This document shows positions 1 to 64,000 of a stretch of DNA of 64,000 nucleotides, in pieces. Under the pieces are notes generated by a model. The model was not told where the DNA came from. It worked only from the letters and a program-made list of their open reading frames with translations, and ran no database searches. Where the stretch lies: assembly GCF_017348835.2 (NCBI RefSeq), contig NZ_CP071375.1. The stretch is one strand, 5' to 3'. How positions within the stretch are numbered: the first letter of the stretch is position 1; each line of letters starts with the position of its first letter. The position numbers and the translations under genes were made by a program. Source of the stretch: Escherichia coli. GTDB taxonomy: Bacteria > Pseudomonadota > Gammaproteobacteria > Enterobacterales > Enterobacteriaceae.

Positions 1-569
<569 letters not shown>

Positions 570-585
570 TTTCTTGCGTTATTTT

Positions 586-612
586 CGGCACCTTTTATGT
601 AGCGAAGGTGCC
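586..612 (+). terminator. stem-loop just downstream of cysB stop (CGGCACCTT...AAGGTGCCG)
   Basis: 9-bp inverted repeat with 9-nt loop; weak U-tract. Confidence 0.3.
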
Positions 613-899
613 GGAATATATTCTCTTTTGTTACTTATTTGTATACCGTGCACAATATTTTTATCCCTCATATTTATAGGGTAAATTACCTATAAAGTAG
701 TGTCTAATTACCCGCCTCGCAAATTCCAGTTTTCAAATATCTATTTCAGGTCAAAAGATTGAATTATTCACTGGAGACGATTCGTAAATTCGCTGGATTT
801 TTGACTAAAGTTTCTTTAGGATTTGTCTCATCGTATGATTAATTACACCAATCGTTCAACGTCTTGCTGATAAGTGATGGCGATTATATGAGGTTAGCA

Positions 900-1028
900 A
901 TGCCTTCTGGAAATCAGGAACCCCGCCGCGATCCTGAATTAAAACGTAAAGCCTGGCTGGCGGTTTTTCTTGGTTCTGCACTTTTCTGGGTGGTTGTCGC
1001 ACTGCTGATTTGGAAAGTGTGGGGATAA
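900..1028 (+). CDS. ymiA: small membrane protein YmiA (42 aa)
   Basis: ATG at 900, TAA at 1026-1028; hydrophobic core LAVFLGSALFWVVVALLIW; remembered K-12 position upstream of yciX. Confidence 0.7.
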   Translation: MPSGNQEPRRDPELKRKAWLAVFLGSALFWVVVALLIWKVWG

Positions 1029-1030
1029 CT

Positions 1031-1198
1031 ATGGTTGGTCAGGAGCAACTGGAGTCGTCACCATTATGCCAGGATAGTGACAATGAACCAGAAACGAAAC
1101 GGGAATGTTCCGTCGTTATTCCAGACGACTGGCAACTAACATCGCAGCAGCAAGCCTTTATAGAACTGTTTGCTGAAGATGATCAGCCGAAACAATAA
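1031..1198 (+). CDS. yciX: small protein YciX (55 aa from MVGQ start; ORF track offers alternative start at 1010)
   Basis: ORF track 1010..1198; ATG at 1031 lies 2 nt after ymiA stop, suggesting translational coupling. Confidence 0.65.
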   Translation: MVGQEQLESSPLCQDSDNEPETKRECSVVIPDDWQLTSQQQAFIELFAEDDQPKQ

Positions 1199-1311
1199 TT
1201 ATCATCATTCTTATTACCCATTTTTAATGAATTAAAGGGCTTTTAATACACCGCAGCAATAACAGGTTGAGTTATCTCAACACAAAGTAATAACCGTTAA
1301 GGGTGTAGCCT

Positions 1312-1407
1312 ATGATCAACACAAATATGAAATATTGGTCCTGGATGGGCGCGTTTTCTCTGTCGATGCTCTTCTGGGCCGAACTCCTCTGGATCATTAC
1401 TCACTGA
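1312..1407 (+). CDS. candidate small hydrophobic protein (31 aa, MINTNMKYWSWMGAFSLSMLFWAELLWIITH); possibly a ymi-family small protein
   Basis: ATG with AAGGG upstream; single predicted TM-like segment; followed 7 nt later by an intrinsic terminator; not in ORF track (below length cutoff). Confidence 0.4.
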   Translation: MINTNMKYWSWMGAFSLSMLFWAELLWIITH

Positions 1408-1413
1408 TCCCTG

Positions 1414-1434
1414 ACCCCGCTTCGGCGGGGTTTT
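1414..1434 (+). terminator. rho-independent terminator (ACCCCGC-TTCG-GCGGGGT + TTTT)
   Basis: GC-rich 7-bp stem, tetraloop, U-tract; sits between yciX/small ORF and acnA promoter. Confidence 0.55.
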
Positions 1435-1570
1435 CATTTGCTTTGCCACAAGCTTTCTCCTCTTTTATCAATTTGGGTTGTTATCAAATCGTTACGAGAT
1501 GTTTGTGTTATCTTTAATATTCACCCTGAAGAGAATCAGGGCTTCGCAACCCTGTCATTAAGGAGGAGCT

Positions 1571-4246
1571 ATGTCGTCAACCCTACGAGAAGCCAGTAAG
1601 GACACGTTGCAGGCCAAAGATAAAACTTACCACTACTACAGCCTGCCGCTTGCTGCCAAATCACTGGGCGATATCACCCGTCTACCCAAGTCACTCAAAG
1701 TTTTGCTCGAAAACCTGCTGCGCTGGCAGGATGGTAACTCGGTTACCGAAGAGGATATCCACGCGCTGGCGGGATGGCTGAAAAATGCCCATGCTGACCG
1801 TGAAATTGCCTACCGCCCGGCAAGGGTGCTGATGCAGGACTTTACCGGCGTACCTGCCGTTGTTGATCTCGCTGCAATGCGCGAAGCGGTTAAACGCCTC
1901 GGCGGCGATACTGCAAAGGTTAACCCGCTCTCACCGGTCGACCTGGTCATTGACCACTCGGTGACCGTCGATCGTTTTGGTGATGATGAGGCATTTGAAG
2001 AAAACGTACGCCTGGAAATGGAGCGCAACCACGAACGTTATGTGTTCCTGAAATGGGGAAAGCAGGCGTTCAGTCGGTTTAGCGTCGTGCCGCCAGGCAC
2101 AGGCATTTGCCATCAGGTTAACCTCGAATATCTCGGCAAAGCAGTGTGGAGCGAATTGCAGGACGGTGAATGGATTGCTTATCCGGATACACTCGTTGGT
2201 ACTGACTCGCACACCACTATGATCAACGGCCTTGGCGTGCTGGGGTGGGGCGTGGGTGGCATCGAAGCAGAAGCCGCAATGTTAGGCCAGCCGGTTTCCA
2301 TGCTTATCCCGGACGTAGTGGGCTTTAAACTTACCGGAAAATTACGTGAAGGTATTACCGCCACAGACCTGGTTCTCACTGTTACCCAAATGCTGCGCAA
2401 ACATGGCGTGGTGGGGAAATTCGTCGAATTTTATGGTGATGGTCTGGATTCACTACCGTTGGCGGATCGCGCCACCATTGCCAATATGTCGCCAGAATAT
2501 GGTGCCACCTGTGGCTTCTTCCCGATCGATGCTGTAACCCTCGATTACATGCGTTTAAGCGGGCGCAGCGAAGATCAGGTCGAGTTGGTCGAAAAATATG
2601 CCAAAGCGCAGGGCATGTGGCGTAACCCGGGCGATGAACCGATTTTTACCAGTACGTTAGAACTGGATATGAATGACGTTGAAGCGAGCCTGGCAGGGCC
2701 TAAACGCCCACAGGATCGCGTTGCACTGCCCGATGTACCAAAAGCATTTGCCGCCAGTAACGAACTGGAAGTGAATGCCACGCATAAAGATCGCCAGCCG
2801 GTCGATTATGTTATGAACGGACATCAGTATCAGTTACCTGATGGCGCTGTGGTCATTGCTGCGATAACCTCGTGCACCAACACCTCTAACCCAAGTGTGC
2901 TGATGGCCGCAGGCTTGCTGGCGAAAAAAGCCGTAACTCTTGGCCTCAAGCGGCAACCGTGGGTCAAAGCGTCGCTGGCACCGGGTTCGAAAGTCGTTTC
3001 TGATTATCTGGCAAAAGCGAAACTGACACCGTATCTCGACGAACTGGGGTTTAACCTTGTGGGATACGGTTGTACCACCTGTATTGGTAACTCTGGGCCG
3101 CTGCCCGATCCTATCGAAACGGCAATCAAAAAAGGCGATTTAACCGTCGGTGCAGTGCTGTCCGGCAACCGTAACTTTGAAGGCCGTATCCATCCGCTGG
3201 TTAAAACTAACTGGCTGGCCTCGCCGCCGCTGGTGGTTGCCTATGCGCTGGCGGGAAATATGAATATCAACCTGGCTTCTGAGCCTATTGGTCATGATCG
3301 TAAAGGCGATCCGGTTTATCTGAAAGATATCTGGCCATCGGCACAAGAAATTGCCCGTGCGGTAGAACAAGTCTCCACAGAAATGTTCCGCAAAGAGTAC
3401 GCAGAAGTTTTTGAAGGCACAGCAGAGTGGAAGGAAATTAACGTCACACGATCCGATACCTACGGCTGGCAGGAGGATTCAACCTATATTCGCTTATCGC
3501 CTTTCTTTGATGAAATGCAGGCAACACCAGCACCCGTGGAAGATATTCACGGTGCACGGATCCTCGCAATGCTGGGGGATTCAGTCACCACTGACCATAT
3601 CTCTCCGGCGGGCAGTATTAAGCCCGACAGCCCGGCAGGTCGATATCTACAAGGTCGGGGTGTTGAGCGGAAAGACTTTAACTCCTACGGTTCGCGGCGT
3701 GGTAACCATGAAGTGATGATGCGCGGCACCTTCGCCAATATTCGCATCCGTAATGAAATGGTGCCTGGCGTTGAAGGGGGGATGACGCGGCATTTACCTG
3801 ACAGCGACGTAGTCTCTATCTATGATGCCGCGATGCGCTATAAGCAGGAGCAAACGCCGCTGGCGGTGATTGCCGGGAAAGAGTATGGATCAGGCTCCAG
3901 CCGTGACTGGGCGGCAAAAGGTCCGCGTCTGCTTGGTATTCGTGTGGTGATTGCCGAATCGTTTGAACGAATTCACCGTTCGAATTTAATTGGCATGGGC
4001 ATCCTGCCGCTGGAATTTCCGCAAGGCGTAACGCGTAAAACGTTAGGGCTAACCGGGGAAGAGAAGATTGATATTGGCGATCTGCAAAACCTACAACCCG
4101 GCGCGACGGTTCCGGTGACGCTTACGCGCGCGGATGGTAGCCAGGAAGTCGTACCCTGCCGTTGTCGTATCGACACCGCGACGGAGTTGACCTACTACCA
4201 GAACGACGGCATTTTGCATTATGTCATTCGTAATATGTTGAAGTAA
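1571..4246 (+). CDS. acnA: aconitate hydratase A (891 aa)
   Basis: full-length ORF with AGGAGG RBS; aconitase family sequence recognised (e.g. [15 protein letters not shown]). Confidence 0.97.
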
Positions 4247-4252
4247 CAAGTA

Positions 4253-4287
4253 TTTGCTTGCCGGTTATTTTGCTTCCGGCAAGCAAA
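4253..4287. terminator. bidirectional stem-loop between convergent acnA and ribA (TTTGCTTGCCGG...CCGGCAAGCAAA)
   Basis: 12-bp inverted repeat with 11-nt loop between two convergent stops. Confidence 0.5.
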
Positions 4288-4309
4288 TGAATTACACAAT
4301 GCAAGAGGG

Positions 4310-4900
4310 TTATTTGTTCAGCAAATGGCCCATTTTCTCGGCTTTGGTATCGAGATAATGTTCGTTATTGGGGTTACGACCTACAATCAATGGTACGCGT
4401 TCAACAATATTAATCCCTGCTTCGGTCAGAATTTCGACTTTTTTCGGGTTATTGGTTAACAAGCGGACTTCATTGACGCCAAGGAGTTTGAACATATCAG
4501 CGCAAAGAGTGAAGTCGCGCTCATCAGCGGCGAAGCCTAACTGGTGGTTAGCCTCTACAGTATCGTAACCTTGATCCTGCAGTGCGTAAGCGCGGATTTT
4601 ATTCAGCAGACCAATGTTACGACCTTCCTGACGGTGATACAGCAAAATACCACGGCCTTCCTCGGCAATTTGCGTCAATGCCGCTTCGAGCTGGAAGCCA
4701 CAATCGCAGCGCAAGCTGAACAGGGCGTCACCGGTCAGACATTCGGAATGGACGCGCGCAAGTACCGGGGTATGCCCGGAAATATCGCCATAGACTAGCG
4801 CGACATGATCGTGTCCGGTTGCCAGTTCTTCAAATCCCACCATCAGGAAATCGCCCCATGGGGTTGGCAGTTTGGCTTCTGCCACACGTTTAAGCTGCAT
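4310..4900 (-). CDS. ribA: GTP cyclohydrolase II (196 aa from [10 protein letters not shown] start; ORF track extends to 4963)
   Basis: translation matches RibA from memory; shorter start chosen to match the canonical length. Confidence 0.93.
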
Positions 4901-5069
4901 GAAATTCTCCAGATAATGCTGGTTCTGTATTGGCTTATTTTGCCATAACGAGAAGGGGTTCACCTAATCACGACGCGTCGATCGTTCACGGAATGGCACA
5001 AATCTGTCAATTTTTCCTGGAACTGGCATTTTCAGTTATGATTGTGGGACTTATCAAAAAGGAGAGGCC

Positions 5070-5834
5070 ATGCGTTCGATTGCCCGACGTACCGCAGTGG
5101 GAGCTGCACTATTGCTTGTTATGCCAGTAGCCGTATGGATTTCTGGCTGGCGTTGGCAACCAGGAGAACAAAGTTGGCTACTAAAAGCGGCTTTTTGGGT
5201 TACTGAAACTGTCACCCAGCCCTGGGGCGTCATTACACATTTGATTTTATTCGGCTGGTTTCTCTGGTGTCTGCGTTTTCGCATTAAGGCTGCCTTTGTA
5301 TTATTTGCCATTCTGGCGGCCGCAATCCTTGTGGGACAAGGCGTTAAATCCTGGATCAAAGACAAAGTCCAGGAACCACGACCTTTTGTTATCTGGCTGG
5401 AAAAAACACATCATATTCCAGTTGATGAGTTCTACACTTTAAAGCGAGCAGAACGCGGAAATCTAGTGAAAGAACAGTTGGCTGAAGAGAAAAATATCCC
5501 ACAATATTTGCGTTCACACTGGCAGAAAGAGACGGGGTTTGCCTTTCCTTCCGGTCACACGATGTTTGCTGCCAGTTGGGCACTGCTGGCCGTTGGTTTG
5601 CTGTGGCCGCGTCGGCGAACGTTAACCATTGCTATCTTGTTGGTCTGGGCAACTGGAGTCATGGGAAGCCGCCTGCTGCTCGGGATGCATTGGCCACGCG
5701 ATCTGGTAGTAGCTACGTTGATTTCGTGGGCGCTGGTGGCGGTGGCAACGTGGCTTGCGCAACGAATTTGTGGGCCATTAACACCACCTGCGGAAGAAAA
5801 TCGCGAGATAGCGCAACGAGAACAAGAAAGTTAA
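5070..5834 (+). CDS. pgpB: phosphatidylglycerophosphatase B (254 aa, PAP2 family)
   Basis: GGAG RBS; multi-TM PAP2 motifs (PSGH, SRLLLGMHWPRD). Confidence 0.95.
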   Translation: MRSIARRTAVGAALLLVMPVAVWISGWRWQPGEQSWLLKAAFWVTETVTQPWGVITHLILFGWFLWCLRFRIKAAFVLFAILAAAILVGQGVKSWIKDKVQEPRPFVIWLEKTHHIPVDEFYTLKRAERGNLVKEQLAEEKNIPQYLRSHWQKETGFAFPSGHTMFAASWALLAVGLLWPRRRTLTIAILLVWATGVMGSRLLLGMHWPRDLVVATLISWALVAVATWLAQRICGPLTPPAEENREIAQREQES

Positions 5835-5982
5835 CGCTGGTTGATTTTCCGAATTTAGCCCTTAAATCATCAACAATGCGCGTGGATGCCATTTCGCAGA
5901 CGGCGCGAAAATGGTACTTTAAAGGGCTATTGCGGTAAGTTGACCATAATTTATTCGCTCTAACCACATAACGGGAAGTAAT

Positions 5983-6291
5983 GTGAAATATTTACTCATT
6001 TTCTTACTGGTGTTAGCGATCTTCGTGATTTCGGTCACGTTGGGTGCGCAGAACGATCAACAGGTGACGTTTAATTATCTGTTAGCGCAAGGGGAGTACC
6101 GTATTTCCACATTGCTGGCGGTATTGTTTGCTGCGGGTTTTGCTATCGGTTGGTTGATTTGTGGCCTGTTCTGGCTGCGAGTTCGTGTTTCCCTGGTGCG
6201 CGCTGAACGTAAAATAAAGCGACTGGAAAACCAGCTTTCACCCGCGACTGACGTGGCTGTAGTGCAGCACTCGTCAGCGGCGAAGGAATAA
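5983..6291 (+). CDS. lapA: LPS assembly protein LapA/YciS (102 aa), GTG start
   Basis: ORF track; two TM segments; directly upstream of lapB. Confidence 0.88.
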   Translation: MKYLLIFLLVLAIFVISVTLGAQNDQQVTFNYLLAQGEYRISTLLAVLFAAGFAIGWLICGLFWLRVRVSLVRAERKIKRLENQLSPATDVAVVQHSSAAKE

Positions 6292-6297
6292 CTTTCT

Positions 6298-7467
6298 ATG
6301 CTGGAGTTGTTGTTTCTGCTTTTGCCTGTAGCCGCTGCCTATGGCTGGTATATGGGCCGCAGAAGTGCGCAACAAAACAAGCAAGATGAAGCCAATCGCT
6401 TGTCGCGTGATTACGTAGCGGGGGTTAACTTCCTGCTTAGTAATCAACAGGATAAAGCGGTAGACCTGTTTCTCGATATGCTTAAAGAGGATACAGGCAC
6501 CGTTGAAGCCCACCTTACGCTCGGAAACCTGTTCCGTTCGCGTGGCGAAGTTGATCGCGCTATTCGCATCCATCAGACCCTAATGGAAAGCGCCTCGCTG
6601 ACCTATGAACAGCGTCTGTTGGCGATTCAACAACTGGGGCGTGATTACATGGCCGCCGGGTTATACGACCGCGCGGAAGACATGTTCAATCAGCTGACCG
6701 ATGAAACTGACTTCCGCATTGGCGCGCTGCAACAGTTGCTACAAATCTACCAGGCTACCAGCGAGTGGCAGAAAGCAATTGATGTTGCCGAACGCCTGGT
6801 GAAGCTGGGTAAAGATAAACAGCGCGTCGAAATTGCCCATTTCTACTGTGAGTTAGCCCTGCAGCATATGGCCAGCGACGATCTCGATCGTGCCATGACC
6901 TTGCTAAAAAAAGGGGCGGCGGCAGATAAAAACAGCGCCCGCGTATCCATCATGATGGGACGCGTGTTTATGGCGAAAGGAGAATACGCCAAAGCCGTCG
7001 AAAGTTTGCAACGCGTGATATCCCAGGACAGAGAACTGGTCAGCGAAACGCTGGAAATGCTGCAAACCTGCTATCAGCAGTTGGGTAAAACTGCCGAATG
7101 GGCAGAATTCCTGCAACGCGCGGTGGAAGAGAACACCGGTGCCGATGCTGAATTGATGCTTGCTGATATCATCGAAGCGCGCGACGGTAGTGAGGCCGCA
7201 CAGGTCTATATTACGCGCCAGCTTCAGCGTCATCCGACCATGCGTGTGTTCCATAAGTTAATGGATTACCACTTAAATGAAGCGGAAGAAGGGCGTGCCA
7301 AAGAGAGCCTGATGGTGCTGCGTGACATGGTTGGCGAAAAGGTACGTAGTAAGCCTCGTTATCGCTGCCAGAAATGTGGTTTTACCGCATACACCCTCTA
7401 CTGGCATTGTCCGTCTTGTCGGGCCTGGTCAACCATTAAACCGATTCGCGGTCTTGATGGCCTGTAA
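6298..7467 (+). CDS. lapB: LPS assembly protein LapB/YciM (389 aa), TPR repeats plus C-terminal rubredoxin-like Cys4 motif
   Basis: N-terminal TM, TPR-like repeats, C-terminal CQKCGF...CPSC. Confidence 0.95.
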   Translation: MLELLFLLLPVAAAYGWYMGRRSAQQNKQDEANRLSRDYVAGVNFLLSNQQDKAVDLFLDMLKEDTGTVEAHLTLGNLFRSRGEVDRAIRIHQTLMESASLTYEQRLLAIQQLGRDYMAAGLYDRAEDMFNQLTDETDFRIGALQQLLQIYQATSEWQKAIDVAERLVKLGKDKQRVEIAHFYCELALQHMASDDLDRAMTLLKKGAAADKNSARVSIMMGRVFMAKGEYAKAVESLQRVISQDRELVSETLEMLQTCYQQLGKTAEWAEFLQRAVEENTGADAELMLADIIEARDGSEAAQVYITRQLQRHPTMRVFHKLMDYHLNEAEEGRAKESLMVLRDMVGEKVRSKPRYRCQKCGFTAYTLYWHCPSCRAWSTIKPIRGLDGL

Positions 7468-7659
7468 TTTTTTAAAAAAACCGACTTTAGTTACAACATA
7501 CTATTTATTGATGTCCCATTGTGCTCCGGCAACGACGGCGCAGAAAAAGCCTGCCAGGGGAGAAATCGCAACTGTTAATTTTTTATTTCCACGGGTAGAA
7601 TGCTCGCCGTTTACCTGTTTCGCGCCACTTCCGGTGCCCATCATCAAGAAGGTCTGGTC

Positions 7660-8397
7660 ATGACGTTAACTGCTTCATCTTCTTCCCGCGCTGTTACGAA
7701 TTCTCCTGTGGTTGTTGCCCTTGATTATCATAATCGTGATGCCGCGCTGGCCTTTGTCGACAAGATCGACCCACGCGATTGTCGTCTGAAGGTCGGCAAA
7801 GAGATGTTTACATTGTTTGGGCCACAGTTTGTGCGCGAACTTCAACAGCGTGGTTTTGATATCTTTCTTGACCTGAAATTCCACGATATCCCCAACACTG
7901 CAGCGCACGCAGTCGCTGCTGCAGCTGACTTAGGCGTGTGGATGGTGAATGTTCATGCCTCTGGTGGGGCGCGTATGATGACCGCAGCGCGTGAGGCACT
8001 GGTTCCGTATGGCAAAGATGCACCGCTTTTGATTGCTGTGACAGTGTTGACCAGCATGGAAGCCAGCGACCTGGCCGATCTTGGCGTGACACTGTCACCT
8101 GCAGATTATGCAGAACGTCTGGCGGCACTGACGCAAAAATGTGGCCTTGATGGTGTTGTGTGTTCTGCTCAGGAAGCTGTGCGCTTTAAACAGGTATTCG
8201 GTCAGGAGTTCAAACTGGTTACACCGGGCATTCGTCCGCAGGGGAGTGAAGCAGGTGACCAGCGCCGCATTATGACGCCAGAACAGGCGTTGGCGGCTGG
8301 TGTTGATTATATGGTGATTGGTCGCCCGGTAACGCAATCGGTAGATCCAGCGCAGACGCTGAAAGCGATCAACGCCTCTTTACAGCGGAGTGCATGA
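7660..8397 (+). CDS. pyrF: orotidine-5'-phosphate decarboxylase (245 aa from MTLTASSS start; ORF track starts at 7600)
   Basis: OMP decarboxylase sequence recognised; overlaps yciH by 4 nt. Confidence 0.95.
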
Positions 8398-8723
8398 TGA
8401 GTGATTCCAACAGCAGTCTGGTCTACTCAACAGAAACCGGGCGTATTGATGAGCCCAAAGCGGCCCCAGTACGCCCTAAAGGCGATGGTGTGGTGCGTAT
8501 TCAGCGTCAGACCAGTGGACGTAAAGGTAAGGGCGTTTGCCTGATTACCGGTATCGCTCTCGATGATGCCGAACTGACAAAACTTGCAGCGGAACTGAAG
8601 AAAAAATGCGGCTGCGGCGGAGCAGTTAAAGATGGAGTTATTGAAATCCAGGGCGATAAGCGTGATTTATTAAAATCACTACTTGAAGCGAAAGGGATGA
8701 AGGTAAAACTCGCAGGCGGTTAA
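8394..8723 (+). CDS. yciH: SUI1/eIF1-family translation factor YciH (109 aa)
   Basis: ATGA overlap with pyrF stop; SUI1-like sequence. Confidence 0.92.
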
Positions 8724-8727
8724 CATA

Positions 8728-8754
8728 AAAAGCCACGGATATATCCGTGGCTTT
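8728..8754. terminator. stem-loop after yciH (AAAGCCACGGA-TATA-TCCGTGGCTTT), between convergent yciH and osmB
   Basis: 11-bp perfect inverted repeat with 4-nt loop, 4 nt after yciH stop. Confidence 0.5.
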
Positions 8755-8848
8755 CGAATATTTTACTGTGTGTATTATTCAGTTATTTCGTACTGAACAG
8801 AATCAAGCGTATTATAATTGCGAGTCGATAATCGACATTTATTTACGA

Positions 8849-9067
8849 TTATTTACCGACCTGGTGACCAATAACACCACCGACAGCTGCGCCACCTAAT
8901 GTACCCAACGTACTGCCATCGGTCAGTACTGCACCGCCTAATGCCCCTGCACCCGCGCCGATTGCGGTGTTGCGGTCCCGTTTAGACCAGTTAGAACAGG
9001 CACTCAGAGACATTGCCAGGGTAATTGCCAGAACAGCCGCGGTCATTTTTTTGCTCGTTACAAACAT
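8849..9067 (-). CDS. osmB: osmotically inducible lipoprotein OsmB (72 aa)
   Basis: lipobox LSAC, glycine-zipper repeats (GAGAGALGGAV). Confidence 0.93.
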   Translation of the reverse strand: MFVTSKKMTAAVLAITLAMSLSACSNWSKRDRNTAIGAGAGALGGAVLTDGSTLGTLGGAAVGGVIGHQVGK

Positions 9068-9335
9068 AATACTCTCTCCTGAATTTATGATTCACGGAAG
9101 TAAGCTCTCTATAACTATAATAGCTAAGAATAAGCATGGTGAAATTATTCCGTGAAATCCGTTCGCGCGCAGGGTTATATCACGCAGGTGATAATGACTT
9201 CCTGTTATATCGCTGATAATAATTTTATATCTTAAGAGTGTTAATAACAGGTAAATAGTCTTAATTATCAACCAGGAATCATCTTAGAGCGGATGATTTG
9301 CCAAACTGCAAATCATCCGTAGAGAAGGGAAATGG

Positions 9336-10085
9336 TTAAATGTCAACGACGTGAACGGTGAGTTTACTGTGCTCAAGATGCATCAGATCGCTGGTGCGTA
9401 TTTTCGAATCGGTAATCACGCGATTGAATCGCTCAACGGGACCGATGGAGTATGAATGTACAGCACCAAATTTCGAGCTGTCAGTCAGGACTATCGCTTC
9501 GCACTCTTTTTCCAGCACGGCATTCACCACATCGGTACGCATCATATCGCGACCGGTGAATCCAGTTTCAGGTTGCCAGCCATCAATACCAATAAATGCT
9601 TTGCTGAAATGTACCTGTTGGATGCACTGGCGTGTCAACGGGCCAACCATACTTTCGCTTTTTTTCTGGTACACGCCACCGAGCAAAATAACTTCACAAG
9701 GCGCGTCTTTCAGCAAATGCGCGATGTAGCTGCTGACCGTGATGATAGTGACATTTTTCTTCTGCTCCCCCAGAGTCCGGGCGAGCAGGGCATTGCTGCT
9801 GCCATTTTCGATAAAGATGGTTTCGCCCGGTTGAACCAGTGACGCGGCAAACTCGGCGAGTTCACGCTTCAGCGTATAGTTGCTCATCATACGGGTTTCG
9901 ACGTCATCACTATCAAGCGAAACTGCAAAGCCATGTGCACGGCGGAGGTAACTCAGTTTTTCGAGGGTGTTGAGATCCTGGCGAATGGTAACTTCAGAAA
10001 CTCCAGTGGCTTTTGCCAGATCGGTTACGCTAACCTGACCCTGGTCAATGACCATCTGTAGAATAGTTTGTTGTCGGGAATTCAT
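9336..10085 (-). CDS. yciT: DeoR-family transcriptional regulator YciT (249 aa)
   Basis: N-terminal DeoR HTH, C-terminal sugar-phosphate-binding domain; synteny. Confidence 0.9.
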
Positions 10086-10174
10086 CGCTGTAATTCTTAT
10101 AACGTTATAATACTAAATAAAAAAATACTGACGCGCCGGGCATCCTCAAATAGGAAAACCTGAAGGCACGATTG

Positions 10175-10348
10175 TTAAATCTCCCACGGTGCCTTCGGGA
10201 TGTCTGGCGTAGATTCAGCAACCTGGCGCAAGAGTTCTGCTTTAAGTATCTCGAGATTATGGATCGCAGAGTGGTAATCGCCTGCCACAAGGATATCTAA
10301 CACAATATCAATACGTTCGGCAACGCGCTGGGCATCAAATTCAGACAT
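10175..10348 (-). CDS. yciZ: small protein YciZ (57 aa from MSEFDAQ start; ORF track extends to 10357)
   Basis: ORF track; remembered K-12 small gene between yciT and pdeR. Confidence 0.7.
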
Positions 10349-10495
10349 CAAGGACATCCTTATAGCAAAAGGGGGAAAATGAATAATGCAAAAATTGCCG
10401 CTAAAAGAGAAGTGTTTAACAGCAACGGCTAATTATCATCCGGGAATACGATATATAATGACGGAATATAGCGCTAAGTATATATATTCATCTAC

Positions 10496-12481
10496 TTATG
10501 CGCGCTTCAGATAGCGTTTATACCAGCGTTCGAAGGCGACGGCGGGCATCGGTTTGGCAAACAAAAATCCTTGCCGCTCATTGATCCCATTCTTGGTTAA
10601 AAAAGCATCTTCCTTTGCACTCTCTACACCTTCGGCGATCACCTGAAGATTCAATGCCTGGGCCACAGCGACGATTGCCCGAACCAGTGACTGCGAGACA
10701 GGTTGTTTGTGAATATCTCGAACAAAAACCTGGTCAAGTTTAATCGCATCGATCGGAAAGCGCGCCAGTTGCGAAAGTGAAGAGTAGCCGGTACCAAAAT
10801 CATCCAGATGCACTTGCGCACCTAATTGGCTAAATTGTTGAATAACAGACAGTGCCAGCACATCATTCTCAATCAGGCAGCTCTCCGTCAGTTCAACATC
10901 AATAGGGCAGTATTCAAAATTGAGTTCCTGGAGAACCTGTTTCAGGGAGGTGAAAATGGTTTGATCTGCGAGCTGACGTGCAGAAATATTTACCGCCACT
11001 CGCAGGTTAATACCTTTATCCCGCCACTTTGCCACCTGGCGTACGACATCGAGAATCACCCAACGGCCTAAAGGCACAATTAGCCCTGACTCTTCGGCGT
11101 AGGAAATGAAGTCCAACGGTGGAATCAACCCACGTTCAGGTGACTGCCAACGTACTAGTGCTTCCAGACTGCGCACTTCGCCACGCCAGGTGATTTTCGG
11201 TTGATAGTGAATAACCAACTGATCGTTTTCCAATGCTTTACGCAAGTTGGTATCCAGCCAGAGATATTCAAATACCCGCTGATTCATTTCTGGAGTAAAA
11301 ACGCAAAATTGTCCTCGTCCGCCTTCCTTCGCTGTGTACATTGCTGTGTCGGCGTGACGAATAATAGCCGCGCTGTCCGAACCATGTTCGGGAGAGAGTG
11401 AAATACCCACTGAACAGCTGGTATAAACTTCAATTAAACCAATACGAAAGGGGAGGCGTAAGCGGGTCAAAATTCGTGATGCCATTGCTTCCAGCGCGCT
11501 TTGTGAGGTATTGGATGCGAGTACCAGAAACTCATCGCCACCCGGACGCGCCAACACCTGGTCATGTTCGAGACAGCTTAAAATGGCCAATGACACGTCG
11601 CGTAATAACTGGTCACCAAATAAATGCCCATAGGCGTCGTTGACCTTTTTAAAATTATCCAAATCAAGATACACAACCCCAACTTTATTGTTATCTGCAT
11701 GATTAATAGCGTGATCGATTAACTCCTGCATTGCGTTACGATTCGGCAGTCCGGTGATACTGTCGGTATTTGCCAGAATACGCAGTCGCTCCTGAGCGCG
11801 GCGCTCTTCGGTAATGTCGGTGCCGGAACAGATTAAAAAAATCTCGTTTTTGCCACTGCCGCTGTGGACAAATTTATTGCGAAACAGAAACAGCCGCTGG
11901 CCTTTACGTGTTGGTATCCACAGTTCGACTTCATATGCATTGCCGCTTCGAAAAAATACACGGTTATTGCGCCTGGATGCCGCAGCTTCACGACGGCTCA
12001 TAAACAGTTTAAACACGCTTTGCCCAATGACGTCGTGTTCTTTCAACCCTGTGTAATCTTCACATAACCGATTGAAGCGCTGGATATTCCCCCGGCTGTC
12101 GAGAATGACTATTGCGGAATGTGCTTCAGAAACTACCTGCTCAGCAAAGGAAAGCCCGTGTGATAAATCACGAGCAACTGCCGGTGTGTCATGCCATGCA
12201 GACGCGTTGCCAGCCCATTCCCGTTTATTGATTTTTCGTCCTACCAGATGCACAGAAAGATCGCTCTCATCGACGGTCAGACTCATCATCAGGCTGGAGG
12301 TGATGACCGTCATTTCCCTGATGCGAGCAGCCTGTTCGGCAGATAACTGCAACGTACGTTCAGGTTCTGTGGTTTCGGTGGTAGAAAAGCGCAAAACATC
12401 GCTGCTTTCCGTCAACCGCCAGTATGGATTGTGCGATCCGAGAAAGTTGTACAACGTTGTGGACTCCCTAACGGTTTTCAT
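10496..12481 (-). CDS. pdeR: c-di-GMP phosphodiesterase PdeR (Gmr/YciR), PAS-GGDEF-EAL (661 aa)
   Basis: GGDEF motif (RPGGDEFLVL) and EAL motif (SLEALVRW) both present. Confidence 0.93.
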   Translation of the reverse strand: MKTVRESTTLYNFLGSHNPYWRLTESSDVLRFSTTETTEPERTLQLSAEQAARIREMTVITSSLMMSLTVDESDLSVHLVGRKINKREWAGNASAWHDTPAVARDLSHGLSFAEQVVSEAHSAIVILDSRGNIQRFNRLCEDYTGLKEHDVIGQSVFKLFMSRREAAASRRNNRVFFRSGNAYEVELWIPTRKGQRLFLFRNKFVHSGSGKNEIFLICSGTDITEERRAQERLRILANTDSITGLPNRNAMQELIDHAINHADNNKVGVVYLDLDNFKKVNDAYGHLFGDQLLRDVSLAILSCLEHDQVLARPGGDEFLVLASNTSQSALEAMASRILTRLRLPFRIGLIEVYTSCSVGISLSPEHGSDSAAIIRHADTAMYTAKEGGRGQFCVFTPEMNQRVFEYLWLDTNLRKALENDQLVIHYQPKITWRGEVRSLEALVRWQSPERGLIPPLDFISYAEESGLIVPLGRWVILDVVRQVAKWRDKGINLRVAVNISARQLADQTIFTSLKQVLQELNFEYCPIDVELTESCLIENDVLALSVIQQFSQLGAQVHLDDFGTGYSSLSQLARFPIDAIKLDQVFVRDIHKQPVSQSLVRAIVAVAQALNLQVIAEGVESAKEDAFLTKNGINERQGFLFAKPMPAVAFERWYKRYLKRA

Positions 12482-12681
12482 GATGCATATCCTCCGGTTA
12501 ACTGCGGAGTCCGCGGTTAAATAAAAGGAACAACATGACTTACATGAAATTAACGGCGGCTAAACGCATTGTTTTTTTTATATATTTATTTGTAATCCAG
12601 TTTTGGAAAAACGCCAGTTTTCAAACGAAAGTCAGTTAAAAAATCTGCCTGGATATAACGAAGGTAGAGCGGGGAAATAAA

Positions 12682-12707
12682 CGGCCCATCCATGAGGAAT
12701 GGGCCGT
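12682..12707 (-). terminator. stem-loop immediately downstream of rnb stop (CGGCCCAT...ATGGGCCG)
   Basis: 8-bp inverted repeat with 10-nt loop, about 10 nt after rnb stop on the minus strand. Confidence 0.4.
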
Positions 12708-12716
12708 GAAAGGAGA

Positions 12717-14651
12717 TTACGCGACCGGGCGCGCAATAATGCTGCGGGTTTCCATGCGGACTTCGGCAATGGTGACGTCAATAACGTCAGTTACTTTGTA
12801 AACCGTTTCACCTTTAATTTGTACAGTGCCGTTTTCCTGGCTGCAAACCAGTTCATCGCGCACAGCGTGTAAGAAAGGTGCCGGAATAAAGGCGATAGCG
12901 CCGTTATCAACCAAACGAACACGCATGCCGCCACGGCTGATATCGACAATTTCCGCTGCGAAACGGGTGTCGGTCCCGGCTTTGTCTTTCAGGAAGCGTG
13001 CGTATAACCAGTCACCAACATCACGTTCTGCCATCCGGTTGAGACGGCGACGCTCGGCCATTTGCACAGTGATTTCATCCTGTGGACGCGTCGCAGTTTC
13101 GCCTTTGATAACCGCTTTCAGCAGACGGTGGTTGATCATGTCGCCATATTTACGGATCGGCGAAGTCCAGGTGGCGTATGCTTCCAGACCGAGGCCAAAG
13201 TGAGGACCGGGTTCAGTGCTAATTTCAGCAAATGACTGGAAGCGACGAATGCGGCTGTCGAGGAAACCAGTTGGTTGCGCATCCAGTTCACGACGCAGTT
13301 TGCAGAAACCGTCCAGCGTGAGCACTTCTTCGGCATCGACATGCAGACCGTGCGTTTTCAGCAACGCTGCCAGCGCGTCGGCATTCGCCGGATCAAAGCC
13401 CATATGCACGTTATAGATGCCAAAACCGAGCTTATCGCGCAGTACGCGGGCCGCACAAATATTAGCGGCGATCATCGCTTCTTCGACGATACGGTTGGCA
13501 ATGCGACGAGGCTCGGCGACGATATCCAGCACTTCACCTTTTTCACCGAGAATAAAGCGGTAATCCGGGCGATCTTTAAACACCAGTGCGTGGTTATGAC
13601 GCCACTCGCCGCGTCGTTGGCAAATTTGCGCTAGCAAACGGACTTGTTCGGCAATTGCTTCACTTTCAGGCTGCCAGTCACCGGTATTTTCCAGCCAGTC
13701 AGAAACCTGGTCATACACCAGCTTCGCTTTGGATTCGATGGTGGCGGCAAAGAATTCGATATTATCTTCAATGGTGCCATCAGCGGAGAGCGTCATGCGG
13801 CATGCCAGTACCGGGCGGACTTCATTGGCGCGCAGTGAGCAGAGATCGTCAGAAAGCTCGCGAGGCAGCATAGGGATGTTGAAGCCAGGCAGATAGTTGG
13901 TGAATGCGCGAATTTTCGCGGCTTTGTCCAGTTTGCTGCCTTCAGCAATCCACGCGGTTGGATCGGCAATCGCCACAATCAGCTGAAGTTTGTCATCCGG
14001 CAACGCCTTAGCGAAAAGGGCGTCATCCATATCTTCTGTGCTGGCACTGTCGATGGTGACAAAATCCAGCGCGGTCAGATCTTCACGAACCAGACCTTCA
14101 TCGAGCATTTCGGTAGCGACGCCGTCTGGTGCTTCTTTTTCCAGATTATGGCGCGCAAGTGTAACCCACCACGGTACAAAGTGGTCGTCACCAAAAGTGA
14201 TGTATTGTGTCAGTTCAGCATAGAAAGAACGATCGCCTTTCAGCGGATGGCGGCGCATTTCGGCAACCGCCCAGTCGCCTTCTTTAAACTCGTGGTTCAG
14301 GCCACGGGCTGCGCGGCAAGGAATGGCGTCTTTTAAGAGTGGATGATCAGGAACGATGGCCAGACGGTCATTTTTGCCCTGAACTTTACCCACGAAACGA
14401 GTCAGGAACGGTTCAACCAGTTCTTCTGGCTCTGCGGATTCACGTTCTTTTTCACTGTGGATCACCGCGATAATTCGGTCGCCATGCATGACTTTTTTCA
14501 TCTGCGGCGGCGGAATGAAATAACTTTTTTGCGCGTCGACTTCCAGGAAGCCAAAGCCTTTTTCTGTGGCTTTTACCACCCCTTCAGCGCGTGGCGTCTG
14601 GGAATGCAGTTGCTGTTTAAGCTGCGCTAGCAGCGGGTTGTCCTGAAACAT
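12717..14651 (-). CDS. rnb: exoribonuclease II (644 aa)
   Basis: full-length ORF; RNB catalytic and C-terminal S1 domain sequence recognised. Confidence 0.97.
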
Positions 14652-14718
14652 AATTGTCTATTTTGGTGGCCATTAGAGCGGCTGACAGTTTTACGCGAAT
14701 CTGTCTGACGCGGCAAGG

Positions 14719-15846
14719 TTAATATGTCTCACCCAACGCGATTTTTAAGCGATTTATCCAGCCACACAGCCCGCTCCATACCAGCAGATTAATAATCTGC
14801 GTTGATGATTTTTCGTGTTCGAGTAAAGGGCTGAACTGGGCGGCGCTAAAGCGATCGGGTGCTCGGGTCAGCCATTGTATCGCCTGAACGGTAGCGCGCT
14901 CAACAGAATGACGGTCAGCCCATTGGTTAATTTCATTTTCGCCCTTGCGCATAAGGGTGCTGATTTTTTTATATTCATTTGATGAATCCATACAGGTGGC
15001 AAAACAAGCAGGACTGCCATTTATCCGCGCGCATAACAACGCCGCAAGCTGATTATCCGGCTGTGTATTAACCCGTGTGCTGTTTAACAACCTTTCGAGA
15101 AGGGAAAGTGAAATAGGGTGGAGAGAGAGTATTTCGGCCAGTTGGCAAAGTTCTGCAGTTGAACTTTTTGTGTGTTCTTCAGGTAGTTTTTCCACCTCAT
15201 AGCTGCTTCGCCAGCGTAATGATTCATCAGCAAACAGTGACGCGTCGGCGTAGTTTTGTATCTCCAGCCCGGGTAACCAGCGTACCGGATGCCCGAGATA
15301 AGCCTGAAATGTCGCAATTGTCCGCGCCTGAAAGCCAATAAAACCAATGATTTGGTTAATGATCACACAGTCCCAGGCAGTAAGACCGACGTCATTCAGA
15401 TGCTGGCGCGATCGGTTGTCGATAATAGAAGGCGAGCTAGCCAGTTGGCGGGCATATTGCGTGATTTGTGCCAACCGATGATTACTTTCCCTGGTGGAAT
15501 CAGGCCCGGGGAGCGGCGTAAGTCGCGCCGAATAGTAGTTACATAACCGCTGGACGCCGCAAACCTGAGCAACCGTCAGGGCCGTCGACAAGCGTTCATA
15601 AGCGGTGAAGGTCTGTGAACGGGTCACGGTAAGCTGGTCAGGGAACAAATCCACTGCAAGAACACGCGCAGGGTCCAGCCATGAAAGGAAGGGGGCCAGC
15701 GTTTCTTTTTCAAGGATCACGTCGAGTAGAAAGGGATCGCTGACCTTTGCGGCTTCCGGGACCAGAGGCAGAACGTCATACTCCGTAGTACTGGATTGCG
15801 TTTCATGATACCACTGGCTTTTGCCGGTGATGTGGCGTTGTTCCAT
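14719..15846 (-). CDS. yciW: YciW, CMD (carboxymuconolactone decarboxylase)-like protein (375 aa from MEQRHITG start; ORF track extends to 15924)
   Basis: ORF track; synteny between rnb and fabI. Confidence 0.82.
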
Positions 15847-15951
15847 GGGCGCTCCTTGGTCGTAAAGGAAATCGTTATCCTGACGCAAGGCGGGAAGGGG
15901 AGAAAGACGGATCGGCGATAACAAATATCAGAAAGGTATAACAGAGATAAC

Positions 15952-15970
15952 GGGCGGCAGAACGCCGCCC
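15952..15970 (-). terminator. stem-loop downstream of fabI (GGGCGGC-AGAAC-GCCGCCC)
   Basis: 7-bp GC-rich inverted repeat about 20 nt after fabI stop. Confidence 0.4.
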
Positions 15971-15989
15971 ATCTTTACCAACAGAACGA

Positions 15990-16778
15990 TTATTTCAGTT
16001 CGAGTTCGTTCATTGCAGCAATGCTGAAACCGCCGTCAACGTGGACCACTTCACCGGAGATACCGGCAGAGAGATCGGAGCACAGGAATGCCGCAGAGTT
16101 ACCCACATCTTCAATAGTAACGGTACGGCGAATCGGGGTAACGGCTTCGCAATGAGCCAGCATTTTGCGGAAGTCTTTGATGCCGGAGGCCGCCAGAGTA
16201 CGGATCGGACCAGCAGAGATGGCGTTAACACGCACACCTTCCGGACCCATCGCGTTCGCCATATAGCGCACGTTCGCTTCCAGAGACGCTTTTGCCAGAC
16301 CCATAACGTTGTAGTTCGGGATAGCGCGCTCAGCGCCAAGGTAGGAAAGGGTCAGCAGGGCAGAACCCGGATTCAGCATGGAGCGGCAAGCTTTTGCCAT
16401 TGCAACGAAGCTGTAGGAGCTGATGTCGTGGGCGATTTTGAAGCCTTCACGAGTAACGGCGTTAACATAGTCACCATCCAGTTGATCGCCAGGTGCAAAA
16501 CCAATAGAGTGTACGAAACCGTCAAATTTCGGCCAAACTTTCCCCAGTTCAGCGAACATGGTGTCGATGCTGGCATCTTCGGCAACATCGCACTGCAGAA
16601 CGATGTCAGAACCCAATTGAGCGGCAAATTCTTCTACGCGGCCTTTCAGTTTGTCGTTCTGGTAGGTGAATGCCAGTTCAGCTCCTTCGCGGTGCATCGC
16701 CTGAGCGATACCGTAGGCGATGGACAGTTTGCTGGCAACACCGGTTACCAGAATGCGCTTACCGGAAAGAAAACCCAT
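15990..16778 (-). CDS. fabI: enoyl-ACP reductase (NADH) FabI (262 aa)
   Basis: SDR-type NAD-binding motif [13 protein letters not shown]; FabI sequence recognised. Confidence 0.97.
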
Positions 16779-17212
16779 AGCTTTAATCCTTATTGTTGAT
16801 GCTTGTTGTGCCTGAAAATCAGGCGATTCGTCGTTTTAGTAAACAGTACGAACAGATAAACGGTTATTATAATCAACCTGGCTGTGGGTGGCTATAGTTG
16901 CGCTTTCTGTACCGGAGAGAAGCTGCGGTACAGAGCATTTTGCGTTATCTACTCTTGACGCCTGCAAGGGGTAGGTTGGGGAAATATCTTATAGAATCTG
17001 ACTATGAAACTATTCGTATTAGCTCCGATAAGTTTGATGATGAAAACAGAACTGGCGACAACAAGTAGCTGCCTTTCTGATGAATTTACCCCAACTTAAT
17101 ATTGTCAACTATCTTCACAGAATCTCCACAATCTCTTCATTATCAGAATATGCACCATGAATAAGTTAAAAATACTTTCCATTACTTTGGAGAAACGTAT
17201 AATCAGCAAAAA

Positions 17213-17230
17213 TGAGAACGATCATTCTCA
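17213..17230. promoter_or_regulatory. perfect palindrome TGAGAA-N6-TTCTCA about 25 nt upstream of the TetR start; candidate TetR-family operator
   Basis: 6-bp perfect inverted repeat arms; TATAAT-like hexamer at 17198-17203 just upstream. Confidence 0.35.
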
Positions 17231-17255
17231 CCAAGTGATAGGCCAGGAGACAGAA

Positions 17256-17822
17256 ATGACCAGCAAGCTGGAGATACGCCACAAACAGCGTCAGGATGAA
17301 ATCATTAACGCCGCCCGTCGGTGTTTTCGTCGCTGCGGGTTTCATGCCGCCAGTATGTCGCAAATTGCCAGCGAAGCTCAGCTTAGCGTGGGTCAGATAT
17401 ATCGTTACTTCGCCAACAAAGACGCCATTATTGAAGAGATGGTTCGCCGTATCATCGACTTTCGTATTGCCCAAATGGACATTGACGCGCGTACCGATCA
17501 CTTCCCGGAAGTCCTTGCCTTGCGTAAATCCTTAAATGAGGACGACGACGCGCTGATGCTGGAAGTGGCTGCAGAAGCCACACGCAACCCGCGGGTTATG
17601 GCAATGCTTGAAGAAGCTGACGCCAGAATGTTCGCTAACGGTTGTGCACATATGAAAAGAATGCATCCCCATCTTAGCGACGAGCACATTCGTTGCTGCG
17701 TTGAAGTGTTTGCTACCATGATGGAAGGTACGGTTTATCGTCGTTTAACACCGCAAAAAAGCGATCCACAACATCTGCAGGAATTATATCAGGATATTGT
17801 TAGTATGTTGATAAATAAATAA
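17256..17822 (+). CDS. TetR/AcrR-family transcriptional regulator (188 aa from MTSK start; ORF track starts at 17157)
   Basis: N-terminal TetR HTH (SMSQIASEAQLSVGQIYRYFANKDAI); AGGAG RBS 8 nt upstream of 17256. Confidence 0.85.
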   Translation: MTSKLEIRHKQRQDEIINAARRCFRRCGFHAASMSQIASEAQLSVGQIYRYFANKDAIIEEMVRRIIDFRIAQMDIDARTDHFPEVLALRKSLNEDDDALMLEVAAEATRNPRVMAMLEEADARMFANGCAHMKRMHPHLSDEHIRCCVEVFATMMEGTVYRRLTPQKSDPQHLQELYQDIVSMLINK

Positions 17823-17842
17823 GAACAGAATTAACCAATAGC

Positions 17843-17866
17843 GGGGGATATTAATCCCCCTTATTT
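17843..17866 (+). terminator. stem-loop after TetR gene (GGGGGAT-ATTA-ATCCCCC + TTATTT)
   Basis: 7-bp GC-rich inverted repeat followed by T-rich run, 20 nt after TetR stop. Confidence 0.45.
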
Positions 17867-17923
17867 CATTGCGAAATTCATTTCGCGATGCGGGTTCGTT
17901 ATAACTGAATATCCCTGACATAT

Positions 17924-17960
17924 CCTCATTAATTTTAATGAGGAGGGTATTTCTCACCCT
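17924..17960. promoter_or_regulatory. two adjacent inverted repeats (CCTCATTAA-TT-TTAATGAGG; AGGGT-N7-ACCCT) directly upstream of the efflux operon RBS; candidate operator or promoter
   Basis: 9-bp perfect palindrome plus a second 5-bp inverted repeat within 50 nt of the MFP start. Confidence 0.35.
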
Positions 17961-17970
17961 GGAGAAAATA

Positions 17971-19092
17971 ATGAAGTATATAGCAACATCTGTAGTGGCA
18001 ATGCTGCTCTTATCTGGTTGTGATAATACGCAAAGTAACAATTCATCCCCGTCAGAAACAGAAGTCGGCGTTGTTACAGTCAAATCTCAACCGGTCTCGG
18101 TAGTCAGTGAATTAACCGGACGCACCAGTGCTGCGCTCAGTGCCGAAGTACGTCCGCAGGTTGGGGGAATTATCCAGAAACGCTTATTTAAGGAAGGTGA
18201 TCTGGTCAAGGCTGGACAGCCGCTCTACCAGATTGATGCGGCCAGTTATCAGGCTGCATGGAATGAAGCTCGGGCAGCATTACAACAAGCACAGGCACTG
18301 GTAAAAGCCGATTGCCAGAAAGCGCAGCGTTATGCCCGACTGGTGAAAGAGAACGGTGTTTCACAACAGGATGCTGATGATGCTCAGTCTACCTGTGCAC
18401 AAGATAAAGCCAGTGTAGAGGCGAAAAAAGCCGCACTGGAAACTGCGCGCATTAATCTTGACTGGACCACGGTAACCGCACCGATTTCAGGGCGCATTGG
18501 CATTTCGTCGGTAACCCCTGGCGCACTGGTGACCGCGTCGCAAGATACAGCGTTAACGACTATTCGTGGTCTGGATACAATGTATGTCGACCTCACTCGC
18601 TCCAGTGTCGATTTATTACGTCTGCGTAAACAGTCACTGGCGACCAACAGTGACACCATGAGCGTCTCACTTATTCTGGAAGATGGCACAACCTACAGCG
18701 AAAAAGGGCGTCTGGAACTCACCGAAGTCGCTGTAGATGAGTCTACCGGTTCGGTGACATTACGGGCGATTTTCCCCAATCCACAACAGCAGTTATTACC
18801 GGGAATGTTTGTTCGCGCTCGTGTCGATGAAGGCGTGATGGAAGACGCTATTCTCGCGCCGCAACAGGGCGTCACGCGCGATGCTAAAGGCAATGCAACT
18901 GCGCTGGTGGTGAATAAAGACAATAAAGTAGAGCAGCGAACGCTCGAAACGGGAGAAACATATGGTGATAAATGGCTGGTGCTAAACGGCCTGCACAACG
19001 GCGACCGACTGATTGTTGAAGGTTCTGCAAAAGTCACTTCAGGGCAGACGGTCAAGGCTGTTGAAGTTCAGGCTAATGGAGGCAACGCCTGA
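17971..19092 (+). CDS. RND efflux periplasmic adaptor (membrane fusion lipoprotein), AcrA/MexA-like (373 aa from MKYIATS start)
   Basis: lipoprotein signal with lipobox LLSGC; coiled-coil and beta-barrel MFP architecture; GGAG RBS. Confidence 0.9.
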   Translation: MKYIATSVVAMLLLSGCDNTQSNNSSPSETEVGVVTVKSQPVSVVSELTGRTSAALSAEVRPQVGGIIQKRLFKEGDLVKAGQPLYQIDAASYQAAWNEARAALQQAQALVKADCQKAQRYARLVKENGVSQQDADDAQSTCAQDKASVEAKKAALETARINLDWTTVTAPISGRIGISSVTPGALVTASQDTALTTIRGLDTMYVDLTRSSVDLLRLRKQSLATNSDTMSVSLILEDGTTYSEKGRLELTEVAVDESTGSVTLRAIFPNPQQQLLPGMFVRARVDEGVMEDAILAPQQGVTRDAKGNATALVVNKDNKVEQRTLETGETYGDKWLVLNGLHNGDRLIVEGSAKVTSGQTVKAVEVQANGGNA

Positions 19093-22000
19093 TGTTTTCG
19101 CGCTTTTTTGTTCGCCGCCCGGTCTTTGCCTGGGTTATCGCCATTTTGATTATGTTGGCGGGGATTCTGGCTATTCGCACATTGCCCGTCGCGCAATATC
19201 CTGACGTTGCGCCACCGACCATTAAAATTTCAGCCACTTATACTGGTGCTTCTGCCGAAACGCTGGAGAACAGCGTGACTCAGGTTATCGAGCAACAACT
19301 CACTGGGCTTGATAATTTACTCTATTTCAGCTCAACCAGCAGCTCTGATGGTTCGGTCAGTATTAATGTGACCTTTGAACAAGGTACCGATCCAGATACT
19401 GCACAGGTTCAGGTGCAGAATAAAATTCAGCAGGCCGAGTCGCGCCTACCCAGCGAAGTGCAGCAAACGGGTGTTACGGTGGAGAAATCACAAAGCAACT
19501 TTTTGCTGATTGCTGCCGTGTATGACACCACTGACAAAGCCTCCAGTTCGGATATCGCCGACTGGTTGGTTAGTAACGTTCAGGACCCGCTGGCGCGTGT
19601 TGAAGGTGTGGGGAGTCTGCAAGTCTTTGGCGCGGAATACGCTATGCGCATCTGGCTTGACCCGGCCAAACTGGCGTCTTATTCGCTAATGCCTTCAGAC
19701 GTGCAAAGTGCTATTGAAGCGCAAAACGTGCAGGTTACTGCCGGGAAAATAGGGGCATTGCCTTCACCGAATACTCAGCAACTGACCGCAACGGTACGTG
19801 CGCAGTCTCGCTTGCAGACGGTGGATCAGTTCAAAAATATTATCGTGAAAAGCCAGTCAGACGGCGCAGTTGTTCGTATAAAAGATGTGGCTCGTGTTGA
19901 GATGGGCAGTGAAGATTATACCGCTATCGGCAAACTTAACGGTCACCCGTCTGCCGGGGTTGCTGTAATGCTTTCGCCCGGTGCGAATGCGCTGAATACG
20001 GCGACGCTGGTCAAGGATAAGATTGCCGAATTCCAGCGGAACATGCCGCAGGGATACGACATCGCTTACCCGAAAGACAGCACTGAATTTATTAAAATCT
20101 CTGTAGAGGACGTAATTCAGACGCTGTTTGAAGCCATCGTATTGGTGGTTTGCGTGATGTATTTATTCCTGCAAAACCTGCGTGCCACACTGATTCCGGC
20201 GTTAGCTGTCCCCGTCGTTTTGCTGGGCACATTCGGCGTTCTTGCGTTGTTTGGCTATTCGATTAATACCCTGACGTTGTTTGCAATGGTGCTGGCGATC
20301 GGCTTGCTGGTGGACGATGCCATTGTGGTAGTGGAGAACGTCGAACGCATTATGCGTGACGAAGGGTTGCCCGCGCGTGAAGCCACGGAAAAATCAATGG
20401 GCGAGATTTCTGGCGCACTGGTTGCCATTGCGCTGGTGTTGTCAGCCGTATTCCTGCCTATGGCCTTCTTTGGGGGATCTACGGGGGTAATTTATCGTCA
20501 GTTTTCGATAACCATTATCTCCGCAATGCTGCTTTCCGTGGTGGTGGCATTGACCTTGACTCCCGCCCTGTGCGGTTCCGTCCTCCAGCATGTTCCGCCA
20601 CATAAAAAAGGCTTTTTCGGCGCATTTAACCGCTTTTACCGCCGTACTGAAGATAAATATCAGCGAGGCGTAATTTATGTCCTGCGCCGTGCTGCTCGAA
20701 CGATGGGGCTTTATCTCGTACTGGGTGGTGGAATGGCCCTGATGATGTGGAAACTGCCGGGCAGTTTCTTACCCACTGAAGACCAGGGCGAAATCATGGT
20801 GCAGTACACGCTGCCGGCCGGGGCGACCGCTGCCCGTACAGCAGAAGTGAATCGCCAGATTGTTGACTGGTTCCTGATTAACGAGAAAGCAAATACCGAT
20901 GTCATTTTTACCGTTGATGGTTTCAGTTTTAGCGGCAGCGGACAGAACACCGGGATGGCGTTTGTTTCGTTGAAAAACTGGTCTCAACGTAAAGGGGCAG
21001 AAAACACCGCCCAGGCTATCGCCCTACGGGCAACCAAAGAGCTGGGCACAATTCGTGATGCCACGGTATTTGCGATGACGCCGCCAGCCGTTGATGGGCT
21101 GGGGCAAAGCAATGGTTTTACGTTTGAATTGTTAGCTAACGGTGGAACCGATCGCGAAACACTACTGCAAATGCGTAATCAGTTGATAGAAAAAGCGAAT
21201 CAAAGTCCGGAGTTACATTCTGTTCGTGCCAATGATTTGCCACAAATGCCGCAATTGCAGGTAGATATTGATAGTAATAAAGCGGTGTCATTAGGGTTGA
21301 GTTTGAATGATGTCACCGACACCCTGTCCAGTGCGTGGGGCGGTACTTATGTGAATGACTTTATTGACCGTGGTCGTGTGAAAAAAGTCTACATTCAGGG
21401 CGACAGTGAATTTCGTTCCGCGCCGTCAGACTTAGGTAAATGGTTTGTGCGCGGTAGCGATAACGCCATGACACCATTCTCTGCTTTTGCGACCACCCGC
21501 TGGCTGTATGGACCGGAAAGACTGGTGCGCTACAACGGTTCTGCAGCCTATGAAATTCAGGGGGAAAATGCGACTGGCTTTAGTTCCGGCGATGCAATGA
21601 CAAAAATGGAGGAACTGGCAAACAGTCTTCCTGCGGGAACAACCTGGGCCTGGAGTGGTTTGTCATTGCAGGAGAAACTGGCCAGCGGTCAGGCATTGAG
21701 TCTGTATGCAGTTTCTATTCTGGTGGTTTTCCTCTGCCTTGCAGCACTGTACGAAAGCTGGTCAGTCCCGTTCTCGGTCATTCTGGTGATCCCTCTGGGG
21801 CTTCTTGGCGCGGCGCTGGCGGCCTGGATGCGTGATTTAAACAACGATGTTTACTTCCAGGTGGCGCTATTAACCACTATCGGCTTGTCGTCGAAAAACG
21901 CCATTCTGATTGTGGAATTTGCTGAAGCGGCGGTTGCAGAGGGCTATTCCTTGAGTCGTGCGGCATTACGCGCGGCGCAGACTCGTTTACGCCCAATCAT

Positions 22001-22199
22001 TATGACCTCGCTGGCGTTTATTGCGGGGGTAATGCCGCTGGCGATAGCAACCGGCGCAGGGGCGAACAGCCGCATCGCCATTGGTACGGGCATTATTGGC
22101 GGTACGCTGACCGCTACGTTGCTGGCTATTTTCTTTGTTCCTCTGTTTTTTGTACTGGTGAAACGTTTGTTTGCCGGTAAACCGCGCCGTCAGGAGTAA
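19092..22199 (+). CDS. RND (HAE1 family) inner-membrane multidrug efflux pump, AcrB/MexB-like (1035 aa)
   Basis: 12-TM RND architecture, characteristic N-terminus (MFSRFFVRRPVFAWVIAILIML); start overlaps MFP stop (ATGA). Confidence 0.93.
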   Translation: MFSRFFVRRPVFAWVIAILIMLAGILAIRTLPVAQYPDVAPPTIKISATYTGASAETLENSVTQVIEQQLTGLDNLLYFSSTSSSDGSVSINVTFEQGTDPDTAQVQVQNKIQQAESRLPSEVQQTGVTVEKSQSNFLLIAAVYDTTDKASSSDIADWLVSNVQDPLARVEGVGSLQVFGAEYAMRIWLDPAKLASYSLMPSDVQSAIEAQNVQVTAGKIGALPSPNTQQLTATVRAQSRLQTVDQFKNIIVKSQSDGAVVRIKDVARVEMGSEDYTAIGKLNGHPSAGVAVMLSPGANALNTATLVKDKIAEFQRNMPQGYDIAYPKDSTEFIKISVEDVIQTLFEAIVLVVCVMYLFLQNLRATLIPALAVPVVLLGTFGVLALFGYSINTLTLFAMVLAIGLLVDDAIVVVENVERIMRDEGLPAREATEKSMGEISGALVAIALVLSAVFLPMAFFGGSTGVIYRQFSITIISAMLLSVVVALTLTPALCGSVLQHVPPHKKGFFGAFNRFYRRTEDKYQRGVIYVLRRAARTMGLYLVLGGGMALMMWKLPGSFLPTEDQGEIMVQYTLPAGATAARTAEVNRQIVDWFLINEKANTDVIFTVDGFSFSGSGQNTGMAFVSLKNWSQRKGAENTAQAIALRATKELGTIRDATVFAMTPPAVDGLGQSNGFTFELLANGGTDRETLLQMRNQLIEKANQSPELHSVRANDLPQMPQLQVDIDSNKAVSLGLSLNDVTDTLSSAWGGTYVNDFIDRGRVKKVYIQGDSEFRSAPSDLGKWFVRGSDNAMTPFSAFATTRWLYGPERLVRYNGSAAYEIQGENATGFSSGDAMTKMEELANSLPAGTTWAWSGLSLQEKLASGQALSLYAVSILVVFLCLAALYESWSVPFSVILVIPLGLLGAALAAWMRDLNNDVYFQVALLTTIGLSSKNAILIVEFAEAAVAEGYSLSRAALRAAQTRLRPIIMTSLAFIAGVMPLAIATGAGANSRIAIGTGIIGGTLTATLLAIFFVPLFFVLVKRLFAGKPRRQE

Positions 22200-22202
22200 G
22201 TT

Positions 22203-23576
22203 ATGTTGCGTCGTTCTCTTATTTTTCTGGTGCTGTTGAGTGCGGGATGTGTCTCGCTCGATCCCCACTACAGCACGCCTGAATCCCCAATCCCGGCGAC
22301 CTTGCCGGGAGCACAGGGCCAGGGAAAGGCAATCAGCCATGACTGGCAGCAGGTGATCCACGATCCCCGATTGCAGCAAGTGGTGACTATTGCACTGAAC
22401 AGTAACCGCGATGTGCAAAAAGCGATTGCTGATATTGACTCAGCACGGGCGCTCTATGGGCAAACTAATGCGTCGTTATTCCCGACGGTGAATGCGGCCT
22501 TAAGTTCAACCCGCAGTCGTTCGCTGGCGAATGGTACGGAAACCACTGCCGAGGCTGACGGCACGGTGTCCAGTTTTACGTTAGATCTGTTTGGTCGTAA
22601 TCAGAGTTTATCTCGGGCGGCGCGAGAAACCTGGCTTGCCAGTGAATTTACAGCCCAGAACACCCGTTTAACGCTGATTGCTGAAATCAGCACCGCCTGG
22701 CTGACACTGGCGGCCGATAACAGCAACCTGGCCCTGGCAAAAGAAACGATGACCAGTGCAGAAAACTCATTGAAAATTATCCAGCGCCAGCAACAGGTTG
22801 GCACGGCGGCAGCGACAGATGTCAGTGAGGCGATGAGTGTTTATCAGCAAGCGCGCGCCAGCGTTGCCAGCTATCAGACACAAGTGATGCAGGATAAAAA
22901 TGCGCTGAACTTACTGGCAGGTACAACGCTTGAGGAAAATTTGCTACCGGGAACACTGGAAAGCCTGCCGGAACAGATGATAAGTCTGGTTCCTGCGGGA
23001 GTGTCATCTGACGTTCTGCTGCGTCGCCCGGATATCCAGGAAGCGGAACATAATTTGAAGAGCGCCAATGCCGATATTGGCGCGGCGCGGGCTAACTTTT
23101 TCCCGACGATTTCGCTGACTGCCAGCGCTGGTGTTGGCAGTGACGCATTGTCGTCGTTGTTCAGCCACGGAATGCAGATCTGGTCATTTACGCCATCGGT
23201 CACATTACCGCTGTTCACTGGCGGAAGTAATCTGGCGCAGCTTCGTTACGCAGAAGCACAAAAGCGTGGACTCATTGCCACCTATGAAAAAACCGTTCAG
23301 AGCGCATTTAAAGATGTCGCTAACGCACTGGCGCGGCGGACCACGCTTGAAGAGCAACTGGATGCACAGCGCCAGTATGTTAAAGCTGAGCAACAAACGG
23401 TCGATGTTGGCTTGCGTCGCTATCAGACGGGTGTTGGTGATTACCTGACCGTGTTGACGGCGCAGCGCAGCTTGTGGAGCGCACAGCAGGAGCTGCTGGC
23501 ACTGCAACTGACTGATTTTACAAACCGAATCACGCTCTGGCAGTCGCTGGGCGGCGGCATGTCATCACTCAAGTAA
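22203..23576 (+). CDS. outer-membrane efflux lipoprotein, OprM/NodT-family OMF (457 aa)
   Basis: lipobox LSAGC; OMF family repeats; 3 nt after RND stop. Confidence 0.9.
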   Translation: MLRRSLIFLVLLSAGCVSLDPHYSTPESPIPATLPGAQGQGKAISHDWQQVIHDPRLQQVVTIALNSNRDVQKAIADIDSARALYGQTNASLFPTVNAALSSTRSRSLANGTETTAEADGTVSSFTLDLFGRNQSLSRAARETWLASEFTAQNTRLTLIAEISTAWLTLAADNSNLALAKETMTSAENSLKIIQRQQQVGTAAATDVSEAMSVYQQARASVASYQTQVMQDKNALNLLAGTTLEENLLPGTLESLPEQMISLVPAGVSSDVLLRRPDIQEAEHNLKSANADIGAARANFFPTISLTASAGVGSDALSSLFSHGMQIWSFTPSVTLPLFTGGSNLAQLRYAEAQKRGLIATYEKTVQSAFKDVANALARRTTLEEQLDAQRQYVKAEQQTVDVGLRRYQTGVGDYLTVLTAQRSLWSAQQELLALQLTDFTNRITLWQSLGGGMSSLK

Positions 23577-23584
23577 GGAATAAT

Positions 23585-24748
23585 ATGGCTAGAGTCTCTC
23601 TTTCATGGGCATTGATTCTTGGTCTTTTAGCCGGTATCGGCCCGATGTGTACCGATCTTTATTTGCCGGCTTTGCCGGAGATGTCTGAGCAACTGGCGGC
23701 AACCACGACCATAACGCAATTAACGCTGACTGCATCACTGATCGGTCTTGGCGTCGGACAACTGTTATTTGGCCCTCTGAGCGACAAAATAGGGCGTAAA
23801 CGTCCGTTAATCTTGTCGTTGCTATTGTTTATTGTTTCTTCCATTTTGTGCGCGACAACGAACAATATTTACTGGCTGGTGATCTGGCGTTTTATTCAAG
23901 GGATCGCGGGGGCGGGTGGTTCGGTGCTCTCTCGTTCTATTGCTCGTGACAAATATCAGGGAGTAACGTTGACCCAGTTTTTTGCGCTGTTAATGACGGT
24001 GAATGGCCTGGCACCGGTGTTGTCGCCAGTGCTGGGCGGGTACATTGTTAGCACTTTTGACTGGCGCACTTTATTCTGGGTAATGGCTGAAATTAGCACC
24101 GTATTGTTGCTGGGCTGCGTGTTATTTATTAATGAGACCTTGCCAGAAAATAAAAGGGGCTCATCATTGCTATTAACCGGACGAAGCGTGGTGCAGAACC
24201 GCCGTTTTATGCGCTTTTGCCTGATTCAAAGTTTTATGCTGGCAGGTTTGTTTGCGTATATCGGCTCTTCGTCGTTCGTGTTGCAGAAGGAATTTGGCTT
24301 TAGTCCAATGCAATTTAGCCTGGTGTTTGGCCTTAACGGCATCGGACTTATCATTGCTTCATGGATCTTTTCGCGTCTGGCGCGACGGATTAATGCGATG
24401 ACATTGTTGCGAGGTGGCCTGATAGCGGCAATTTTGTGTGCATTGCTCACGGTCTTATGCGCATGGACACAATTGCCCATTCCGGCACTGGTGGCATTAT
24501 TTTTCACTATTGCATTTTGTAGCGGCATCGGCACTGTTGGCGGGGCAGAGGCTATGAGTGCAGTAGGGACGCAGGAATCTGGAACGGCGTCTGCGTTGAT
24601 GGGGATGAGCATGTTTGTCTTCGGCGGTATAGCCGCGCCATTGTCGGGATTTGGCGGAGAAACACTGTTAAAAATGAGTCTGGCAATTACGGTGTGTTAT
24701 ACACTGGCATTCCTGGTTGCTCTCACCAGAATCGACAATCAAAAGTAA
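23585..24748 (+). CDS. MFS transporter, Bcr/CflA drug-resistance subfamily (387 aa)
   Basis: 12-TM MFS with motif GPLSDKIGRKRP; AAGGA RBS; 8 nt after OMF stop. Confidence 0.88.
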   Translation: MARVSLSWALILGLLAGIGPMCTDLYLPALPEMSEQLAATTTITQLTLTASLIGLGVGQLLFGPLSDKIGRKRPLILSLLLFIVSSILCATTNNIYWLVIWRFIQGIAGAGGSVLSRSIARDKYQGVTLTQFFALLMTVNGLAPVLSPVLGGYIVSTFDWRTLFWVMAEISTVLLLGCVLFINETLPENKRGSSLLLTGRSVVQNRRFMRFCLIQSFMLAGLFAYIGSSSFVLQKEFGFSPMQFSLVFGLNGIGLIIASWIFSRLARRINAMTLLRGGLIAAILCALLTVLCAWTQLPIPALVALFFTIAFCSGIGTVGGAEAMSAVGTQESGTASALMGMSMFVFGGIAAPLSGFGGETLLKMSLAITVCYTLAFLVALTRIDNQK

Positions 24749-24752
24749 TGAA

Positions 24753-24789
24753 TACCTCATCCTGAGGGGGGGGCCCTGTCAGGATGAGG
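24753..24789. terminator. stem-loop between convergent MFS gene and sapF (ACCTCATCCTGA...TCAGGATGAGGT)
   Basis: 12-bp perfect inverted repeat with G-rich 13-nt loop in a 50-bp gap between two convergent stops. Confidence 0.5.
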
Positions 24790-24798
24790 TGCAGAACA

Positions 24799-25605
24799 CT
24801 AACGGTCCTTACGCCACGCATCCGCCGTCAATGCTTCGCCAAAGTGCCCGGCAATCAGCCGTTTGGTGAGTTCATGCAGCGGTGATGCCAGCACATCCGC
24901 GGTGCTGCCTCGCTCGACAACCTCGCCCTGATGCATCACCAGCACCTGGTCGCTAATGTGCTTCATCATTCCGATATGCTGGGTAACATAAATATACGAA
25001 ATGCCCTGTTTTTCCTGTAATTCCAGCATCAGATTAATCAACTGCGAACGCATCGACATATCCAGTGAAGCGAGGGCTTCATCGGCAATAATGACTTTTG
25101 GGCGCAATATCAGCGCGCGCGCCAGACCCAGACGCTGTTTTTGCCCGGGGGCCAACATATGCGGATAGTAACTGACGTGATCCGGTAGCAGCCCAACCAT
25201 ACGCATCGTTTCAATAATCTGTTTGCGACGCTGTTCCGGTTCCAGGTTGGTGTTCAGGCGCAGTGGAAAATCCAGAATTTGCGAGATACGTTGACGGGGA
25301 TTCAACGAGGTCGAAGGATCCTGAAAAATCATGCGAATACGCTGACTGCGGAAGGAATAATCGCCAAAATGCAGTGGATGATCGTCAATCAATAACTCGC
25401 CGCTGGTAGGTTCTATCATTCCCGCCAGCATTTTTGCCAGCGTGGATTTACCCGAACCATTCTCGCCGATAATCGCCAGTGTCTGGCCTTCACGTAGCGT
25501 AAAGCTCAAGGGTTTTACCGCTTCTACGGTTTGACGACGAAACCAGCCGGTCCGGTAGCGGAACGTTTTACTTAAATTACGCACTTCAAGCAGCGTTTCG
25601 ATCAT
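24799..25605 (-). CDS. sapF: peptide ABC transporter ATP-binding protein SapF (268 aa)
   Basis: Walker A GENGSGKST, ABC signature; sap operon synteny. Confidence 0.95.
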   Translation of the reverse strand: MIETLLEVRNLSKTFRYRTGWFRRQTVEAVKPLSFTLREGQTLAIIGENGSGKSTLAKMLAGMIEPTSGELLIDDHPLHFGDYSFRSQRIRMIFQDPSTSLNPRQRISQILDFPLRLNTNLEPEQRRKQIIETMRMVGLLPDHVSYYPHMLAPGQKQRLGLARALILRPKVIIADEALASLDMSMRSQLINLMLELQEKQGISYIYVTQHIGMMKHISDQVLVMHQGEVVERGSTADVLASPLHELTKRLIAGHFGEALTADAWRKDR

Positions 25606-25606
25606 C

Positions 25607-26599
25607 TCACTCTTTCTCCATGTTCAGCGGGAAATGACAGGCATAGAGATGATTTTTCGCCCCCGTCAAACGTGGCGTCACAATGCATTCTCGTTGTGCA
25701 TACGGGCAACGTGGCCCCAGACGACAACCAATCGGTAACTGTTCCAGCAGTGGGATAGCGCCAGGCAGCGTATTGAGGCGACTTTTATGCGGCATCGCGC
25801 TGCCGAAGTCTGGTATCGCGCGGATCAGCGCCTGGGTATAAGGATGATGTGGCATCGTCACCAACTCCTTACTTGGCGCGGTTTCCACCGTTTGACCGCA
25901 GTAAAGCACGTTAATTTTATCCGCCCATTGGCTAAGCATTTGTAAGTCATGGCTGATAAGCAAAATAGTGGTATTGCTGTTTTGGTTGAGACGCGTCAAC
26001 AGGCGAAAGATTTGCGCCTGGGTTGTTGGCTCCATTGAGTTTGTCGGTTCGTCAGCAATCAGCAGACGCGGTTGATTCGCCAGTGCAATGGCTATCATCA
26101 CTTTCTGACATTCACCTTCGGTCAACTCATAGGGAAAACTGCGCATCGCATCTTTGTGATCTTTAATCCCCACGCGGTGCAGCAGTTCAATGGCACGGCG
26201 TTTGCGCCAGCCAAAACGCTGCCACCAACGGCCTTTATAGGTCCAGGCTGGGATGTTTTGCATCAACTGGCGATCCACACGTTCTGAAGGATCAAGACAC
26301 GACTGCGGTTCCTGGAAAATCATCGACACGTTGTGACCAACCAGCTTGCGCCGTTCGCGTGCGGAGAGACGCAGCAAATCGATATCATCAAAACGCATAC
26401 GGTCTGCAGTAACACGCCAGTTATCTTTATTCACCCCACAAATCGCTTTCGCAATCAAACTCTTGCCGGAACCGGATTCGCCAACAAGACCGCGGATTTC
26501 ACCTTCGGTTAAGGTCATACTTACCCGGTCAACGGCTTTAACCCACTCATCCCCGGTTTTAAATTCAATAGTCAGGTTACGAATATCGAGTAATGGCAT
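25607..26599 (-). CDS. sapD: peptide ABC transporter ATP-binding protein SapD (330 aa)
   Basis: Walker A GESGSGKS; start overlaps sapC stop. Confidence 0.95.
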
Positions 26600-27489
26600 T
26601 ATTCCACCCCCGCAATAATTGCACGACGGACACCGTCGCCAAGGAGGTTAACCAACAGCACGCTAATCATAATTGCCGCACCAGGCAGCATGACAGTCCA
26701 CGGGGCGACATAAATCAGTTCCAGCGCATCACCGAGCATCGCTCCCCATTCAGGCGAGGGGAGTTGTGCGCCGAGATCGAGAAAGCCCAGCGCGGCGATA
26801 TCGAGAATTGCCATCGACAGTGCGCGGGTGATCTCGGTGACCAGCCCGGCGGTGATGTTAGGCATCACAGCAAACCAGAGAATATTCAGCGTTGATGCGC
26901 CATCCAGACGGGCGGCGATCACGTACTCTTTTTCCAGTTCGTCATGCACCATGCTGTAAATCGAACGTACCATACGCGGCAGCAATGCCAGCCAGACAGC
27001 AAACATGGCGTGGGACAAACTCGGTCCGGCAAACGCTACAACGATAATTGCCAGCAGCAGCGAAGGGATCGCCAGTAAGGTATCCAGAATATGGTTAAGC
27101 ACCGCTGAGCGGAGGCCGTGCGTCGCCCCGGCGAAGGTGCCCAGTACCAGGCCACAGATCGTCGCGGCAAGTGTCACCACAAATGCGCCACCCACGGTTG
27201 GCGCAGCTCCGCTCAGTAAACGGCTTAAAACATCGCGTCCGAGGTCGTCAGTCCCCAGGAAGAAAGAAACTTCGCCATAGCGCGACCATGATGGCGGCAA
27301 TAATTGATAACCGAGAAATTGCTGGTCGATGCCGTAAGGCGCAAACCAGCCGCCAAAAATACACAGTACAGCCAGCCCCGCGCAGCCGTACAGGCCGACC
27401 ATCGCAGAGGCGTCACTATAAAATTTGCGCCAGGCGGTACGCAGCGTGCCCGGCGGGCGCTTTTCGCTGTATACGCTATCGTAAGGCAT
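26599..27489 (-). CDS. sapC: peptide ABC transporter permease SapC (296 aa)
   Basis: ABC permease TM pattern; overlaps sapB and sapD. Confidence 0.95.
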
Positions 27490-28441
27490 ACCATTCCTTA
27501 TGTTTCAGAGGGTTAGCCATGGCACCCAAAATATCAGAAATCACGTTAACAATAATGACCAGTGAGCCACACACCATCACTCCGGCGGAAATGGCTGCGT
27601 AATCCTGCTGGCGGATGGCGTTAATTAACCAGCGCCCTAAACCCGGCCAGCTAAAAACCATTTCGGTGATCATCGCCAGCGTCAGCATGGTGGAAAACTG
27701 TAAGCCCAGGCGAGGAATAACCGGCGGTAACGCGTTATGCAGAACGTGGCGACGCAAAATAGTAAAGCGCGACAAACCACGGGTCGCCGCCGCTTTTACA
27801 TAGTTCTGGTCATACACTTCGATAGTGCTGATACGCATCAGGCGGATCACTTCAGTTGTTGGCGCAACCGACAGGGTGATCACGGGCAATATCATATGGC
27901 GGATTGCGCTCATGATCATTTCATCCCGCCATGGTGAGTCCGAAAGCCAGGCATCAATCAACGCAAAACCGGTAATCGGTTTCACTTCGTAGAGCAGATC
28001 GAAACGCCCTGAAACGGGCAACCAACCTAGCGTGAGTGAACAAAACAGCGTCAACAGAAGCGCCAGCCAGAACACCGGGATTGAAAAGCCCAGCAAGGCG
28101 ATGGCGTTGATCAAGTTATCCTGCCACTTATGGCGCGTAATCCCGGCAATCATCCCCACGGGGATGCCAACAATCAGCGCAAAACCGAAGGCGAGGATGC
28201 ACAGTTCCATCGTCGCCGGGAAGACCTCTTTTAACTGTTCGGCAATTGGTTGACCGTTAATGCTGGAAACACCAAAATCCCAGTGGATCAGGCCGTTAAA
28301 CCAGAACACCCAGGCATTCCACAGTGACGCGCCTTGTAACGGCGCGTGTGGAGTGAAATAGCTCAAGCTGAAGCCAACGAAGGTCAGCAGGAACAAGGTG
28401 ACAATCAATAACAAAATGCGGCGTAAGGTGAAGATAATCAT
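27476..28441 (-). CDS. sapB: peptide ABC transporter permease SapB (321 aa)
   Basis: ABC permease; 4-nt overlap with sapA stop. Confidence 0.95.
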
Positions 28442-30081
28442 GGTTTTTTCACCTCATCCTGTTTCTCGCGATACACCCCAGCAAAGGAGGCGTTACCAAA
28501 CGGGCTAAGTACCAGACCTTTGATATCGTACCGATAGGCCTGCAAACGCAATGACGACGCCAGCGGCAGAATAGGTAATTCCTGCGCCAGAATACTTTGC
28601 GCTTCGTCATAGGCTTCAATACGCGCCGCCAGCTGCTGCGAAGAGAGCGCCTTACGCAATACGCTGTCGAATTTCGGATCGCACCAGTGGGCGAGGTTGG
28701 TCTGCGAATGAATTGCCGCGCAGCTCAGTAACGGACGGAAGAAACTGTCCGGGTCGTTACTGTCCGTCGCCCAACCGGATAACGTCAGATCATGGCTCAT
28801 ATCCATCAACCGCGCCTCCTGGAAGCGACCTTCTACCGGCACAATCACCACTTTTACGCCAACCTGCGCCATATCCGCCTGAATCAGTTCGGCAGTTTTC
28901 AGTGGACTGGGGTTCCACGCCTGCGAACGTGTTGGCACCCACAGTTTCAGCGTTAAATTTTCCAGCCCCAACGACTTCAACTGTTCGCGCGATTTCGCCG
29001 GATTGTATTCAGTAATTTTAGCCTCGTTGTCATAGGCCCACGAGGCGCGCGGTAAAATAGAGGCCGCTGTTTCAGCCGTACCATAATAGATGGATTGCAT
29101 CAGGCGCTGGTTATTAATCGCCAGTGCCAGCGCATGGCGGACAGCGGGATTATTTAGCGGCGGTTTGGCGGTGTTAAATGCCAGATAGGCGACGTTCATC
29201 CCAGGACGCAGCGTTAAACGCAAGCGCGGGTCGTCACGCAAAATGGATAGCTGGCTGGCAGCAGGCCAGGCCAGAACGTCGCATTCCCCGGTCAGGAGTT
29301 TCGACAGACGTCCGGTGCCGCCGGAGCCTAAATCCACCACCACCTGCGGCATTAACGGTTTACCGCGCCAGAAGTCATCATGACGTTGTAGGCGAATAAA
29401 TTGCCCGGCGCGGTATTCCGACAACTGATATGGCCCAGTGCCGACCGGTTGACGGTCGAGTTGCTCCTGGCGATCTTCTTTCTCTAACTTCCGGGCATAT
29501 TCTGCCGACATGACCGAAGCATAATGGGTTGCGAGGTGCCACAAAAAAGAAGCATCCGGCTGAGCCAGACGGAACTCAACGGTATGATTATCCAGTTTAC
29601 GGACGCTTTTCACGTTATCGGCAAATTGCAGGCTGTCGAAGTAGGGGAAGTTGCTGCCGTTGACGTTATGCCACGGGTTGTTGCGGTCAAAAATTCGCTG
29701 GAAGGTAAACACCACATCGTCGGCATTCATTTTACGAGTGGGAGTAAACCAGTCGGTTTTTTGAAACGGAACATCGCGACGTAGGTGGAAGCGATAGGTC
29801 GCGCCGTTGTCGAGTACTTCCCAGCTTTCGGCAAGTTCTGGCATCAGGCGATAGGTATAGGGATCGACATCCAGCAGTCGATCATAAAACTGGGCGGCAA
29901 GGGTATCGACAATTAACCCACTGCTCGCTTTGGATGGGTTAAAGGTGTTGACTTGCCCGCTGACGCAATAGACAAAACCGCTGTCGCGGATATCAACATG
30001 CGGGGGGGATTCAGGCGCGGCGATTGCCTGACCACTCACAAGTCCAGCAATCACCAAAAGAGACGATAATACCTGGCGCAT
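28438..30081 (-). CDS. sapA: periplasmic peptide-binding protein SapA (547 aa)
   Basis: signal peptide; family 5 solute-binding protein; first gene of sapABCDF. Confidence 0.95.
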
Positions 30082-30185
30082 AATATTAAGGGATTTTATG
30101 TAAAGAGGCTATCTTACTAATATTTAATGACATTTGCCATTACCGTTTGTGTTCAGGGGTCGTAATGAGGGCCGTGTGGTTGGTC

Positions 30186-30216
30186 GTTGAACAGATGGCG
30201 TCGCCATCTGTTCAAC
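30186..30216. repeat. 31-bp perfect palindrome (GTTGAACAGATGGCG-T-CGCCATCTGTTCAAC) in the ymjA-sapA intergenic region
   Basis: 15-bp perfect inverted repeat arms with a single central base; about 105 bp upstream of sapA start. Confidence 0.6.
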
Positions 30217-30329
30217 ATTCGTACCCGTGATTTCTCTATAACTATAACTCACAGAACAACTTAGCGAGGAGCAGAGCGGTACGATCGTGAGAAACCCATT
30301 AAAGCCCGCTGCAGTGCGTGTCATTGTTA

Positions 30330-30358
30330 GCCGGATGCGGTGTGAACGCTTTATCCGG
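30330..30358. repeat. REP-like element (CCGGATGCGG...TTATCCGG)
   Basis: matches the enterobacterial REP palindrome pattern. Confidence 0.5.
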
Positions 30359-30393
30359 ACAACGATACTGACCGATCGTCTGCAATTAAATAA

Positions 30394-30639
30394 TTACTCA
30401 TTACCCCATTGATTCAAAAACTCTGCGATCTCATCAATGCGTACGGGATTAATCCCCGCTTCAGCAGCCATTTCATGTTGGGCTTCTTCGCTGATCTCTT
30501 CATTGTTCATCAAACGGGTGAGCAGTAACTGGAAGTAGTGGGCCAGAGGTGTGCGTTCAGCGTCTGCGACAGGCTCTGCGCATTCGGTCGCGTACTCATC
30601 GGCAATATCAAAATATTTTAGCGGGATATCGTGGTTCAT
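30394..30639 (-). CDS. ymjA: YmjA, DUF2543 protein (81 aa)
   Basis: ORF track; synteny between sapA and puuP. Confidence 0.85.
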
Positions 30640-30772
30640 TATTTGCCCCTGGGGTTAATGCGCTAAGCATAAGGGCGGATGATAGCACTCGTGATCCGGG
30701 TCATACATCTTTTTATAGTTAATGGCGCGGTGCATTACCCTCAGGCAGGATAATGCGCCGCGCATCCGACTA

Positions 30773-32158
30773 TTACGTTTCGCTCACCGGTGTTCTGTCG
30801 CCATCATACAACGGCACTTTGCGATAGCGGCGGATCAGATACCATAAATATGCGCCGCCTAACGAAGCCCATACCAGACCGAGTGTCAGTGACGTTGACT
30901 CGAGGTTAACCCACAGCACACCAACCGTCAGCGCGCCAACCAGCGGCATCAGCAAATAGTGGAAGTGATCCTTCCAGCTTTTATTCATTCCTTTACGCCG
31001 CCAGAAATGATTAAACACCGACAGATTCACGAAGGTAAACGCCACCAGAGCACCGAAGTTAATTAACGCTGTGGCGGTAACTAAATCGAAGAACAGCGCC
31101 GACAACGCGACAATCCCGACCATAATGACGTTCAGTGCCGGAGTCCGCCATTTTGGGTGCACATAGCCAAACACGCGCTCCGGAAACACATTGTCACGCC
31201 CCATCACATACAGCAGACGCGACACGCTGGCATGTGAAGCCAGGCCAGACGCTAACGTGTTCACAAACGTGGTGCAGAGGAAAATCGACTGGAAGAGCTT
31301 GCCGCCGACGTACAGCGCAATTTCAGGCAGTGCGGCATCCGGATCTTTAAAGCGGCTGATATCGGGAAAGAACAGTTGCATAAAGAACGACGCAGCGATA
31401 AAGATAACGCCGCCGTATACCGCCGTCAGGAAGATGGCTTTCGGGATCACGCGTGCGGCGTCCGGCGTCTCTTCCGAAAGCGTGGTCACCGCATCGAAAC
31501 CAAGGAAAGAGAAACAGACAATTGTCGCCCCGGTTATAATCGGGATCAGGTGCGCGTTCTCGCTGATAAACGGCTGAAGTGACCAGACGGTGCCTACGCC
31601 TTCTCCTTTATGCAGTCCCTGAACCACCAGGAAGATAAACACCACCATGATGGAGATTTGCACCAGTACAAACAGGGTATTGAAGTTAGCAACCAGATTG
31701 ACGCTCTTCAGGTTCGCGGCGGTTAAAATGGCGACGAAGGTTACCACCCACACCCACGGCGGCACTTCCGGGAAGAGGGCGGAGAGATAGATTTTCGCCA
31801 ACAAGACGTTAATCATCGGCAAAAAGAGATAATCCAGCAGTGATGACCAGCCGACCATAAAGCCGACGTGCGGGTTAATCGACTTTTGCGCGTAGGTATA
31901 GGCCGAACCGGCCTCCGGAAACTGGCGAACCAGTTTGCCGTAGCTGATAGCGGTAAACAGCACACCCGCCAGCGCCAGCAAATAGGACGCCGGAACGTGA
32001 CCGTCGCTAATGCCTGACACAATGCCAAAAGTATCGAACACAGTCATCGGCGTGAGATAGGCCAGACCCATCATTACCACCTGCCACAATTTCAGTGATT
32101 TTCGCAGACGGGTTTTGCCGGGTTGCGCAGCAATATTCAGTGGTGAATTAATAGCCAT
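30773..32158 (-). CDS. puuP: putrescine importer PuuP, APC family (461 aa from MAINSPLN start; ORF track extends to 32212)
   Basis: 12-TM amino acid/polyamine permease; synteny with puu cluster. Confidence 0.92.
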
Positions 32159-32446
32159 AATTGCTGCCTCCCCTGCGTAATAAGGTTTGCGGTCGTGTCG
32201 ACCTGAAATCAAACCTGTTTAGCAAGGGAAGCAAAGGGGGCGGAGTCCAGTCAGTAGCAGGAGGGGCGCATACGCAACCTCCCTCGCCATGCGGGGATTT
32301 AATCATCGGCATCATCTCATTTCCTCGTCACAGTCTTAATCGTTAACGGAAGCCCGTTGCCGCCTGCGCTCCATAACGCGACATCCGGGAAATGTCTGGA
32401 TTACCAGCAAATGTCAGGCCTGGCTCCGCTCAGGCCGATGAAACAA

Positions 32447-32458
32447 CCCCGCAAGGGG
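32447..32458 (-). terminator. short GC hairpin (CCCC-GCAA-GGGG) immediately after puuA stop, T-rich on the transcribed strand
   Basis: 4-bp GC stem with tetraloop followed by TTGTTTCAT on the minus strand. Confidence 0.4.
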
Positions 32459-32460
32459 TA

Positions 32461-33879
32461 CTATGCGTTTTTCAACATCCACTCAATTTCTGTTTCTGTG
32501 ATGAGGCGCTCAAACTGCAACAGCTCATCATTTTTACAGGCGTGATAGACATGGCAAAACCGTTCGCCTAAATAGCGGCGCAGGTGATCATTCTCGATAA
32601 ACTCACCCAGGGCATCGCTCTGGCGAATCGGGAAGGGTAAGCCATCCTGTTCCAGCCCGTTGCCTTCGACTTCTTCCTGCAACGGCAGCTCGTTATCAAG
32701 ACCGTGCAAAATACCGGCAAAAATCGCTGCCATCACCAGATATGGGTTGGCATCGGCACCCGCCACGCGATATTCCACGCGGTGATTATGGCGATCGCCG
32801 CATGGAATACGCAGGGCGACGGTGCGGTTGTTATGGCCCCACGACGCCTGCGTCGGTACATACATCCCCGGCTGGAAGCGGCGATACGAGTTCACGTTTG
32901 GTGCCAGCAACGCCATTGATGACGGCATCAGATCGATCATTCCGGCGAGCATTTTTTTCAGCAGCGGCGAATCTTCGCCTTCCGCGTCAGAAAGCACGTT
33001 CTCGCCACGATTATTTTGCATACTGATATGGATATGCATCCCGCTGCCCGCGTGCTCTTCATACGGCTTCGCCATAAAAGTGGCGTGCATCTTATGCTTT
33101 TCTGCCATCAGACGCACCAGGCGTTTTAGTGCCAGCGCATCATCGCAGGCTTCCAGCACGTTATCGGTATGGTAAAGATTGATTTCAAACTGACCCGGCG
33201 AGGCCTCAGCGACCGCGCCATCTGCCGGAATCAGCTGTAACTGCGCCAGTTCATCAATATCATTGAGCACGTCGGCGAAGTGATTGAGGTTATCAACGGA
33301 GTAAACCTGGCTTTGTGTATTGCGGTCATCGGTGCCGGGCGCGCAGGGCGGTTGCAGATACCCTTCAGCGTCACGCTGGCGATCCAGTAAATAGAACTCC
33401 AGCTCTACCGCTACGACCGGAAACAATCCGCGCTGGCGCAGCTGCTGCCACAGGCGGTTAAGAACGTTCCGCGGCTCAACGTCAAAGGGAGCGCCATCTT
33501 CATCGACCATGGTCAGGAGCATCTGACCGATAAACTCTGGATCGGCGGCAGAAGGGGTTAAGGAACCGAGAACAGGAACACAGGTACGATCCGGCTCGCC
33601 CATTTCCTGACCCAGACCTGCTTCTTCTACTACGTTGCCCAGAATATCCATTGCAAACACCGAGGCCGGGAAATAACATCCTTTCTCGAGCTTCTTCAGG
33701 CTTGAAACAGGAATACGTTTTCCACGGAAGCAACCATTCAAATCGGTAAGTAAAACATCAACATATTGCGTATTCGGGTAGCGCTCCAGGTAGCGTTTCA
33801 CTTCCTGCGTAAAGGCGCTACCCCGCCTCTCTTCTGACTGCTGAACAAAGTTCTCTACTTCAACGATATTGGTTTCCAT
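32461..33879 (-). CDS. puuA: gamma-glutamylputrescine synthetase PuuA (472 aa from METNIVEV start; ORF track extends to 33957)
   Basis: glutamine synthetase-family sequence. Confidence 0.95.
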   Translation of the reverse strand: METNIVEVENFVQQSEERRGSAFTQEVKRYLERYPNTQYVDVLLTDLNGCFRGKRIPVSSLKKLEKGCYFPASVFAMDILGNVVEEAGLGQEMGEPDRTCVPVLGSLTPSAADPEFIGQMLLTMVDEDGAPFDVEPRNVLNRLWQQLRQRGLFPVVAVELEFYLLDRQRDAEGYLQPPCAPGTDDRNTQSQVYSVDNLNHFADVLNDIDELAQLQLIPADGAVAEASPGQFEINLYHTDNVLEACDDALALKRLVRLMAEKHKMHATFMAKPYEEHAGSGMHIHISMQNNRGENVLSDAEGEDSPLLKKMLAGMIDLMPSSMALLAPNVNSYRRFQPGMYVPTQASWGHNNRTVALRIPCGDRHNHRVEYRVAGADANPYLVMAAIFAGILHGLDNELPLQEEVEGNGLEQDGLPFPIRQSDALGEFIENDHLRRYLGERFCHVYHACKNDELLQFERLITETEIEWMLKNA

Positions 33880-33952
33880 GATTCTTCGCCTTTGGTTTGT
33901 TTTCCGCTCGTTATCAAAGCGTAAAATATAATGACCACCATTCGAATCTGTA

Positions 33953-33992
33953 TGCAAACTAAATGTTTGTCAAATGTTAAATTGAGTTTGCA
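33953..33992. promoter_or_regulatory. AT-rich divergent puuA/puuD control region with inverted repeat TGCAAACT...AGTTTGCA and AAATGTT direct repeats; candidate PuuR operator region
   Basis: 8-bp inverted repeat separated by 24 nt, centred in the 211-bp divergent intergenic region. Confidence 0.3.
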
Positions 33993-34090
33993 AAAATGAA
34001 AATCCACTGCTAGATTGAAAAAATATTGAACATAAAGGTCATTTAAACCGCAGTAATGGCGATAATTTAGTCCACTTAGTGAGATTGAGC

Positions 34091-34855
34091 ATGGAAAATA
34101 TAATGAACAATCCGGTTATCGGTGTCGTAATGTGCAGGAACAGGCTTAAGGGGCATGCGACCCAGACTCTGCAAGAAAAGTACCTGAATGCCATCATCCA
34201 TGCAGGCGGCTTGCCAATTGCGTTACCACATGCGCTGGCGGAACCGTCCTTACTTGAACAACTTTTGCCGAAACTCGATGGCATTTATCTTCCTGGTAGT
34301 CCCAGCAATGTGCAGCCGCACCTATATGGTGAAAACGGCGATGAGCCTGACGCCGATCCCGGGCGTGATCTTCTGAGCATGGCGTTAATTAATGCCGCAC
34401 TCGAAAGGCGCATCCCCATTTTCGCCATCTGCCGGGGGTTACAGGAACTGGTGGTGGCAACCGGTGGTTCGTTGCATCGCAAGCTGTGCGAACAGCCTGA
34501 ATTGCTGGAACATCGGGAAGATCCCGAACTGCCGGTGGAACAGCAATATGCGCCGTCGCACGAAGTTCAGGTTGAAGAGGGGGGATTACTGTCTGCATTG
34601 TTACCTGAATGTAGCAACTTTTGGGTAAACTCTCTGCATGGACAAGGGGCGAAGGTCGTTAGCCCGCAGTTGCGTGTTGAAGCTCGCTCGCCGGATGGCC
34701 TGGTTGAGGCGGTGAGCGTCATCAATCATCCTTTCGCGCTGGGCGTACAGTGGCACCCGGAATGGAACAGTAGCGAGTACGCGCTTTCGCGTATATTGTT
34801 CGAGGGCTTTATCACCGCTTGTCAGCACCATATCGCTGAAAAACAGCGACTCTGA
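34091..34855 (+). CDS. puuD: gamma-glutamyl-GABA hydrolase PuuD (254 aa from MENIMNN start)
   Basis: class I glutamine amidotransferase-like with catalytic Cys motif (AICRG). Confidence 0.93.
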   Translation: MENIMNNPVIGVVMCRNRLKGHATQTLQEKYLNAIIHAGGLPIALPHALAEPSLLEQLLPKLDGIYLPGSPSNVQPHLYGENGDEPDADPGRDLLSMALINAALERRIPIFAICRGLQELVVATGGSLHRKLCEQPELLEHREDPELPVEQQYAPSHEVQVEEGGLLSALLPECSNFWVNSLHGQGAKVVSPQLRVEARSPDGLVEAVSVINHPFALGVQWHPEWNSSEYALSRILFEGFITACQHHIAEKQRL

Positions 34856-34881
34856 CCACTACAGTTTAAGGAAATGCAAAT

Positions 34882-35439
34882 ATGAGTGATGAGGGACTGG
34901 CGCCAGGAAAACGCTTGTCGGAAATCCGCCAGCAGCAGGGGCTTTCACAACGTCGTGCCGCCGAACTCTCCGGGCTGACTCACAGTGCTATCAGTACGAT
35001 AGAACAGGATAAAGTCAGCCCTGCCATCAGTACGCTGCAAAAGCTGCTGAAGGTGTATGGTCTGTCACTCTCGGAATTCTTTTCCGAGCCGGAAAAACCT
35101 GATGAGCCGCAGGTCGTCATTAATCAGGACGATTTAATTGAGATGGGCAGTCAGGGTGTGTCAATGAAGCTGGTTCATAACGGTAACCCGAATCGCACGC
35201 TGGCGATGATCTTTGAAACGTACCAGCCTGGCACAACCACTGGGGAAAGAATTAAGCATCAGGGTGAGGAAATAGGCACTGTACTGGAAGGTGAAATTGT
35301 TCTGACGATTAATGGTCAGGATTACCACCTCGTCGCGGGGCAAAGTTATGCCATTAATACCGGCATCCCGCACAGTTTCAGTAATACGTCGGCAGGTATT
35401 TGCCGAATTATCAGCGCCCATACGCCCACCACGTTTTAA
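34882..35439 (+). CDS. puuR: HTH-type repressor PuuR (185 aa), XRE HTH plus cupin domain
   Basis: N-terminal HTH (LSQRRAAELSGLTHSAISTIEQ); C-terminal cupin. Confidence 0.93.
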   Translation: MSDEGLAPGKRLSEIRQQQGLSQRRAAELSGLTHSAISTIEQDKVSPAISTLQKLLKVYGLSLSEFFSEPEKPDEPQVVINQDDLIEMGSQGVSMKLVHNGNPNRTLAMIFETYQPGTTTGERIKHQGEEIGTVLEGEIVLTINGQDYHLVAGQSYAINTGIPHSFSNTSAGICRIISAHTPTTF

Positions 35440-35588
35440 TCTTTTTGTTCTGTAAGCCGGGTAAGCGCAATGCGCCCGGCAATCCATAAAGAATGTCGCC
35501 AGAAATAAACGGGCATACGGCCCGGGGATCTCTGCGCCCCGACGTTCACAAACTGCATATATCTGATAGACGTGAAACAGGAGTCATA

Positions 35589-37076
35589 ATGAATTTTCAT
35601 CATCTGGCTTACTGGCAGGATAAAGCGTTAAGTCTCGCCATTGAAACCCGCTTATTTATTAACGGTGAATATACTGCTGCGGCGGAAAATGAAACCTTTG
35701 AAACCGTTGATCCGGTCACCCAGGCACCGCTGGCGAAAATTGCCCGCGGCAAGAGCGTCGATATCGACCGTGCGGTGAGCGCAGCACGCGGCGTATTTGA
35801 ACGCGGCGACTGGTCACTCTCTTCTCCGGCTAAACGTAAAGCGGTACTGAATAAACTCGCCGATTTAATGGAAGCCAACGCCGAAGAGCTGGCACTGCTG
35901 GAAACTCTCGACACCGGCAAACCGATTCGTCACAGTCTGCGTGATGATATTCCCGGCGCGGCGCGCGCCATTCGCTGGTACGCCGAAGCGATCGACAAAG
36001 TGTATGGCGAAGTGGCGACCACCAGTAGCCATGAGCTGGCGATGATCGTGCGTGAACCGGTCGGCGTAATTGCCGCCATTGTACCGTGGAACTTCCCGCT
36101 GCTGCTGACCTGCTGGAAGCTTGGCCCGGCGCTGGCAGCAGGGAACAGCGTTGTCCTGAAACCGTCTGAAAAATCACCGCTCAGTGCGATTCGTCTCGCC
36201 GGGCTGGCTAAAGAGGCAGGCTTGCCGGATGGTGTGTTGAACGTGGTGACGGGTTTTGGTCATGAAGCGGGGCAGGCGCTGTCGCGTCATAACGATATCG
36301 ATGCCATCGCCTTTACCGGTTCAACCCGTACCGGGAAACAGCTGCTGAAAGATGCGGGCGACAGCAACATGAAACGCGTCTGGCTGGAAGCGGGCGGCAA
36401 AAGCGCCAACATCGTTTTCGCTGACTGCCCGGATTTGCAACAGGCGGCAAGCGCCACCGCAGCAGGCATCTTCTACAACCAGGGTCAGGTGTGCATCGCC
36501 GGAACGCGCCTGTTGCTGGAAGAGAGCATAGCTGATGAATTCTTAGCCCTGTTAAAACAGCAGGCGCAAAACTGGCAGCCGGGCCATCCACTTGATCCCG
36601 CAACCACCATGGGCACCTTAATCGACTGCGCCCACGCCGACTCGGTCCATAGCTTTATTCGGGAAGGCGAAAGCAAAGGGCAACTGTTGTTGGATGGCCG
36701 TAACGCCGGGCTGGCTGCCGCCATCGGCCCGACCATCTTTGTGGATGTAGACCCGAATGCGTCCTTAAGCCGCGAAGAGATTTTCGGTCCGGTGCTGGTT
36801 GTCACGCGTTTCACATCAGAAGAACAGGCGCTACAGCTTGCCAACGACAGCCAGTACGGCCTTGGCGCGGCGGTATGGACGCGCGACCTCTCCCGCGCGC
36901 ACCGCCTGAGCCGACGCCTGAAAGCCGGTTCCGTCTTCGTCAATAACTACAACGACGGCGATATGACCGTGCCGTTTGGCGGCTATAAGCAGAGCGGCAA
37001 CGGTCGCGACAAATCCCTGCATGCCCTTGAAAAATTCACCGAACTGAAAACCATCTGGATAAGCCTGGAGGCCTGA
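35589..37076 (+). CDS. puuC: gamma-glutamyl-gamma-aminobutyraldehyde dehydrogenase PuuC (495 aa from MNFHHLAY start; ORF track starts at 35493)
   Basis: aldehyde dehydrogenase family with catalytic Cys (GQVCIAG). Confidence 0.94.
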   Translation: MNFHHLAYWQDKALSLAIETRLFINGEYTAAAENETFETVDPVTQAPLAKIARGKSVDIDRAVSAARGVFERGDWSLSSPAKRKAVLNKLADLMEANAEELALLETLDTGKPIRHSLRDDIPGAARAIRWYAEAIDKVYGEVATTSSHELAMIVREPVGVIAAIVPWNFPLLLTCWKLGPALAAGNSVVLKPSEKSPLSAIRLAGLAKEAGLPDGVLNVVTGFGHEAGQALSRHNDIDAIAFTGSTRTGKQLLKDAGDSNMKRVWLEAGGKSANIVFADCPDLQQAASATAAGIFYNQGQVCIAGTRLLLEESIADEFLALLKQQAQNWQPGHPLDPATTMGTLIDCAHADSVHSFIREGESKGQLLLDGRNAGLAAAIGPTIFVDVDPNASLSREEIFGPVLVVTRFTSEEQALQLANDSQYGLGAAVWTRDLSRAHRLSRRLKAGSVFVNNYNDGDMTVPFGGYKQSGNGRDKSLHALEKFTELKTIWISLEA

Positions 37077-37077
37077 A

Positions 37078-38358
37078 ATGACCGAACATACCAGCAGTTA
37101 CTACGCCGCCAGTGCGAATAAATACGCGCCATTCGACACGCTGAATGAGTCAATTTCCTGCGACGTTTGCGTGGTTGGCGGCGGCTATACCGGGCTGTCT
37201 TCCGCGCTACATCTGGCGGAAGCGGGCTTTGACGTAGTGGTTCTCGAAGCCTCACGCATCGGCTTTGGCGCCAGCGGACGCAACGGCGGGCAGCTTGTAA
37301 ACTCCTACAGCCGCGACATCGACGTGATCGAAAAAAGCTACGGCATGGACACCGCCCGTATGCTCGGCAGCATGATGTTCGAGGGTGGCGAGATCATCCG
37401 CGAACGTATCAAACGCTATCAGATTGACTGCGACTACCGCCCCGGCGGCCTGTTTGTGGCGATGAATGATAAACAGCTCGCCACACTCGAAGAGCAGAAA
37501 GAGAACTGGGAACGCTACGGCAATAAACAGCTGGAGCTGCTGGACGCCAACGCCATTCGCCGCGAGGTCGCCAGCGATCGCTACACTGGTGCGCTGCTGG
37601 ATCACAGCGGCGGGCATATTCACCCGCTGAACCTCGCCATTGGTGAAGCCGATGCCATTCGTCTCAACGGCGGACGTGTGTATGAGCTTTCTGAGGTGAC
37701 GCAGATCCAGCACACCACGCCCGCCGTGGTGCGTACTACCAAAGGCCAGGTGACGGCGAAGTATGTGATTGTCGCCGGGAATGCGTACCTGGGCGATAAA
37801 GTGGAGCCGGAACTGGCGAAGCGTAGTATGCCGTGCGGCACGCAGGTGATCACCACTGAGCGGCTGTCAGAAGATTTAGCCCGTTCGCTGATCCCGAAAA
37901 ACTACTGTGTGGAAGACTGTAACTATCTGCTTGATTACTACCGTCTTACCGCCGACAACCGTTTGCTGTACGGCGGCGGCGTGGTGTACGGCGCCCGCGA
38001 CCCGGATGACGTTGAGCGTCTTGTGGTGCCGAAACTGCTGAAAACCTTCCCGCAGCTGAAGGGCGTGAAAATTGATTACCGCTGGACGGGCAACTTCCTG
38101 CTGACCCTGTCACGGATGCCGCAGTTCGGTCGCCTCGATACCAACATCTATTACATGCAGGGTTACAGCGGCCACGGCGTCACCTGTACCCACCTCGCCG
38201 GGCGTCTGATTGCCGAACTGCTGCGCGGCGACGCCGAACGTTTCGATGCCTTCGCCAATCTGCCGCATTACCCGTTCCCCGGCGGGCGCACGCTGCGCGT
38301 ACCGTTTACCGCGATGGGCGCGGCTTATTACAGCCTGCGCGATCGTCTGGGCGTTTAA
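37078..38358 (+). CDS. puuB: gamma-glutamylputrescine oxidase PuuB (426 aa), FAD-dependent
   Basis: FAD-binding N-terminus VCVVGGGYTGLSSA. Confidence 0.94.
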   Translation: MTEHTSSYYAASANKYAPFDTLNESISCDVCVVGGGYTGLSSALHLAEAGFDVVVLEASRIGFGASGRNGGQLVNSYSRDIDVIEKSYGMDTARMLGSMMFEGGEIIRERIKRYQIDCDYRPGGLFVAMNDKQLATLEEQKENWERYGNKQLELLDANAIRREVASDRYTGALLDHSGGHIHPLNLAIGEADAIRLNGGRVYELSEVTQIQHTTPAVVRTTKGQVTAKYVIVAGNAYLGDKVEPELAKRSMPCGTQVITTERLSEDLARSLIPKNYCVEDCNYLLDYYRLTADNRLLYGGGVVYGARDPDDVERLVVPKLLKTFPQLKGVKIDYRWTGNFLLTLSRMPQFGRLDTNIYYMQGYSGHGVTCTHLAGRLIAELLRGDAERFDAFANLPHYPFPGGRTLRVPFTAMGAAYYSLRDRLGV

Positions 38359-38395
38359 TTTCCGATTAACAGTGAAGAGTCAAAAGGTGTGAAAC

Positions 38396-39661
38396 ATGAG
38401 CAACAATGAATTCCATCAGCGTCGTCTTTCTGCCACCCCGCGCGGGGTTGGCGTGATGTGTAACTTCTTCGCCCAGTCGGCTGAAAACGCCACGCTGAAG
38501 GATGTTGAGGGCAACGAGTACATCGATTTCGCCGCAGGCATTGCGGTGCTGAATACCGGACATCGCCACCCTGATCTGGTCGCGGCGGTAGAGCAGCAAC
38601 TGCAACAGTTTACCCACACCGCGTACCAGATTGTGCCGTATGAAAGCTACGTCACCCTGGCGGAGAAAATCAACGCCCTTGCCCCGGTGAGCGGGCAGGC
38701 TAAAACTGCGTTCTTCACCACCGGCGCGGAAGCGGTGGAAAACGCGGTGAAAATCGCCCGCGCCCATACCGGACGCCCTGGTGTGATTGCGTTTAGCGGC
38801 GGCTTCCACGGTCGTACGTATATGACTATGGCGTTAACTGGAAAGGTCGCGCCGTACAAAATCGGCTTCGGCCCGTTCCCTGGTTCGGTGTATCACGTAC
38901 CTTATCCGTCAGATTTACACGGCATTTCAACACAGGACTCCCTCGACGCCATCGAACGCTTGTTTAAATCAGACATCGAAGCGAAGCAGGTCGCGGCGAT
39001 TATTTTCGAACCGGTGCAGGGCGAGGGCGGTTTCAACGTTGCACCCAAAGAGCTGGTTGCCGCCATTCGCCGCCTGTGCGACGAGCACGGTATTGTGATG
39101 ATTGCTGATGAAGTGCAAAGCGGCTTTGCGCGTACCGGTAAGCTGTTTGCCATGGATCATTACGCCGATAAGCCGGATTTAATGACGATGGCGAAAAGCC
39201 TCGCGGGCGGGATGCCGCTTTCGGGCGTGGTCGGTAACGCGAATATTATGGACGCACCTGCGCCGGGCGGGCTTGGCGGCACCTACGCCGGTAACCCGCT
39301 GGCGGTGGCTGCCGCGCACGCGGTGCTCAACATTATCGACAAAGAATCACTCTGCGAACGCGCGAATCAACTGGGCCAGCGTCTGACAAACACGCTGATT
39401 GATGCCAAAGAAAGCGTTCCGGCCATCGCGGCGGTACGCGGTCTGGGGTCTATGATTGCGGCAGAGTTTAACGATCCGCAAACGGGCGAGCCGTCAGCGG
39501 CGATTGCACAGAAAATCCAGCAACGCGCGCTGGCGCAGGGACTGCTTCTACTGACCTGTGGCGCATACGGCAACGTGATTCGTTTCCTGTATCCGCTGAC
39601 CATCCCGGATGCGCAATTCGATGCGGCAATGAAAATTTTGCAGGATGCGCTGAGAGATTAA
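38396..39661 (+). CDS. puuE: 4-aminobutyrate aminotransferase PuuE (421 aa), PLP-dependent class III
   Basis: class III aminotransferase sequence; puu cluster synteny. Confidence 0.94.
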   Translation: MSNNEFHQRRLSATPRGVGVMCNFFAQSAENATLKDVEGNEYIDFAAGIAVLNTGHRHPDLVAAVEQQLQQFTHTAYQIVPYESYVTLAEKINALAPVSGQAKTAFFTTGAEAVENAVKIARAHTGRPGVIAFSGGFHGRTYMTMALTGKVAPYKIGFGPFPGSVYHVPYPSDLHGISTQDSLDAIERLFKSDIEAKQVAAIIFEPVQGEGGFNVAPKELVAAIRRLCDEHGIVMIADEVQSGFARTGKLFAMDHYADKPDLMTMAKSLAGGMPLSGVVGNANIMDAPAPGGLGGTYAGNPLAVAAAHAVLNIIDKESLCERANQLGQRLTNTLIDAKESVPAIAAVRGLGSMIAAEFNDPQTGEPSAAIAQKIQQRALAQGLLLLTCGAYGNVIRFLYPLTIPDAQFDAAMKILQDALRD

Positions 39662-39688
39662 TACGCAGAAGCAGGGGCAACGCAATAA

Positions 39689-39770
39689 TGCCTGATACGC
39701 TGCGCTTATCAGACCTGCAAACGACGTATTGATTATGTATGCCGGATAAGGCGTTCACGCCGCATCCGGC
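39689..39770. repeat. pair of REP elements (BIME-like) between puuE and pspF (GCCTGATACGCTGCGCTTATCAG... and GCCGGATAAGGCGTTCACGCCGCATCCGGC)
   Basis: both match the canonical enterobacterial REP palindrome types. Confidence 0.75.
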
Positions 39771-39791
39771 AAGTTGTATTGCCCAACTTCG

Positions 39792-40769
39792 CTAAATCTG
39801 GTGCTTTTTCAACAACGCGCGGAACTGATGATAGGTTAACCCCAGTAATTCAGCCGCGCGCTTCTGGTTATATTTCCCTTGTTGCAAACTGAGTTGCAGC
39901 AACTCTTTTTCCTGCTGCATCTGAAACTCACGTAAATCCAGCGGCAGCGTCGGAAGCGAGGTGGTTTCTGAAACGGCGATGGCTTCTTCAGGTGGACGCC
40001 GTTTAAAGGGATCAATAATGATGTCATCAAGCGGATAATCGCTGGTGCCGTGGCGATACACTGAACGTTCCACCACGTTTTTCAATTCACGAATATTTCC
40101 CGGCCAGCGATAATTCAGCAATGTTTCTCTGGCGTGTTCGGTAAAACCCGGGAACAGAGGCAGCTTGATTTCCCGACACATCTGGATGGCAAAGTGTTCT
40201 GCCATTAACATAATGTCGCTTTCGCGTTCGCGTAGTGGCGGCAGTTGTACAACATCAAAAGCCAGCCGGTCGAGAAGGTCAGCGCGAAAAGTACCTTCAT
40301 TGACCATCGCCGGGAGATCGGCATTCGTCGCGCATACCAACCGCACATTCACCTGCAACGGCTGGCTGCCGCCAACGCGCTCCAGTTCACCGTACTCAAT
40401 CACGCGCAATAATTTTTCCTGCACCATCATCGGTGCTGTAGCGAGTTCATCAAGAAATAGCGTACCGCCGTCGGCACGTTCAAATCTCCCTGGATGACGT
40501 TTTTGCGCACCGGTAAACGCCCCCGCTTCGTGACCAAACAGTTCGGAATCCAGCAGATTTTCATTTAACGCCGCGCAGTTAAGGGAAATAAACGGCCCTT
40601 GCCAACGGGAGGAGAGATAATGCAGGCGGCTGGCGATCAGCTCTTTACCGGTGCCGCGTTCGCCGATGATGAGCACCGGTTTGTCCAGCGGTGCGAGATG
40701 CGAAACCTGTTCCAGCACTTCGAGAAAGCTGTTCGCCTCACCAAGTAAATTATCTTTGTATTCTGCCAT
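39792..40769 (-). CDS. pspF: sigma54-dependent psp operon activator PspF (325 aa from MAEYKD start)
   Basis: AAA+ sigma54-activator domain (GERGTGKE; GAFTGA motif); C-terminal HTH. Confidence 0.95.
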   Translation of the reverse strand: MAEYKDNLLGEANSFLEVLEQVSHLAPLDKPVLIIGERGTGKELIASRLHYLSSRWQGPFISLNCAALNENLLDSELFGHEAGAFTGAQKRHPGRFERADGGTLFLDELATAPMMVQEKLLRVIEYGELERVGGSQPLQVNVRLVCATNADLPAMVNEGTFRADLLDRLAFDVVQLPPLRERESDIMLMAEHFAIQMCREIKLPLFPGFTEHARETLLNYRWPGNIRELKNVVERSVYRHGTSDYPLDDIIIDPFKRRPPEEAIAVSETTSLPTLPLDLREFQMQQEKELLQLSLQQGKYNQKRAAELLGLTYHQFRALLKKHQI

Positions 40770-40863
40770 GATGAAATTCGCCACTTGTTAGTGTAATTCG
40801 CTAATTCATCCTGGCATGTTGCTGTTGATTCTTCAATCAGATCTTTATAAATCAAAAAGATAA

Positions 40864-41604
<741 letters not shown>

Positions 41605-41657
41605 TAACATCCAGGCGGCGTCCGAAAGCGCCGCCGCTCATCGTCTAAGGAGTACTT

Positions 41658-41882
41658 ATGAGCGCGCTATTTCTGGCTATTCCATTAACCATTTTTGTGC
41701 TGTTTGTTTTACCGATCTGGTTATGGCTGCATTACAGCAATCGTTCTGGTCGCAGTGAATTGTCGCAAAGTGAGCAGCAGCGATTAGCGCAACTGGCTGA
41801 TGAAGCAAAACGGATGCGCGAACGTATTCAGGCGCTGGAATCTATTCTTGATGCAGAACATCCGAACTGGAGGGATCGCTAA
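41658..41882 (+). CDS. pspB: phage shock protein B (74 aa)
   Basis: single TM; synteny. Confidence 0.93.
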   Translation: MSALFLAIPLTIFVLFVLPIWLWLHYSNRSGRSELSQSEQQRLAQLADEAKRMRERIQALESILDAEHPNWRDR

Positions 41883-42241
41883 TGGCGGGCATTAATCTCA
41901 ATAAAAAATTATGGCGTATTCCACAGCAGGGCATGGTCCGTGGCGTCTGCGCCGGGATTGCCAACTATTTTGATGTACCGGTAAAACTGGTGCGTATCCT
42001 GGTGGTGCTGTCGATTTTCTTCGGTCTGGCGCTGTTTACCCTGGTTGCTTACATCATTTTGTCATTTGCGCTTGATCCAATGCCGGACAACATGGCCTTT
42101 GGTGAGCAGCTACCTTCCAGCAGTGAATTGCTGGATGAAGTCGACCGTGAACTGGCGGCAAGTGAAACGCGTTTACGCGAGATGGAACGTTATGTCACTT
42201 CCGATACATTCACGTTACGTAGCCGTTTCCGTCAACTGTGA
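41882..42241 (+). CDS. pspC: phage shock protein C (119 aa)
   Basis: start overlaps pspB stop; PspC domain. Confidence 0.93.
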
Positions 42242-42249
42242 GGAAAGTT

Positions 42250-42471
42250 ATGAATACTCGCTGGCAACAGGCCGGGCAAAAGGTGAAGCCTGGTTTCAAA
42301 TTAGCAGGCAAGCTGGTACTTCTTACCGCACTGCGCTATGGCCCGGCGGGTGTGGCGGGCTGGGCGATAAAATCAGTTGCTCGCCGACCGCTGAAAATGT
42401 TGCTGGCTGTGGCGCTGGAACCGCTGTTAAGTCGGGCTGCCAATAAACTGGCACAGCGTTATAAAAGGTGA
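42250..42471 (+). CDS. pspD: phage shock protein D (73 aa from MNTRWQQ start)
   Basis: ORF track 42238..42471; shorter start chosen to match the canonical length. Confidence 0.85.
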
Positions 42472-42545
42472 GGGGAGTTTCGCAAAAATTGTTAAATCTC
42501 AGGCCTATAATGGATGGCAATTTTCATCCATAGAAGGACGCTTAC

Positions 42546-42860
42546 ATGTTTAAAAAAGGCTTACTTGCTCTGGCACTGGTGTTTTCACTGCCCGTTTTCG
42601 CCGCTGAACACTGGATCGATGTTCGTGTTCCAGAGCAGTATCAGCAAGAGCACGTTCAGGGGGCCATCAATATTCCCCTGAAGGAAGTGAAAGAGCGCAT
42701 TGCCACCGCCGTTCCGGATAAAAACGACACCGTGAAAGTGTATTGCAATGCCGGACGCCAGTCCGGGCAGGCAAAAGAGATCCTTAGCGAGATGGGATAT
42801 ACCCACGTTGAGAACGCCGGTGGCCTGAAAGACATCGCAATGCCGAAGGTCAAAGGTTAA
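42546..42860 (+). CDS. pspE: thiosulfate sulfurtransferase PspE (104 aa), rhodanese domain
   Basis: signal peptide; rhodanese active-site Cys (YCNAGRQS). Confidence 0.93.
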   Translation: MFKKGLLALALVFSLPVFAAEHWIDVRVPEQYQQEHVQGAINIPLKEVKERIATAVPDKNDTVKVYCNAGRQSGQAKEILSEMGYTHVENAGGLKDIAMPKVKG

Positions 42861-42876
42861 AAGAATTCACCATGAG

Positions 42877-42899
42877 CGGCGCTTATGCGCCGTTTTTTT
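42877..42899 (+). terminator. rho-independent terminator after pspE (CGGCGC-TTAT-GCGCCG + TTTTTTT)
   Basis: GC stem with tetraloop followed by a 7-T tract. Confidence 0.7.
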
Positions 42900-43070
42900 C
42901 TGTCACACCTTATTTACATCCCCATAGATTATTTGCGTCAGCTCACAAATACGCTTTTTCCCTGGTGAAAAATGATTTCCTGCGTGACTAAAACCCTTGT
43001 GCTCAATTGACAGTTTATTTTCTGCGGAGTAGTCTCTCGTTTCATGGGACCGCTACCACGGAAAGGCAAC

Positions 43071-44750
43071 ATGAAACAGAAAATTACGGATTACCTGGAC
43101 GAAATCTACGGTGGAACATTTACCGCAACTCATTTACAGAAACTTGTAACGCGTCTTGAGAGTGCGAAACGATTAATTACACAGCGACGTAAAAAACACT
43201 GGGATGAAAGTGACGTCGTGTTAATTACCTATGCCGATCAATTTCACAGTAATGATTTAAAACCACTACCCATATTTAATCAGTTCTACCATCAATGGCT
43301 GCAAAGCATTTTTTCACATGTTCATTTATTACCTTTTTACCCATGGTCATCTGATGATGGATTTTCGGTAATTGATTATCATCAGGTCTCCAGTGAAGCG
43401 GGGGAGTGGCAGGATATTCAGCAGCTCGGTGAATGCAGTCATTTAATGTTTGATTTTGTCTGCAACCATATGTCGGCAAAAAGTGAATGGTTTAAAAACT
43501 ATTTGCAACAGCTTCCGGGTTTTGAAGATTTCTTTATTGCGGTTGATCCGAAAACCGATCTCAGTGCCGTCACCCGTCCGCGTGCGTTACCGCTATTAAC
43601 GCCGTTTCAAATGGATGATAATTCCACGCGCCATTTATGGACCACCTTTAGCGACGATCAAATTGACCTCAATTACCGTAGCCCTGAAGTGTTGCTGGCG
43701 ATGGTGGATGTATTGCTGTGCTACCTGGAAAAGGGCGCAGAATATGTCCGTCTGGATGCCGTTGGCTTTATGTGGAAAGAGCCGGGAACAAGCTGCATCC
43801 ATCTGGAAAAAACACATCTGATTATCAAACTGTTACGGTCGATTATTGATGACATCGCGCCAGGTACGGTGATTATTACTGAGACGAATGTTCCGCATAA
43901 AGATAACATTGCTTACTTTGGCGAAGGCGATGACGAAGCGCATATGGTGTACCAGTTCTCGCTGCCGCCGCTGGTGTTACATGCGGTGCAAAAACAGAAC
44001 GTCGAGGCGCTGTGCCAGTGGGCGCAAAGTCTGAGCTTGCCCTCCGGTAAAACGACCTGGTTTAACTTCCTCGCCTCTCACGATGGCATCGGGCTGAACC
44101 CACTGCGGGGCTTGTTACCAGAAAGCGAAATATTAGCGCTGGTCGAGGCATTACAGCAGGAAGGTGCATTAGTAAACTGGAAAAATAATCCCGACGGTAC
44201 GCGCAGTCCCTATGAAATAAATGTCACCTATATGGATGCGTTAAGCCGCCGCGAGAGTAGCGATGAAGAACGTTGCGCCAGGTTTATCCTTGCCCATGCG
44301 ATTTTGTTAAGTTTCCCCGGTGTGCCAGCGATATATATTCAAAGTATTCTGGGCTCGCGTAATGATTACGCAGGTGTCGAAAAACTCGGATATAACCGTG
44401 CGATTAACCGTAAAAAATATCACAGTGAAGAGATAACACGAGAACTGAACGATGAAGCTACATTAAGGCATGCGGTATATCATGAGTTGTCGCGTTTAAT
44501 TACACTTCGTCGCAGCCATAACGAGTTTCATCCGGATAATAATTTTACCATCGATACGGTTAATTCATCCGTAATGCGTATTCAAAGAAGTAACGCTGAT
44601 GGTAATTGTCTGACTGGATTGTTTAATGTCAGTAAAAATATTCAGCATGTAAATATTACTGATCTGCATGGTCGGGATCTGATTAGTGAAGTTGATATAT
44701 TGGGTAATGAAATAACGCTGCGCCCCTGGCAGGTTATGTGGATTAAATAA
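43071..44750 (+). CDS. ycjM: GH13-family sucrose-phosphorylase-like glycoside phosphorylase YcjM (559 aa from MKQKITDY start)
   Basis: GH13_18-like sequence; first gene of ycjM-V cluster. Confidence 0.9.
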   Translation: MKQKITDYLDEIYGGTFTATHLQKLVTRLESAKRLITQRRKKHWDESDVVLITYADQFHSNDLKPLPIFNQFYHQWLQSIFSHVHLLPFYPWSSDDGFSVIDYHQVSSEAGEWQDIQQLGECSHLMFDFVCNHMSAKSEWFKNYLQQLPGFEDFFIAVDPKTDLSAVTRPRALPLLTPFQMDDNSTRHLWTTFSDDQIDLNYRSPEVLLAMVDVLLCYLEKGAEYVRLDAVGFMWKEPGTSCIHLEKTHLIIKLLRSIIDDIAPGTVIITETNVPHKDNIAYFGEGDDEAHMVYQFSLPPLVLHAVQKQNVEALCQWAQSLSLPSGKTTWFNFLASHDGIGLNPLRGLLPESEILALVEALQQEGALVNWKNNPDGTRSPYEINVTYMDALSRRESSDEERCARFILAHAILLSFPGVPAIYIQSILGSRNDYAGVEKLGYNRAINRKKYHSEEITRELNDEATLRHAVYHELSRLITLRRSHNEFHPDNNFTIDTVNSSVMRIQRSNADGNCLTGLFNVSKNIQHVNITDLHGRDLISEVDILGNEITLRPWQVMWIK

Positions 44751-44763
44751 AAAGGAACATCTC

Positions 44764-46056
44764 ATGATTAAATCAAAAATCGTGCTGTTATCAGCACTGG
44801 TTTCCTGCGCCCTGATTTCAGGCTGTAAAGAAGAAAATAAAACCCATGTATCCATCGAATTTATGCATTCTTCGGTGGAGCAGGAGCGTCAGGCAGTTAT
44901 CAGTAAATTGATTGCCCGTTTTGAAAAAGAAAACCCGGGCATCACCGTTAAACAAGTGCCAGTGGAAGAAGATGCCTATAACACCAAAGTCATCACCCTT
45001 TCACGTAGCGGCTCGCTGCCGGAAGTGATCGAAACCAGCCATGACTACGCCAAAGTTATGGACAAAGAGCAGCTTATCGATCGTAAAGCGGTTGCCACGG
45101 TCATCAGCAACGTTGGTGAAGGCGCGTTTTACGATGGCGTACTGCGTATTGTGCGCACCGAAGATGGGAGTGCCTGGACCGGTGTTCCTGTCAGCGCCTG
45201 GATTGGCGGCATCTGGTATCGCAAAGATGTGCTGGCAAAAGCCGGGCTGGAGGAGCCGAAAAACTGGCAGCAGCTGCTGGACGTTGCACAGAAACTGAAT
45301 GACCCGGCGAATAAAAAATACGGTATTGCGCTGCCTACAGCAGAAAGCGTGTTGACGGAACAATCCTTCTCCCAGTTTGCGTTATCCAACCAGGCCAACG
45401 TCTTTAACTCTGAAGGCAAAATCACCCTTGATACACCAGAGATGATGCAGGCGCTGACTTATTACCGCGACCTTGCCGCCAACACCATGCCGGGTTCTAA
45501 CGATATCATGGAAGTGAAAGACGCCTTTATGAACGGCACCGCGCCGATGGCGATTTACTCCACCTATATCCTTCCGGCTGTAATTAAAGAAGGCGACCCG
45601 AAAAACGTCGGTTTCGTGGTGCCAACCGAGAAAAACTCTGCGGTCTACGGCATGTTGACCTCGCTGACTATTACCGCCGGGCAAAAGACCGAAGAGACGG
45701 AAGCGGCGGAAAAATTTGTCACCTTTATGGAACAGGCGGACAACATTGCCGACTGGGTGATGATGTCGCCAGGCGCGGCGCTGCCAGTGAACAAAGCGGT
45801 GGTGACTACCGCCACCTGGAAAGACAACGACGTTATTAAGGCGCTGGGTGAACTACCGAATCAGCTAATCGGTGAACTGCCTAATATTCAGGTCTTTGGC
45901 GCAGTAGGGGATAAAAACTTTACCCGCATGGGCGATGTGACGGGTTCTGGTGTGGTGAGCTCCATGGTGCATAACGTCACCGTGGGTAAAGCCGATCTCC
46001 CTGGCACGCTACAAGCGAGCCAGAAAAAGTTGGATGAACTGATCGAACAGCACTAA
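44764..46056 (+). CDS. ycjN: ABC sugar transporter periplasmic binding protein YcjN (430 aa)
   Basis: signal peptide with lipobox-like LISGC; family 1 SBP. Confidence 0.9.
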   Translation: MIKSKIVLLSALVSCALISGCKEENKTHVSIEFMHSSVEQERQAVISKLIARFEKENPGITVKQVPVEEDAYNTKVITLSRSGSLPEVIETSHDYAKVMDKEQLIDRKAVATVISNVGEGAFYDGVLRIVRTEDGSAWTGVPVSAWIGGIWYRKDVLAKAGLEEPKNWQQLLDVAQKLNDPANKKYGIALPTAESVLTEQSFSQFALSNQANVFNSEGKITLDTPEMMQALTYYRDLAANTMPGSNDIMEVKDAFMNGTAPMAIYSTYILPAVIKEGDPKNVGFVVPTEKNSAVYGMLTSLTITAGQKTEETEAAEKFVTFMEQADNIADWVMMSPGAALPVNKAVVTTATWKDNDVIKALGELPNQLIGELPNIQVFGAVGDKNFTRMGDVTGSGVVSSMVHNVTVGKADLPGTLQASQKKLDELIEQH

Positions 46057-46076
46057 ACCCAGGACAGGAATCCGCA

Positions 46077-46958
46077 ATGAACAGGCTTTTTTCAGGTCGT
46101 TCCGATATGCCGTTTGCGCTGCTGCTTCTCGCGCCCAGCTTATTACTGCTGGGCGGTCTGGTGGCGTGGCCGATGGTGTCGAATATCGAAATCAGTTTTT
46201 TACGTCTGCCGCTCAATCCCAACATCGAGTCAACGTTTGTTGGGGTGAGTAACTATGTGCGCATTCTCTCCGATCCCGGCTTCTGGCACTCGCTGTGGAT
46301 GACGGTCTGGTATACGGCGCTGGTGGTGGCGGGCAGCACCGTGCTCGGGCTGGCCGTGGCGATGTTTTTCAACCGCGAGTTCCGCCTGCGCAAAACCGCG
46401 CGTTCGCTGGTGATCCTCTCCTACGTAACGCCGTCCATTTCGCTGGTGTTTGCCTGGAAATACATGTTCAACAACGGCTACGGCATTGTGAACTACCTCG
46501 GCGTCGATCTTCTGCATCTCTATGAGCAGGCACCGCTGTGGTTCGATAATCCGGGCAGTAGCTTTGTGCTGGTGGTGCTGTTCGCCATCTGGCGCTACTT
46601 CCCGTATGCCTTTATCTCGTTTCTGGCGATTTTGCAGACCATCGACAAATCGCTGTACGAAGCGGCAGAGATGGATGGCGCTAATGCCTGGCAGCGGTTT
46701 CGCATCGTCACGCTGCCCGCAATTATGCCGGTCCTGGCGACGGTGGTGACTCTGCGCACCATCTGGATGTTTTACATGTTCGCTGATGTTTATCTGCTGA
46801 CAACCAAGGTCGATATTCTCGGTGTCTATCTCTACAAAACCGCCTTTGCCTTTAATGACTTAGGGAAAGCGGCGGCGATCTCGGTGGTGCTCTTCATCAT
46901 TATTTTCGCTGTCATTCTGCTGACCAGGAAACGGGTGAACCTCAATGGCAACAAATAA
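46077..46958 (+). CDS. ycjO: ABC sugar transporter permease YcjO (293 aa)
   Basis: MalF/G-type permease with EAA loop. Confidence 0.9.
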   Translation: MNRLFSGRSDMPFALLLLAPSLLLLGGLVAWPMVSNIEISFLRLPLNPNIESTFVGVSNYVRILSDPGFWHSLWMTVWYTALVVAGSTVLGLAVAMFFNREFRLRKTARSLVILSYVTPSISLVFAWKYMFNNGYGIVNYLGVDLLHLYEQAPLWFDNPGSSFVLVVLFAIWRYFPYAFISFLAILQTIDKSLYEAAEMDGANAWQRFRIVTLPAIMPVLATVVTLRTIWMFYMFADVYLLTTKVDILGVYLYKTAFAFNDLGKAAAISVVLFIIIFAVILLTRKRVNLNGNK

Positions 46959-47787
46959 ACGCACACTCAGTCGTATCGGATTTTACTGCGGGCTGGCGCT
47001 GTTTCTCATCATCACGCTGTTTCCGTTTTTTGTGATGCTGATGACCTCGTTCAAGAGCGCAAAAGAGGCGATCTCGCTGCATCCTACGCTGCTGCCGCAA
47101 CAGTGGACGCTGGAGCATTACGTCGACATTTTTAACCCGGTGATATTCCCGTTTGTCGACTATTTCCGTAACAGCATGGTGGTGTCGGTAGTTTCATCCG
47201 TGGTGGCGGTATTTCTCGGCATTCTCGGGGCTTACGCGCTTTCCCGCCTGCGCTTTAAAGGGCGGATGACCATCAACGCCAGCTTTTACACGGTATACAT
47301 GTTCTCCGGCATTTTGCTGGTGGTGCCGCTGTTCAAAATCATCACCGCGCTTGGCATTTACGACACCGAGATGGCGCTGATCATTACCATGGTGACGCAA
47401 ACCCTGCCCACCGCCGTGTTTATGCTGAAAAGCTACTTCGACACCATCCCTGATGAGATCGAAGAAGCGGCGATGATGGATGGCCTCAACCGTCTGCAAA
47501 TTATCTTCCGTATCACCGTGCCCCTGGCGATGTCCGGGCTGATATCGGTGTTCGTCTACTGCTTTATGGTGGCGTGGAACGACTATCTGTTTGCGTCGAT
47601 TTTCCTCTCCAGCGCCAGCAATTTCACCTTACCAGTGGGCCTGAACGCGCTGTTCAGTACGCCTGATTACATCTGGGGACGCATGATGGCGGCCTCGCTG
47701 GTGACCGCATTGCCGGTGGTGATTATGTATGCGCTTTCGGAACGTTTTATTAAGAGTGGTTTGACCGCCGGTGGCGTGAAGGGCTAA
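46945..47787 (+). CDS. ycjP: ABC sugar transporter permease YcjP (280 aa)
   Basis: permease with EAA motif (EEAAMMDG); overlaps ycjO. Confidence 0.9.
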   Translation: MATNKRTLSRIGFYCGLALFLIITLFPFFVMLMTSFKSAKEAISLHPTLLPQQWTLEHYVDIFNPVIFPFVDYFRNSMVVSVVSSVVAVFLGILGAYALSRLRFKGRMTINASFYTVYMFSGILLVVPLFKIITALGIYDTEMALIITMVTQTLPTAVFMLKSYFDTIPDEIEEAAMMDGLNRLQIIFRITVPLAMSGLISVFVYCFMVAWNDYLFASIFLSSASNFTLPVGLNALFSTPDYIWGRMMAASLVTALPVVIMYALSERFIKSGLTAGGVKG

Positions 47788-47817
47788 AGCGGCCAGTTTA
47801 TTGACAAGGAGTTTTAA

Positions 47818-48813
47818 ATGAAAAAGTTAGTAGCCACGGCACCGCGCGTAGCGGCGCTGGTTGAGTATGAAGACAGGGCGATTTTAGCCAATGAAGTGAA
47901 GATCCGCGTGCGTTTCGGCGCGCCGAAGCACGGGACGGAAGTGGTCGATTTCCGCGCCGCCAGCCCGTTTATCGATGAAGACTTTAACGGTGAATGGCAG
48001 ATGTTCACCCCGCGCCCGGCAGATGCGCCGCGCGGCATTGAGTTTGGCAAATTCCAGCTTGGCAACATGGTGGTTGGCGACATTATCGAATGCGGCAGCG
48101 CCGTTACCGATTACGCGGTGGGCGACAGCGTATGCGGCTACGGCCCGCTTTCCGAAACGGTCATCATTAACGCGGTGAATAACTACAAGCTGCGCAAAAT
48201 GCCGAAAGGCAGTTCGTGGAAAAACGCCGTCTGCTACGACCCGGCGCAGTTTGCCATGAGCGGCGTGCGCGATGCCAACGTGCGCGTAGGGGATTTTGTG
48301 GTGGTGGTAGGGCTTGGCGCGATTGGTCAAATTGCCATCCAACTGGCGAAACGCGCTGGCGCGTCTGTGGTGATTGGCGTCGATCCTATCGCCCATCGCT
48401 GTGATATTGCCCGTCGCCACGGCGCGGATTTCTGCCTTAACCCCATCGGCACTGACGTAGGGAAAGAGATCAAAACGCTGACCGGCAAGCAGGGTGCCGA
48501 TGTGATTATCGAAACCAGCGGCTACGCCGACGCGCTGCAATCGGCACTGCGCGGCCTGGCTTACGGCGGCACCATCTCCTATGTCGCGTTTGCCAAACCG
48601 TTTGCCGAAGGTTTCAACCTCGGACGCGAAGCGCATTTCAATAACGCCAAAATTGTCTTCTCCCGCGCGTGCAGCGAACCGAACCCGGATTATCCGCGCT
48701 GGAGCCGTAAGCGTATTGAAGAAACCTGCTGGGAACTGCTGATGAACGGTTATCTCAATTGTGAAGATTTAATCGACCCGGTGGTGACCTTTGCTAACAG
48801 CCCGGAAAGCTAA
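47818..48813 (+). CDS. ycjQ: zinc-dependent MDR-family dehydrogenase YcjQ (331 aa as read here)
   Basis: AAGGAG RBS; Rossmann motif VVVGLGAIGQ; I remember K-12 listing a longer product, so the start is uncertain. Confidence 0.85.
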   Translation: MKKLVATAPRVAALVEYEDRAILANEVKIRVRFGAPKHGTEVVDFRAASPFIDEDFNGEWQMFTPRPADAPRGIEFGKFQLGNMVVGDIIECGSAVTDYAVGDSVCGYGPLSETVIINAVNNYKLRKMPKGSSWKNAVCYDPAQFAMSGVRDANVRVGDFVVVVGLGAIGQIAIQLAKRAGASVVIGVDPIAHRCDIARRHGADFCLNPIGTDVGKEIKTLTGKQGADVIIETSGYADALQSALRGLAYGGTISYVAFAKPFAEGFNLGREAHFNNAKIVFSRACSEPNPDYPRWSRKRIEETCWELLMNGYLNCEDLIDPVVTFANSPES

Positions 48814-48888
48814 ATGCAGTACGTTGACCAGCATCCGGAACAGAGCATCAAAATGGGCGTTACGTTTTAATTCAAAGGAATGAAAAAA

Positions 48889-49677
48889 ATGAAAATCGGC
48901 ACACAGAATCAGGCGTTCTTTCCGGAAAACATTCTAGAGAAATTTCGTTATATCAAAGAGATGGGCTTCGATGGTTTTGAAATCGACGGCAAACTGCTGG
49001 TCAACAACATCGAAGAAGTGAAAGCGGCGATCAAAGAAACTGGTTTACCGGTGACCACCGCCTGCGGTGGCTATAACGGCTGGATTGGCGACTTTATCGA
49101 AGAGCGTCGTCTTAATGGCTTAAAGCAGATAGAGCGCATTCTCGAAGCGCTGGCAGAAGTGGGCGGTAAAGGTATCGTCGTTCCGGCAGCGTGGGGCATG
49201 TTTACCTTCCGCTTACCGCCGATGACTTCACCGCGCAGCCTGGACGGCGACCGTAAAATGGTGAGCGATTCCCTGCGCGTACTGGAACAGGTAGCCGCGC
49301 GTACCGGAACCGTGGTGTATCTCGAACCGTTAAACCGTTATCAGGATCACATGATCAACACCCTCGCCGATGCCCGCCGTTACATCGTCGAAAACGATCT
49401 TAAACATGTGCAGATTATCGGCGATTTCTATCACATGAATATCGAAGAAGATAACCTGGCGCAGGCGCTGCATGACAACCGCGACCTGCTCGGTCATGTG
49501 CATATTGCCGATAACCATCGTTATCAGCCGGGCAGCGGCACCCTGGATTTCCACGCGCTGTTTGAACAACTGCGCGCCGATAATTATCAGGGCTATGTGG
49601 TGTATGAAGGGCGCATTCGGGCAGAAGATCCTGCCCAGGCGTACCGTGATTCTTTGGCCTGGTTGCGTACCTGCTAA
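48889..49677 (+). CDS. ycjR: sugar-phosphate isomerase/epimerase (TIM barrel) YcjR (262 aa from MKIGTQ start)
   Basis: xylose-isomerase-like TIM barrel sequence. Confidence 0.88.
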   Translation: MKIGTQNQAFFPENILEKFRYIKEMGFDGFEIDGKLLVNNIEEVKAAIKETGLPVTTACGGYNGWIGDFIEERRLNGLKQIERILEALAEVGGKGIVVPAAWGMFTFRLPPMTSPRSLDGDRKMVSDSLRVLEQVAARTGTVVYLEPLNRYQDHMINTLADARRYIVENDLKHVQIIGDFYHMNIEEDNLAQALHDNRDLLGHVHIADNHRYQPGSGTLDFHALFEQLRADNYQGYVVYEGRIRAEDPAQAYRDSLAWLRTC

Positions 49678-49686
49678 GAGGTCTTT

Positions 49687-50742
49687 GTGAAAAGTGCAAT
49701 GACAAGCTCTCCGCTGCGGGTCGCGATCATAGGCGCGGGCCAGGTGGCGGATAAAGTTCATGCTTCGTACTACTGCACCCGCAACGATCTGGAACTGGTG
49801 GCTGTCTGTGACAGCCGCCTTTCCCAGGCGCAGGCGCTGGCAGATAAATACGGTAATGCATCCGTGTGGGACGATCCGCAGGCCATGCTGCTGGCGGTGA
49901 AACCTGACGTGGTTAGCGTCTGCTCACCTAACCGTTTTCATTACGAACATACCCTGATGGCACTGGAAGCGGGCTGCCATGTGATGTGCGAAAAACCGCC
50001 CGCCATGACGCCAGAACAGGCGCGGGAAATGTGCGATATCGCGCGCAAACAGGGCAAGGTGCTGGCCTACGACTTTCACCATCGTTTTGCGCTCGATACG
50101 CAACAGCTGCGTGAACAGGTGACCAACGGCGTTTTGGGAGAGATTTACGTTACCACCGCCCGCGCCCTGCGTCGCTGCGGCGTTCCCGGCTGGGGTGTCT
50201 TTACCAATAAAGAACTGCAGGGTGGTGGCCCGCTGATCGACATCGGCATTCATATGCTGGATGCTGCAATGTATGTGCTGGGCTTTCCGGCGGTGAAAAG
50301 CGTGAATGCGCATAGTTTTCAAAAGATCGGCACGCAAAAGAGCTGTGGTCAATTTGGCGAGTGGGATCCGGCAACTTACAGCGTCGAAGATTCGCTGTTT
50401 GGCACCATTGAATTTCATAACGGCGGCATTCTGTGGCTGGAAACGTCATTTGCACTCAACATCCGCGAACAGTCGATTATGAACGTCAGCTTTTGCGGTG
50501 ATAAAGCCGGTGCGACGCTGTTTCCAGCACATATCTACACCGATAACAACGGTGAATTAATGACGCTGATGCAACGGGAAATGGCAGACGACAACCGCCA
50601 TTTGCGCAGCATGGAAGCCTTTATCAATCACGTACAGGGCAAGCCCGTGATGATAGCCGATGCCGAGCAGGGGTACATCATCCAGCAACTGGTGGCGGCG
50701 TTGTATCAATCCGCAGAAACAGGGACGCGTGTGGAATTATGA
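49687..50742 (+). CDS. ycjS: Gfo/Idh/MocA-family NAD(P)-dependent oxidoreductase YcjS (351 aa), GTG start
   Basis: N-terminal Rossmann fold (RVAIIGAGQVA). Confidence 0.88.
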   Translation: MKSAMTSSPLRVAIIGAGQVADKVHASYYCTRNDLELVAVCDSRLSQAQALADKYGNASVWDDPQAMLLAVKPDVVSVCSPNRFHYEHTLMALEAGCHVMCEKPPAMTPEQAREMCDIARKQGKVLAYDFHHRFALDTQQLREQVTNGVLGEIYVTTARALRRCGVPGWGVFTNKELQGGGPLIDIGIHMLDAAMYVLGFPAVKSVNAHSFQKIGTQKSCGQFGEWDPATYSVEDSLFGTIEFHNGGILWLETSFALNIREQSIMNVSFCGDKAGATLFPAHIYTDNNGELMTLMQREMADDNRHLRSMEAFINHVQGKPVMIADAEQGYIIQQLVAALYQSAETGTRVEL

Positions 50743-53006
50743 CCAGGCCAGTAACGTTATCAGAACCCCATTTCAGCCAGCATACCCTGAACAAGTATGC
50801 ATCACTGATGGCGCAGGGGAACGGCTATCTTGGGCTTCGCGCCAGCCATGAAGAAGATTACACGCGCCAGACGCGCGGCATGTATCTGGCGGGGCTGTAT
50901 CATCGGGCGGGTAAAGGTGAAATCAACGAACTGGTGAACCTGCCCGATGTGGTGGGGATGGAGATTGCCATAAATGGTGAGGTTTTCTCATTATCCCGCG
51001 AAGCCTGGCAGCGTGAGCTTGACTTTGCCAGTGGCGAATTACGCCGCAGCGTTGTCTGGCGTACCAGCAACGGCACAGGTTACACCATCGCCAGCCGTCG
51101 CTTTGTTTCGGCAGACCAACTGCCGCTCATTGCGCTGGAAATCACTATTACTCCACTGGACGCCGACGCGTCAGTGCTGATTTCAACAGGCATTGACGCC
51201 ACGCAAACCAATCACGGTCGCCAACATTTCGACGAAACCCAGGTGCGGGTGTTTGGTCAGCATCTGATGCAGGGGATCTACACCACCCAGGATGGACGCA
51301 GTGATGTGGCCATCAGCTGTTGCTGTAAGGTGAGCGGTGATGTGCAGCAATGCTATACCGCCAAAGAGCGCCGTTTGCTGCAACATACCAGCGCGCAACT
51401 TCACGCAGGCGAAACGCTGACGCTGCAAAAACTGGTGTGGATCGACTGGCGGGATGACAGGCAAGCTGCTTTAGACGAGTGGGGCAGTGCGTCGCTTCGC
51501 CAGCTTGAAATGTGTGCGCAGCAGAGTTACGACCAACTTCTTGCAGCATCAACAGAAAACTGGCGTCAGTGGTGGCAGAAACGTCGTATCACGGTAAACG
51601 GCGGCGATGCGCACGATCAGCAAGCGTTAGATTATGCGCTTTATCATCTGCGCATCATGACGCCTGCTCACGACGAGCGCAGCAGTATTGCGGCAAAAGG
51701 CTTAACCGGAGAAGGCTACAAAGGCCACGTTTTCTGGGATACAGAAGTATTTTTGCTACCGTTTCATCTGTTTAGCGATCCGACGGTTGCCCGAAGTTTA
51801 CTGCGTTATCGCTGGCACAACTTGCCAGGCGCGCAGGAGAAAGCGCGACGCAACGGCTGGCAGGGCGCGCTATTTCCGTGGGAGAGCGCACGCAGTGGTG
51901 AAGAAGAGACGCCGGAATTTGCCGCCATTAACATTCGCACCGGGCTGCGGCAAAAAGTGGCCTCGGCGCAGGCTGAACATCATCTGGTCGCCGATATCGC
52001 CTGGGCGGTTATTCAATACTGGCAGACAACGGGGGATGAAAGTTTCATTGCTCATGAAGGCATAGCGCTACTTCTGGAGAGCGCAAAGTTCTGGATTAGC
52101 CGCGCGGTAAGGGTTAACGACCGTCTGGAAATTCATGATGTTATTGGGCCAGACGAATATACCGAACATGTCAATAATAACGCCTTCACCAGCTATATGG
52201 CGTATTACAACGTCCAGCAGGCGCTGAACATCGCTCGTCAATTTGGCTGTAGCGACGTTGCGTTTATCCATCGCGCCGAAATGTTCCTCAAAGAGTTGTG
52301 GCTGCCAGAAACTCAGCCCGACGGCGTTTTGCCGCAGGATGATTCGTTTATGGCTAAGCCGGCGATTAATCTGGCGAAATACAAAGCGGCGGCGGGGAAG
52401 CAAACCATTCTGCTGGATTATTCACGCGCAGAAGTGAACGAGATGCAGATCCTCAAACAAGCTGATGTGGTGATGCTCAATTACATGCTGCCGGAGCAGT
52501 TCTCAGCGGCATCGTGTCTTGCCAATCTGCAATTTTATGAACCGCGCACTATTCACGACTCGTCATTAAGTAAAGCAATCCACGGCATTGTTGCCGCACG
52601 CTGTGGCCTGCTGACCCAAAGTTATCAGTTCTGGCGCGAGGGGACTGAAATCGATCTTGGTGCTGATCCGCATAGTTGTGATGATGGTATCCATGCTGCC
52701 GCAACTGGCGCTATCTGGCTGGGGGCGATTCAGGGTTTTGCCGGGGTGAGCGTGCGTGACGGTGAATTGCATCTAAATCCGGCGTTACCTGAGCAGTGGC
52801 AACAGTTGTCTTTCCCTCTGTTCTGGCAGGGCTGCGAATTACAGGTCACGCTCGACGCGCAGCGTATTGCGATTCGAACTTCTGCGCCCGTTTCACTGCG
52901 TTTGAACGGCCAGCTTATATCCGTGGCTGAAAAATCTGTTTTCTGTTTGGGTGATTATATTTTGCCCTTCAATGGGACCGCTACCACGCATCAGGAGGAT
53001 GAATGA
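50739..53006 (+). CDS. ycjT: GH65-family glycoside phosphorylase (kojibiose phosphorylase-like) YcjT (755 aa)
   Basis: GH65 sequence; overlaps ycjS and ycjU by 4 nt. Confidence 0.9.
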
Positions 53007-53662
53007 AACTGCAAGGGGTAATTTTCGATCTGGATGGTGTAATCACCGATACCGCGCATCTGCATTTCCAGGCGTGGCAGCAGATTGCCGCTGAAATTGG
53101 CATCAGCATTGATGCGCAGTTTAACGAATCCCTAAAAGGGATTAGCCGCGATGAGTCTCTGCGGCGCATTCTGCAATACGGGGGCAAAGAGGGCGACTTT
53201 AACTCGCAGGAGCGGGCGCAACTGGCGTATCGCAAAAATCTGCTCTACGTCCACTCACTGCGCGAACTGACGGTTAATGCCGTTCTGCCGGGGATCCGGC
53301 CTTTGCTGGCAGATCTCCGCGCACAGCAGATCCCGGTAGGGCTGGCTTCCGTCTCCCTGAATGCGCCGACGATTTTAGCGGCGCTGGAGCTGCGCGAGTT
53401 TTTCACCTTCTGCGCGGATGCTTCCCAACTTAAAAACTCGAAACCGGATCCGGAAATCTTTCTCGCTGCTTGTGCCGGGCTGGGCGTGCCGCCGCAGGCA
53501 TGTATCGGCATTGAAGATGCGCAGGCGGGCATTGACGCCATTAACGCCAGCGGTATGCGCTCGGTGGGGATCGGCGCGGGCTTAACCGGGGCGCAATTAC
53601 TATTGCCTTCAACGGACTCCCTGACCTGGTCGCGGTTATCGGCCTTCTGGCAAAACGTATAG
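53003..53662 (+). CDS. ycjU: beta-phosphoglucomutase YcjU (219 aa), HAD superfamily
   Basis: HAD motif I DLDGVITD. Confidence 0.92.
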
Positions 53663-53675
53663 CAAAGGAATCAAC

Positions 53676-54758
53676 ATGGCTCAGCTTTCGTTACAACATA
53701 TTCAAAAAATCTACGATAACCAGGTGCATGTGGTGAAGGACTTCAACCTGGAAATTGCCGATAAAGAGTTCATCGTATTTGTCGGCCCGTCGGGCTGCGG
53801 TAAATCGACCACCCTGCGCATGATTGCCGGGCTTGAGGAGATCAGCGGCGGCGATCTGTTGATCGACGGCAAACGAATGAATGACGTTCCAGCCAAAGCA
53901 CGCAATATCGCGATGGTGTTCCAGAACTACGCGTTGTATCCGCATATGACGGTCTACGACAACATGGCGTTTGGCCTGAAGATGCAAAAAATCGCCAAAG
54001 AGGTGATTGATGAGCGGGTGAACTGGGCGGCGCAAATTCTCGGCCTGCGTGAGTACCTGAAACGCAAGCCGGGCGCGCTTTCCGGCGGGCAACGCCAGCG
54101 TGTGGCGCTCGGGCGGGCGATTGTGCGCGAAGCGGGCGTGTTTTTAATGGATGAACCGCTCTCTAACCTTGATGCCAAGCTGCGCGTACAAATGCGCGCA
54201 GAGATCAGCAAGCTGCATCAGAAACTGAACACCACCATGATCTACGTGACCCACGATCAGACCGAAGCGATGACCATGGCGACGCGGATTGTGATTATGA
54301 AAGACGGGATTGTTCAGCAAGTGGGTGCGCCGAAAACCGTTTATAACCAACCCGCGAATATGTTTGTTGCCGGATTTATTGGATCACCAGCGATGAATTT
54401 TATTCGCGGCACGATCGATGGCGATAAATTCGTTACGGAAACGCTTAAATTAACCATTCCCGAAGAGAAATTAGCGGTTCTGAAAACACAGGAAAGTTTG
54501 CATAAGCCCATCGTGATGGGAATACGCCCGGAAGATATTCATCCGGACGCGCAAGAGGAAAATAACATTTCCGCCAAAATTAGCGTGGCAGAATTAACCG
54601 GTGCGGAATTTATGCTCTACACCACGGTTGGGGGGCACGAGTTAGTGGTCCGTGCTGGTGCGTTAAATGATTATCATGCAGGAGAAAATATCACCATTCA
54701 TTTTGATATGACGAAATGTCATTTCTTTGATGCAGAAACGGAAATAGCAATTCGCTAA
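53676..54758 (+). CDS. ycjV: ABC sugar transporter ATP-binding protein YcjV, MalK-like, intact 360 aa
   Basis: Walker A GPSGCGKST, signature LSGGQRQR, C-terminal TOBE-like domain; reading frame uninterrupted. Confidence 0.9.
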   Translation: MAQLSLQHIQKIYDNQVHVVKDFNLEIADKEFIVFVGPSGCGKSTTLRMIAGLEEISGGDLLIDGKRMNDVPAKARNIAMVFQNYALYPHMTVYDNMAFGLKMQKIAKEVIDERVNWAAQILGLREYLKRKPGALSGGQRQRVALGRAIVREAGVFLMDEPLSNLDAKLRVQMRAEISKLHQKLNTTMIYVTHDQTEAMTMATRIVIMKDGIVQQVGAPKTVYNQPANMFVAGFIGSPAMNFIRGTIDGDKFVTETLKLTIPEEKLAVLKTQESLHKPIVMGIRPEDIHPDAQEENNISAKISVAELTGAEFMLYTTVGGHELVVRAGALNDYHAGENITIHFDMTKCHFFDAETEIAIR

Positions 54759-54802
54759 ATACAGGGGGAAGGCATTCCCCCAGGATAATACAAGGAACAA
54801 TA

Positions 54803-55708
54803 ATGAAAAAGTTATTACCCTGTACCGCACTGGTGATGTGTGCGGGAATGGCCTGCGCACAGGCCGAGGAAAAGAACGACTGGCACTTTAATATCGGCGC
54901 GATGTACGAAATAGAAAACGTCGAGGGTTATGGCGAAGATATGGATGGGCTGGCGGAGCCTTCTGTCTATTTTAATGCCGCCAACGGGCCGTGGAGAATT
55001 TCTCTGGCCTATTATCAGGAAGGGCCGGTAGATTATAGCGCGGGTAAACGTGGAACGTGGTTTGATCGCCCGGAGCTGGAGGTGCATTATCAGTTCCTCG
55101 AAAGCGATGATTTCAGTTTCGGCCTGACCGGCGGTTTCCGTAATTATGGTTATCACTACGTTGATGAACCGGGTAAAGACACGGCGAATATGCAGCGCTG
55201 GAAAATCGCGCCAGACTGGGATGTGAAACTGACTGACGATTTACGTTTCAACGGTTGGTTGTCGATGTATAAATTTGCCAACGATTTGAACACGACCGGT
55301 TACGCTGATACCCGTGTCGAAACGGAAACAGGTCTGCAATATACCTTCAACGAAACGGTTGCTTTGCGAGTGAACTATTATCTCGAGCGCGGCTTCAATA
55401 TGGACGACAGCCGCAATAACGGTGAGTTTTCCACGCAAGAAATTCGCGCCTATTTGCCGCTGACGCTCGGCAACCACTCAGTGACGCCATATACGCGCAT
55501 TGGGTTGGATCGCTGGAGTAACTGGGACTGGCAGGATGATATAGAACGTGAAGGCCATGATTTTAACCGTGTGGGTTTATTTTACGGTTATGATTTCCAG
55601 AATGGTCTTTCCGTTTCGCTGGAATACGCGTTTGAGTGGCAGGATCACGACGAAGGCGACAGCGATAAATTCCATTATGCAGGTGTCGGCGTAAATTACT
55701 CGTTCTGA
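54803..55708 (+). CDS. ompG: outer-membrane porin OmpG (301 aa)
   Basis: signal peptide; beta-barrel with C-terminal YSF. Confidence 0.93.
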   Translation: MKKLLPCTALVMCAGMACAQAEEKNDWHFNIGAMYEIENVEGYGEDMDGLAEPSVYFNAANGPWRISLAYYQEGPVDYSAGKRGTWFDRPELEVHYQFLESDDFSFGLTGGFRNYGYHYVDEPGKDTANMQRWKIAPDWDVKLTDDLRFNGWLSMYKFANDLNTTGYADTRVETETGLQYTFNETVALRVNYYLERGFNMDDSRNNGEFSTQEIRAYLPLTLGNHSVTPYTRIGLDRWSNWDWQDDIEREGHDFNRVGLFYGYDFQNGLSVSLEYAFEWQDHDEGDSDKFHYAGVGVNYSF

Positions 55709-55722
55709 TAATGGGCTAAATT

Positions 55723-55796
55723 GCCGGATGCGGCGCGAGTACTTTATCCGATCTATAAATGTAGGCCGGATAAGATGCGCTAGCATCGCATCCGGC
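55723..55796. repeat. two REP-like palindromes (BIME-like) between convergent ompG and ycjW
   Basis: GCCGGATGCGGCGCGAGTACTTTATCCG and GGCCGGATAAGATGCGC...GCATCCGGC. Confidence 0.7.
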
Positions 55797-55818
55797 ATTC
55801 AGGCAAGGTAGCTGGTAT

Positions 55819-56817
55819 TTATTTCAGCGTCATATGCGTGGCAACGGTAATATTCTGTGGTGACGGTTTTCCAGAAATTAAGCGGAATAATAACTCGCAG
55901 CTTTGTTGACCTAACTCCTGCGTCGGAACATCGATGCCGCCCGGTGCAGGCGTTAAAATAAATGACAGCGTTTCATTGCTATAACCCACCACCGCTAACT
56001 GCTGCGGAATAGCAATATTTTTCTCTGCTGCCGCACGATAAATGCTCATTAATTTCAGGCTGTCAGTGGCAAACACCGCCTCAGGCAACGGTGACTGGCT
56101 TAATAATTCTCTCGCGGCTTGCAGTGCTGTTTCATGGGTATAACCGCCGTCAACAATCCATTCATCACGCACTGCAATATTATGCGCGGACAGACTTTGC
56201 TTATAACCATTTACCCGATCCACTGAAACATGGACATCAAGCGGTGCATGAAGGCAGGCAATGTTTTTATGTCCATTCTCAATTAATGCATCGGTTAGCG
56301 CAATGCTGTCACCAAAATTATCGGTATCGACAGAATAAACATGGGCATATTGACCTTCAACTTTGCCAATCACCACGACAGGAATATCGTATTTATCAAG
56401 TTGGGCAAAAAATGACTCATCCGCTGGCGAACTTAGCATAATAATGCCTTTAATCATTTTCTGCTTAATTGTGCTTTCACATTTTTGTAAGTCTTCTGCC
56501 AGGTTGTGCGACGTTTGTAATATCACGTCGAAACCTTCTTCTTCCGCTTTGGCGGTGATGGCATGTAGAACTTCTGAGAAAAACGGATTACCCGCCGTAG
56601 TTTTGGTCGAACGGGTAGAAATCACCATAATGGCATCAAAACCCGAAGAGGTCAGCGCGCGGGCCAGCTTGTTTGGCTGATACTGTAATTCTTCAATGGC
56701 CCGTAACACTTTTTCGCGCGCTTCCGGGGAGATATTGGTTTGCTTATTCAGCACGCGTGATACGGTGGATTTTGATACGCCTGCAACCCTGGCAATATCA
56801 TAAATAGTAGGGGACAT
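55819..56817 (-). CDS. ycjW: LacI-family transcriptional regulator YcjW (332 aa)
   Basis: N-terminal LacI HTH ([20 protein letters not shown]). Confidence 0.92.
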
Positions 56818-56971
56818 AGGTCAGGAACTCCGTCCGAACGTGAATGCTGCACATCTTATGGAGTTCGCCCGTCGATGACAACACGGGCAGTTGATAATCA
56901 ATGGTCTGGCCCCCACATTCATATCCTTACGAACGATTTTTTTCTGGTCTTCAGAGCAGCACAGGACAGCA

Positions 56972-58369
56972 ATGAAGCGACTTAAAAATGAACTCAATGC
57001 GCTGGTGAATCGGGGTGTCGACAGACATCTGCGCCTCGCTGTAACCGGACTTAGCCGCAGCGGCAAAACAGCGTTTATCACCGCGATGGTTAATCAGTTG
57101 CTTAATATTCATGCCGGAGCACGCTTGCCGCTGTTAAGTGCGGTGCGTGAAGAGCGCCTGCTGGGCGTAAAACGCATTCCCCAGCGTGACTTTGGCATTC
57201 CGCGCTTCACCTATGATGAAGGGCTGGCGCAGTTATATGGCGATCCACCCGCCTGGCCAACGCCAACGCGCGGCGTCAGTGAAATCCGCCTGGCGCTACG
57301 TTTTAAATCGAATGATTCGCTGCTACGCCACTTTAAGGATACCTCCACGCTGTATCTGGAGATTGTGGATTACCCCGGCGAATGGTTGCTCGACCTGCCG
57401 ATGCTGGCGCAGGATTACTTAAGCTGGTCGCGCCAGATGACGGGCTTACTCAATGGTCAGCGCGGCGAATGGTCGGCGAAATGGCAAATGATGTGCGAAG
57501 GGCTGGACCCGCTAGCGCCTGCCGACGAAAACCGGCTGGCAGACATTGCCGCCGCGTGGACCGATTATCTCCACCACTGTAAACAGCAGGGGCTGCACTT
57601 TATTCAGCCAGGGCGCTTTGTCTTGCCGGGAGATATGGCAGGTGCGCCCGCGCTGCAATTCTTCCCGTGGCCGGATGTCGATGCCTGGGGCGAGTCCAAA
57701 CTCGCGCAGGCCGATAAGCATACCAATGCCGGAATGCTGCGCGAGCGGTTTAATTATTACTGCGAGAAGGTGGTGAAGGGGTTCTATAAGAACCATTTTC
57801 TGCGCTTTGACCGCCAGATTGTGCTGGTGGATTGCCTGCAACCTCTCAACAGTGGGCCACAGGCATTTAATGATATGCGTCTGGCGCTGACGCAGCTGAT
57901 GCAAAGTTTTCACTACGGGCAGCGAACCCTGTTCCGGCGTTTGTTTTCGCCGGTTATCGATAAGCTATTGTTTGCTGCCACTAAAGCAGACCATGTGACC
58001 ATCGATCAGCACGCTAATATGGTTTCATTACTGCAACAACTGATTCAGGATGCCTGGCAAAATGCGGCGTTCGAAGGGATCAGCATGGACTGCCTGGGGC
58101 TGGCGTCAGTTCAGGCGACCACCAGCGGCATTATTGATGTTAACGGTGAGAAAATCCCGGCGCTGCGTGGTAATCGACTTAGCGATGGCGCACCGCTCAC
58201 TGTTTATCCTGGCGAAGTTCCCGCACGTTTGCCTGGTCAGGCGTTCTGGGATAAGCAAGGCTTCCAGTTTGAGGCATTTCGTCCGCAGGTGATGGATGTC
58301 GACAAACCGCTGCCGCATATTCGTCTTGATGCCGCGCTGGAATTTTTAATAGGAGATAAATTGCGATGA
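56972..58369 (+). CDS. ycjX: YcjX, P-loop NTPase of the DUF463 family (465 aa from MKRLKNE start)
   Basis: Walker A-like GLSRSGKT; ORF track starts at 56891. Confidence 0.88.
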
Positions 58370-59427
58370 CCGAACCGTTAAAACCACGTATTGATTTCGA
58401 CGGTCCGCTGGAGGTCGATCAGAATCCAAAATTCAGGGCGCAGCAGACCTTTGACGAAAATCAGGCGCAAAATTTTGCCCCGGCCACGCTCGATGAAGCG
58501 CCTGAAGAAGAGGGGCAAGTTGAAGCGGTAATGGATGCAGCGTTACGTCCGAAACGCAGCCTGTGGCGCAAAATGGTGATGGGCGGGCTGGCTCTGTTTG
58601 GCGCAAGCGTTGTCGGGCAGGGTGTACAGTGGACAATGAATGCCTGGCAAACTCAGGACTGGGTGGCGCTGGGTGGATGTGCCGCTGGGGCATTGATTAT
58701 CGGCGCTGGCGTAGGTTCTGTGGTAACAGAGTGGCGGCGCTTATGGCGCTTGCGACAGCGCGCCCATGAACGCGACGAAGCGCGCGATTTGTTGCACAGC
58801 CACGGCACGGGCAAAGGCCGCGCATTTTGCGAAAAACTGGCGCAGCAGGCGGGTATTGATCAGTCGCATCCGGCGCTACAACGCTGGTATGCCTCAATCC
58901 ATGAAACGCAAAACGACCGTGAAGTGGTCAGCCTGTATGCGCATTTGGTCCAGCCAGTTTTAGATGCCCAGGCGCGGCGCGAAATCAGCCGTTCGGCGGC
59001 GGAATCAACGTTGATGATTGCGGTCAGCCCGCTGGCGTTGGTCGATATGGCGTTTATCGCCTGGCGCAATCTGCGTTTAATTAATCGCATCGCCACGCTG
59101 TATGGCATTGAACTGGGATATTACAGCCGTTTGCACCTGTTCAAGCTGGTATTGCTGAATATCGCTTTCGCCGGAGCCAGCGAACTGGTGCGCGAAGTGG
59201 GGATGGACTGGATGTCGCAAGATCTCGCTGCTCGTTTGTCTACCCGCGCAGCTCAGGGGATTGGTGCAGGACTTCTGACGGCACGACTCGGGATTAAAGC
59301 TATGGAGCTTTGCCGCCCGCTGCCGTGGATTGACGATGACAAACCTCGCCTTGGGGATTTCCGTCGTCAGCTTATCGGTCAGGTGAAAGAAACGCTGCAA
59401 AAAGGCAAAACGCCCAGCGAAAAATAA
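58366..59427 (+). CDS. ycjF: YcjF, DUF697/UPF0283 membrane protein (353 aa)
   Basis: 4-nt overlap with ycjX; TM segments. Confidence 0.88.
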
Positions 59428-59486
59428 TGCAATATCGGGTGCTGACCGGATATCTTTACGCCGAAGTGCCCGTTTTTCCGTCTTTG

Positions 59487-59504
59487 TGTCAATGATTGTT
59501 GACA
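59487..59504. promoter_or_regulatory. TyrR-box-like palindrome TGTCAA-N6-TTGACA upstream of tyrR (candidate autoregulatory site)
   Basis: perfect palindrome fitting the TGTAAA-N6-TTTACA pattern, about 70 bp upstream of tyrR ATG. Confidence 0.5.
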
Positions 59505-59574
59505 GAAACCTTCCTGCTATCCAAATAGTGTCATATCATCATATTAATTGTTCTTTTTTCAGGTGAAGGTTCCC

Positions 59575-61116
59575 ATGCGTCTGGAAGTCTTTTGTGAAGA
59601 CCGACTCGGTCTGACCCGCGAATTACTCGATCTACTCGTGCTAAGAGGCATTGATTTACGCGGTATTGAGATTGATCCCATTGGGCGAATCTACCTCAAT
59701 TTTGCTGAACTGGAGTTTGAGAGCTTCAGCAGTCTGATGGCCGAAATACGCCGTATTGCTGGTGTTACCGATGTGCGTACTGTCCCGTGGATGCCTTCTG
59801 AACGTGAGCATCTGGCGTTGAGCGCGTTACTGGAGGCGTTGCCTGAACCTGTGCTCTCTGTCGATATGAAAAGCAAAGTGGATATGGCAAACCCGGCGAG
59901 CTGTCAGCTTTTTGGGCAAAAATTGGATCGCCTGCGCAACCATACCGCCGCACAATTGATTAACGGCTTTAATTTTTTACGCTGGCTGGAAAGCGAACCG
60001 CAAGATTCCCATAACGAGCATGTCGTTATTAATGGGCAGAATTTCCTGATGGAGATTACGCCTGTTTATCTTCAGGATGAAAATGATCAACACGTCCTGA
60101 CCGGTGCGGTGGTGATGTTGCGATCAACGATTCGTATGGGCCGTCAGTTGCAAAATGTCGCCGCCCAGGACGTCAGCGCCTTTAGTCAAATTGTCGCCGT
60201 CAGCCCGAAAATGAAGCATGTTGTCGAACAGGCGCAGAAACTGGCGATGCTAAGCGCGCCGCTGCTGATTACGGGTGACACAGGTACAGGTAAAGATCTC
60301 TTTGCCTACGCCTGTCACCAGGCAAGCCCCAGAGCGGGCAAACCTTACCTGGCGCTGAATTGCGCGTCTATACCAGAAGATGCGGTCGAGAGTGAACTGT
60401 TTGGTCATGCTCCGGAAGGGAAGAAAGGGTTCTTTGAGCAGGCGAACGGTGGTTCGGTGCTGTTGGATGAAATAGGGGAAATGTCACCACGGATGCAGGC
60501 GAAATTACTGCGTTTCCTTAATGATGGCACTTTCCGTCGGGTTGGCGAAGACCATGAGGTGCATGTCGATGTGCGGGTGATTTGCGCTACGCAGAAGAAT
60601 CTGGTCGAACTGGTGCAAAAAGGCATGTTCCGTGAAGATCTCTATTATCGTCTGAACGTGTTGACGCTCAATCTGCCGCCGCTACGTGACTGTCCGCAGG
60701 ACATCATGCCGTTAACTGAGCTGTTCGTCGCCCGCTTTGCCGACGAGCAGGGCGTGCCGCGTCCGAAACTGGCCGCTGACCTGAATACTGTACTTACACG
60801 TTATGCGTGGCCGGGAAATGTGCGGCAGTTAAAGAACGCTATCTATCGCGCACTGACACAACTGGACGGTTATGAGCTGCGTCCACAGGATATTTTGTTG
60901 CCGGATTATGACGCCGCAACGGTAGCCGTGGGCGAAGATGCGATGGAAGGTTCGCTGGACGAAATCACCAGCCGTTTTGAACGCTCGGTATTAACCCAGC
61001 TTTATCGCAATTATCCCAGCACGCGCAAACTGGCAAAACGTCTCGGCGTTTCACATACCGCGATTGCCAATAAGTTGCGGGAATATGGTCTGAGTCAGAA
61101 GAAGAACGAAGAGTAA
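59575..61116 (+). CDS. tyrR: transcriptional regulator TyrR (513 aa from MRLEVF start)
   Basis: ACT-PAS N-terminus, sigma54-activator-like AAA+ core, C-terminal HTH. Confidence 0.95.
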   Translation: MRLEVFCEDRLGLTRELLDLLVLRGIDLRGIEIDPIGRIYLNFAELEFESFSSLMAEIRRIAGVTDVRTVPWMPSEREHLALSALLEALPEPVLSVDMKSKVDMANPASCQLFGQKLDRLRNHTAAQLINGFNFLRWLESEPQDSHNEHVVINGQNFLMEITPVYLQDENDQHVLTGAVVMLRSTIRMGRQLQNVAAQDVSAFSQIVAVSPKMKHVVEQAQKLAMLSAPLLITGDTGTGKDLFAYACHQASPRAGKPYLALNCASIPEDAVESELFGHAPEGKKGFFEQANGGSVLLDEIGEMSPRMQAKLLRFLNDGTFRRVGEDHEVHVDVRVICATQKNLVELVQKGMFREDLYYRLNVLTLNLPPLRDCPQDIMPLTELFVARFADEQGVPRPKLAADLNTVLTRYAWPGNVRQLKNAIYRALTQLDGYELRPQDILLPDYDAATVAVGEDAMEGSLDEITSRFERSVLTQLYRNYPSTRKLAKRLGVSHTAIANKLREYGLSQKKNEE

Positions 61117-61121
61117 GCGCG

Positions 61122-61156
61122 AATATGCCTGATGGTGCAACACCATCAGGCATATT
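61122..61156. terminator. bidirectional stem-loop between convergent tyrR and tpx (AATATGCCTGATGGTG-CAA-CACCATCAGGCATATT)
   Basis: 16-bp perfect inverted repeat with 3-nt loop. Confidence 0.6.
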
Positions 61157-61159
61157 AAC

Positions 61160-61666
61160 TTATGCTTTCAGTACAGCCAGAGCTGCTTCGTAATCCGGCT
61201 CGGTGGTGATTTCATCCACCAGCTGGCTGAAAATCACATTGTCATTTTCATCAATAACCACAACGGCACGCGCTGCCAGACCTTTCAGTGGGCCATCAGC
61301 AATTGCCACACCGTAGGCTTGCAGGAATTCAGCGTTACGGAAAGTGGAGAGGGTGATAACGTTGTTCAGACCTTCTGCGCCGCAGAAACGAGACTGGGCG
61401 AACGGCAGATCGGCAGAGATACACAGCACAACGGTGTTGTCGATCTCGGTTGCCAGTTGGTTAAACTTACGTACTGATGCGGCGCAAACACCGGTATCAA
61501 TACTCGGGAAAATGTTCAGCACTTTGCGTTTACCCGCAAACTGACCGAGGGTGACGTCAGACAGATCTTTTGCCACGAGAGTAAAAGTCTGCGCTTTGCT
61601 ACCCGCCTGCGGGATGGAATTGGCGACTGTAACCGGGTTGCCCTGGAAATGAACGGTTTGTGACAT
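61160..61666 (-). CDS. tpx: thiol peroxidase Tpx (168 aa)
   Basis: atypical 2-Cys peroxiredoxin sequence. Confidence 0.95.
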
Positions 61667-61774
61667 GATTATCTTTCCTGTTTACATATAGTTAACGTCA
61701 CACCTAGTTTATGCTAACTGTCAATAACACAGCAAACGCTATTTGCGCTTAATCCGCAGACCACCGCGACAACA

Positions 61775-62724
<950 letters not shown>

Positions 62725-62750
<26 letters not shown>

Positions 62751-63453
62751 GATGCCAGCGCAGCAAGTTTGCCATCGCAAAGATATATTTTTCGCTGGCT
62801 TCGTCGGAGGAGATGGGCGGAAACTCTGCGGTGATGCAATGCAAGTTGAGATCTGCACACCAACTGCCGAAAGAGCCAGGCGTTTCATAACCGACGCTGG
62901 TTACCAGAGGCAATTCAAACGCCTGGGCCAGCCATTCGCCTAATTCGCTGTGTCTGGGATCTTCAATACAAGCCAGTGGATCGTGGAATGAGACCACCCA
63001 GGCAGGTTGAATGCGGTGTATAAGCTGGCACAGCGCCTGGGTTTCAGGTTCGGAGCCAGGTTTGTCACCTGTCAGTAATACGACATCACGTTCTTCAGCG
63101 GCGCTGTTCCAGCGATAAACCGTTTCACCTTCCTTCCAGTTCGCCGCCGGAAAGTTTCTGTTTAAATCCACACCATTAGCATTGGCCCGTAACCCCAGCT
63201 GGCAGCCGTCAGGATTCACACACAGCACCACATGATGGCGGCGCAAAGAAGGTGTCAAAGTCCGCAGAGCACAGGAGAGCGTGACGACCGAAGAGTTTTC
63301 ATCACCGTGAGTGCCAGCCAGAATCAAACCACTTTCGCGACTGGCTGCAGGGGCAGGAAACCAGATTAACGGCGCGCCCAATAATGAACGTCCGTAATGT
63401 TCTGTTCCGGGCGGAAATGCGCCGCGTTCGGCGCGTGGGCGGGTTACGGTCAT
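62725..63453 (-). CDS. mpaA: murein peptide amidase A MpaA (242 aa from MTVTRPRAER start), M14-type zinc carboxypeptidase fold
   Basis: ORF track extends to 63513; 3' end overlaps ycjG 3' end by 26 bp. Confidence 0.9.
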
Positions 63454-63743
63454 GATCGTCTCTGGTTCAGGAAGTATTACAGGCAGTGTTGTGCAAATTT
63501 TGCGGATTATCAAATCCTTTTCTTCAACGCTATGTCATCGATCTTGTATCACCTTTTTGCCGGAAGTTGTTTGTATTTTCATTGATGTGCAGATATTAGA
63601 ATTGTCGTAATGTTATATACATGGCGTATTTTATTCTTATTGGTTCTACACATGTTAATCGCATCTGATTGATCAGTTCACCTTAATAAGTTTAATAAAT
63701 CGTACTGCACATAGTACAGTACGATGGTAGCTATATAATTGAT

Positions 63744-64000
63744 TTACATGAAGAATGGCTTATCGCCATCAGTCCCGGGTTGATTGATGCCTATATTCTC
63801 ACCAATGTGTTTCTCAGGTTTATCGATGATATCTGTAATTAATGCTGCGACACTCTTACGTGATACGATCGTACCTTTGAATGGTTCATTGCGTGAGGTA
63901 AGCTCATAATCAATAATATCTTCATCCGTCAGCCAGGCAGGGCGAAGAATTGTATATTCCAGTCCAGAAGCCTCAATTGCATCCGCAGCCCTGCGGAATG
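63744..64000 (-). CDS. 3' end of an unidentified minus-strand ORF running off the window (C-terminus ...GDKPFFM)
   Basis: open frame from window end to TAA (plus-strand TTA at 63744-63746); product not recognised from about 85 residues. Confidence 0.35.
   Translation of the reverse strand, partial: FRRAADAIEASGLEYTILRPAWLTDEDIIDYELTSRNEPFKGTIVSRKSVAALITDIIDKPEKHIGENIGINQPGTDGDKPFFM

Follow-up and report, generated by a model that had tools for sequence, protein, structure and literature searches.

A probable 3'-end stem-loop of sapABCDF beside a replaceable cargo slot between sapF and the fabI promoter in Escherichia coli

In the stretch of Escherichia coli DNA analyzed here (64 kb in total, hereafter the window), the gene of a Bcr/CflA-type MFS pump and sapF converge on each other, and the short gap between their stop codons holds a perfect inverted repeat. 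The question raised by this locus is which of the neighboring genes this repeat belongs to, and whether it acts in the RNA of one transcript, in the RNA of both, or on the DNA itself. A preliminary description of the window took it for a likely bidirectional terminator at the edge of a rearranged gene cluster. The reading favored here, to which we give a probability of about 0.72, is that the hairpin is the 3'-end stem-loop of sapABCDF, kept beside a replaceable cargo slot that lies between sapF and the fabI promoter. The left block of the locus, on the minus strand, comprises in order rnb, yciW, and fabI (15990-16778). Five plus-strand genes ensue, assigned by NCBIfam and Pfam, in this order, to a TetR regulator, an RND adaptor, an RND permease, an outer-membrane factor, and the MFS pump, all with intact ORFs. 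Right of the MFS gene come sapF (24799-25605, minus strand) and then sapDCBA. The 9.8 kb around the hairpin are 100% identical to E. coli PE164, in which the PGAP annotation carries the eef genes without pseudogene flags, and 99.6% identical to O157:H7 genomes, which we take to be ST11. The features to which the text refers are the following.

15990-16778, minus strand: fabI, the conserved left flank (NF005938, 595.5 bits)
16866-16894, minus strand: predicted fabI sigma-70 promoter (TAGCCA, 17 nt, TATAAT; consensus scan only)
16904-16932, no strand: left junction zone (identity with K-12 clean to 16903, patchy to ~16932, none beyond)
17256-17822, plus strand: eefR, TetR-family regulator (Pfam TetR_N, 57.5 bits; start according to PGAP, the longest ORF starting at 17157)
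17971-19092, plus strand: eefA, periplasmic adaptor (TIGR01730, 275.6 bits; start according to PGAP, the longest ORF starting at 17938)
19092-22199, plus strand: eefB, RND permease (TIGR00915, 1553 bits)
22203-23576, plus strand: eefC, outer-membrane factor (TIGR01845, 371 bits)
23585-24748, plus strand: eefD, Bcr/CflA-type MFS efflux transporter, convergent with sapF (TIGR00710, 278.8 bits; PGAP; name from PMC12817139)
24738-24753, minus strand: sapF-sense tail past the stem, moderately U-rich (AUUCAUUACUUUUGAU; 4 U in the first 9 nt, score 1.48)
24754-24790, minus strand: hairpin, read as the 3' stem-loop of the sapABCDF transcript (12-bp perfect arms, 13-nt partly self-pairing loop)
24799-25605, minus strand: sapF, final gene of sapABCDF (NCBIfam NF011692, 588 bits for a cut-off of 452; sapF in the PE164 annotation)

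With eefD running to 24748, stop codon included, and the stop codon of sapF at 24799-24801 on the minus strand, the gap measures 50 bp (24749-24798), as the preliminary description had reported. The two arms, ACCTCATCCTGA at 24754-24765 and TCAGGATGAGGT at 24779-24790, form a perfect 12-bp inverted repeat; it had been recognized as such, and only its position needs correction, from 24753-24789 to 24754-24790, one base to the right. The 13-nt loop, GGGGGGGGCCCTG, pairs further with itself, giving an extended stem of 17 nt at 88%, and on the plus strand the hairpin begins 5 nt past the eefD stop. The predicted RNA folding energy amounts to -31.5 kcal/mol on the plus strand (z -4.2) and to -29.2 kcal/mol on the minus strand (z -4.7, 71-nt context), and to -24.5 for the hairpin alone. 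The exact two-arm pattern occurs once in the window for a chance expectation of 0.00. Perfect 12-bp hairpins with loops of 3-20 nt are found at 5 sites in the 64-kb window versus 0.1 expected from first-order Markov resamples, so that the sapF hairpin is non-random, yet one of a recurring class of gene-end hairpins. An Rfam scan of 16700-25000 (E <= 1) returns no match at the hairpin, its single match being a sub-threshold Burkholderia sRNA inside eefA.

Three further perfect hairpins of at least 12 bp are present in the window, at 4252-4288, 9290-9319, and 61122-61156. Separately, the sapA leader contains a perfect 14-bp hairpin, GTTGAACAGATGGC-GTC-GCCATCTGTTCAAC (30186-30216), the K-12 counterpart of which corresponds to a 5' UTR 3' terminus near 1357206 (PMC10687069, Supplementary Data 3), and the sap operon may accordingly be subject to premature termination or attenuation. 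Within the eef cluster, the segment 17843-17860 (GGGGGATATTAATCCCCC, T-rich on the plus strand), directly past the eefR stop, is returned as terminator-like on both strands by a scan; this element suggests that eefR and eefABCD may be transcribed as separate units.

What lies to the left of the hairpin is a known variable segment. In K-12 MG1655, the order is fabI, ycjD, sapF, all on one strand, the gene order being that of the preliminary description, whereas the window carries eefRABCD between fabI and sapF and is devoid of ycjD, as it had also claimed: tblastn of K-12 YcjD against the whole 64-kb window reports a best match with E = 9.3. The replacement of ycjD by eefRABCD is an already known polymorphism. 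Phylogroups B2, D, E, F, and G have been reported to carry the eefRABCD genes in the fabI-sapF interval (Microb Genom 2026;12:001593, PMC12817139; preprint 10.1101/2024.08.01.606150), the eef-positive STs including ST11 of phylogroup E, and ycjD at the same locus in phylogroups A, B1, and C as well as in ST69 and ST182 (PMC12817139). E. albertii and E. marmotae also carry eef (PMC12817139). The window, which stems from an eef-positive E. coli lineage, matches this published polymorphism in gene content, gene order, fabI-sapF location, and ycjD absence. In contrast, the publication gives no account of a DNA hairpin, of exact breakpoints, or of a third allele, the word "hairpin" there referring to protein features only (PMC12817139). 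Our own counts are consistent with this distribution: among 5426 complete E. coli genomes, the eef allele is found in 2037 (at least 80% of the 9.8-kb query covered at 95% identity or more) and the ycjD allele in 3346 (at least 80% of the K-12 ycjD interval covered). The "rearrangement" of the preliminary description is thus correct insofar as ycjD is replaced, but is better termed a stable two-allele cargo replacement, and as such it had already been published (PMC12817139).

Comparison with K-12 locates both ends of the replaced segment. Blastn of K-12 against the window reports homology at 15739-16928 and 24792-25970, with 98.5% identity. Inspection by eye and MAFFT alignment indicate that the left break is clean to 16903 and fuzzy to ~16932. 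On the right, both hairpin arms are common to K-12 and the window, and the real break is therefore at 24753, the left foot of the hairpin. The breakpoints anticipated near 16.8-17.2 kb and 24.75-24.8 kb are accordingly found at ~16904-16932 and 24753, and the hairpin does stand at the cluster boundary. The segment between the breaks measures ~7.8 kb in the window versus ~0.57 kb in K-12, where it consists of ycjD and GC-rich repeats. No direct or inverted repeats are found at the junctions, including the short direct repeats for which a comparison with K-12 had been proposed, and a search for such repeats flanking the island gave only short chance matches. The fabI-sapF interval encodes no integrase or transposase, and the G+C content of the island (43-54%) is similar to that of the flanks, the composition profile displaying no foreign-DNA signature. 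These results do not support a mobile element or an integrative island. The predicted fabI promoter lies just inside the conserved left flank, and its sequence is kept in the eef and ycjD alleles. A second hairpin, CTGTACCG-GAGAGAAGCTG-CGGTACAG, sits exactly on the left junction (16908-16935), just upstream of this promoter; its predicted energy is about -20 kcal/mol in a 51-nt context, with z of about -3 on both strands, and it is partly conserved in K-12.

The spacers of eef-negative genomes have been said to align to "operon fragments" of eefRABCD (PMC12817139). However, local alignment of the K-12 segment (locus L001, 5193-5758) with the island (16933-24753) yields a best score of 15 versus 14.4 +/- 1.3 for shuffled sequences. 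Since this is no better than the shuffled controls, the K-12 spacer is rejected as an eef remnant: ycjD, which displays no detectable homology to eefRABCD, is a replacement and not the leftover of a simple deletion, and this refines the published loss scenario. Regarding the order of events, E. albertii and two other genomes, Escherichia sp. MOD1 and SCPM-O-B-8794 (deposited as E. coli), carry eef at the same site together with the same hairpin, from which parsimony suggests that eef is old in the genus and that ycjD would be a later arrival, as PMC12817139 argues likewise. The K-12 ycjD segment itself contains a 71-nt internal repeat with 79% identity (L001 5291-5359 and 5396-5465), which looks like the 3' fragment of a second DUF559 copy. 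Each of the 71-nt copies is followed by a GC-rich repeat, CCCTCTCCCC...GGGGCGAGGGG (near L001 5190-5240 and 5395-5425), and this repeat recurs elsewhere in E. coli genomes, with a median of 4 places per genome for the query concerned. The GC-rich repeats flanking K-12 ycjD resemble the boxC type.

The hairpin is not confined to the eef island. In K-12, a hairpin, CACCTCATTCTGAC-AAGATTTAATCTTTT-GTCAGAATGAGGTG, follows sapF at the same position as that of the window. Its arms, ACCTCATTCTGA and TCAGAATGAGGT, as compared with ACCTCATCCTGA and TCAGGATGAGGT, differ by one compensatory pair, T-A in K-12 and C-G in the window. Three other features separate the two forms: the apex is AAAAGAUUAAAUCUUG in K-12 and a C/G run in the window; the distance from the sapF stop to the stem is 20 nt longer in K-12; and the tail past the stem is A-rich in K-12, where it is the 5' end of ycjD, whereas it is moderately U-rich in the window, where it is antisense to the 3' end of eefD. 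Two further ycjD-allele genomes exhibit the K-12 form. Among eight eef-allele E. coli (the window and loci L003-L009), the core arms are invariant, L009 having a single substitution at the outermost pair. The loops of these eight vary, with G6 to G8, C2 to C4, and TT; the loop of the window (24766-24778) is a G-run/C-run, and O157:H7 has a TT insertion in the apex. Only 6 of 2043 genomes match the 56-bp junction of the window at 99% or more. Slippage, palindrome instability, or homopolymer assembly errors may cause this apex variation.

A scan with SapF, one genome per species, extends the comparison to the best 80 Enterobacteriaceae loci (L013-L092, sapF at ~10001-10804), a set in which Salmonella and E. 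fergusonii are not included and E. ruysiae possibly stands under another deposited name. Only 3 of these 80 loci carry eef, those of MOD1, SCPM-O-B-8794, and E. albertii, in each case between sapF and fabI. In all three the hairpin comes directly after sapF with the core CATYCTGAC / GTCAGRATG, and the apex differs from one to the other but is self-complementary in each. The T-A or C-G variant of the arms is not tied to the cargo, as the SCPM genome combines eef with T-A. Altogether, 14 Escherichia loci contain the hairpin motif, each of them once and invariably where sapF ends. The 77 other Enterobacteriaceae loci among the best 80 lack it, so its absence outside Escherichia applies to the genera sampled. 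It is a single-copy motif in 2039 E. coli genomes, and no extra copies are found elsewhere in the ~1.6 Mb of loci searched. Because the same arms follow sapF in K-12 and in other Escherichia, sequence comparison assigns the hairpin to the sap operon and not to the eef island.

The alignment of 11 hairpin sequences points in the same direction at the level of base pairing. In this alignment, 88.6% of the cells pair, versus 31-50% with slid partners; three pairs change on both sides, and pair 39-65, which is never broken, reads CG in 7 of the sequences and UA in 4. Two G-U pairs are valid solely in the sapF-sense RNA. The covariation appears modest, being drawn from few and closely related sequences. 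The single copy also separates the hairpin from the REP/BIME and boxC-type repeats, with which it shares the character of an extragenic palindrome at a gene end: it is confined to the sapF 3' end, and one copy per genome in the 2039 genomes, one per locus, and one in the window lead us to reject a dispersed-repeat (REP/BIME-like) reading. The presence of the same arms in K-12-type genomes without eefR likewise bears on the idea of a palindromic protein-binding operator, for instance for EefR itself. Palindromes are indeed the targets of TetR-family regulators and the cluster encodes one, but the repeat sits where two genes end, remote from all promoters of the cluster, and its spacer length ranges from 10 to 17 nt, unlike an operator. 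We reject the EefR operator, the arms being found where eefR is not, and an operator of this kind deserves hardly any credence.

The assignment of the hairpin to the 3' end of the sap transcript receives experimental support from K-12. The TRS method reports a "Primary" sapF 3' terminus on the minus strand, with a peak at 1351745-1351756 and a dominant position at 1351749 (Nat Commun 2023, PMC10687069, Supplementary Data 3), and with adjusted p-values of ~1e-8 to 1e-11 across three libraries. The fold tabulated for this terminus, at -23.5 kcal/mol, is exactly the sapF hairpin (PMC10687069). With the K-12 coordinate offset derived from the table sequences as compared with locus L001 and from the thrL row of the same table (PMC10687069), the last paired U of the K-12 stem falls at 1351759, and the RNA end is hence ~10 nt beyond the stem. 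The portions available of two Term-seq supplements, Adams et al. 2021 (PMC7815308) and TERMITe (PMC12207403), yielded no sapF or ycjD terminus. By analogy with K-12, the hairpin would form the sap operon 3' end in the eef allele as well.

How this end arises depends on the sequence that follows the stem on each strand. In the sapF sense, a stable G+C-containing stem-loop is present right after the gene, with its 12-bp perfect stem and inner pairs. The ensuing tail, AUUCAUUACUUUU, contains 4 U in its first 9 nt and corresponds, over 24738-24753, to the antisense of the last eefD codons and of the eefD stop codon. Its score, in the weighting scheme of d'Aubenton Carafa, is 1.48, as compared with 1.20 for the fabI terminator of the same window and 3.8-4.8 for the canonical post-sapF terminators of other genera, a range that leaves out the control terminators L016 and L032 because their spans cut into the U-tracts and their scores are underestimated. 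These canonical terminators, hairpin and U-tract, occupy the same post-sapF position in other genera among the best 80 loci. The first 9 nt contain only 2 U in K-12 and 1 in E. albertii. With a U-tract that is weak here and absent in K-12 and E. albertii, there is reason to doubt classical intrinsic termination, and the end could just as well be a processed or protected one; in other words, intrinsic termination and protection of a trimmed end stand on a par as the mode of sap 3'-end formation.

On the opposite strand, the eefD-sense tail (GCAGAACAC; GCAGAACACUAACGG as read on the plus strand) is free of U over its first 9 nt and scores 0.01, and the U-tract that a bidirectional terminator calls for is lacking. 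This result bears directly on the proposal that one hairpin stops both eefD on the plus strand and sapF on the minus strand. In E. coli, convergent genes commonly have a bidirectional terminator between them, as known from SEnd-seq work, and the arrangement is suggestive: a single strong hairpin occupies the 50 bp that separate the two genes, and an A-rich stretch precedes the stem on the plus strand as the mirror image of the sapF-sense tail. However, the terminator scan calls the full hairpin on neither strand and makes no plus-strand call at the site, and the hairpin is older than the convergence of the two genes, or at any rate does not depend on it, as K-12 ycjD is co-oriented with sapF and the K-12 plus-strand tail, with 3 U in the first 9 nt but none consecutive, has no U-tract. 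Because the eefD-sense strand is devoid of a U-tract, the sequence does not support a bidirectional intrinsic terminator, and we regard such a terminator as unlikely. The earlier proposal of bidirectional termination thus finds backing in its sapF half, through the K-12 3' end ~10 nt past the stem and the moderately U-rich tail, and not in its eefD half. Under the sap 3'-end reading, the stem could still cap the eefD mRNA after termination further downstream, a role that we infer, together with that of the sap end, for the eef allele.

The coincidence of the homology break with the foot of the palindrome raises another possibility, that of a DNA-level element: the palindrome would be a hotspot of recombination or breakage, or would behave like an attachment site, and would in this way drive the exchange of cargo in the slot. 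The apex is hypervariable and the foot conserved, as expected of unstable long palindromes, and the cargo of the slot is unrelated from case to case, both in E. coli (eef, ycjD, SMI1/KNR4) and across the Enterobacteriaceae. The SMI1/KNR4 cargo is that of a third E. coli allele, found in strain N3 (NZ_CP031609.1; locus L012, 5371-6003), in which a gene encoding a 210-residue SMI1/KNR4 (SUKH-1) protein stands in place of eefRABCD and ycjD alike. The stop codon of this gene overlaps that of sapF, and the breakpoints are the sapF stop codon and a position 22 bp upstream of the fabI start. This allele has no hairpin at all, which makes the hairpin dispensable. Throughout the best 80 SapF loci, sapF neighbors fabI in the same orientation, and the spacer between the two genes ranges from ~28 bp in Kluyvera and ~125 bp in many genera up to more than 9 kb, with unrelated contents. 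Other RND pumps occupy it in Enterobacter chuandaensis (L033) and Huaxiibacter (L061); these are 46-47% identical to EefB and are encoded on the sapF strand. The sapF-fabI slot therefore looks like a family-wide cargo hotspot. Yet, the other genera among the best 80 loci display the same hotspot without the palindrome, N3 swapped its cargo with breakpoints elsewhere, no integrase, transposase, or junction repeat accompanies the exchange, and the G-U pairs are allowed only in sapF-sense RNA. Selection for the sapF 3' element explains the boundary equally well. A DNA-level element is, on this balance, very improbable. A combined reading would have an Enterobacteriaceae-wide slot that takes eefRABCD, DUF559/ycjD, SMI1/KNR4, or RND pumps without mobile machinery, and an Escherichia palindrome with a conserved foot and a hypervariable self-complementary apex that serves both as a terminator and as the physical break or recombination point setting the right edge of the exchange; we hold it to be quite unlikely.

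The reading of the hairpin as the sapABCDF 3' stem-loop would then work as follows. In the sapF-sense RNA, a long stem would form and define the end of the transcript, whether through intrinsic termination, through a block to 3' exonucleases after downstream termination, or through both. The slot between sapF and the fabI promoter accommodates eefRABCD (7.8 kb) here and ycjD with GC-rich repeats (~0.57 kb) in K-12, its right edge being the foot of the sapF hairpin and its left edge the fabI promoter. As the hairpin belongs to the sap operon, it would be retained whatever cargo follows. Rho-independent terminators and the 3' protective stem-loops of Rho-terminated transcripts both resemble this structure, in that a stable stem follows the last gene of the operon and the RNA end mapped in K-12 lies a few nt past it. 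The sapF stem differs from both in being unusually long (12-17 bp) and poor in its U-tract, and it therefore fits neither class cleanly.

The hairpin would thus be an ordinary transcript-end structure that borders a presence/absence polymorphism already in the literature, and its importance hardly goes beyond annotation. At least one further E. coli allele, that with SMI1/KNR4, occupies the slot, which is variable across the family. In the window, the variable segment is bounded exactly by elements of core genes, the predicted fabI promoter on one side and the sapF 3' hairpin on the other. Most simply, selection would preserve the regulatory ends of both core transcription units, and the cargo between them would be swapped by homologous recombination in the flanks.

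Follow-up and report, generated by a model that had tools for sequence, protein, structure and literature searches.

The steady-state 3′ ends found on Rho-dependent Escherichia coli transcripts carry a stable stem-loop with reduced U and, downstream of it, an excess of C over G (Dar and Sorek, 2018; PMC6061677). In this class the hairpin blocks 3′-to-5′ exonucleases and a rut site lies just downstream (NAR 46:6797; PMC6061677). A 31-bp perfect palindrome between ymjA and sapA, in the 64-kb stretch of E. coli DNA analyzed here (the window), resembles these stem-loops in that it is stable, has neither a U-rich tail nor an upstream A-tract, is followed by a C-over-G tract, and lies downstream of a gene (ymjA) without an intrinsic terminator. 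It differs from them in its distance of 177 nt from the ymjA stop codon, in the REP element that lies between, and in being unconserved outside E. coli.

The symmetry of the palindrome has a second close parallel in quasipalindromes, which are reportedly corrected to perfect inverted repeats by template switching during replication, as Ripley in 1982 and Dutra and Lovett in 2006 are said to have described. Imperfect repeats are hotspots for template-switch events that raise the complementarity of their arms (Klaric et al., 2020; PMC7202029), and in Proteobacteria such correction apparently maintains perfect repeats (Lavi et al., 2018; PMC5941160). At the ymjA-sapA locus, likewise, related species have the repeat in imperfect form, both derived substitutions turn a mismatch into a Watson-Crick pair, and local haplotypes with the perfect allele are scattered in a patchy way; as points of difference, the steps are of single bases, which ordinary mutation could also produce, and other lineages lose complementarity. 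Two more kinds of described element invite comparison. Like canonical intrinsic terminators, the palindrome forms a stem-loop that is G+C-rich near its loop and lies downstream of a gene, as do the other long palindromes of the window, but a U-tract is missing from both strands, and the stop codon is far away. With REP/BIME sequences it shares an intergenic position, the capacity to form a hairpin and a genuine REP as neighbor, while being single-copy, unlike the REP consensus and present at this locus only.

A hairpin-forming repeat between ymjA and sapA

The palindrome reads GTTGAACAGATGGCG-T-CGCCATCTGTTCAAC, with perfect 15+1+15 symmetry, and is separated from the sapA ATG by 105 nt (Table 1). 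Both the sequence and the coordinates agree with the earlier note, which had placed it about 105 bp upstream of sapA and downstream of ymjA. Since ymjA and sapA are both encoded on the minus strand, the palindrome is transcribed in the sense direction, and the reading that matters biologically is its reverse complement. Folding of the 51-nt RNA has a free energy of −25.7 kcal/mol (z = −7.5), that of the 31-mer RNA by itself −21.8 kcal/mol, and that of the single-stranded DNA −15.5 kcal/mol (z = −6.2). In 30 first-order Markov sequences of 64 kb with the composition of the window, the longest perfect arms with a spacer of up to 3 nt measured 9-12 nt, and half of the sequences had none of at least 9 nt; a palindrome with 15-nt arms is therefore not a product of chance.

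Table 1. Coordinates of the features discussed, numbered along the window.
Feature	Position	Strand	Description
sapA	28438-30081	−	
ymjA	30394-30639	−	
puuP	30773-32212	−	
Perfect palindrome, 31 bp	30186-30216	−	14-bp stem and 3-nt loop on the transcribed strand, GUUGAACAGAUGGCG-A-CGCCAUCUGUUCAAC
ymjA-proximal (5′) arm	30202-30216	−	Sequence conserved across Escherichia
sapA-proximal (3′) arm	30186-30200	−	Hypervariable
C-rich, G-poor tract	30121-30198	−	Candidate Rho-utilization region; starts in the 3′ arm and runs downstream
21-codon uORF	30153-30218	−	MLNRWRRHLFNDQPHGPHYDP, ending CCC-UGA; spans palindrome and C-rich tract
Reported sapA TSS	30229	−	TSS of Kim et al. (2012) mapped to the window; weak, 2 reads
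Tandem −10-like hexamers TATAGT and TATAGA	30235-30246	−	Just upstream of the TSS at 30229
Predicted proximal sapA promoter ATGGCA-18-TAAGAT	30111-30140	−	Lenient scan, 8/12
REP element	30330-30359	+	Between ymjA and palindrome; 3 mismatches to the canonical REP sequence
Perfect palindrome	8729-8754		13+0+13; at most about 20 nt from an ORF end
Perfect palindrome	9290-9319		12+6+12; at most about 20 nt from an ORF end
Perfect palindrome	61122-61156		16+3+16; between convergent ORFs, at most about 20 nt from an ORF end

Of 5,426 complete E. coli genomes, 5,421 have the 312-bp spacer between ymjA and sapA exactly once, and no feature is annotated within it, the curated MG1655 record included. 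A 43-nt query centered on the palindrome found matches at one locus per genome only; the second "place" in each genome is the palindrome matching itself on the opposite strand, and this disappears in strains with an imperfect copy. Within the 64-kb window there are no further copies and no isolated half-sites, no phage matches were found, and the five plasmid matches are chromosomes or large chromosomal fragments filed as plasmids. Given a single locus per genome and no phage or genuine plasmid matches, a dispersed repeat of the REP, ERIC or MITE type can be set aside, and with it the repeat-family reading that the earlier note had named as a check on its own. The palindrome is a real, non-random, single-copy hairpin-forming repeat, of a kind already known.

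The 14-bp stem supplies the stable, G+C-containing stem-loop of an intrinsic terminator, but the 8 nt past it (minus strand, GACCAACC; plus strand, ATTCGTAC) provide no U-rich tract directly 3′ of the stem in either direction, and a scan of 29900-30800 for terminators and for the sigma-70 consensus returned no terminator-like or promoter-like site. The judgment of the earlier note that this is not a canonical intrinsic terminator was thus sound, as was its recognition of a REP-like element nearby, which is real. An Rfam scan of 29000-31500 with E-values up to 10 gave no family overlapping the palindrome; the nearest matches are sub-threshold hits to naRNA4, which is REP-derived, at 30293-30381. 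A REP copy without mismatch is found at 39741-39770 of the window. The genomes of two Escherichia species (loci L006 and L009) have a ymjA-sapA spacer without REP, in which a short hairpin followed by TTTCTT lies close to ymjA and is possibly an older terminator of that gene.

The window contains three more perfect palindromes whose arms are 12 nt or longer, and these look like ordinary, partly bidirectional terminators; the sapA palindrome is out of the ordinary only by its distance from ymjA. The gene order puuP, ymjA, sapA of the window agrees with the RefSeq annotation of matching genomes. In strains Eco889 (L105) and S1-THA-01-A (L109) the puu putrescine-utilization cluster is missing (locus positions 2094-3043), and ymjA is followed by a 108-bp remnant of puuP, annotated as a pseudogene, and then by pspF. 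In E. coli ET245 (L108, locus positions 1-1402) sapA itself is annotated as a frameshifted pseudogene.

A candidate Rho-dependent 3′ end downstream of ymjA

The tract that follows the palindrome is the most C-rich, G-poor stretch of the spacer. Between 30198 and 30121 there are 25 C and 11 G in 78 nt, a C/G ratio of 2.27 that ranks in the top 0.55% when every 78-nt segment of the 64-kb window is scored on both strands; the 40-mer 30193-30154 contains 17 C and 6 G. Both hallmarks of the Rho-dependent class, a stable stem-loop with reduced downstream U and a C-over-G (rut-like) enrichment directly downstream, are found here (Dar and Sorek, 2018). Because a stable stem-loop lacking a U-tail and followed by C over G is the signature of that class, we tentatively propose, by analogy, that the palindrome may well belong among the U-tract-less stem-loops with which Rho-terminated transcripts end at 3′, formed by a Rho stop and trimming back to the hairpin. 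Rho would stop read-through RNA from ymjA, plus any RNA from a weak distal sapA promoter, downstream of the C-rich tract; 3′-to-5′ exonucleases would then trim the RNA back to the foot of the hairpin, and the core promoter of sapA would be insulated from ymjA transcription. The Rho stop and the trimming are the steps that we infer in this scheme.

A TSS with 94 reads and a 31-nt UTR is listed for ymjA (Kim et al., 2012; PMC3415461, Table S1), and scans found no intrinsic terminator for ymjA before sapA. So strong a start with no intrinsic terminator ahead of sapA supports Rho-dependent 3′-end formation at the palindrome, and further support comes from the hairpin remaining significant in other E. 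coli, with z-scores for the 51-nt RNA fold of −4.0 for the majority allele and −3.1 for K-12. Three observations argue against the proposal. There are no compensatory changes in the stem, and the sequences of E. albertii and E. whittamii fold like shuffled ones (see below); the REP element, being nearer to ymjA, could equally be the 3′ stabilizer of the ymjA transcript; and the hairpin lies 177 nt past the ymjA stop codon, while the other perfect palindromes of the window are within about 20 nt of ORF ends. No entries for ymjA or sapA were found in the accessible parts of the supplements of Adams 2021, TERMITe 2025, SMRT-Cappable-seq and Cappable-seq, and a text search for bicyclomycin read-through data at ymjA-sapA returned none. 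If the hairpin is a Rho-dependent end of ymjA, it adds one more case to the class described, and the proposal would account for the insulation of sapA from ymjA, the gene with the stronger transcription.

Overall, the palindrome is most likely an ordinary RNA hairpin without a U-tract and not the binding site of a regulator. Since transcription of ymjA and of sapA would both include the element in sense orientation, it may plausibly act at the RNA level.

Allelic variation and the origin of the perfect symmetry

The exact 31-mer, that is, the perfect allele, occurs in 744 of 5,426 complete E. coli genomes (13.7%), with many O157:H7 strains among the matches listed. The transcribed strand has a 5′ arm, GTTGAACAGATGGCG, that hardly changes between strains, and variation is found in the 3′ arm: where the window has CGCCAUC, the majority of E. 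coli have CGCCACC, which leaves an A·C mismatch, and K-12 has CGUCACC, so that its stem contains a G·U pair in addition to the A·C mismatch. In strain N96 the 3′ arm reads AACCACCUGAACAAC, with five changes. Representatives of six Escherichia species from a species-level genome collection, E. albertii and E. whittamii included, carry between 1 and 6 mismatches in the 3′ arm, and none has the perfect form. The perfect allele is thus a derived minority allele of the lineage of this strain and not a trait of the species.

The polarity of the changes was read from two positions of the 3′ arm. At 30195 the window has T, while most E. coli and every other Escherichia species sampled have C; at 30190 E. 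coli has T and the four more distant Escherichia species have G. The derived states at 30190 and 30195 are the two that make the repeat perfect. The outgroup right (3′) arm, CGCCACCTGTGCAAC, pairs at 13 of 15 positions, and since C at 30195 is found in all of these species and G at 30190 in the distant four, the inferred ancestor paired at 13 of 15 positions too, with a stability of about −12.6 kcal/mol. From this repeat, symmetry was perfected in two steps, T replacing first the G at 30190 and later the C at 30195, as would follow from quasipalindrome template-switch mutation or from simple transitions. In a local haplotype tree built from 1.9 kb of flanking sequence, the perfect allele is found on at least three haplotypes, interleaved with strains that have an imperfect allele, and the basal E. 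coli lineages all carry C at 30195; this patchy distribution is compatible with recurrent mutation or with short-patch recombination, the divergence being too low to choose between them.

The locus therefore has the marks of a quasipalindrome, being imperfect in relatives and having derived changes that raise the complementarity of the arms, and the two substitutions possibly had a templated origin. As the locus was picked for being perfect, the corrective nature of its last two substitutions is not independent evidence, and an argument from the neutral probability of two corrective substitutions was dropped on account of this ascertainment bias. The perfection of the repeat is best explained by mutation and not by selection, and the symmetry as such has no function. 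Even a perfect palindrome as striking as this can be an allele of recent origin, at strain level, of a repeat that is otherwise imperfect and unconserved, so that perfection taken alone says little in favor of a protein-binding site. With intermediates still segregating in E. coli, the locus could be used as an example from nature of how a quasipalindrome is perfected step by step.

The two arms differ sharply in their conservation. Mean pairwise difference reaches 0.230 in the 3′ arm, as against 0.077 in the 5′ arm, and is as low as 0.021 over the 75 nt that adjoin sapA; 5 of 15 columns are variable in the 5′ arm against 12 of 15 in the 3′ arm, which makes the sapA-proximal arm the most variable segment of the leader. 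When 10 distinct Escherichia sequences are compared, compensatory change is seen at 0 of 15 pairs, and 8 of 15 depart by disruption only; the paired fraction is 80.7%, a value that 477 of 500 shuffles equal or exceed, and the pair 30195-30207 is intact in one of the 10 sequences. For the whole 148-nt leader RNAalifold put the covariation term at +0.07 and found compensation at 0 of 33 pairs, and the 51-nt RNA fold has a z-score of +0.1 in E. albertii and −0.35 in E. whittamii, indistinguishable from shuffled sequence. A selected hairpin would show compensation and none is seen, which argues against a conserved structured RNA; there is no sign of selection on structure. The inverted repeat is confined to Escherichia and is strong only in E. 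coli. As the hairpin is not conserved, any function must be E. coli-specific or dispensable.

Several changes in the sapA-proximal arm are clusters of multiple bases (N96, L007 and L010), and in N96 a TT-to-AA change gives rise to CCTGAACA, which forms an 8-nt direct repeat with a conserved sequence farther downstream, CCCCTGAACAC. An antisense RNA was also considered, since plus-strand RNA folds slightly better in most variants; the difference arises because transitions give G·U pairs, the independent events are few, the interval from sapA to puuD has no TSS listed for the plus strand (Kim et al., 2012; PMC3415461), and the candidate was rejected.

A somewhat less probable reading, but one of serious weight, is that the hairpin has no effect on expression and that an imperfect inverted repeat, drifting in a weakly constrained spacer, became perfect by chance mutation in one group of E. 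coli lineages, whether through quasipalindrome template switching or two ordinary substitutions. The lack of covariation, the high variability of the 3′ arm and the absence of significant folding in E. albertii and E. whittamii are consistent with such drift, as are natural alleles in which severe disruption of the stem is tolerated (N96, −7.5 kcal/mol; Eco889, −11.2 kcal/mol), and template-switch correction is a known neutral path to perfect repeats (PMC5941160; PMC7202029). Neutral drift accounts less readily for the conservation of the 5′ arm and the flanking blocks, for the significant stability that the hairpin keeps in the great majority of E. coli genomes, and for the unusually C-rich tract directly after it, a pairing like that of known functional architecture.

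Promoters, leader and upstream regions of sapA

The TSS reported for sapA (1355282, minus strand) has 2 reads, which is the noise floor of the table concerned, a 5′ UTR of 148 nt and an upstream sequence that ends in GTTATAGTTATAGAGAAATC (Kim et al., 2012; PMC3415461, Table S1). If this 2-read start holds, the palindrome occupies +14 to +44 of a 148-nt leader. The TATAGT and TATAGA hexamers are nearly invariant across Escherichia, and TCGCTA-15-TATAGT scores 8/12; both overlapping hexamers are made up by a tandem direct repeat, GTTATA-GTTATA-G, at 30235-30248 on the minus strand. The predicted proximal promoter lies inside the sole block in common with the sapA upstream regions of Klebsiella (blastn, 87% over 31 nt). 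If this promoter, with a predicted start at about 30104, is the main one, the palindrome has its center about 97 nt upstream of that start and owes its transcription chiefly to RNA that reads through from ymjA. A further promoter, ATGACA-15-TTTAAT, was predicted under an RpoD SELEX peak by Shimada et al. (2014); at 30298-30324 on the minus strand, it is a pattern match that is unconserved in other Escherichia, and it was rejected.

With the start at 30229, the stem-loop could be a cis-acting element of the sapA 5′ leader that affects mRNA stability or premature Rho termination, perhaps coupled to a uORF. This is unlikely. The reported start does adjoin two −10-like hexamers conserved across the genus, and a 21-codon uORF and a C-rich tract are present, but the start is at the noise floor, a proximal promoter conserved with Klebsiella is at least as plausible, and the structure shows no covariation. 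A hairpin that protects a 5′ end must, as Emory, Bouvet and Belasco reportedly showed in 1992, sit within a few nucleotides of that end. Here 13 unpaired nucleotides separate the weak TSS from the stem, a single-stranded 5′ tail that does not suit a stabilizer of the ompA type. The frame and length of the uORF are kept in four Escherichia species; in Eco889, S1-THA-01-A and L006 it ends after 3 codons, in the O145 strain L005 it has a frameshift, and its substitutions are mostly non-synonymous, so that a conserved peptide is ruled out.

The earlier note had named first the binding site of a dimeric regulator; a DNA operator of this sort, at which a dimeric transcription factor would control sapA, we consider very improbable. 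Perfect symmetry close to the sapA promoters, a TGT-N3-AC motif in each arm, and good conservation of the 5′ arm and the sequence just upstream would suit such a site. A symmetric operator, however, needs both arms conserved, and in the orthologous promoters the half-sites are not conserved together (0.077 against 0.230), the 3′ arm being hypervariable and the perfect form being restricted to 13.7% of E. coli strains and to none of the six Escherichia species representatives. The 15 contiguous complementary bases that run through the center are moreover atypical of operators, and this unbroken complementarity has the look of a hairpin. No listing of transcription-factor SELEX or ChIP data was found to include the spacer: a full-text search for ymjA returned sigma-factor SELEX tables only, the spacer appearing in the RpoD holoenzyme SELEX alone and in no transcription-factor dataset. 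The 12 mentions of ymjA in a Topo IV paper refer to a linked kan marker only and were discounted.

Least probable of all, and hardly to be expected, is that hairpin, C-rich tract and uORF with its Pro-UGA end form an E. coli-specific, translation-gated Rho attenuator of sapABCDF, resembling the leader-peptide Rho attenuators tnaC and speFL, in which a ribosome on the uORF would mask the rut-like tract and so let transcription from the distal promoter or from ymjA read-through continue into sapA. SapBCDF has been reported as a putrescine exporter, and the sap operon adjoins the puu putrescine-utilization genes.

Outside Escherichia the setting of sapA changes. Adjacency of ymjA to sapA is limited to Escherichia (6 of 80 species loci), and in Salmonella, Citrobacter, Enterobacter, Kluyvera and Leclercia the region upstream of sapA is unrelated to that of E. 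coli, the upstream neighbor in these five genera being pspF, a DUF3828 gene or an AraC-family gene. Klebsiella has only the 31-nt promoter-proximal block in common with Escherichia. A counterpart hairpin in K. oxytoca (−9.1 kcal/mol) was rejected, as it is represented by one distinct sequence and its alignment is without BLAST support. When the loci of other genera (L086-L096) are set beside 30082-30260 of the window, the sapA upstream regions of Enterobacteriaceae fall into two unrelated types: that of Salmonella, Citrobacter, Enterobacter, Kluyvera and Leclercia contains GAAGTGCGATACACTTTGCAGATCG, and the type found in Escherichia and Klebsiella differs from it. In and around the Escherichia-Klebsiella block (30109-30139) there is an invariant small inverted repeat, TAATGGCAAATGTCATTA, at 30125-30142 on the minus strand, which overlaps the predicted proximal promoter ATGGCA-18-TAAGAT and is a better candidate than the palindrome for a conserved regulatory site of sapA.

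Follow-up and report, generated by a model that had tools for sequence, protein, structure and literature searches.

The repeats between the divergent puuA and puuD genes of Escherichia coli coincide with a published ArcA site and with mapped and probable promoter -35 elements

The inverted and direct repeats at the centre of the spacer between the divergent puuA and puuD genes of E. coli are a published binding site for the oxygen-response regulator ArcA together with the puuD -35 element and, probably, that of puuA, and belong to oxygen/redox control. The puuA/puuD control region is an ordinary regulatory region that is already known. As to the spacer as a whole, we consider it likely that it is a compact, back-to-back promoter pair under two separate repressors, in which the repeats represent the ArcA site and the -35 elements, and the boxes for the repressor PuuR lie apart from them. 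All positions given below refer to the window, meaning the entire 64,000-nucleotide stretch of DNA that was analysed. The genes concerned are as follows:

32461 to 33879, minus strand: puuA coding sequence (glutamate-putrescine ligase), from the annotation of the 100% identical record NZ_CP114128; Pfam Gln-synt_C, E = 3e-106.
34091 to 34855, plus strand: puuD coding sequence (gamma-glutamyl-GABA hydrolase), from the annotation in an identical E. coli record; Pfam Peptidase_C26, E = 7e-70.
34882 to 35439, plus strand: puuR coding sequence, specifying the putrescine-responsive repressor with an XRE-type HTH and a cupin domain, from the annotation; Pfam HTH_3, E = 6e-15, and Cupin_2, E = 6e-19.

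The gene for the repressor, puuR, lies just downstream of puuD. The initial annotation described an AT-rich spacer of 211 bp between the divergent puuA and puuD genes, and this description is accurate, as positions 33880-34090 are 66% A+T (G+C 0.336). The puu stretch is 100% identical to annotated E. coli chromosomes. Compared to K-12 MG1655, 3 of 241 positions differ across the spacer and its edges, none of which falls in a repeat or a conserved block, and published K-12 experiments therefore transfer directly to the window. Coordinates were converted by subtracting 1325053 from the U00096.2 coordinate, or 1327029 from that of NC_000913.3. The puuA-puuD stretch (window 33600-34400) is present in 4371 of 5426 complete E. 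coli genomes, and the acnA region (window 300-1800) in 5422. About one in five sequenced E. coli strains thus seems to lack the puu locus or to carry a strongly diverged form of it.

Both kinds of repeat reported in the initial annotation are indeed present. The 8-bp inverted repeat consists of TGCAAACT (33953-33960) and AGTTTGCA (33985-33992), which are perfectly complementary and 24 nt apart; a repeat search extended it to arms of 12 nt, complementary at 11/12 positions and separated by 16 nt. The AAATGTT direct repeats occupy 33961-33967 and 33972-33978, 11 bp from start to start. Chance expectation was measured using dinucleotide-preserving shuffles of the 211-bp spacer. Perfect inverted repeats with arms of 8 nt or more and loops no longer than 60 nt were found in 542 of 2000 shuffles (27%), while a pair of 12-nt arms with no more than 1 mismatch was found in 41 of 1000 (4.1%). 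Likewise, a direct repeat of at least 7 nt arose in 1311 of 2000 shuffles (66%) when any spacing from 7 to 60 was allowed, and in 109 of 2000 (5.5%) when the spacing was restricted to 10-12. The repeats are unremarkable by composition alone. Since the shuffles yield similar repeats, their significance comes from conservation and published experiments, not from statistics.

With respect to published experiments, the following 2 features are central:

33952 to 33994, plus strand: binding site for phosphorylated ArcA (ArcA-P) with four direct repeats (DR1 at 33952, DR2 at 33963, DR3 at 33974 and DR4 at 33985), containing every one of the repeats described above.
33963 to 33980, plus strand: core 18-bp ArcA box ATGTTTGTCAAATGTTAA, holding both AAATGTT copies at 11-bp spacing.

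Table S4 of Park 2013 (PMC3798270) gives a 43-bp site with four repeats, ATGCAAACTAAATGTTTGTCAAATGTTAAATTGAGTTTGCAAA, for 'puuD/puuA' at K-12 coordinates 1359005-1359047. This sequence equals window positions 33952-33994 base for base. The scores reported for DR1 through DR4 were 2.6, 2.7, 11.7 and 1.4 bits, respectively, the site was placed at -70 to -28 of the puuD start, and Table S3 of the same study lists an 18-bp ArcA box for 'puuD/puuA', atgtttgtcaaatgttaa, at 14 bits. A ChIP peak in that work indicates that phosphorylated ArcA occupies the puuD/puuA region in vivo under anaerobic conditions. Moreover, deletion of arcA de-repressed puuA 15.3-fold and puuDR 10.6-fold, and sigma-70 occupancy at both promoters dropped anaerobically (Park 2013, Tables S1, S5 and S6 in addition to S3 and S4). 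In vivo occupancy and ArcA-dependence of the flanking genes are accordingly documented in the literature, and K-12 and the window are the same over the site. ArcA binding at puu is based on ChIP, which has a resolution of tens of bp, together with a weight matrix. When an independent ArcA matrix was built from 114 other published boxes, with that of puuD left out, positions 33963-33980 scored 14.2 bits and ranked 4 of ~128,000 window positions. These positions carry two TGTTA-type direct repeats, 11 bp apart from centre to centre, and exceed the 9-bit threshold for an ArcA box. In terms of the published array, the left arm of the inverted repeat corresponds to DR1 and the right arm to DR4, and the AAATGTT copies supply the cores of DR2 and DR3. 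These copies contain the two TGTT(T/A) cores of the 18-bp ArcA box, which are spaced by 11 bp.

Conservation of the site was assessed by scanning one genome per species, which provided 41 enterobacterial loci in which puuA and puuD are likewise divergent, with spacers of 205-239 bp, from Escherichia, Klebsiella, Raoultella, Citrobacter, Enterobacter, Cedecea, Buttiauxella, Pluralibacter, Yokenella, Franconibacter, Hafnia, Erwinia and Serratia, among others. In all 42 sequences (the window and its 41 orthologues) the 18-bp ArcA box scored at least 9.9 bits, and the distance from DR2 to DR3 was 11 bp, again in 42 of 42. TGTTT of DR2 and TGTTA of DR3 were at least 90% conserved. The outer repeats behaved differently with the 7-mer ArcA matrix: DR4 scored ~0 bits in all species, and in about 10 species the score of DR1 was -8 to -17 bits; as an ArcA repeat, DR1 lacks conservation. 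As neither outer repeat is maintained in ArcA-like form in other genera, both may be promoter elements instead of genuine ArcA repeats.

The same 114-box matrix detected ArcA-like sequences elsewhere in the window. Its strongest two matches in the window, at 628-645 (plus strand, TTGTTACTTATTTGTATA, 17.5 bits) and 1478-1495 (plus strand, TTGTTATCAAATCGTTAC, 18.5 bits), lie within the cysB / ymiA-yciX-ymiC / acnA intergenic stretch; acnA is listed as ArcA-repressed in Table S5 of Park 2013 (PMC3798270). A further ArcA-like 18-mer, TCGTTATCAAAGCGTAAA, at 33908-33925 (plus strand, 13.0 bits, rank 6) falls in the presumed puuA leader, where it adjoins PuuR box 1 (described below). This match may be due to chance, the stretch being variable outside Escherichia. 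Finally, ACGTTAACTATATGTAAA at 61681-61698 (minus strand, 17.5 bits) is the ycjG/tpx ArcA box of Park 2013, which was part of the training set and serves as a positive control for coordinate mapping only.

The arms of the inverted repeat coincide with mapped (puuD) or candidate (puuA) promoter positions, as summarized in the following features:

34023, plus strand: puuD transcription start site (TSS), from two independent maps.
33985 to 33992, plus strand: right arm AGTTTGCA, overlapping the puuD -35 hexamer TTGCAA (33988-33993) and the weak ArcA repeat DR4.
34008 to 34016, plus strand: puuD extended -10 element TGcTAGATT, at -15 to -7 of the TSS and 17 nt from the -35 hexamer.
33953 to 33960, minus strand: left arm TGCAAACT, in which TTGCAT on the minus strand (33957 to 33952) is a candidate puuA -35 hexamer; overlaps the weak ArcA repeat DR1.

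The supplement of Kim 2012 places the puuD TSS at 1359076 with a 5' UTR of 68 nt, and Mendoza-Vargas 2009 mapped the start of ycjL (= puuD) to -68 using directed 5' RACE. Relative to the start at 34023, TTGCAA (33988-33993) spans -35 to -30, and is followed by a 17-nt spacer and TAGATT (34011-34016) with TG upstream. Mendoza-Vargas 2009 gives aattGAGTTTGCAaaaa as the -35 box and cactGCTAGATTgaaa as the -10 box of ycjL, and the published puuD -35 box, GAGTTTGCA, is the right arm itself. The distance from TTG to the -10 element of the puuD promoter was invariant in 42 of 42 sequences. Both GTTTG of the puuD -35 and CTGCTAGATT of the extended -10 were at least 90% conserved, the latter across 40 distinct orthologue sequences. 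In addition, a SELEX peak for the sigma-S RNA polymerase holoenzyme at K-12 1359040 corresponds to window position 33987, the same spot as the puuD -35. The right arm is the -35 element of puuD.

On the opposite strand, TTGCAT is separated from CATTAT (33933 to 33928) by an 18-nt spacer in the puuA direction, and the only well-conserved part of the left arm is CAA at 33955-33957, which reads TTG on the puuA strand. Based on this geometry and the conserved CAA, the left arm is probably the puuA -35 element. Table S6 of Park 2013 (PMC3798270) lists 'no TSS' for puuA, and a puuA TSS was likewise not found in the accessible text of the supplements of Kim 2012 and Mendoza-Vargas 2009, the Klebsiella orthologue included. 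A promoter and terminator consensus scan of 33850-34130 returned no promoter at 9/12 or more matches and no terminator-like site. The candidate -35 and -10 hexamers of both promoters match the consensus poorly; that of puuD, with 8/12 matches, was mapped nonetheless. The Kim 2012 supplement also includes a TSS within puuD upstream of puuR at K-12 1359392 (window ~34339, plus strand, position approximate), as well as a puuP TSS with a 146-nt leader at K-12 1357357 (window ~32304, minus strand, approximate), which lies in or near ymjE.

Comparison across species distinguished the -35 cores from the symmetry that surrounds them. Perfect 8/8 complementarity of the arms is confined to the window, a second E. 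coli and an E. coli-like 'Pseudocitrobacter' record. In E. albertii complementarity is 7/8, and it drops to 3-4/8 in Serratia, Pluralibacter and Cedecea. Compensatory changes are essentially lacking, and retention is limited to the CAA...TTG core. Since the symmetry decays without compensation while CAA...TTG is kept, the inverted repeat has not been selected as a dyad. Its symmetry is probably the appearance of two diverging -35 hexamers, of which that of puuA is a candidate placed by position and sequence. The arrangement of the core is rigid. Between 33955 and 34018 there were zero indels in 42 sequences, and PuuR boxes 1 and 2 (see below) are separated by 95 bp in 38 of the 42. In Serratia spp. 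(L027-L031, L035, L036, L041 and L045) a conserved insertion, GTCTGTGGTTCTCACACTTATTG, which lies in the puuA leader before box 1 is reached from the start of puuA, lengthens the spacers by ~25 nt; the core from box 1 to box 2 retains its spacing.

The spacer and the adjoining start of puuD also contain a stronger repeat family that was absent from the initial annotation, namely the 15-mers AAAATATAATGACCA at 33923, AAAAAATATTGAACA at 34018 and AAAATATAATGAACA at 34095. No other 15-mer in the 64 kb comes within 2 mismatches of the 15-bp PuuR consensus AAAATATAATGAACA, which we take to be that of Nemoto 2012; this consensus occurs exactly at 34095-34109. A full-text literature search for the AAAATATAATGAACA consensus found no paper. 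We trained a 15-nt PuuR matrix solely on the non-Escherichia copies of boxes 1 and 2. With this matrix, positions 34095, 33923 and 34018 held ranks 1-3 of ~128,000 positions in the 64-kb window at 21.5-21.7 bits, and the next match scored 18.4. The putative operators are as follows:

33920 to 33937, plus strand: PuuR-type operator 1 (box 1), CGTAAAATATAATGACCA; core 33923-33937, 21.6 bits, rank 2, 1 mismatch to the presumed consensus.
34015 to 34032, plus strand: PuuR-type operator 2 (box 2), TTGAAAAAATATTGAACA; core 34018-34032, 21.5 bits, rank 3.
34092 to 34109, plus strand: PuuR-type operator over the first puuD codons, TGGAAAATATAATGAACA; core 34095-34109, 21.7 bits, rank 1, never in the training set.
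34057 to 34074, plus strand: probable fourth PuuR operator, TGGCGATAATTTAGTCCA, at +35 to +52 within the puuD leader.

Operator 1 overlaps the candidate puuA -10 region, and operator 2 is centred on the puuD +1. At least 90% conservation was observed for AATATAATG and CCAC in box 1, for AAATA and TGAAC in box 2, for ATAATTT in the block at 34057-34074 (block 4) and for AATATA in the box at the puuD start. Each PuuR-type box also scores on the opposite strand with an offset of 3 nt, which points to an imperfect dyad of 18 bp. When an 18-bp dyad (half-site) model was trained on the other three boxes only, 34057-34074 ranked 5th of ~64,000 positions with 12.2 bits, and its orthologues scored 9.1-16.6 bits. 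The E. coli copy of this block scores poorly with the 15-mer matrix (<2 bits), and 36 of the 42 sequences have a median of 8.35 bits. Taking these scores together with its conserved motif, 34057-34074 is probably the fourth PuuR operator. A different candidate for that role, the inverted half-box GGTCATT at 34037-34043, was rejected; its dyad-model score was -8 bits, and its conservation is limited to Escherichia, Klebsiella and Raoultella. Motif, conservation, position and the presumed consensus together suggest that the PuuR-type boxes are a repeat family of their own, flanking the repeats originally described on both sides.

Among more distant loci, Kiloniella spp. (L056, L059, L061-L064; alphaproteobacterial) have a divergent pair of puuA-like and puuD-like genes with PuuR-box-like 15-mers, TAAATAAAATGAACA and TCAATATAACGAACA, between them at ~2690-2845. 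No PuuR homologue was detected within 3 kb of the Kiloniella loci. The distant puuD loci of Pseudomonas, Rhodobacteraceae and others displayed no PuuR-type boxes.

The initial annotation expected the operators of PuuR in this spacer, and PuuR motifs do lie there: PMC9951944, citing Nemoto 2012, states that the puuA-puuD spacer has four PuuR DNA-binding motifs, and the boxes described above fall within or at the edge of it. The repeats that had been pointed out as possible PuuR sites are, however, very probably not PuuR boxes. The PuuR-type boxes map outside of them, to 33920-33937, 34015-34032, 34057-34074 and 34092-34109, which is the outcome that the initial annotation had named as contrary to its idea. 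Scanning the repeats themselves with the PuuR motif yielded 0.5 bits at best, compared to 21.5-21.7 for the boxes, and the closest match to the consensus there has 5 mismatches.

We considered whether the inverted repeat, the AAATGTT repeats, or both, might nevertheless be operators for PuuR. XRE-type HTH repressors usually bind dyads; moreover, PuuR does bind within this spacer, and a broad PuuR footprint might extend to the central repeats. This explanation is very unlikely given that another, far stronger family matches the presumed consensus exactly or within 1-2 mismatches and sits on promoter -10/+1 positions, whereas the central repeats reach no more than 0.5 bits with the PuuR motif, have a full explanation in the published ArcA site and the mapped -35 element, and lose their symmetry across species without compensation. 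The loss of perfect symmetry outside E. coli-type sequences, again with no compensatory changes, also counts against the inverted repeat serving as the dyad operator of a different dimeric regulator, such as FNR or ArgR. In favour of such a regulator, a review states that FNR and ArcA sites in the spacer were described by Partridge 2006; an ArgR site predicted by Mendoza-Vargas 2009 from a matrix only, CATTTAGTTTGCATACAGATTC, is the reverse complement of 33943-33964 (minus strand) and covers the left arm; and 12-nt arms with 1 mismatch arise in only 4.1% of shuffles. The sequence itself offers little to FNR, as there is no TTGAT-N4-ATCAA: the best matches, at 33869, 33904 and 33960, reach 7/10, no better than background (the 64 kb hold 315 such sites), and the arms are 24 nt apart, not 4. 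The distance between the arms (24 nt, or 16 nt if the longer arms are taken) is unfit for a CRP site as well as for FNR, consensus scans for FNR, CRP and sigma-54 revealed nothing above background, and Park 2013 (PMC3798270) reports little direct co-regulation by ArcA and FNR. We regard an operator for another dimeric regulator as unlikely.

The inverted repeat could also be read as a nucleic-acid hairpin, either an attenuator or terminator in RNA or a cruciform in DNA, and as single-stranded DNA it folds at -6.8 kcal/mol with a z-score of -2.5. The repeat lies upstream of both the mapped puuD TSS at 34023 and any plausible puuA start, however, meaning that it is transcribed from neither promoter; its stem is A+T-rich with a loop of 16 nt, it shows no covariation, and no terminator-like site is present. 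An Rfam scan produced only a sub-threshold match, to a CRISPR-repeat (E = 0.54). With the inverted repeat upstream of the TSS and the fold weak, we rejected the hairpin, which is exceedingly improbable. That leaves chance similarity in A+T-rich DNA, with the repeats having no meaning of their own, as the shuffles might suggest (27% for an 8-nt inverted repeat; 66% for a 7-nt direct repeat at any spacing). Such an account can apply only to the inverted-repeat symmetry itself. TGTTT, TGTTA and GTTTG are at least 90% conserved without indels, the sequences match experimentally defined elements, and for the direct repeats and the right arm chance is already refuted by conservation together with the ChIP and TSS data. 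As an explanation for the repeats overall, chance is therefore highly improbable.

According to the mechanism that we propose for the ArcA site and the -35 elements, an ArcA-P array lying across both -35 hexamers would shut the puuA and puuD promoters by occlusion, the 'inverted repeat' corresponding to the two diverging -35 hexamers, 33 bp apart. PuuR would bind separate, imperfect dyads of ~18 bp with the 15-bp core AAAATATAATGAACA, at 33920-33937 (puuA -10 region), 34015-34032 (puuD +1), probably 34057-34074 (leader) and 34092-34109 (first puuD codons). From these positions it would block RNA polymerase at the -10/+1 of each promoter until released by putrescine; secondary sources, including PMC9951944, state that PuuR leaves the DNA upon binding putrescine. 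Operators 1 and 2, being 95 bp (about 9 helical turns) apart, might permit cooperative looping. The core with its two repressors is without a single indel over 63 bp across Enterobacterales. The complete arrangement, in which a diverging -35 pair is silenced by one ArcA-P array plus four 18-bp PuuR dyads (half-site ~TGKWMAWTA), with a loop between operators 1 and 2 that encloses the ArcA site, is offered tentatively, as a possibility rather than an expectation. The facts concerning ArcA and PuuR are known; new, though modest in extent, would be the redefinition of the operators as 18-bp dyads, the looping geometry and a fourth site in the leader of puuD.

The puu spacer would represent a textbook-grade case of two signals, redox via ArcA and substrate via PuuR, acting through separate operators on one divergent promoter pair. 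In terms of annotation, the central repeats should be labelled as an ArcA site and -35 elements, not as PuuR boxes. Anyone building putrescine biosensors from the spacer takes over its ArcA site together with the PuuR boxes, and the simple motif derived here should allow PuuR boxes to be found in any enterobacterial genome. Beyond correct annotation, the importance of these results is small.

Three known systems invite comparison. The first comprises back-to-back divergent sigma-70/sigma-S promoters with a shared central repressor site. The puu region resembles these in that the puuD promoter is mapped, a SELEX peak coincides with it at 33987 and the spacing is rigid across genera, whereas the puuA promoter is a candidate only and both promoters match the consensus poorly (8/12 for puuD). 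The PuuR operators of Nemoto et al. 2012 (J Bacteriol 194:3437) share with the present case both their locus and the gene of the repressor (XRE-HTH/cupin, released by putrescine), and the four motifs that PMC9951944 states for the spacer are matched here by three boxes and a probable fourth. The consensus that we take to be theirs is exact at 34095-34109 and has 1-2 mismatches at 33923 and 34018; the 18-bp dyad and the assignment of 34057-34074 as the fourth site are proposals of the present work. With respect to the multi-direct-repeat sites at which ArcA-P acts as a repressor (Park et al. 2013, PLoS Genet 9:e1003839), the 43-bp sequence is the same and nothing differs. Both have TGTTA-type repeats 11 bp from centre to centre and four predicted repeats, the puu site overlaps sigma-70 promoter elements like most repressing ArcA sites, and ArcA-dependent repression has been measured for both puu operons. 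What the present analysis adds to that account is that the outer, weak repeats are mutually inverted and coincide with the TTG cores of the puuD -35 element and its puuA candidate.

Follow-up and report, generated by a model that had tools for sequence, protein, structure and literature searches.

The stretch of DNA analysed here (hereafter the window) comprises 64,000 nt of the Escherichia coli chromosome that are collinear with approximately 1327-1391 kb of K-12 MG1655, and strain PE164 was 100% identical to all three window segments that were queried. Five REP units are found in the intergenic gaps puuE/pspF, ompG/ycjW and ymjA/sapA, all of them extragenic and located at gene 3' ends (Table 1). 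The gene names of the flanks agree with the RefSeq annotation, and the K-12 RefSeq annotation carries no repeat_region features at these regions, so that there are no curated REP names for the units. An earlier note on this DNA had described REP palindromes at these three places as lying at convergent gene ends. The description holds for puuE and pspF, which converge across a 130-bp gap, and for ompG and ycjW, which converge across 110 bp, but not for ymjA and sapA, which form a co-directional pair according to both the ORFs and the annotation; since both of these genes are on the minus strand, the REP unit between them follows the end of ymjA and precedes the start of sapA by 248 nt.

Table 1. 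Positions, in window numbering, of the REP units, their linkers and the genes that flank them
Feature	Position	Strand	Pattern-scan hit	Foot tetranucleotide	Distance past stop codon	Remarks
sapA	28438-30081	-				start at 30081
Unit A, solitary Y-type REP	30330-30363	+	30330-30357 +	GTTG	ymjA, 30 nt	30/34 to Y consensus, E=3.5e-7
ymjA	30394-30639	-				stop codon 30394-30396
puuE	38396-39661	+				stop codon 39659-39661
Unit B, short Z-type (z1) REP	39689-39718 (39690-39718 aligned)	+	39690-39712 +	CTGC, not CTAC (GCAG on opposite strand)	puuE, 27 nt	head-to-tail on the + strand, TGCCTGATACGCTGCGCTTATCAGACCTGC
Tail-to-tail linker, shortened L-type	39719-39736					18 nt, AAACGACGTATTGATTAT
IHF-like core in linker	39722-39734	-				AATCAATACGTCG, 8/9 specified positions of WATCAANNNNTTR, one mismatch
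Unit C, near-consensus Y-type REP	39737-39771 (39737-39770 aligned)	-	39743-39770 -	GTAT, not GTAG	pspF, 20 nt	TGCCGGATGCGGCGTGAACGCCTTATCCGGCATAC
pspF	39792-40769	-				stop codon 39792-39794
ompG	54803-55708	+				stop codon 55706-55708
Unit D, degenerate Y-type REP	55722-55756 (55723-55756 aligned)	+	55723-55750 +	CTAT (ATAG on opposite strand)	ompG, 13-14 nt	head exact
Tail-to-tail linker	55757-55760					4 nt, AAAT
Unit E, 36-nt REP of long-Z (z2) length	55761-55797 (55761-55796 aligned)	-	55767-55796 -	GTAG, intact (55761-55764)	ycjW, 21 nt	
ycjW	55819-56817	-				stop codon 55819-55821

Mechanical ORF calling also yields minus-strand frames at 39468-39758 (96 aa) and 55577-55798 (73 aa), which cross the REP/BIME elements into the 3' ends of puuE and ompG; these are almost certainly not genes, and should not be called as such.

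Identification of the REP units

The family consensus is an imperfect palindrome of 29-36 nt of the form GCC(G/T)GATGCG...CTTATC(C/A)GGCCTAC, and the consensus sequences used were obtained from the methods of PMC11208160 and from PMC12306157. The whole window was scanned on both strands for GCCKGATGCG (at most one mismatch), a gap of 4-16 nt and CTTATCMG (at most one mismatch). Five units were recovered, against a mean of 0.055 and a maximum of 1 in 200 dinucleotide-preserving shuffles of the window. When the three literature consensus sequences were aligned to the window by blastn-short, E values below 0.01 were obtained at the same three places only, and the list given in the earlier note is therefore complete for the window. 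Its boundaries are right to within 1 nt, inclusion of the flanking T/A giving 39689-39771 for the first element. On formal alignment all five units match the consensus, with identity at 26-33 of 29-36 positions; the term 'canonical', which had been applied to all of them, is apt for units C and A but not for the diverged units B, D and E. Further exact or near-exact matches to the REP head (e.g. at 27834 and 58865) were rejected as REP units because the tail half is missing; by K-12 coordinates they fall within coding sequences.

When the 88-nt puuE/pspF element was used as a query, its REP arms gave matches at 40 places or more in each of 5425 E. coli genomes out of 5426, and megablast of the element with its flanks gave a median of 26 places per genome. 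This multiplicity, together with the 100% identity to E. coli chromosome, bears out the earlier view that such elements are ordinary for this genome and mark an E. coli-type background. The three loci were not found in the supplements of the RepRanger, REPtron and gyrase Topo-seq papers.

Palindromes at the 3' ends of genes that form GC-rich hairpins could instead be gene-specific intrinsic (Rho-independent) terminators that resemble REPs by chance. However, none of these hairpins is followed by a T-run, and a terminator scan found no hairpin with a succeeding T-run within any of the three gaps, its three terminator-like hits lying inside the coding sequences of puuE and pspF. The extent of the consensus match, the rarity of such units in the shuffled window and their recurrence throughout the genome are likewise at odds with a chance resemblance, and we consider an origin as terminators to be effectively refuted and scarcely credible. 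We are highly confident that all three sites belong to the E. coli REP family, namely as a BIME of the BIME-1 kind, an atypical doublet and a solitary Y-type unit, and that they most likely act in the ways known for the family. As such they are ordinary and already known elements, and nothing about them is new.

The puuE/pspF element

The two units of the puuE/pspF element, a Y (unit C) and a z1 (unit B), are present as a single copy in inverse, tail-to-tail orientation. Unit C matches the Y consensus at 33 of 34 positions (blastn-short E=3.8e-13) and is predicted to form a hairpin of -22 to -23 kcal/mol (z -5.0 to -5.7). The corresponding values for unit B are 25/29 against GCCTGATGCGCTACGCTTATCAGGCCTAC when counted over the full length, or 24/27 in local alignment, with a hairpin of -8 to -11 kcal/mol (z -2.4 to -2.8). 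The entire gap also folds, with energies of -49.8 and -51.4 kcal/mol (z -4.0 and -3.4) for the two strands.

BIME-1 elements have been defined as a y unit and a z1 unit joined by a long linker, L, and BIME-2 elements as y and z2 units joined by a short linker (PMC3333891). The katE-chbG copy has the order Y, 35-nt L, short Z and, taken with this definition, it identifies the short Z as z1 and the long Z as z2. The puuE/pspF element aligns with the katE-chbG BIME-1 from end to end, interrupted by gaps of 10 and 7 nt that both fall inside L, so that 17 nt are missing. A 62-nt probe centred on the canonical BIME-1 linker L had a median of 36 matching places per genome in E. coli, with up to 98% identity, whereas a 45-nt probe centred on the puuE/pspF linker gave one match per genome, at the same site, in 5420 of the 5426 genomes. 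The element thus resembles the katE-chbG BIME-1 in its unit types, tail-to-tail order, single copy, location at convergent 3' ends and end-to-end alignment, and also in its IHF-like core, whose position and orientation relative to Y are identical in the two. It differs from BIME-1 (RIB/RIP) elements in that its linker measures 18 nt rather than the well-conserved length of about 35 nt and occurs at one place per genome, and in having GTAT and GCAG feet. Given the end-to-end alignment and the single-copy linker, 39689-39771 is, as judged from its sequence, a single BIME of the BIME-1 (RIB/RIP) kind with a shortened, locus-specific L-type linker.

Because the linker is single-copy and only about half as long as canonical L, IHF binding should not be assumed from membership of BIME-1. 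Among the three sites the IHF-like core occurs only in the puuE/pspF linker, and the match is not significant by itself, since the window contains 69 matches of this quality where 54 are expected, or about one per kb. Two IHF-core matches, each with one mismatch, are also present at 40835-40862 (+) in the divergent promoter gap between pspF and pspA, where IHF is known to act at the psp promoter.

The puuE/pspF locus is that of the 'RIB element' published for the goaG-pspF intergenic region of K-12, goaG being puuE. In 1997, Jovanovic and Model reportedly described this RIB element in E. coli K-12, with IHF binding and effects on pspF transcripts. The locus being the same, the window element has its orthologue in the K-12 sequence; relative to K-12, the window allele has 11 additional nt (39663-39673) after the puuE stop codon and seven substitutions in and around the REPs, and its Y unit is nearer to the consensus.

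Two features of the flanks were also observed. An imperfect inverted repeat, 39668-39685 / 39774-39790 (GAAGCAGGGGCAACGCAA / TTGTATTGCCCAACTTC), brackets the whole BIME, and its pairing closes a predicted three-way RNA fold (z -4.0). Part of the repeat is missing from the K-12 allele. Furthermore, the Z-side flank CAACGCAATAA may be a BIME-1 flanking motif, as it resembles the flank CAAACGCAAAAC of the katE-chbG BIME-1.

The ompG/ycjW doublet and the solitary REP at ymjA/sapA

Unit D gave 26 matches to the 34-nt Y consensus over 33 aligned nt. Unit E matches the long Z at 31 of 36 positions and the 34-nt Y at 29 positions over a gapped alignment of 36 columns, and has G/C at the Y-diagnostic positions, i.e. 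those that separate Y from Z. The two units are predicted to pair with each other as one long hairpin, with z values of -4.8 and -5.6 for the two strands. With BIME-2 (Y and z2 joined by a short S linker) the element shares a long unit of 36 nt, a Y-like partner and a very short tail-to-tail linker. In contrast to BIME-2 elements, which are usually tandem and are preferred gyrase sites, the ompG/ycjW element is a single doublet without tandem repeats, its long unit has G/C and not T/A, and both units are either hybrid or degenerate. The label that suits it best is an atypical, BIME-2-like BIME. The pairing of inverted REPs into one long hairpin is also reminiscent of the REPINs of Pseudomonas and other bacteria, but unlike REPINs the copies here are fixed, decayed and without sign of recent mobility.

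The ompG/ycjW region varies between strains. In strain FAH and similar genomes it has a single REP-like palindrome, unit E being absent in FAH, and a gap that is 60 nt shorter (relative to 55757-55818 of the window), and about 400 genomes gave no match at all to the region. The polymorphism in FAH fits the known variability of BIMEs between strains (PMC3333891).

The single unit at ymjA/sapA, unit A, is predicted to fold with a z value of -2.2 to -3.1.

Allelic variation, age and mobility

In every E. coli phylogroup sampled, the puuE/pspF element occupies one and the same site, and E. whittamii and Escherichia sp. E1V33 carry it there too. Its presence in the last two, and as a single copy at one site in nearly all of the E. 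coli genomes, indicates that it is old and fixed. The alleles differ by scattered substitutions, some of which break stems, as in the Y unit of K-12, and by an 11-nt indel, CGCAGAAGCAG (39663-39673), after the puuE stop codon. This is present in the window, O157, UTI89 and Tig207 and absent from K-12, S1 and 120899, and it shifts the distance from the puuE stop codon to the REP from 16 nt in the K-12 allele to 27 nt in the window allele. A more decayed copy was noted in strain E69 (positions 1953-2010 of the retrieved segment), with 10 nt deleted from within the Y REP and additional changes. B2 strains such as UTI89 and ATCC 25922 have kept the element despite loss of puuP-puuE.

That loss was seen as an 8.7-kb stretch, 30877-39598, comprising most of puuP through puuE, that is missing from B2-type genomes (UTI89, ATCC 25922 and M24 among them; approximately 1150 of 5426). 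Position 30876 is joined to 39599 across a 4-nt microhomology, ACCA. What remains is a 108-nt fragment of puuP and the final 63 nt of puuE; the BIME and pspF are untouched.

The GTAG tetranucleotide is needed for binding and cleavage by TnpA(REP) (PMC3333891), and it is intact in only one of the five units (Table 1); Tig207 and E. whittamii keep GTAG/CTAC at puuE/pspF. The lack of GTAG in the other four units reflects decay of the copies and does not argue against their membership of the REP family. In view of the requirement of TnpA(REP) for this tetranucleotide, these four units are most likely immobile relics fixed at their loci.

An alternative reading of the puuE/pspF element is that of an active mobile REP doublet, REPIN-like and mobilized by TnpA(REP), that arrived recently. 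The two inverted REPs do make a doublet, TnpA(REP) acts on REP/BIME sequences in vitro (PMC3333891), and BIME content is polymorphic at the nearby ompG/ycjW site. Nevertheless, a recent arrival is difficult to reconcile with a locus-specific, single-copy linker found at the same site in all but six of the E. coli genomes, with the presence of the element at that position also in E. whittamii and Escherichia sp. E1V33, and with two window units that both lack GTAG/CTAC. Recent mobility is for these reasons very improbable, and we retain the classification as an old BIME-1 with a shortened linker.

Possible functions of the elements

As the three gaps contain no intrinsic terminator, no strong 3' hairpin other than the REPs is present in them, and this fits the role of the family as exonuclease barriers or attenuators and not as intrinsic terminators. 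The functions ascribed to REPs include the binding of IHF and gyrase (PMC3184786); gyrase cleavage is enriched in BIME-2, where it affects y-type REPs more frequently than z2 (PMC6379681). From the family as a whole we infer the roles of mRNA 3'-end barrier, IHF site and gyrase site for the loci described here. The elements would become part of the 3' untranslated region in transcripts of the adjacent gene or genes, where the GC-rich hairpins would block 3'-to-5' exonucleases and so set and stabilize processed mRNA 3' ends, and REP hairpins may also attenuate read-through into the convergent gene. At the DNA level, the puuE/pspF linker may be bent by IHF and the Y-type units may bind gyrase. 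REPs located at most 15 nt after a stop codon are reported, in work cited in PMC12306157, to stall terminating ribosomes. Among the five genes with a REP beyond their stop codon, ompG is the only one for which the distance falls within this limit, and its REP might act in this manner.

The puuE/pspF element could in addition have a locus-specific regulatory role that goes beyond the generic effects of REPs, for example as an IHF-dependent bidirectional barrier that tunes pspF, which encodes a stress regulator, and puuE, with the inverted repeat of the long allele giving a three-way RNA junction. Several observations are consistent with such a role: the IHF-like core is kept in the right orientation relative to canonical L, the whole gap folds as a closed multi-stem structure (z -4.0), the element is retained in B2 strains in which puuP-puuE is deleted to 63 nt before the puuE stop codon, and the 1997 study is said to have found IHF binding and effects on pspF transcripts. 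On the other hand, the linker does not clearly exceed the arms in conservation (0.071 differences per site, versus about 0.09 in the arms), K-12 has lost part of the enclosing stem through the 11-nt indel and substitutions, covariation among nine puuE/pspF orthologues is not above the shuffle control (91% of cells pair), and the IHF match is, as noted above, not significant by itself. We regard a locus-specific role as unlikely.

A more explicit proposal is that the shortened-L BIME-1 has been domesticated as a locus-specific element in which IHF and the paired hairpins would set the 3' ends of both mRNAs and tune PspF. The grounds for it are that the element was fixed before the split of E. 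coli and E. whittamii and is kept where the puu genes have been deleted. We put it forward as speculation that is probably wrong; were it true, the alleles of the 11-nt indel, with their different spacing between puuE stop codon and REP, would differ in function.

For the REP family members as we read them here, the import beyond annotation is small. The E. coli origin of the window is confirmed, and three intergenic gaps are marked whose strong 3' hairpins are all REPs. As a natural example of a decayed BIME-1 with an L of half length, the puuE/pspF copy could serve for asking which part of L is needed by IHF.

Rfam has no family for REPs, and its sole match in the window, at 1239-1441 (+), is to STnc180, an sRNA of enterobacteria, with 200 bits where the gathering score is 50; it is located antisense to the btuR/yciK region by K-12 coordinates.

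Follow-up and report, generated by a model that had tools for sequence, protein, structure and literature searches.

Gene Organization of the ycj Locus

The question raised by positions 43071–56817 of the analyzed Escherichia coli DNA (64,000 nt in total, hereinafter the window) is whether the genes found there form a known system and which sugar they serve. The locus is almost certainly the already described E. coli ycjMNOPQRSTUV-ompG operon for sugar uptake and breakdown, accompanied by the convergent repressor gene ycjW. It is therefore ordinary, and a rare premature stop codon in ycjQ is its sole local oddity.

Twelve genes were located using the ORF list and the RefSeq annotation of the identical PE164 chromosome, namely eleven on the plus strand and ycjW on the minus strand. 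Both sources bear out the earlier note, which had described eleven co-directional genes and a convergent LacI-type ycjW; its family assignments all hold in NCBIfam and Pfam-type domain matches, and the architecture of an operon with a porin and a repressor is supported. The 4-nt overlaps that it had placed at several junctions do exist, but only at two of them (ycjS/ycjT and ycjT/ycjU); the third overlap, ycjO/ycjP, is 14 nt long. The remaining intergenic gaps are 9–44 nt, with the exception of 75 nt downstream of the truncated ycjQ.

Enzymes, Transporter and Porin

The product of ycjM (43071–44750) contains the GH13 alpha-amylase domain (PF00128), and its best NCBIfam match was sucrose phosphorylase, under the cut-off of that family. 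The TETN signature, defined as a motif of glucosylglycerate phosphorylases (GGaP) (PMC7178133), was found at residues 270–273, and 539 of the 559 residues (96.4%) are identical to those of the characterized K-12 enzyme. YcjM is thereby classified as a GH13_18 GGaP. In YcjT (50739–53006), the GH65 N-terminal, catalytic and C-terminal domains (PF03636, PF03632 and PF03633) each scored above the cut-off. The protein shares 737 of 755 residues (97.6%) with K-12 YcjT, which is among the characterized enzymes in PMC11442529 and PMC8950772, and is assigned to the GH65 kojibiose phosphorylases. The next gene, ycjU/pgmB (53003–53662), encodes a beta-phosphoglucomutase (beta-PGM) according to TIGR01990 (271.1 bits against a curated equivalog cut-off of 189.4).

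Three genes between ycjP and ycjT encode a zinc-ADH/MDR family protein (ycjQ, 47818–48813), a xylose-isomerase-like TIM-barrel protein (ycjR, 48889–49677) and a Gfo/Idh/MocA family protein (ycjS, 49687–50742). YcjS, YcjR and YcjQ have been described as a D-glucoside 3-dehydrogenase, a 3-keto-glycoside C4 epimerase acting on 3-keto-D-glucosides and gulosides, and a D-guloside 3-dehydrogenase, respectively (PMC11543891, PMC11116085, PMC13053599), and the K-12 RefSeq annotation carries the same functions. YcjR matched PDB 6WN6, "3-keto-D-glucoside 4-epimerase", with E = 7e-179. The proposal in the earlier note that the trio handles a rare or modified glucoside agrees with all of these.

A different chemistry was also considered, namely a route in which C3 is oxidized and the aglycone then leaves by beta-elimination, as in the 3-keto-glycoside pathways of Bacteroides and Agrobacterium, with YcjS and YcjR not taking part in epimerization. 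The TIM-barrel fold class of YcjR, shared with the beta-eliminating lyases, was counted in its favor. YcjS weakly matches the NCBIfam models BT_2159 "disaccharide 3-dehydrogenase" and BT_2158 "glycoside 3-dehydrogenase" as well as levoglucosan dehydrogenase, and enzymatic beta-elimination of 3-ketolevoglucosan takes place in other bacteria (PMC11116085). However, the YcjS matches lie far under the cut-offs (39.6 vs 650 bits and 35.1 vs 750 bits), the structure 6WN6 was deposited as an epimerase and C4 epimerization is what the literature describes, and the second dehydrogenase, YcjQ, reducing the epimerized product, is always present. Elimination is thus most improbable, and epimerization is retained as the role of YcjR.

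The transporter genes are ycjN (44764–46056), ycjO (46077–46958; its product is identical to that of K-12), ycjP (46945–47787) and ycjV (53676–54758). YcjN matched the YcjN structure PDB 8VQK (E = 2e-280) and has the lipobox ISGC with Cys21; its lipoprotein nature was established experimentally (PMC11543891). An SBP_bac_1 binding protein, two BPD_transp_1 permeases and a MalK/UgpC-type ATPase with ABC_tran, OB_MalK and TOBE_2 domains were found, which places YcjN, YcjO, YcjP and YcjV among the predicted CUT1-type binding-protein-dependent carbohydrate ABC importers. OmpG (54803–55708) carries the Porin_OmpG domain (PF09381, 328 bits) and an N-terminal signal sequence; residues 22–301 match PDB 2IWV/2F1C (E ~ 1e-196), and the protein belongs to the monomeric 14-strand porin type.

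Regulatory Elements

On its upstream side, the ycj transcription unit is bounded by the intrinsic terminator of pspE (42874–42899, plus strand; 9-bp stem with six G-C pairs, then a T run). A candidate ycjM promoter lies at 43007–43035 on the same strand and consists of a -35 element TTGACA (43007–43012), a 17-nt spacer and a weak -10 element TAGTCT (43030–43035). In K-12, Enterobacter and Listeria, TTGACA is likewise followed after 17 nt by TAGTCT, TAGATT or TATAAT, 8–9 nt upstream of the operator. The promoter scan detected no strong consensus sigma-70 promoter; the ycjM promoter falls under the stringency of that scan and is therefore a putative one.

An operator search upstream of ycjM, suggested in the earlier note, revealed the putative YcjW operator O1 (43044–43060, plus strand; 14-bp core TGGGACCGCTACCA at 43045–43058), 12 nt before the ycjM start codon ATG and at the ChIP-seq/EMSA site of PMC6599011. 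A second copy, O2 (52972–52988, plus strand; core at 52973–52986), falls within the final part of the ycjT coding sequence and 16 nt ahead of the ycjU start codon, where the same study placed its second ChIP-seq peak, "between ycjT and ycjU". O1 and O2 are identical 17-mers and the sole exact matches within the window. The core has a central CG, and 10 of its 14 positions are self-complementary. O1 is identical in K-12 and Enterobacter, and the Enterobacter O2 differs at one position. The motif was also found in Listeria, Peribacillus, Paenibacillus and a Budviciaceae genome.

The ycjW product (55819–56817, minus strand) contains the LacI HTH and Peripla_BP domains, is 97.9% identical to K-12 YcjW at the amino acid level and has the wild-type Ser258. 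Together with the operators, this classifies YcjW as a LacI-family repressor of the ycj operon with cognate sites. Its repressor function was shown in PMC6599011: ChIP-seq and EMSA located the operators, the EMSA was kojibiose-sensitive, kojibiose was the in vitro inducer, and ycjM, ycjT, ycjU and ompG were co-derepressed in a ycjW deletion strain. The same study examined this deletion strain by qRT-PCR, for H2S production and for growth on kojibiose; a phenotype-microarray screen of it was not found in the literature.

The spacing and co-regulation of the genes suggest that they would be transcribed as a single mRNA. Terminator-like sites inside the operon occurred at chance frequency, and O2 may mark an internal promoter. 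A G+C-rich hairpin GGGGGAAGGCATTCCCCC (54764–54781, plus strand) lies in the ycjV-ompG spacer and is not followed by a T run on the plus strand.

The REP elements that had been reported for the 3′ end are present, more precisely as one inverted pair of REP units (55722–55798) in the 110-nt convergent ompG-ycjW spacer. The REP/BIME definition used was an extragenic imperfect palindrome of about 35 nt that has conserved GCCGGATG...CTTATCCGGCCTAC ends and frequently occurs as an inverted pair, and the element has these features. The exact 14-nt REP core CTTATCCGGCCTAC is found at 55761–55774 on the minus strand (chance expectation of 0.29 at up to two mismatches), the fold has an energy of -46.3 kcal/mol (z = -4.65), and the match with the REP-derived Rfam family naRNA4 is partial and sub-threshold. 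The pair is likely a 3′-end stabilizer or terminator for both the ompG and ycjW transcripts.

Comparison with Known Systems

Two E. coli chromosomes from pigs match the locus at 100% identity; nucleotide identity with K-12 MG1655 (b1309–b1320) is about 97% overall and 91–97% within ycjM-ycjR. K-12 has the same arrangement of genes, with the same strands and spacings, and shares the promoter region and both operator 14-mers; the products are 96–100% identical. The two strains differ in their lesions: ycjV is frameshifted and ycjQ intact in K-12, whereas here ycjV is intact and ycjQ contains the nonsense codon.

The locus resembles the E. coli maltose/maltodextrin regulon (LamB, MalEFGK2, MalP) in combining a dedicated outer-membrane channel, an ABC importer and cytoplasmic alpha-glucoside phosphorolysis, and YcjV scores 431 bits to MalK. 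In contrast to the MalT activator and several operons of the maltose regulon, ycj has a LacI-type repressor and one operon; its porin is monomeric and non-specific, and it uses two phosphorylases of other families (GH13_18 and GH65) plus the redox/epimerase trio. The kojibiose clusters of Thermoanaerobacter brockii and Pyrococcus sp. ST04 share with ycj a GH65 phosphorylase and a beta-PGM that feed beta-glucose-1-phosphate (beta-G1P) to glycolysis (PMC6599011, PMC11442529), while GGaP, YcjQRS and the porin are additions of ycj. E. coli YcjT is reported to be the only characterized kojibiose phosphorylase that is inactive on longer alpha-1,2 oligoglucans (PMC11442529).

Each of the six related loci analyzed encodes the GH13_18 and GH65 enzymes and the beta-PGM, together with the YcjQ/R/S trio, the binding protein and both permeases; the ATPase gene was called in four and is absent from those of Listeria and Peribacillus. 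The Listeria, Peribacillus and Budviciaceae clusters keep the E. coli order ycjMNOPQRST...U, and the same genes are rearranged in Paenibacillus; the Listeria products are 48–79% identical to those of the window. In all four, the same LacI-type operator core (TGGGAnCGnTnCCA) as in E. coli is found upstream of the first gene. The Firmicute clusters have no porin and a divergent regulator, in contrast to the porin and convergent regulator of E. coli.

Proposed Pathway and Its Substrate

The explanation given here rests on the present sequence or on published experiments with nearly identical K-12 proteins, whose activities are summarized in PMC11543891, PMC8950772, PMC11442529, PMC7178133 and PMC11116085. 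Mono- to trisaccharides pass through the outer membrane via OmpG and would then be taken up by YcjN, YcjO/YcjP and YcjV, assigned by family to the binding-protein-dependent ABC importers. Kojibiose (Glc-alpha-1,2-Glc) is phosphorolyzed by YcjT to glucose and beta-G1P, and the latter is turned into glucose-6-phosphate by YcjU. YcjS (C3 oxidation), YcjR (C4 epimerization) and YcjQ (C3 reduction), as known from K-12, interconvert D-glucosides and D-gulosides via 3-keto intermediates. D-gulosides are very rare in nature. YcjW binds two identical operators, the first directly following the ycjM promoter and the second immediately ahead of ycjU; it represses the whole set and is released by kojibiose in vitro. 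All the products may act on imported alpha-1,2-linked glycosides of a single class.

This interpretation of ycj is already known, and both the operator search and the in vitro assays of YcjQ, YcjR and YcjS had been published; the assays, on 3-keto-glycosides, are reportedly those of Mukherjee et al. in 2019 and Mabanglo et al. in 2020. Papers of 2024–2026 still do not define the full pathway and natural substrate, and the caveat of the earlier note about an only partly established physiological substrate therefore stands. In 2024, YcjN bound no screened sugar, kojibiose included (PMC11543891), and a June 2026 preprint assigns the ycj operon to "uncharacterized carbohydrates" (10.64898/2026.06.25.730905). 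K-12 fails to grow when kojibiose is the sole carbon source, and the authors of PMC6599011 doubt that it is the natural inducer.

It is conceivable, though rather unlikely, that the operon serves the stepwise degradation of a single glycerate-anchored alpha-1,2 oligoglycoside; this could be a kojibiosyl- or gulosyl-glucosyl-glycerate, for instance, and might carry acyl groups. YcjQRS would convert the gulosyl group to a glucosyl group, YcjT would take off the outer glucose as beta-G1P, and YcjM would then cleave glucosylglycerate, with glycerate entering glycolysis via a kinase. A glycerate kinase gene (PF02595) lies between the GH65 and beta-PGM genes in three of the four clusters compared (Listeria, Peribacillus and Budviciaceae), and GGaP genes often adjoin such genes (PMC7178133); the recurrence of the kinase in related clusters suggests that the substrate contains glycerate. 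The Paenibacillus version has acquired a GDSL esterase gene as an insertion, alpha-1,2 glucosyl bonds are cleaved by both phosphorylases, which always travel with the QRS trio, and kojibiose is a poor growth substrate, "some derivative of kojibiose" being the suspected inducer (PMC6599011). However, the compound is hypothetical, and E. coli is not known to have access to any of this kind. The kinase is absent inside the E. coli, Enterobacter, Vibrio and Paenibacillus clusters, and the co-occurrence also fits independent modules under one regulator.

Gene Lesions and Conservation of the Cluster

In ycjQ, a TAT to TAA change at codon 332 (stop at 48811–48813) leaves 331 aa instead of 350 aa; the remnant reading frame extends past the stop to 48870. 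The shortened product had been missed in the earlier note. The exact 61-mer with this stop was present in two of 5,426 complete genomes, and the exact truncated protein was found on 34 contigs. The tail cut off is nearly invariant across phyla, with conservation of 90% or more from E. coli to Bacillales at ten of the 19 missing residues. Both YcjR and YcjS are intact, whereas YcjQ falls short of the MDR length of about 350 aa, and because of this truncation the guloside branch is probably impaired in the strain. The intact ycjV (360 aa), a pseudogene with a 1-nt frameshift in K-12, is the common allele, found on at least 1000 contigs.

These lesions raise the possibility that the cluster is cryptic and decaying in E. 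coli, no longer has a catabolic role, and is kept mainly by linkage or by side effects such as those of YcjW on pspE and H2S production. The ycj cluster was found in 5,051 of 5,426 complete E. coli genomes, so about 7% do not have it, while ycjX-ycjF is nearly universal, and ycjM-ycjN is unusually polymorphic. The failure to grow on kojibiose and the rise in pspE expression upon de-repression (PMC6599011) fit decay as well. Nevertheless, at least 80% of the 13.7-kb cluster is kept in 91% of complete genomes, the lesions are rare and lineage-specific with the intact ycjV prevailing, and the operators and gene order are kept across genera and phyla. In a 2026 transposon screen, moreover, the ycj operon was among the carbohydrate-use genes specifically needed for gut colonization with the microbiota present. 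Decay is thus highly unlikely.

Organization of the ycj Cluster and Its Occurrence in E. coli

The ycj cluster (43071-56817) consists of ycjMNOPQRSTUV-ompG on the plus strand and the convergent gene ycjW (55819-56817, minus strand). [quoted passage not shown] The genes, strands and order described in the earlier note were thereby confirmed. The 4-nt overlaps that it reported at several junctions were found at ycjS/ycjT and ycjT/ycjU, whereas ycjO and ycjP overlap by 14 nt and the remaining junctions are 9-44 nt apart, except for a 75-nt untranslated stretch between the truncated ycjQ and ycjR. The essentials of the locus are already in the literature and the RefSeq annotation, and nothing categorically new was found; the sole real question, as the literature recognises, is the natural substrate of the pathway.

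The window is E. coli chromosome, and its 13.7-kb ycj stretch is 100% identical in two pig isolates, PE164 and F2_81. A nucleotide search matched the cluster in 5,051 of the 5,426 complete E. coli genomes (at least 80% covered in 4,942); it is wholly absent from about 7% of them. Note that six matches sit on records labelled plasmid. Within E. coli, ycjM-ycjN (43071-46056) is far more polymorphic than the adjoining ycjX-ycjF (56972-59427), with 1,336 versus 20 genomes in the 90-95% identity band. Foreign import was considered as the cause of the lower K-12 identity of the cluster and was ruled out, as the ycjX-ycjF flank is likewise short of close relatives: among the complete genomes, only two are at least 99% identical over the flank and four over the cluster, the next best being at about 98% (98.3% for the flank). 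This indicates that the source strain as a whole (window 39000-61000) is a member of a thinly sampled lineage.

Protein Families and Published Activities

Pfam and NCBIfam scans upheld every family previously named. YcjM belongs to GH13, with a sucrose-phosphorylase-like best match, and YcjT is a three-domain GH65 protein. YcjU was classified as a beta-phosphoglucomutase above the equivalog cut-off, YcjQ as a zinc-ADH oxidoreductase, YcjS as a Gfo/Idh/MocA oxidoreductase and YcjR as a xylose-isomerase-like TIM barrel. The ABC importer genes encode one binding protein, two permeases and a MalK-type ATPase; OmpG and YcjW matched Porin_OmpG and the LacI-family regulators, respectively. A PDB search matched solved structures of the proteins themselves for YcjR (6WN6), YcjN (8VQK) and OmpG (2IWV/2F1C).

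The ycj proteins of the window are 96-100% identical to the K-12 proteins on which the enzymology was published. YcjM, in which the diagnostic TETN motif is present, is described in PMC7178133 and PMC8950772 as a strict 2-O-alpha-glucosylglycerate phosphorylase; PMC11442529 and PMC6599011 describe YcjT as a kojibiose phosphorylase and YcjU as a beta-phosphoglucomutase. According to the K-12 annotation and to PMC11543891, PMC11116085 and PMC13053599, YcjS is a D-glucoside 3-dehydrogenase, YcjR a 3-keto-glycoside C4 epimerase and YcjQ a D-guloside 3-dehydrogenase. In view of these activities, which proceed via 3-keto-glycosides, the proposal of the earlier note that ycjQRS act on a rare glucoside was right and had already been published. 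PMC5727033 presents OmpG as a monomeric porin through which mono- to trisaccharides pass.

YcjW Operators and Candidate Promoters

The pspE terminator (42874-42899) closes the unit upstream of ycjM. Beyond it, a candidate ycjM promoter was read on the plus strand at 43007-43035 (TTGACA, 17 nt, TAGTCT). It is followed by the core TGGGACCGCTACCA (43045-43058, plus strand) of the first YcjW operator, O1 (43044-43060), which lies 9 nt past TAGTCT and 12 nt before the ycjM ATG. The 17-mer ATGGGACCGCTACCACG of O1 is repeated identically at 52972-52988 (the second operator, O2), within the 3' end of ycjT and shortly before the ycjU ATG. These are the sole exact copies in the window, and matches with three mismatches occur at chance frequency. 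The positions of O1 and O2 are the two strongest YcjW ChIP-seq peaks and were confirmed by EMSA; kojibiose at 0.5-1 mM releases YcjW, an effect that sucrose and trehalose lack (PMC6599011). Thus, the result of the suggested operator search upstream of ycjM had been published, and it was reproduced here from sequence.

K-12 has both operators unchanged, and Enterobacter cancerogenus has an exact O1 and an O2 with a single mismatch. Upstream of the first gene, the operator core TGGGAnCGnTnCCA also occurs in the ycj-like clusters of Listeria, Peribacillus, Paenibacillus and a Budviciaceae genome. All of these except the Budviciaceae cluster have another copy inside the cluster, as do E. coli and Enterobacter. 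The layout of -35, 17-nt spacer, -10 and operator is conserved from E. coli as far as Listeria, whose -10 matches TATAAT perfectly. A consensus scan for promoters and terminators returned no more sites than in shuffled sequence and missed the candidate ycjM promoter because of its weak -10, so the promoter call is based on cross-species conservation.

Within 52950-52988, an A/T-rich, -10-like TATATT (52956-52961) lies 11 nt upstream of O2 in a geometry resembling that of the ycjM promoter, though with no good -35; ycjU, ycjV and ompG could be transcribed from an internal promoter here. A G+C-rich hairpin GGGGGAAGGCATTCCCCC (54764-54781), with no T run behind it, lies in the 44-nt spacer between ycjV and ompG and may be an mRNA processing or stability element through which the expression of ompG would differ from that of the other genes.

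The rhodanese gene pspE (42546-42860), with its own terminator, adjoins the cluster upstream. Its mRNA goes up on YcjW loss despite no operator nearby (PMC6599011), and a search of the window near pspE likewise found no YcjW operator.

Related Clusters in Other Taxa

Six related loci were found by exact-protein look-ups. Enterobacter cancerogenus has the identical set of twelve genes in the same location, and the Budviciaceae genome has the E. coli gene order with a glycerate kinase gene between ycjT and ycjU. In Listeria and Peribacillus, a divergent LacI gene is followed by ycjMNOPQRST, glycerate kinase and ycjU; among the six loci, these are the two in which the ATPase gene was not found. 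In Paenibacillus the genes are rearranged, and in Vibrio cholerae the cluster forms two divergent halves with a disrupted LacI gene. Both phosphorylases, the beta-phosphoglucomutase, the YcjQRS trio, the binding protein and both permeases occur together in all six.

The products of the window and the Listeria locus share 48-79% amino acid identity (59% for the LacI regulator), and the operator core is shared as well; conservation is highest in the permeases and YcjQ/YcjR and lowest in the phosphorylases. Such identity is high for two phyla, which suggests transfer between them of the whole unit, including the regulator and operator.

Natural Substrate of the Pathway

The substrate had been called only partly established, and this is accurate. 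K-12 fails to grow when kojibiose is the sole carbon source, and the real inducer, its authors suspect, is a derivative of kojibiose (PMC6599011). YcjN crystallised without a ligand, and the protein showed no binding to any sugar in the screen (PMC11543891). A June 2026 preprint (10.64898/2026.06.25.730905) lists the operon under 'uncharacterized carbohydrates'; its transposon screen places the operon among the carbohydrate-use genes specifically needed for gut colonisation with the microbiota present, suggesting that the pathway matters there.

The glycerate kinase gene (PF02595), which three of the six loci carry, lies each time between the GH65 phosphorylase and beta-phosphoglucomutase genes (Listeria locus L005, 15118-16236; Peribacillus locus L007, 15230-16375; Budviciaceae locus L009, 15175-16305); it was not found in the E. 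coli and Enterobacter versions. Its presence supports glycerate as a pathway product, and a glycerate-anchored alpha-1,2 glycoside would be a reasonable candidate substrate, as a lead and not a result. A fourth cluster, that of Paenibacillus cremeus, carries a GDSL-type lipase/esterase gene (locus L008, 11129-11806) between the ycjQ and ycjR homologues, a hint at possible acylation of the natural substrate. Since the phosphorylases and YcjQRS travel together, these additional genes make a specific, though rather improbable, proposal possible: the operon would have as its true substrate a glycerate-anchored alpha-1,2 oligoglycoside, such as a kojibiosyl- or gulosyl-glucosylglycerate that might be acylated; the cell would scavenge it from other microbes or from plants and break it down step by step, and the recurrent O2 would mark a separately controlled internal promoter. 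The kinase, the esterase and an operator and promoter conserved across phyla are concrete leads for tests, not discoveries.

Alleles of ycjV and ycjQ

In the window strain ycjV (53676-54758) is intact and encodes a 360-aa ABC ATPase, whereas K-12 MG1655 has a 1-nt frameshift (ycjV'/ymjB pseudogenes) and may for that reason represent transport through this system poorly. The intact gene is the common allele in a large contig collection.

Codon 332 of ycjQ (48811-48813) is changed from TAT to TAA, so that YcjQ ends after 331 of its 350 aa; the orthologues, which range from Enterobacteriaceae to Bacillales, have 349-352 aa. The exact 61-mer spanning the stop was found in only two of the 5,426 complete E. 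coli genomes, both from pigs, and the exact truncated protein in 34 contigs of the large collection. In an alignment across phyla the missing tail is nearly invariant, with conservation of 90% or more at 10 of its 19 positions, which makes the truncation probably damaging. A YcjQ structure is absent from the PDB, where the best matches were threonine dehydrogenases aligned over residues 119-257 only. Modeling of full-length YcjQ using AlphaFold2 with a 12-sequence alignment led to a model too poor to use (mean pLDDT 60, tail below 50). The nonsense allele could serve as a natural partial knockout for probing the guloside branch.

REP Elements

The REP elements noted at the 3' end of the cluster are present and amount to one inverted pair only (55722-55798), within the 110 nt that separate ompG from the convergent ycjW. 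A fixed-spacing REP pattern gave no match; the shorter core did, the pair containing the exact CTTATCCGGCCTAC. The pair folds with -46.3 kcal/mol (z = -4.65) and matched naRNA4, a REP-derived family, below the threshold. A further REP-like core with one mismatch, CTTATCCGGCATAC, lies outside the cluster at 39737-39750, upstream of the psp region.

Follow-up and report, generated by a model that had tools for sequence, protein, structure and literature searches.

An intact ycjV reading frame in the Escherichia coli ycj locus, the single-base deletion in its K-12 allele, and a private nonsense allele of ycjQ

The stretch of DNA analysed here (the window) comprises 64,000 nucleotides of E. coli contig NZ_CP071375.1 (assembly GCF_017348835.2) and carries the ycjM-V/ompG locus together with the repressor gene ycjW. 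The genes and sites are listed below in window coordinates.

43045..43058, no strand assigned: candidate YcjW operator 1, a 14-bp imperfect palindrome TGGGACCGCTACCA with CG at its centre, separated from the ycjM ATG by 12 nt
43071..44750, + strand: ycjM, glucosylglycerate phosphorylase, full length, 20 amino acid substitutions relative to K-12
44764..46056, + strand: ycjN, substrate-binding lipoprotein, full length by K-12 comparison and PE164 annotation
46077..46958, + strand: ycjO, permease, protein identical to that of K-12
46945..47787, + strand: ycjP, permease, full length in the gene-by-gene comparison with K-12
47818..48813, + strand: ycjQ, D-guloside 3-dehydrogenase, 331 aa because of a nonsense codon at 48811-48813 (TAT>TAA, Y332*); native stop position 48868-48870
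48889..49677, + strand: ycjR, 3-dehydro-D-guloside 4-epimerase, full length
49687..50742, + strand: ycjS, D-glucoside 3-dehydrogenase, full length
50739..53006, + strand: ycjT, kojibiose phosphorylase, full length, 18 amino acid substitutions relative to K-12
52973..52986, no strand assigned: candidate YcjW operator 2, the second TGGGACCGCTACCA copy, at the ycjT 3' end just before the ycjU ATG
53003..53662, + strand: ycjU/pgmB, beta-phosphoglucomutase, full length
53665..53669, + strand: Shine-Dalgarno AAGGA of ycjV, read from the sequence, 6 nt 5' of the ycjV ATG and directly after the ycjU stop
53676..54758, + strand: ycjV, intact 360-aa MalK/UgpC/MsmX-type ABC transporter ATP-binding subunit, WP_000057972.1
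54630..54635, + strand: G6 homopolymer in codons V318-G319-G320-H321 of ycjV, G5 in K-12 by alignment with NC_000913.3
54803..55708, + strand: ompG, monomeric outer-membrane porin, full length
55819..56817, - strand: ycjW, LacI-family repressor of the operon (function from PMC6599011), full length

We found that ycjV is a single ATG-initiated open reading frame of 360 codons with zero internal stops in its translation. The nucleotide-binding domain (NBD) matches the Pfam family ABC_tran (PF00005) over residues 21-162 with 110.5 bits (cut-off 25), and the C-terminus matches OB_MalK (PF17912, residues 236-288) and TOBE_2 (PF08402, residues 282-351), both above their gathering scores, so that the regulatory domain is complete. 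All the NBD motifs expected of a CUT1/MalK-UgpC-MsmX-type ATPase are present, including Walker A (GPSGCGKS, 37-44), the Q-loop (Q83), the signature (LSGGQ, 135-139), Walker B with the catalytic Glu (VFLMDE, 155-160), the D-loop (SNLD, 163-166), and the H-loop (H193). The initial annotation, which had described an intact 360-aa ATPase with Walker A/B, signature motif and C-terminal regulatory domain, is thus borne out by the reading frame, the Pfam matches and the motifs. A purified intact E. coli YcjV of a closely related allele (WP_000057985.1) hydrolyses ATP (PMC7658222).

YcjV shares its family and domain organisation with E. coli MalK (PDB 1q12, 2r6g) and UgpC. It passes the NCBIfam model of the UgpC subfamily with 485 bits (cut-off 432); against the MalK equivalog NF008233 it reaches 431.2 bits, below the cut-off of 568, and we therefore regard it as a MalK paralogue rather than MalK itself. 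Its presumed partners, YcjN, YcjO and YcjP, also differ from those of MalK: the binding protein and the two permeases are encoded at 44764-47787 in the same operon, and all three are full length. The best match in the PDB is Bacillus subtilis MsmX (6yir), which has the same arrangement of NBD and regulatory domain and to which residues 1-360 of YcjV align end to end (E = 1.2e-148). In the frame set by the G6 run, the last 40 residues of YcjV, the final twelve included, align with MsmX right up to the end, at MsmX residue 365 (...HFFDAETEIAIR in YcjV, ...HFFDSETEVRIR in MsmX), which identifies the G6 frame as the conserved one. Conserved gene order (ycjU-ycjV-ompG-ycjW) and a nucleotide sequence closely matching the K-12 locus establish the gene as the orthologue of K-12 ycjV.

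The initial annotation had described the K-12 gene as disrupted and had proposed an alignment to locate the lesion. Both ycjV (b1318) and ymjB (b4524) are indeed annotated as pseudogenes in NC_000913.3, and in another MG1655 record PGAP labels ycjV as 'frameshifted'. The pairwise alignment of the window gene with NC_000913.3 (98.4% nucleotide identity) revealed 16 substitutions and one indel; 15 of the 16 substitutions fall at third codon positions and the remaining one is A232S. The indel is the lesion, a -1 frameshift that turns GGGGGG at 54630-54635 into GGGGG. The native frame of K-12 YcjV is lost after Gly320, and translation stops at 322 aa (…TTVGGTS*), so that residues 321-360 (40 residues), more than half of the TOBE_2 match, are missing. 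The pseudogene ymjB corresponds to the last 37 codons of ycjV, surviving in another frame. The K-12 ycjV'/ymjB' pair occupies the same operon slot between ycjU and ompG as the orthologous window gene and differs from it in carrying G5 instead of G6, in the 322-aa product without residues 321-360, and in having Ser instead of Ala at position 232. The MalK-type C-terminal domain holds the NBD dimer together, and from this role we infer that the 322-aa product of K-12 would be non-functional.

We considered whether A232S marks decay of the K-12 gene after its pseudogenisation, and rejected this. The S232 allele is a common phylogroup-A polymorphism present in 1528 genomes, including strains with an intact ycjV such as HS. 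Since S232 is common, and since HS, a natural relative that shares it with K-12, retains G6, the deletion of a single G is the only ycjV lesion specific to K-12.

To count the two alleles among 5426 complete E. coli genomes, exact matches were scored to a 62-mer centred on the G6 run or to the corresponding K-12 61-mer with G5. The gene itself was found in 5001 of these genomes, with at least 80% of its length covered in 4980. The G6 62-mer matched 4408 genomes, including BL21(DE3), O157:H7 and the commensal HS, and the G5 61-mer matched 370. Among the 60 G5 matches listed, almost all are MG1655, DH5alpha, DH1, C600, J53, RR1, NCM3722 and similar laboratory derivatives; TOP10 derivatives also appear there. 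As judged from these sequences, an intact ycjV is both ancestral and prevalent, and K-12 is the exception. Intactness is the norm of the species rather than a trait of this strain, a point on which the initial annotation needs correcting.

The sequence of the window is closely matched by two other assemblies. The chromosome of PE164 (NZ_CP114128.1), an E. coli isolate from a pig in Nanjing, matches positions 39001-64000 at 100.0% identity and differs from positions 1-43158 at one base. F2_81 (pig, Australia), an independent assembly, differs from the window at 3 bases over 18 kb. In the RefSeq records of both PE164 and F2_81, ycjV is a normal CDS, WP_000057972.1. The single base that separates positions 1-43158 from PE164 is at 12407, where the window has T and PE164 has A, giving Glu25 instead of Asp25 in PdeR; the window accordingly derives from a close-to-identical relative of PE164 or from another assembly version of that strain. 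Over 39001-64000, matches of at least 99% were obtained only with PE164 and F2_81, and all the other complete genomes reach at most 97.9%. The ycj region of this lineage is unusually divergent, as seen in the amino acid differences of YcjM (20) and YcjT (18) from K-12. Elsewhere in the window, between fabI and sapF (17256-24748), lies a five-gene accessory block present in 2043 of the 5426 E. coli genomes, with genes for a TetR regulator, an MFS transporter and the adaptor, permease and outer-membrane factor of an RND efflux system; K-12 presumably lacks this block.

The 15 kb of the locus is collinear with NC_000913.3, and the G-run of ycjV is the sole intragenic indel. Eleven genes of the locus, all except ycjQ, are free of stops and frameshifts relative to K-12. 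Two indels occur outside ycjV in the aligned locus; one of them is at the pspE terminator hairpin (42874-42900), where the T-tract after the hairpin is 2 nt shorter than in K-12. Both copies of TGGGACCGCTACCA are identical in K-12. In the literature, ycjMNOPQRSTUV-ompG is repressed by YcjW, which has two ChIP-seq peaks, the second 'between ycjT and ycjU', and kojibiose frees YcjW from DNA in vitro (PMC6599011). The coincidence of the TGGGACCGCTACCA copies with the two published peaks makes them candidate YcjW operators. In a consensus scan of the operon for promoters and terminators, no more sites were obtained than in shuffled sequence.

The exception among the genes is ycjQ. Codon 332 is TAA in the window and TAT in K-12, and the protein has 331 residues instead of 350. 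In Salmonella, Enterobacter, Cronobacter, Vibrio, Listeria, Bacillus and Paenibacillus, the orthologues have 349-352 aa and end in a nearly invariant tail, YMxYVDQHPELSIKMGVTF, and the 19 C-terminal residues lost here are near-invariant in 13 orthologues ranging from Enterobacteria to Listeria and Bacillus. As weak support, an AlphaFold2 model of moderate confidence (pLDDT 69 on average and 62-77 in the tail) puts the stop inside the helix 325-338, upstream of the terminal beta-strand 345-349. A PDB sequence search with YcjQ returned only distant MDR dehydrogenases, whose alignments end at about residue 260, short of the C-terminus. PGAP calls the 331-aa ycjQ an ordinary CDS in PE164 and F2_81. 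With the near-invariant tail gone, D-guloside 3-dehydrogenase function is likely to be impaired in this lineage, and the guloside branch (YcjQRS) along with it.

The ycjQ stop allele is very rare. The first query, made with the divergent flanks of the lineage itself, matched just 92 genomes, and with the stop set in the common K-12 flanks there was an exact match in none of 3703 genomes. Among the 5426 complete genomes, the exact allele occurs only in the pig isolates PE164 and F2_81, and this confinement to two genomes indicates that it is recent. The conclusion of the initial annotation that ycjM-V/ompG is a plausibly complete uptake and catabolic unit therefore stands in part: both candidate operators are conserved and every gene but the truncated ycjQ, eleven in all, is full length. 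At the sequence level, the uptake system and the two branches for kojibiose (YcjT/YcjU) and glucosylglycerate (YcjM) appear complete. As the truncation of ycjQ shows, selection on the locus is not uniformly strong in this lineage.

The G5 run is also found outside K-12. The Shiga-toxigenic (STEC) strain 2014C-3051 (NZ_CP027338.1, piece L006, positions 562-1643; genome of 5.6 Mb) carries the same G6-to-G5 frameshift of ycjV, which PGAP labels 'frameshifted', and its ycjV differs from that of K-12 at 21 other sites. This may be either a loss independent of that in K-12 or a homopolymer assembly error. G5 was also seen in strains 08-00022 and OkiPb01709, and the ycjV span of RIVM_C040348 is 1084 nt. 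A query combining the window background with G5 gave no 100% match, but the C at 54695 of the window is itself rare (about 11 genomes), which makes the query uninformative for counting separate non-K-12 deletions. The recurrence in sequence hints that the G-run may be a slippage hotspot.

We are highly confident that the ycjV of the window is the ordinary ancestral wild-type allele and that the K-12 laboratory lineage is the deviant one, through slippage in the G-run. In the proposed mechanism, a YcjV homodimer would energise a type I sugar importer composed of the binding lipoprotein YcjN and the permeases YcjO and YcjP, encoded in the YcjW-repressed operon. In K-12, slippage in the G6 homopolymer would have dropped one G, shifting the frame after Gly320 and bringing in the stop at 322; more than half of the TOBE regulatory and dimerisation domain would be lost with it, leaving a remnant annotated as ymjB. 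From these sequences, we infer that intact YcjV would drive transport through YcjNOP in this strain and that the truncation in K-12 would abolish it. Transport requires an intact ATPase but is not proven by one.

The published observations on K-12 and on YcjN bear on this mechanism in several ways. A growth failure of K-12 is reportedly described in the kojibiose phosphorylase paper of Mukherjee et al. 2018. MG1655 does not grow in kojibiose minimal medium (PMC6599011), and YcjN shows no thermal shift with kojibiose, maltose or other sugars (PMC11543891). YcjN-dependent uptake has been reported for a set of strains with 'E. coli K-12' among them (PMC13053599); if so, K-12 may retain some transport, for example through substitution by another CUT1 ATPase. 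The recent YcjN papers, including PMC13053599, name YcjV as the NBD and are silent on its break in K-12. In K-12 metabolic engineering, the 'pseudogene ycjV locus' routinely serves as a neutral integration site (PMC10380740; also PMC11731478).

An intact ycjV could arise as a sequencing or assembly artefact if an extra G had been miscalled in the homopolymer. Long-read assemblies are error-prone in such runs, a few non-K-12 assemblies have G5, and one has the 1084-nt span. Against this, PE164 has the identical G6 run, as do F2_81, which comes from another continent and was sequenced independently, and the 4408 complete genomes, and it is the G6 frame whose conservation with MsmX and MalK-type proteins extends to the final residue. 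The artefact is vanishingly improbable, and sequencing error as the source of the intact frame is effectively refuted by these comparisons. It is unlikely, though a good deal less so, that ycjV is intact within a locus that is otherwise decaying or cryptic in this lineage, in which case the ycjQ nonsense codon would reflect relaxed selection and an intact ycjV would say little about a working pathway. The deletion of the 19 near-invariant YcjQ residues fits such decay, as does the breakage of different genes in different lineages, ycjV in K-12 and STEC 2014C-3051 and ycjQ here; repression by YcjW is also tight and its natural inducer uncertain (PMC6599011). However, the remaining eleven genes have neither stops nor frameshifts, the 15 synonymous changes among the 16 ycjV substitutions relative to K-12 point to purifying selection, the ycjQ allele is recent, being confined to 2 of the 5426 genomes, and the YcjT/U and YcjM branches are independent of YcjQ.

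A related and slightly more doubtful proposal is that the G6 tract is a recurrent slippage site which has switched the Ycj importer off separately in K-12 and in STEC 2014C-3051; together with the ycjQ nonsense allele, this would make the locus conditionally dispensable, with piecemeal inactivation under way in natural as well as laboratory strains. We attach very little weight to a further reading, in which other CUT1-type importers would also draw on YcjV as a common 'multitask' ATPase, so that the integrity of YcjV would matter beyond the ycj locus. YcjV lies above the UgpC subfamily cut-off, and its nearest solved relative, MsmX, is a multitask ATPase with 64% identity (PMC7658222). Unlike MsmX, however, YcjV is encoded inside its own transporter operon, does not replace MsmX in B. 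subtilis, where it gave no complementation of an msmX null mutant, and is without the charged residues that have been put forward as a signature of multitask ATPases (PMC7658222). In addition, K-12 lives without YcjV and has no known transport defect. The reading of the window ycjV as the ancestral wild-type allele is retained.

The K-12 pseudogene and the intact ycjV allele are both already in standard annotation, and they bring no new biology. What is unexpected here is only the private nonsense allele of ycjQ, and it runs counter to the conclusion of a complete unit. The practical value of the intact ycjV is modest, and it is a useful reminder that the work on the ycj genes, covering kojibiose, glucosylglycerate and guloside catabolism and the search for YcjN ligands, has been done mostly in K-12, where the ATPase is broken. 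Physiological tests are for this reason better done with BL21, HS, a wild isolate or another strain carrying G6, or with a repaired K-12, and the truncated ycjQ makes strains like PE164 ill suited to work on the guloside branch.
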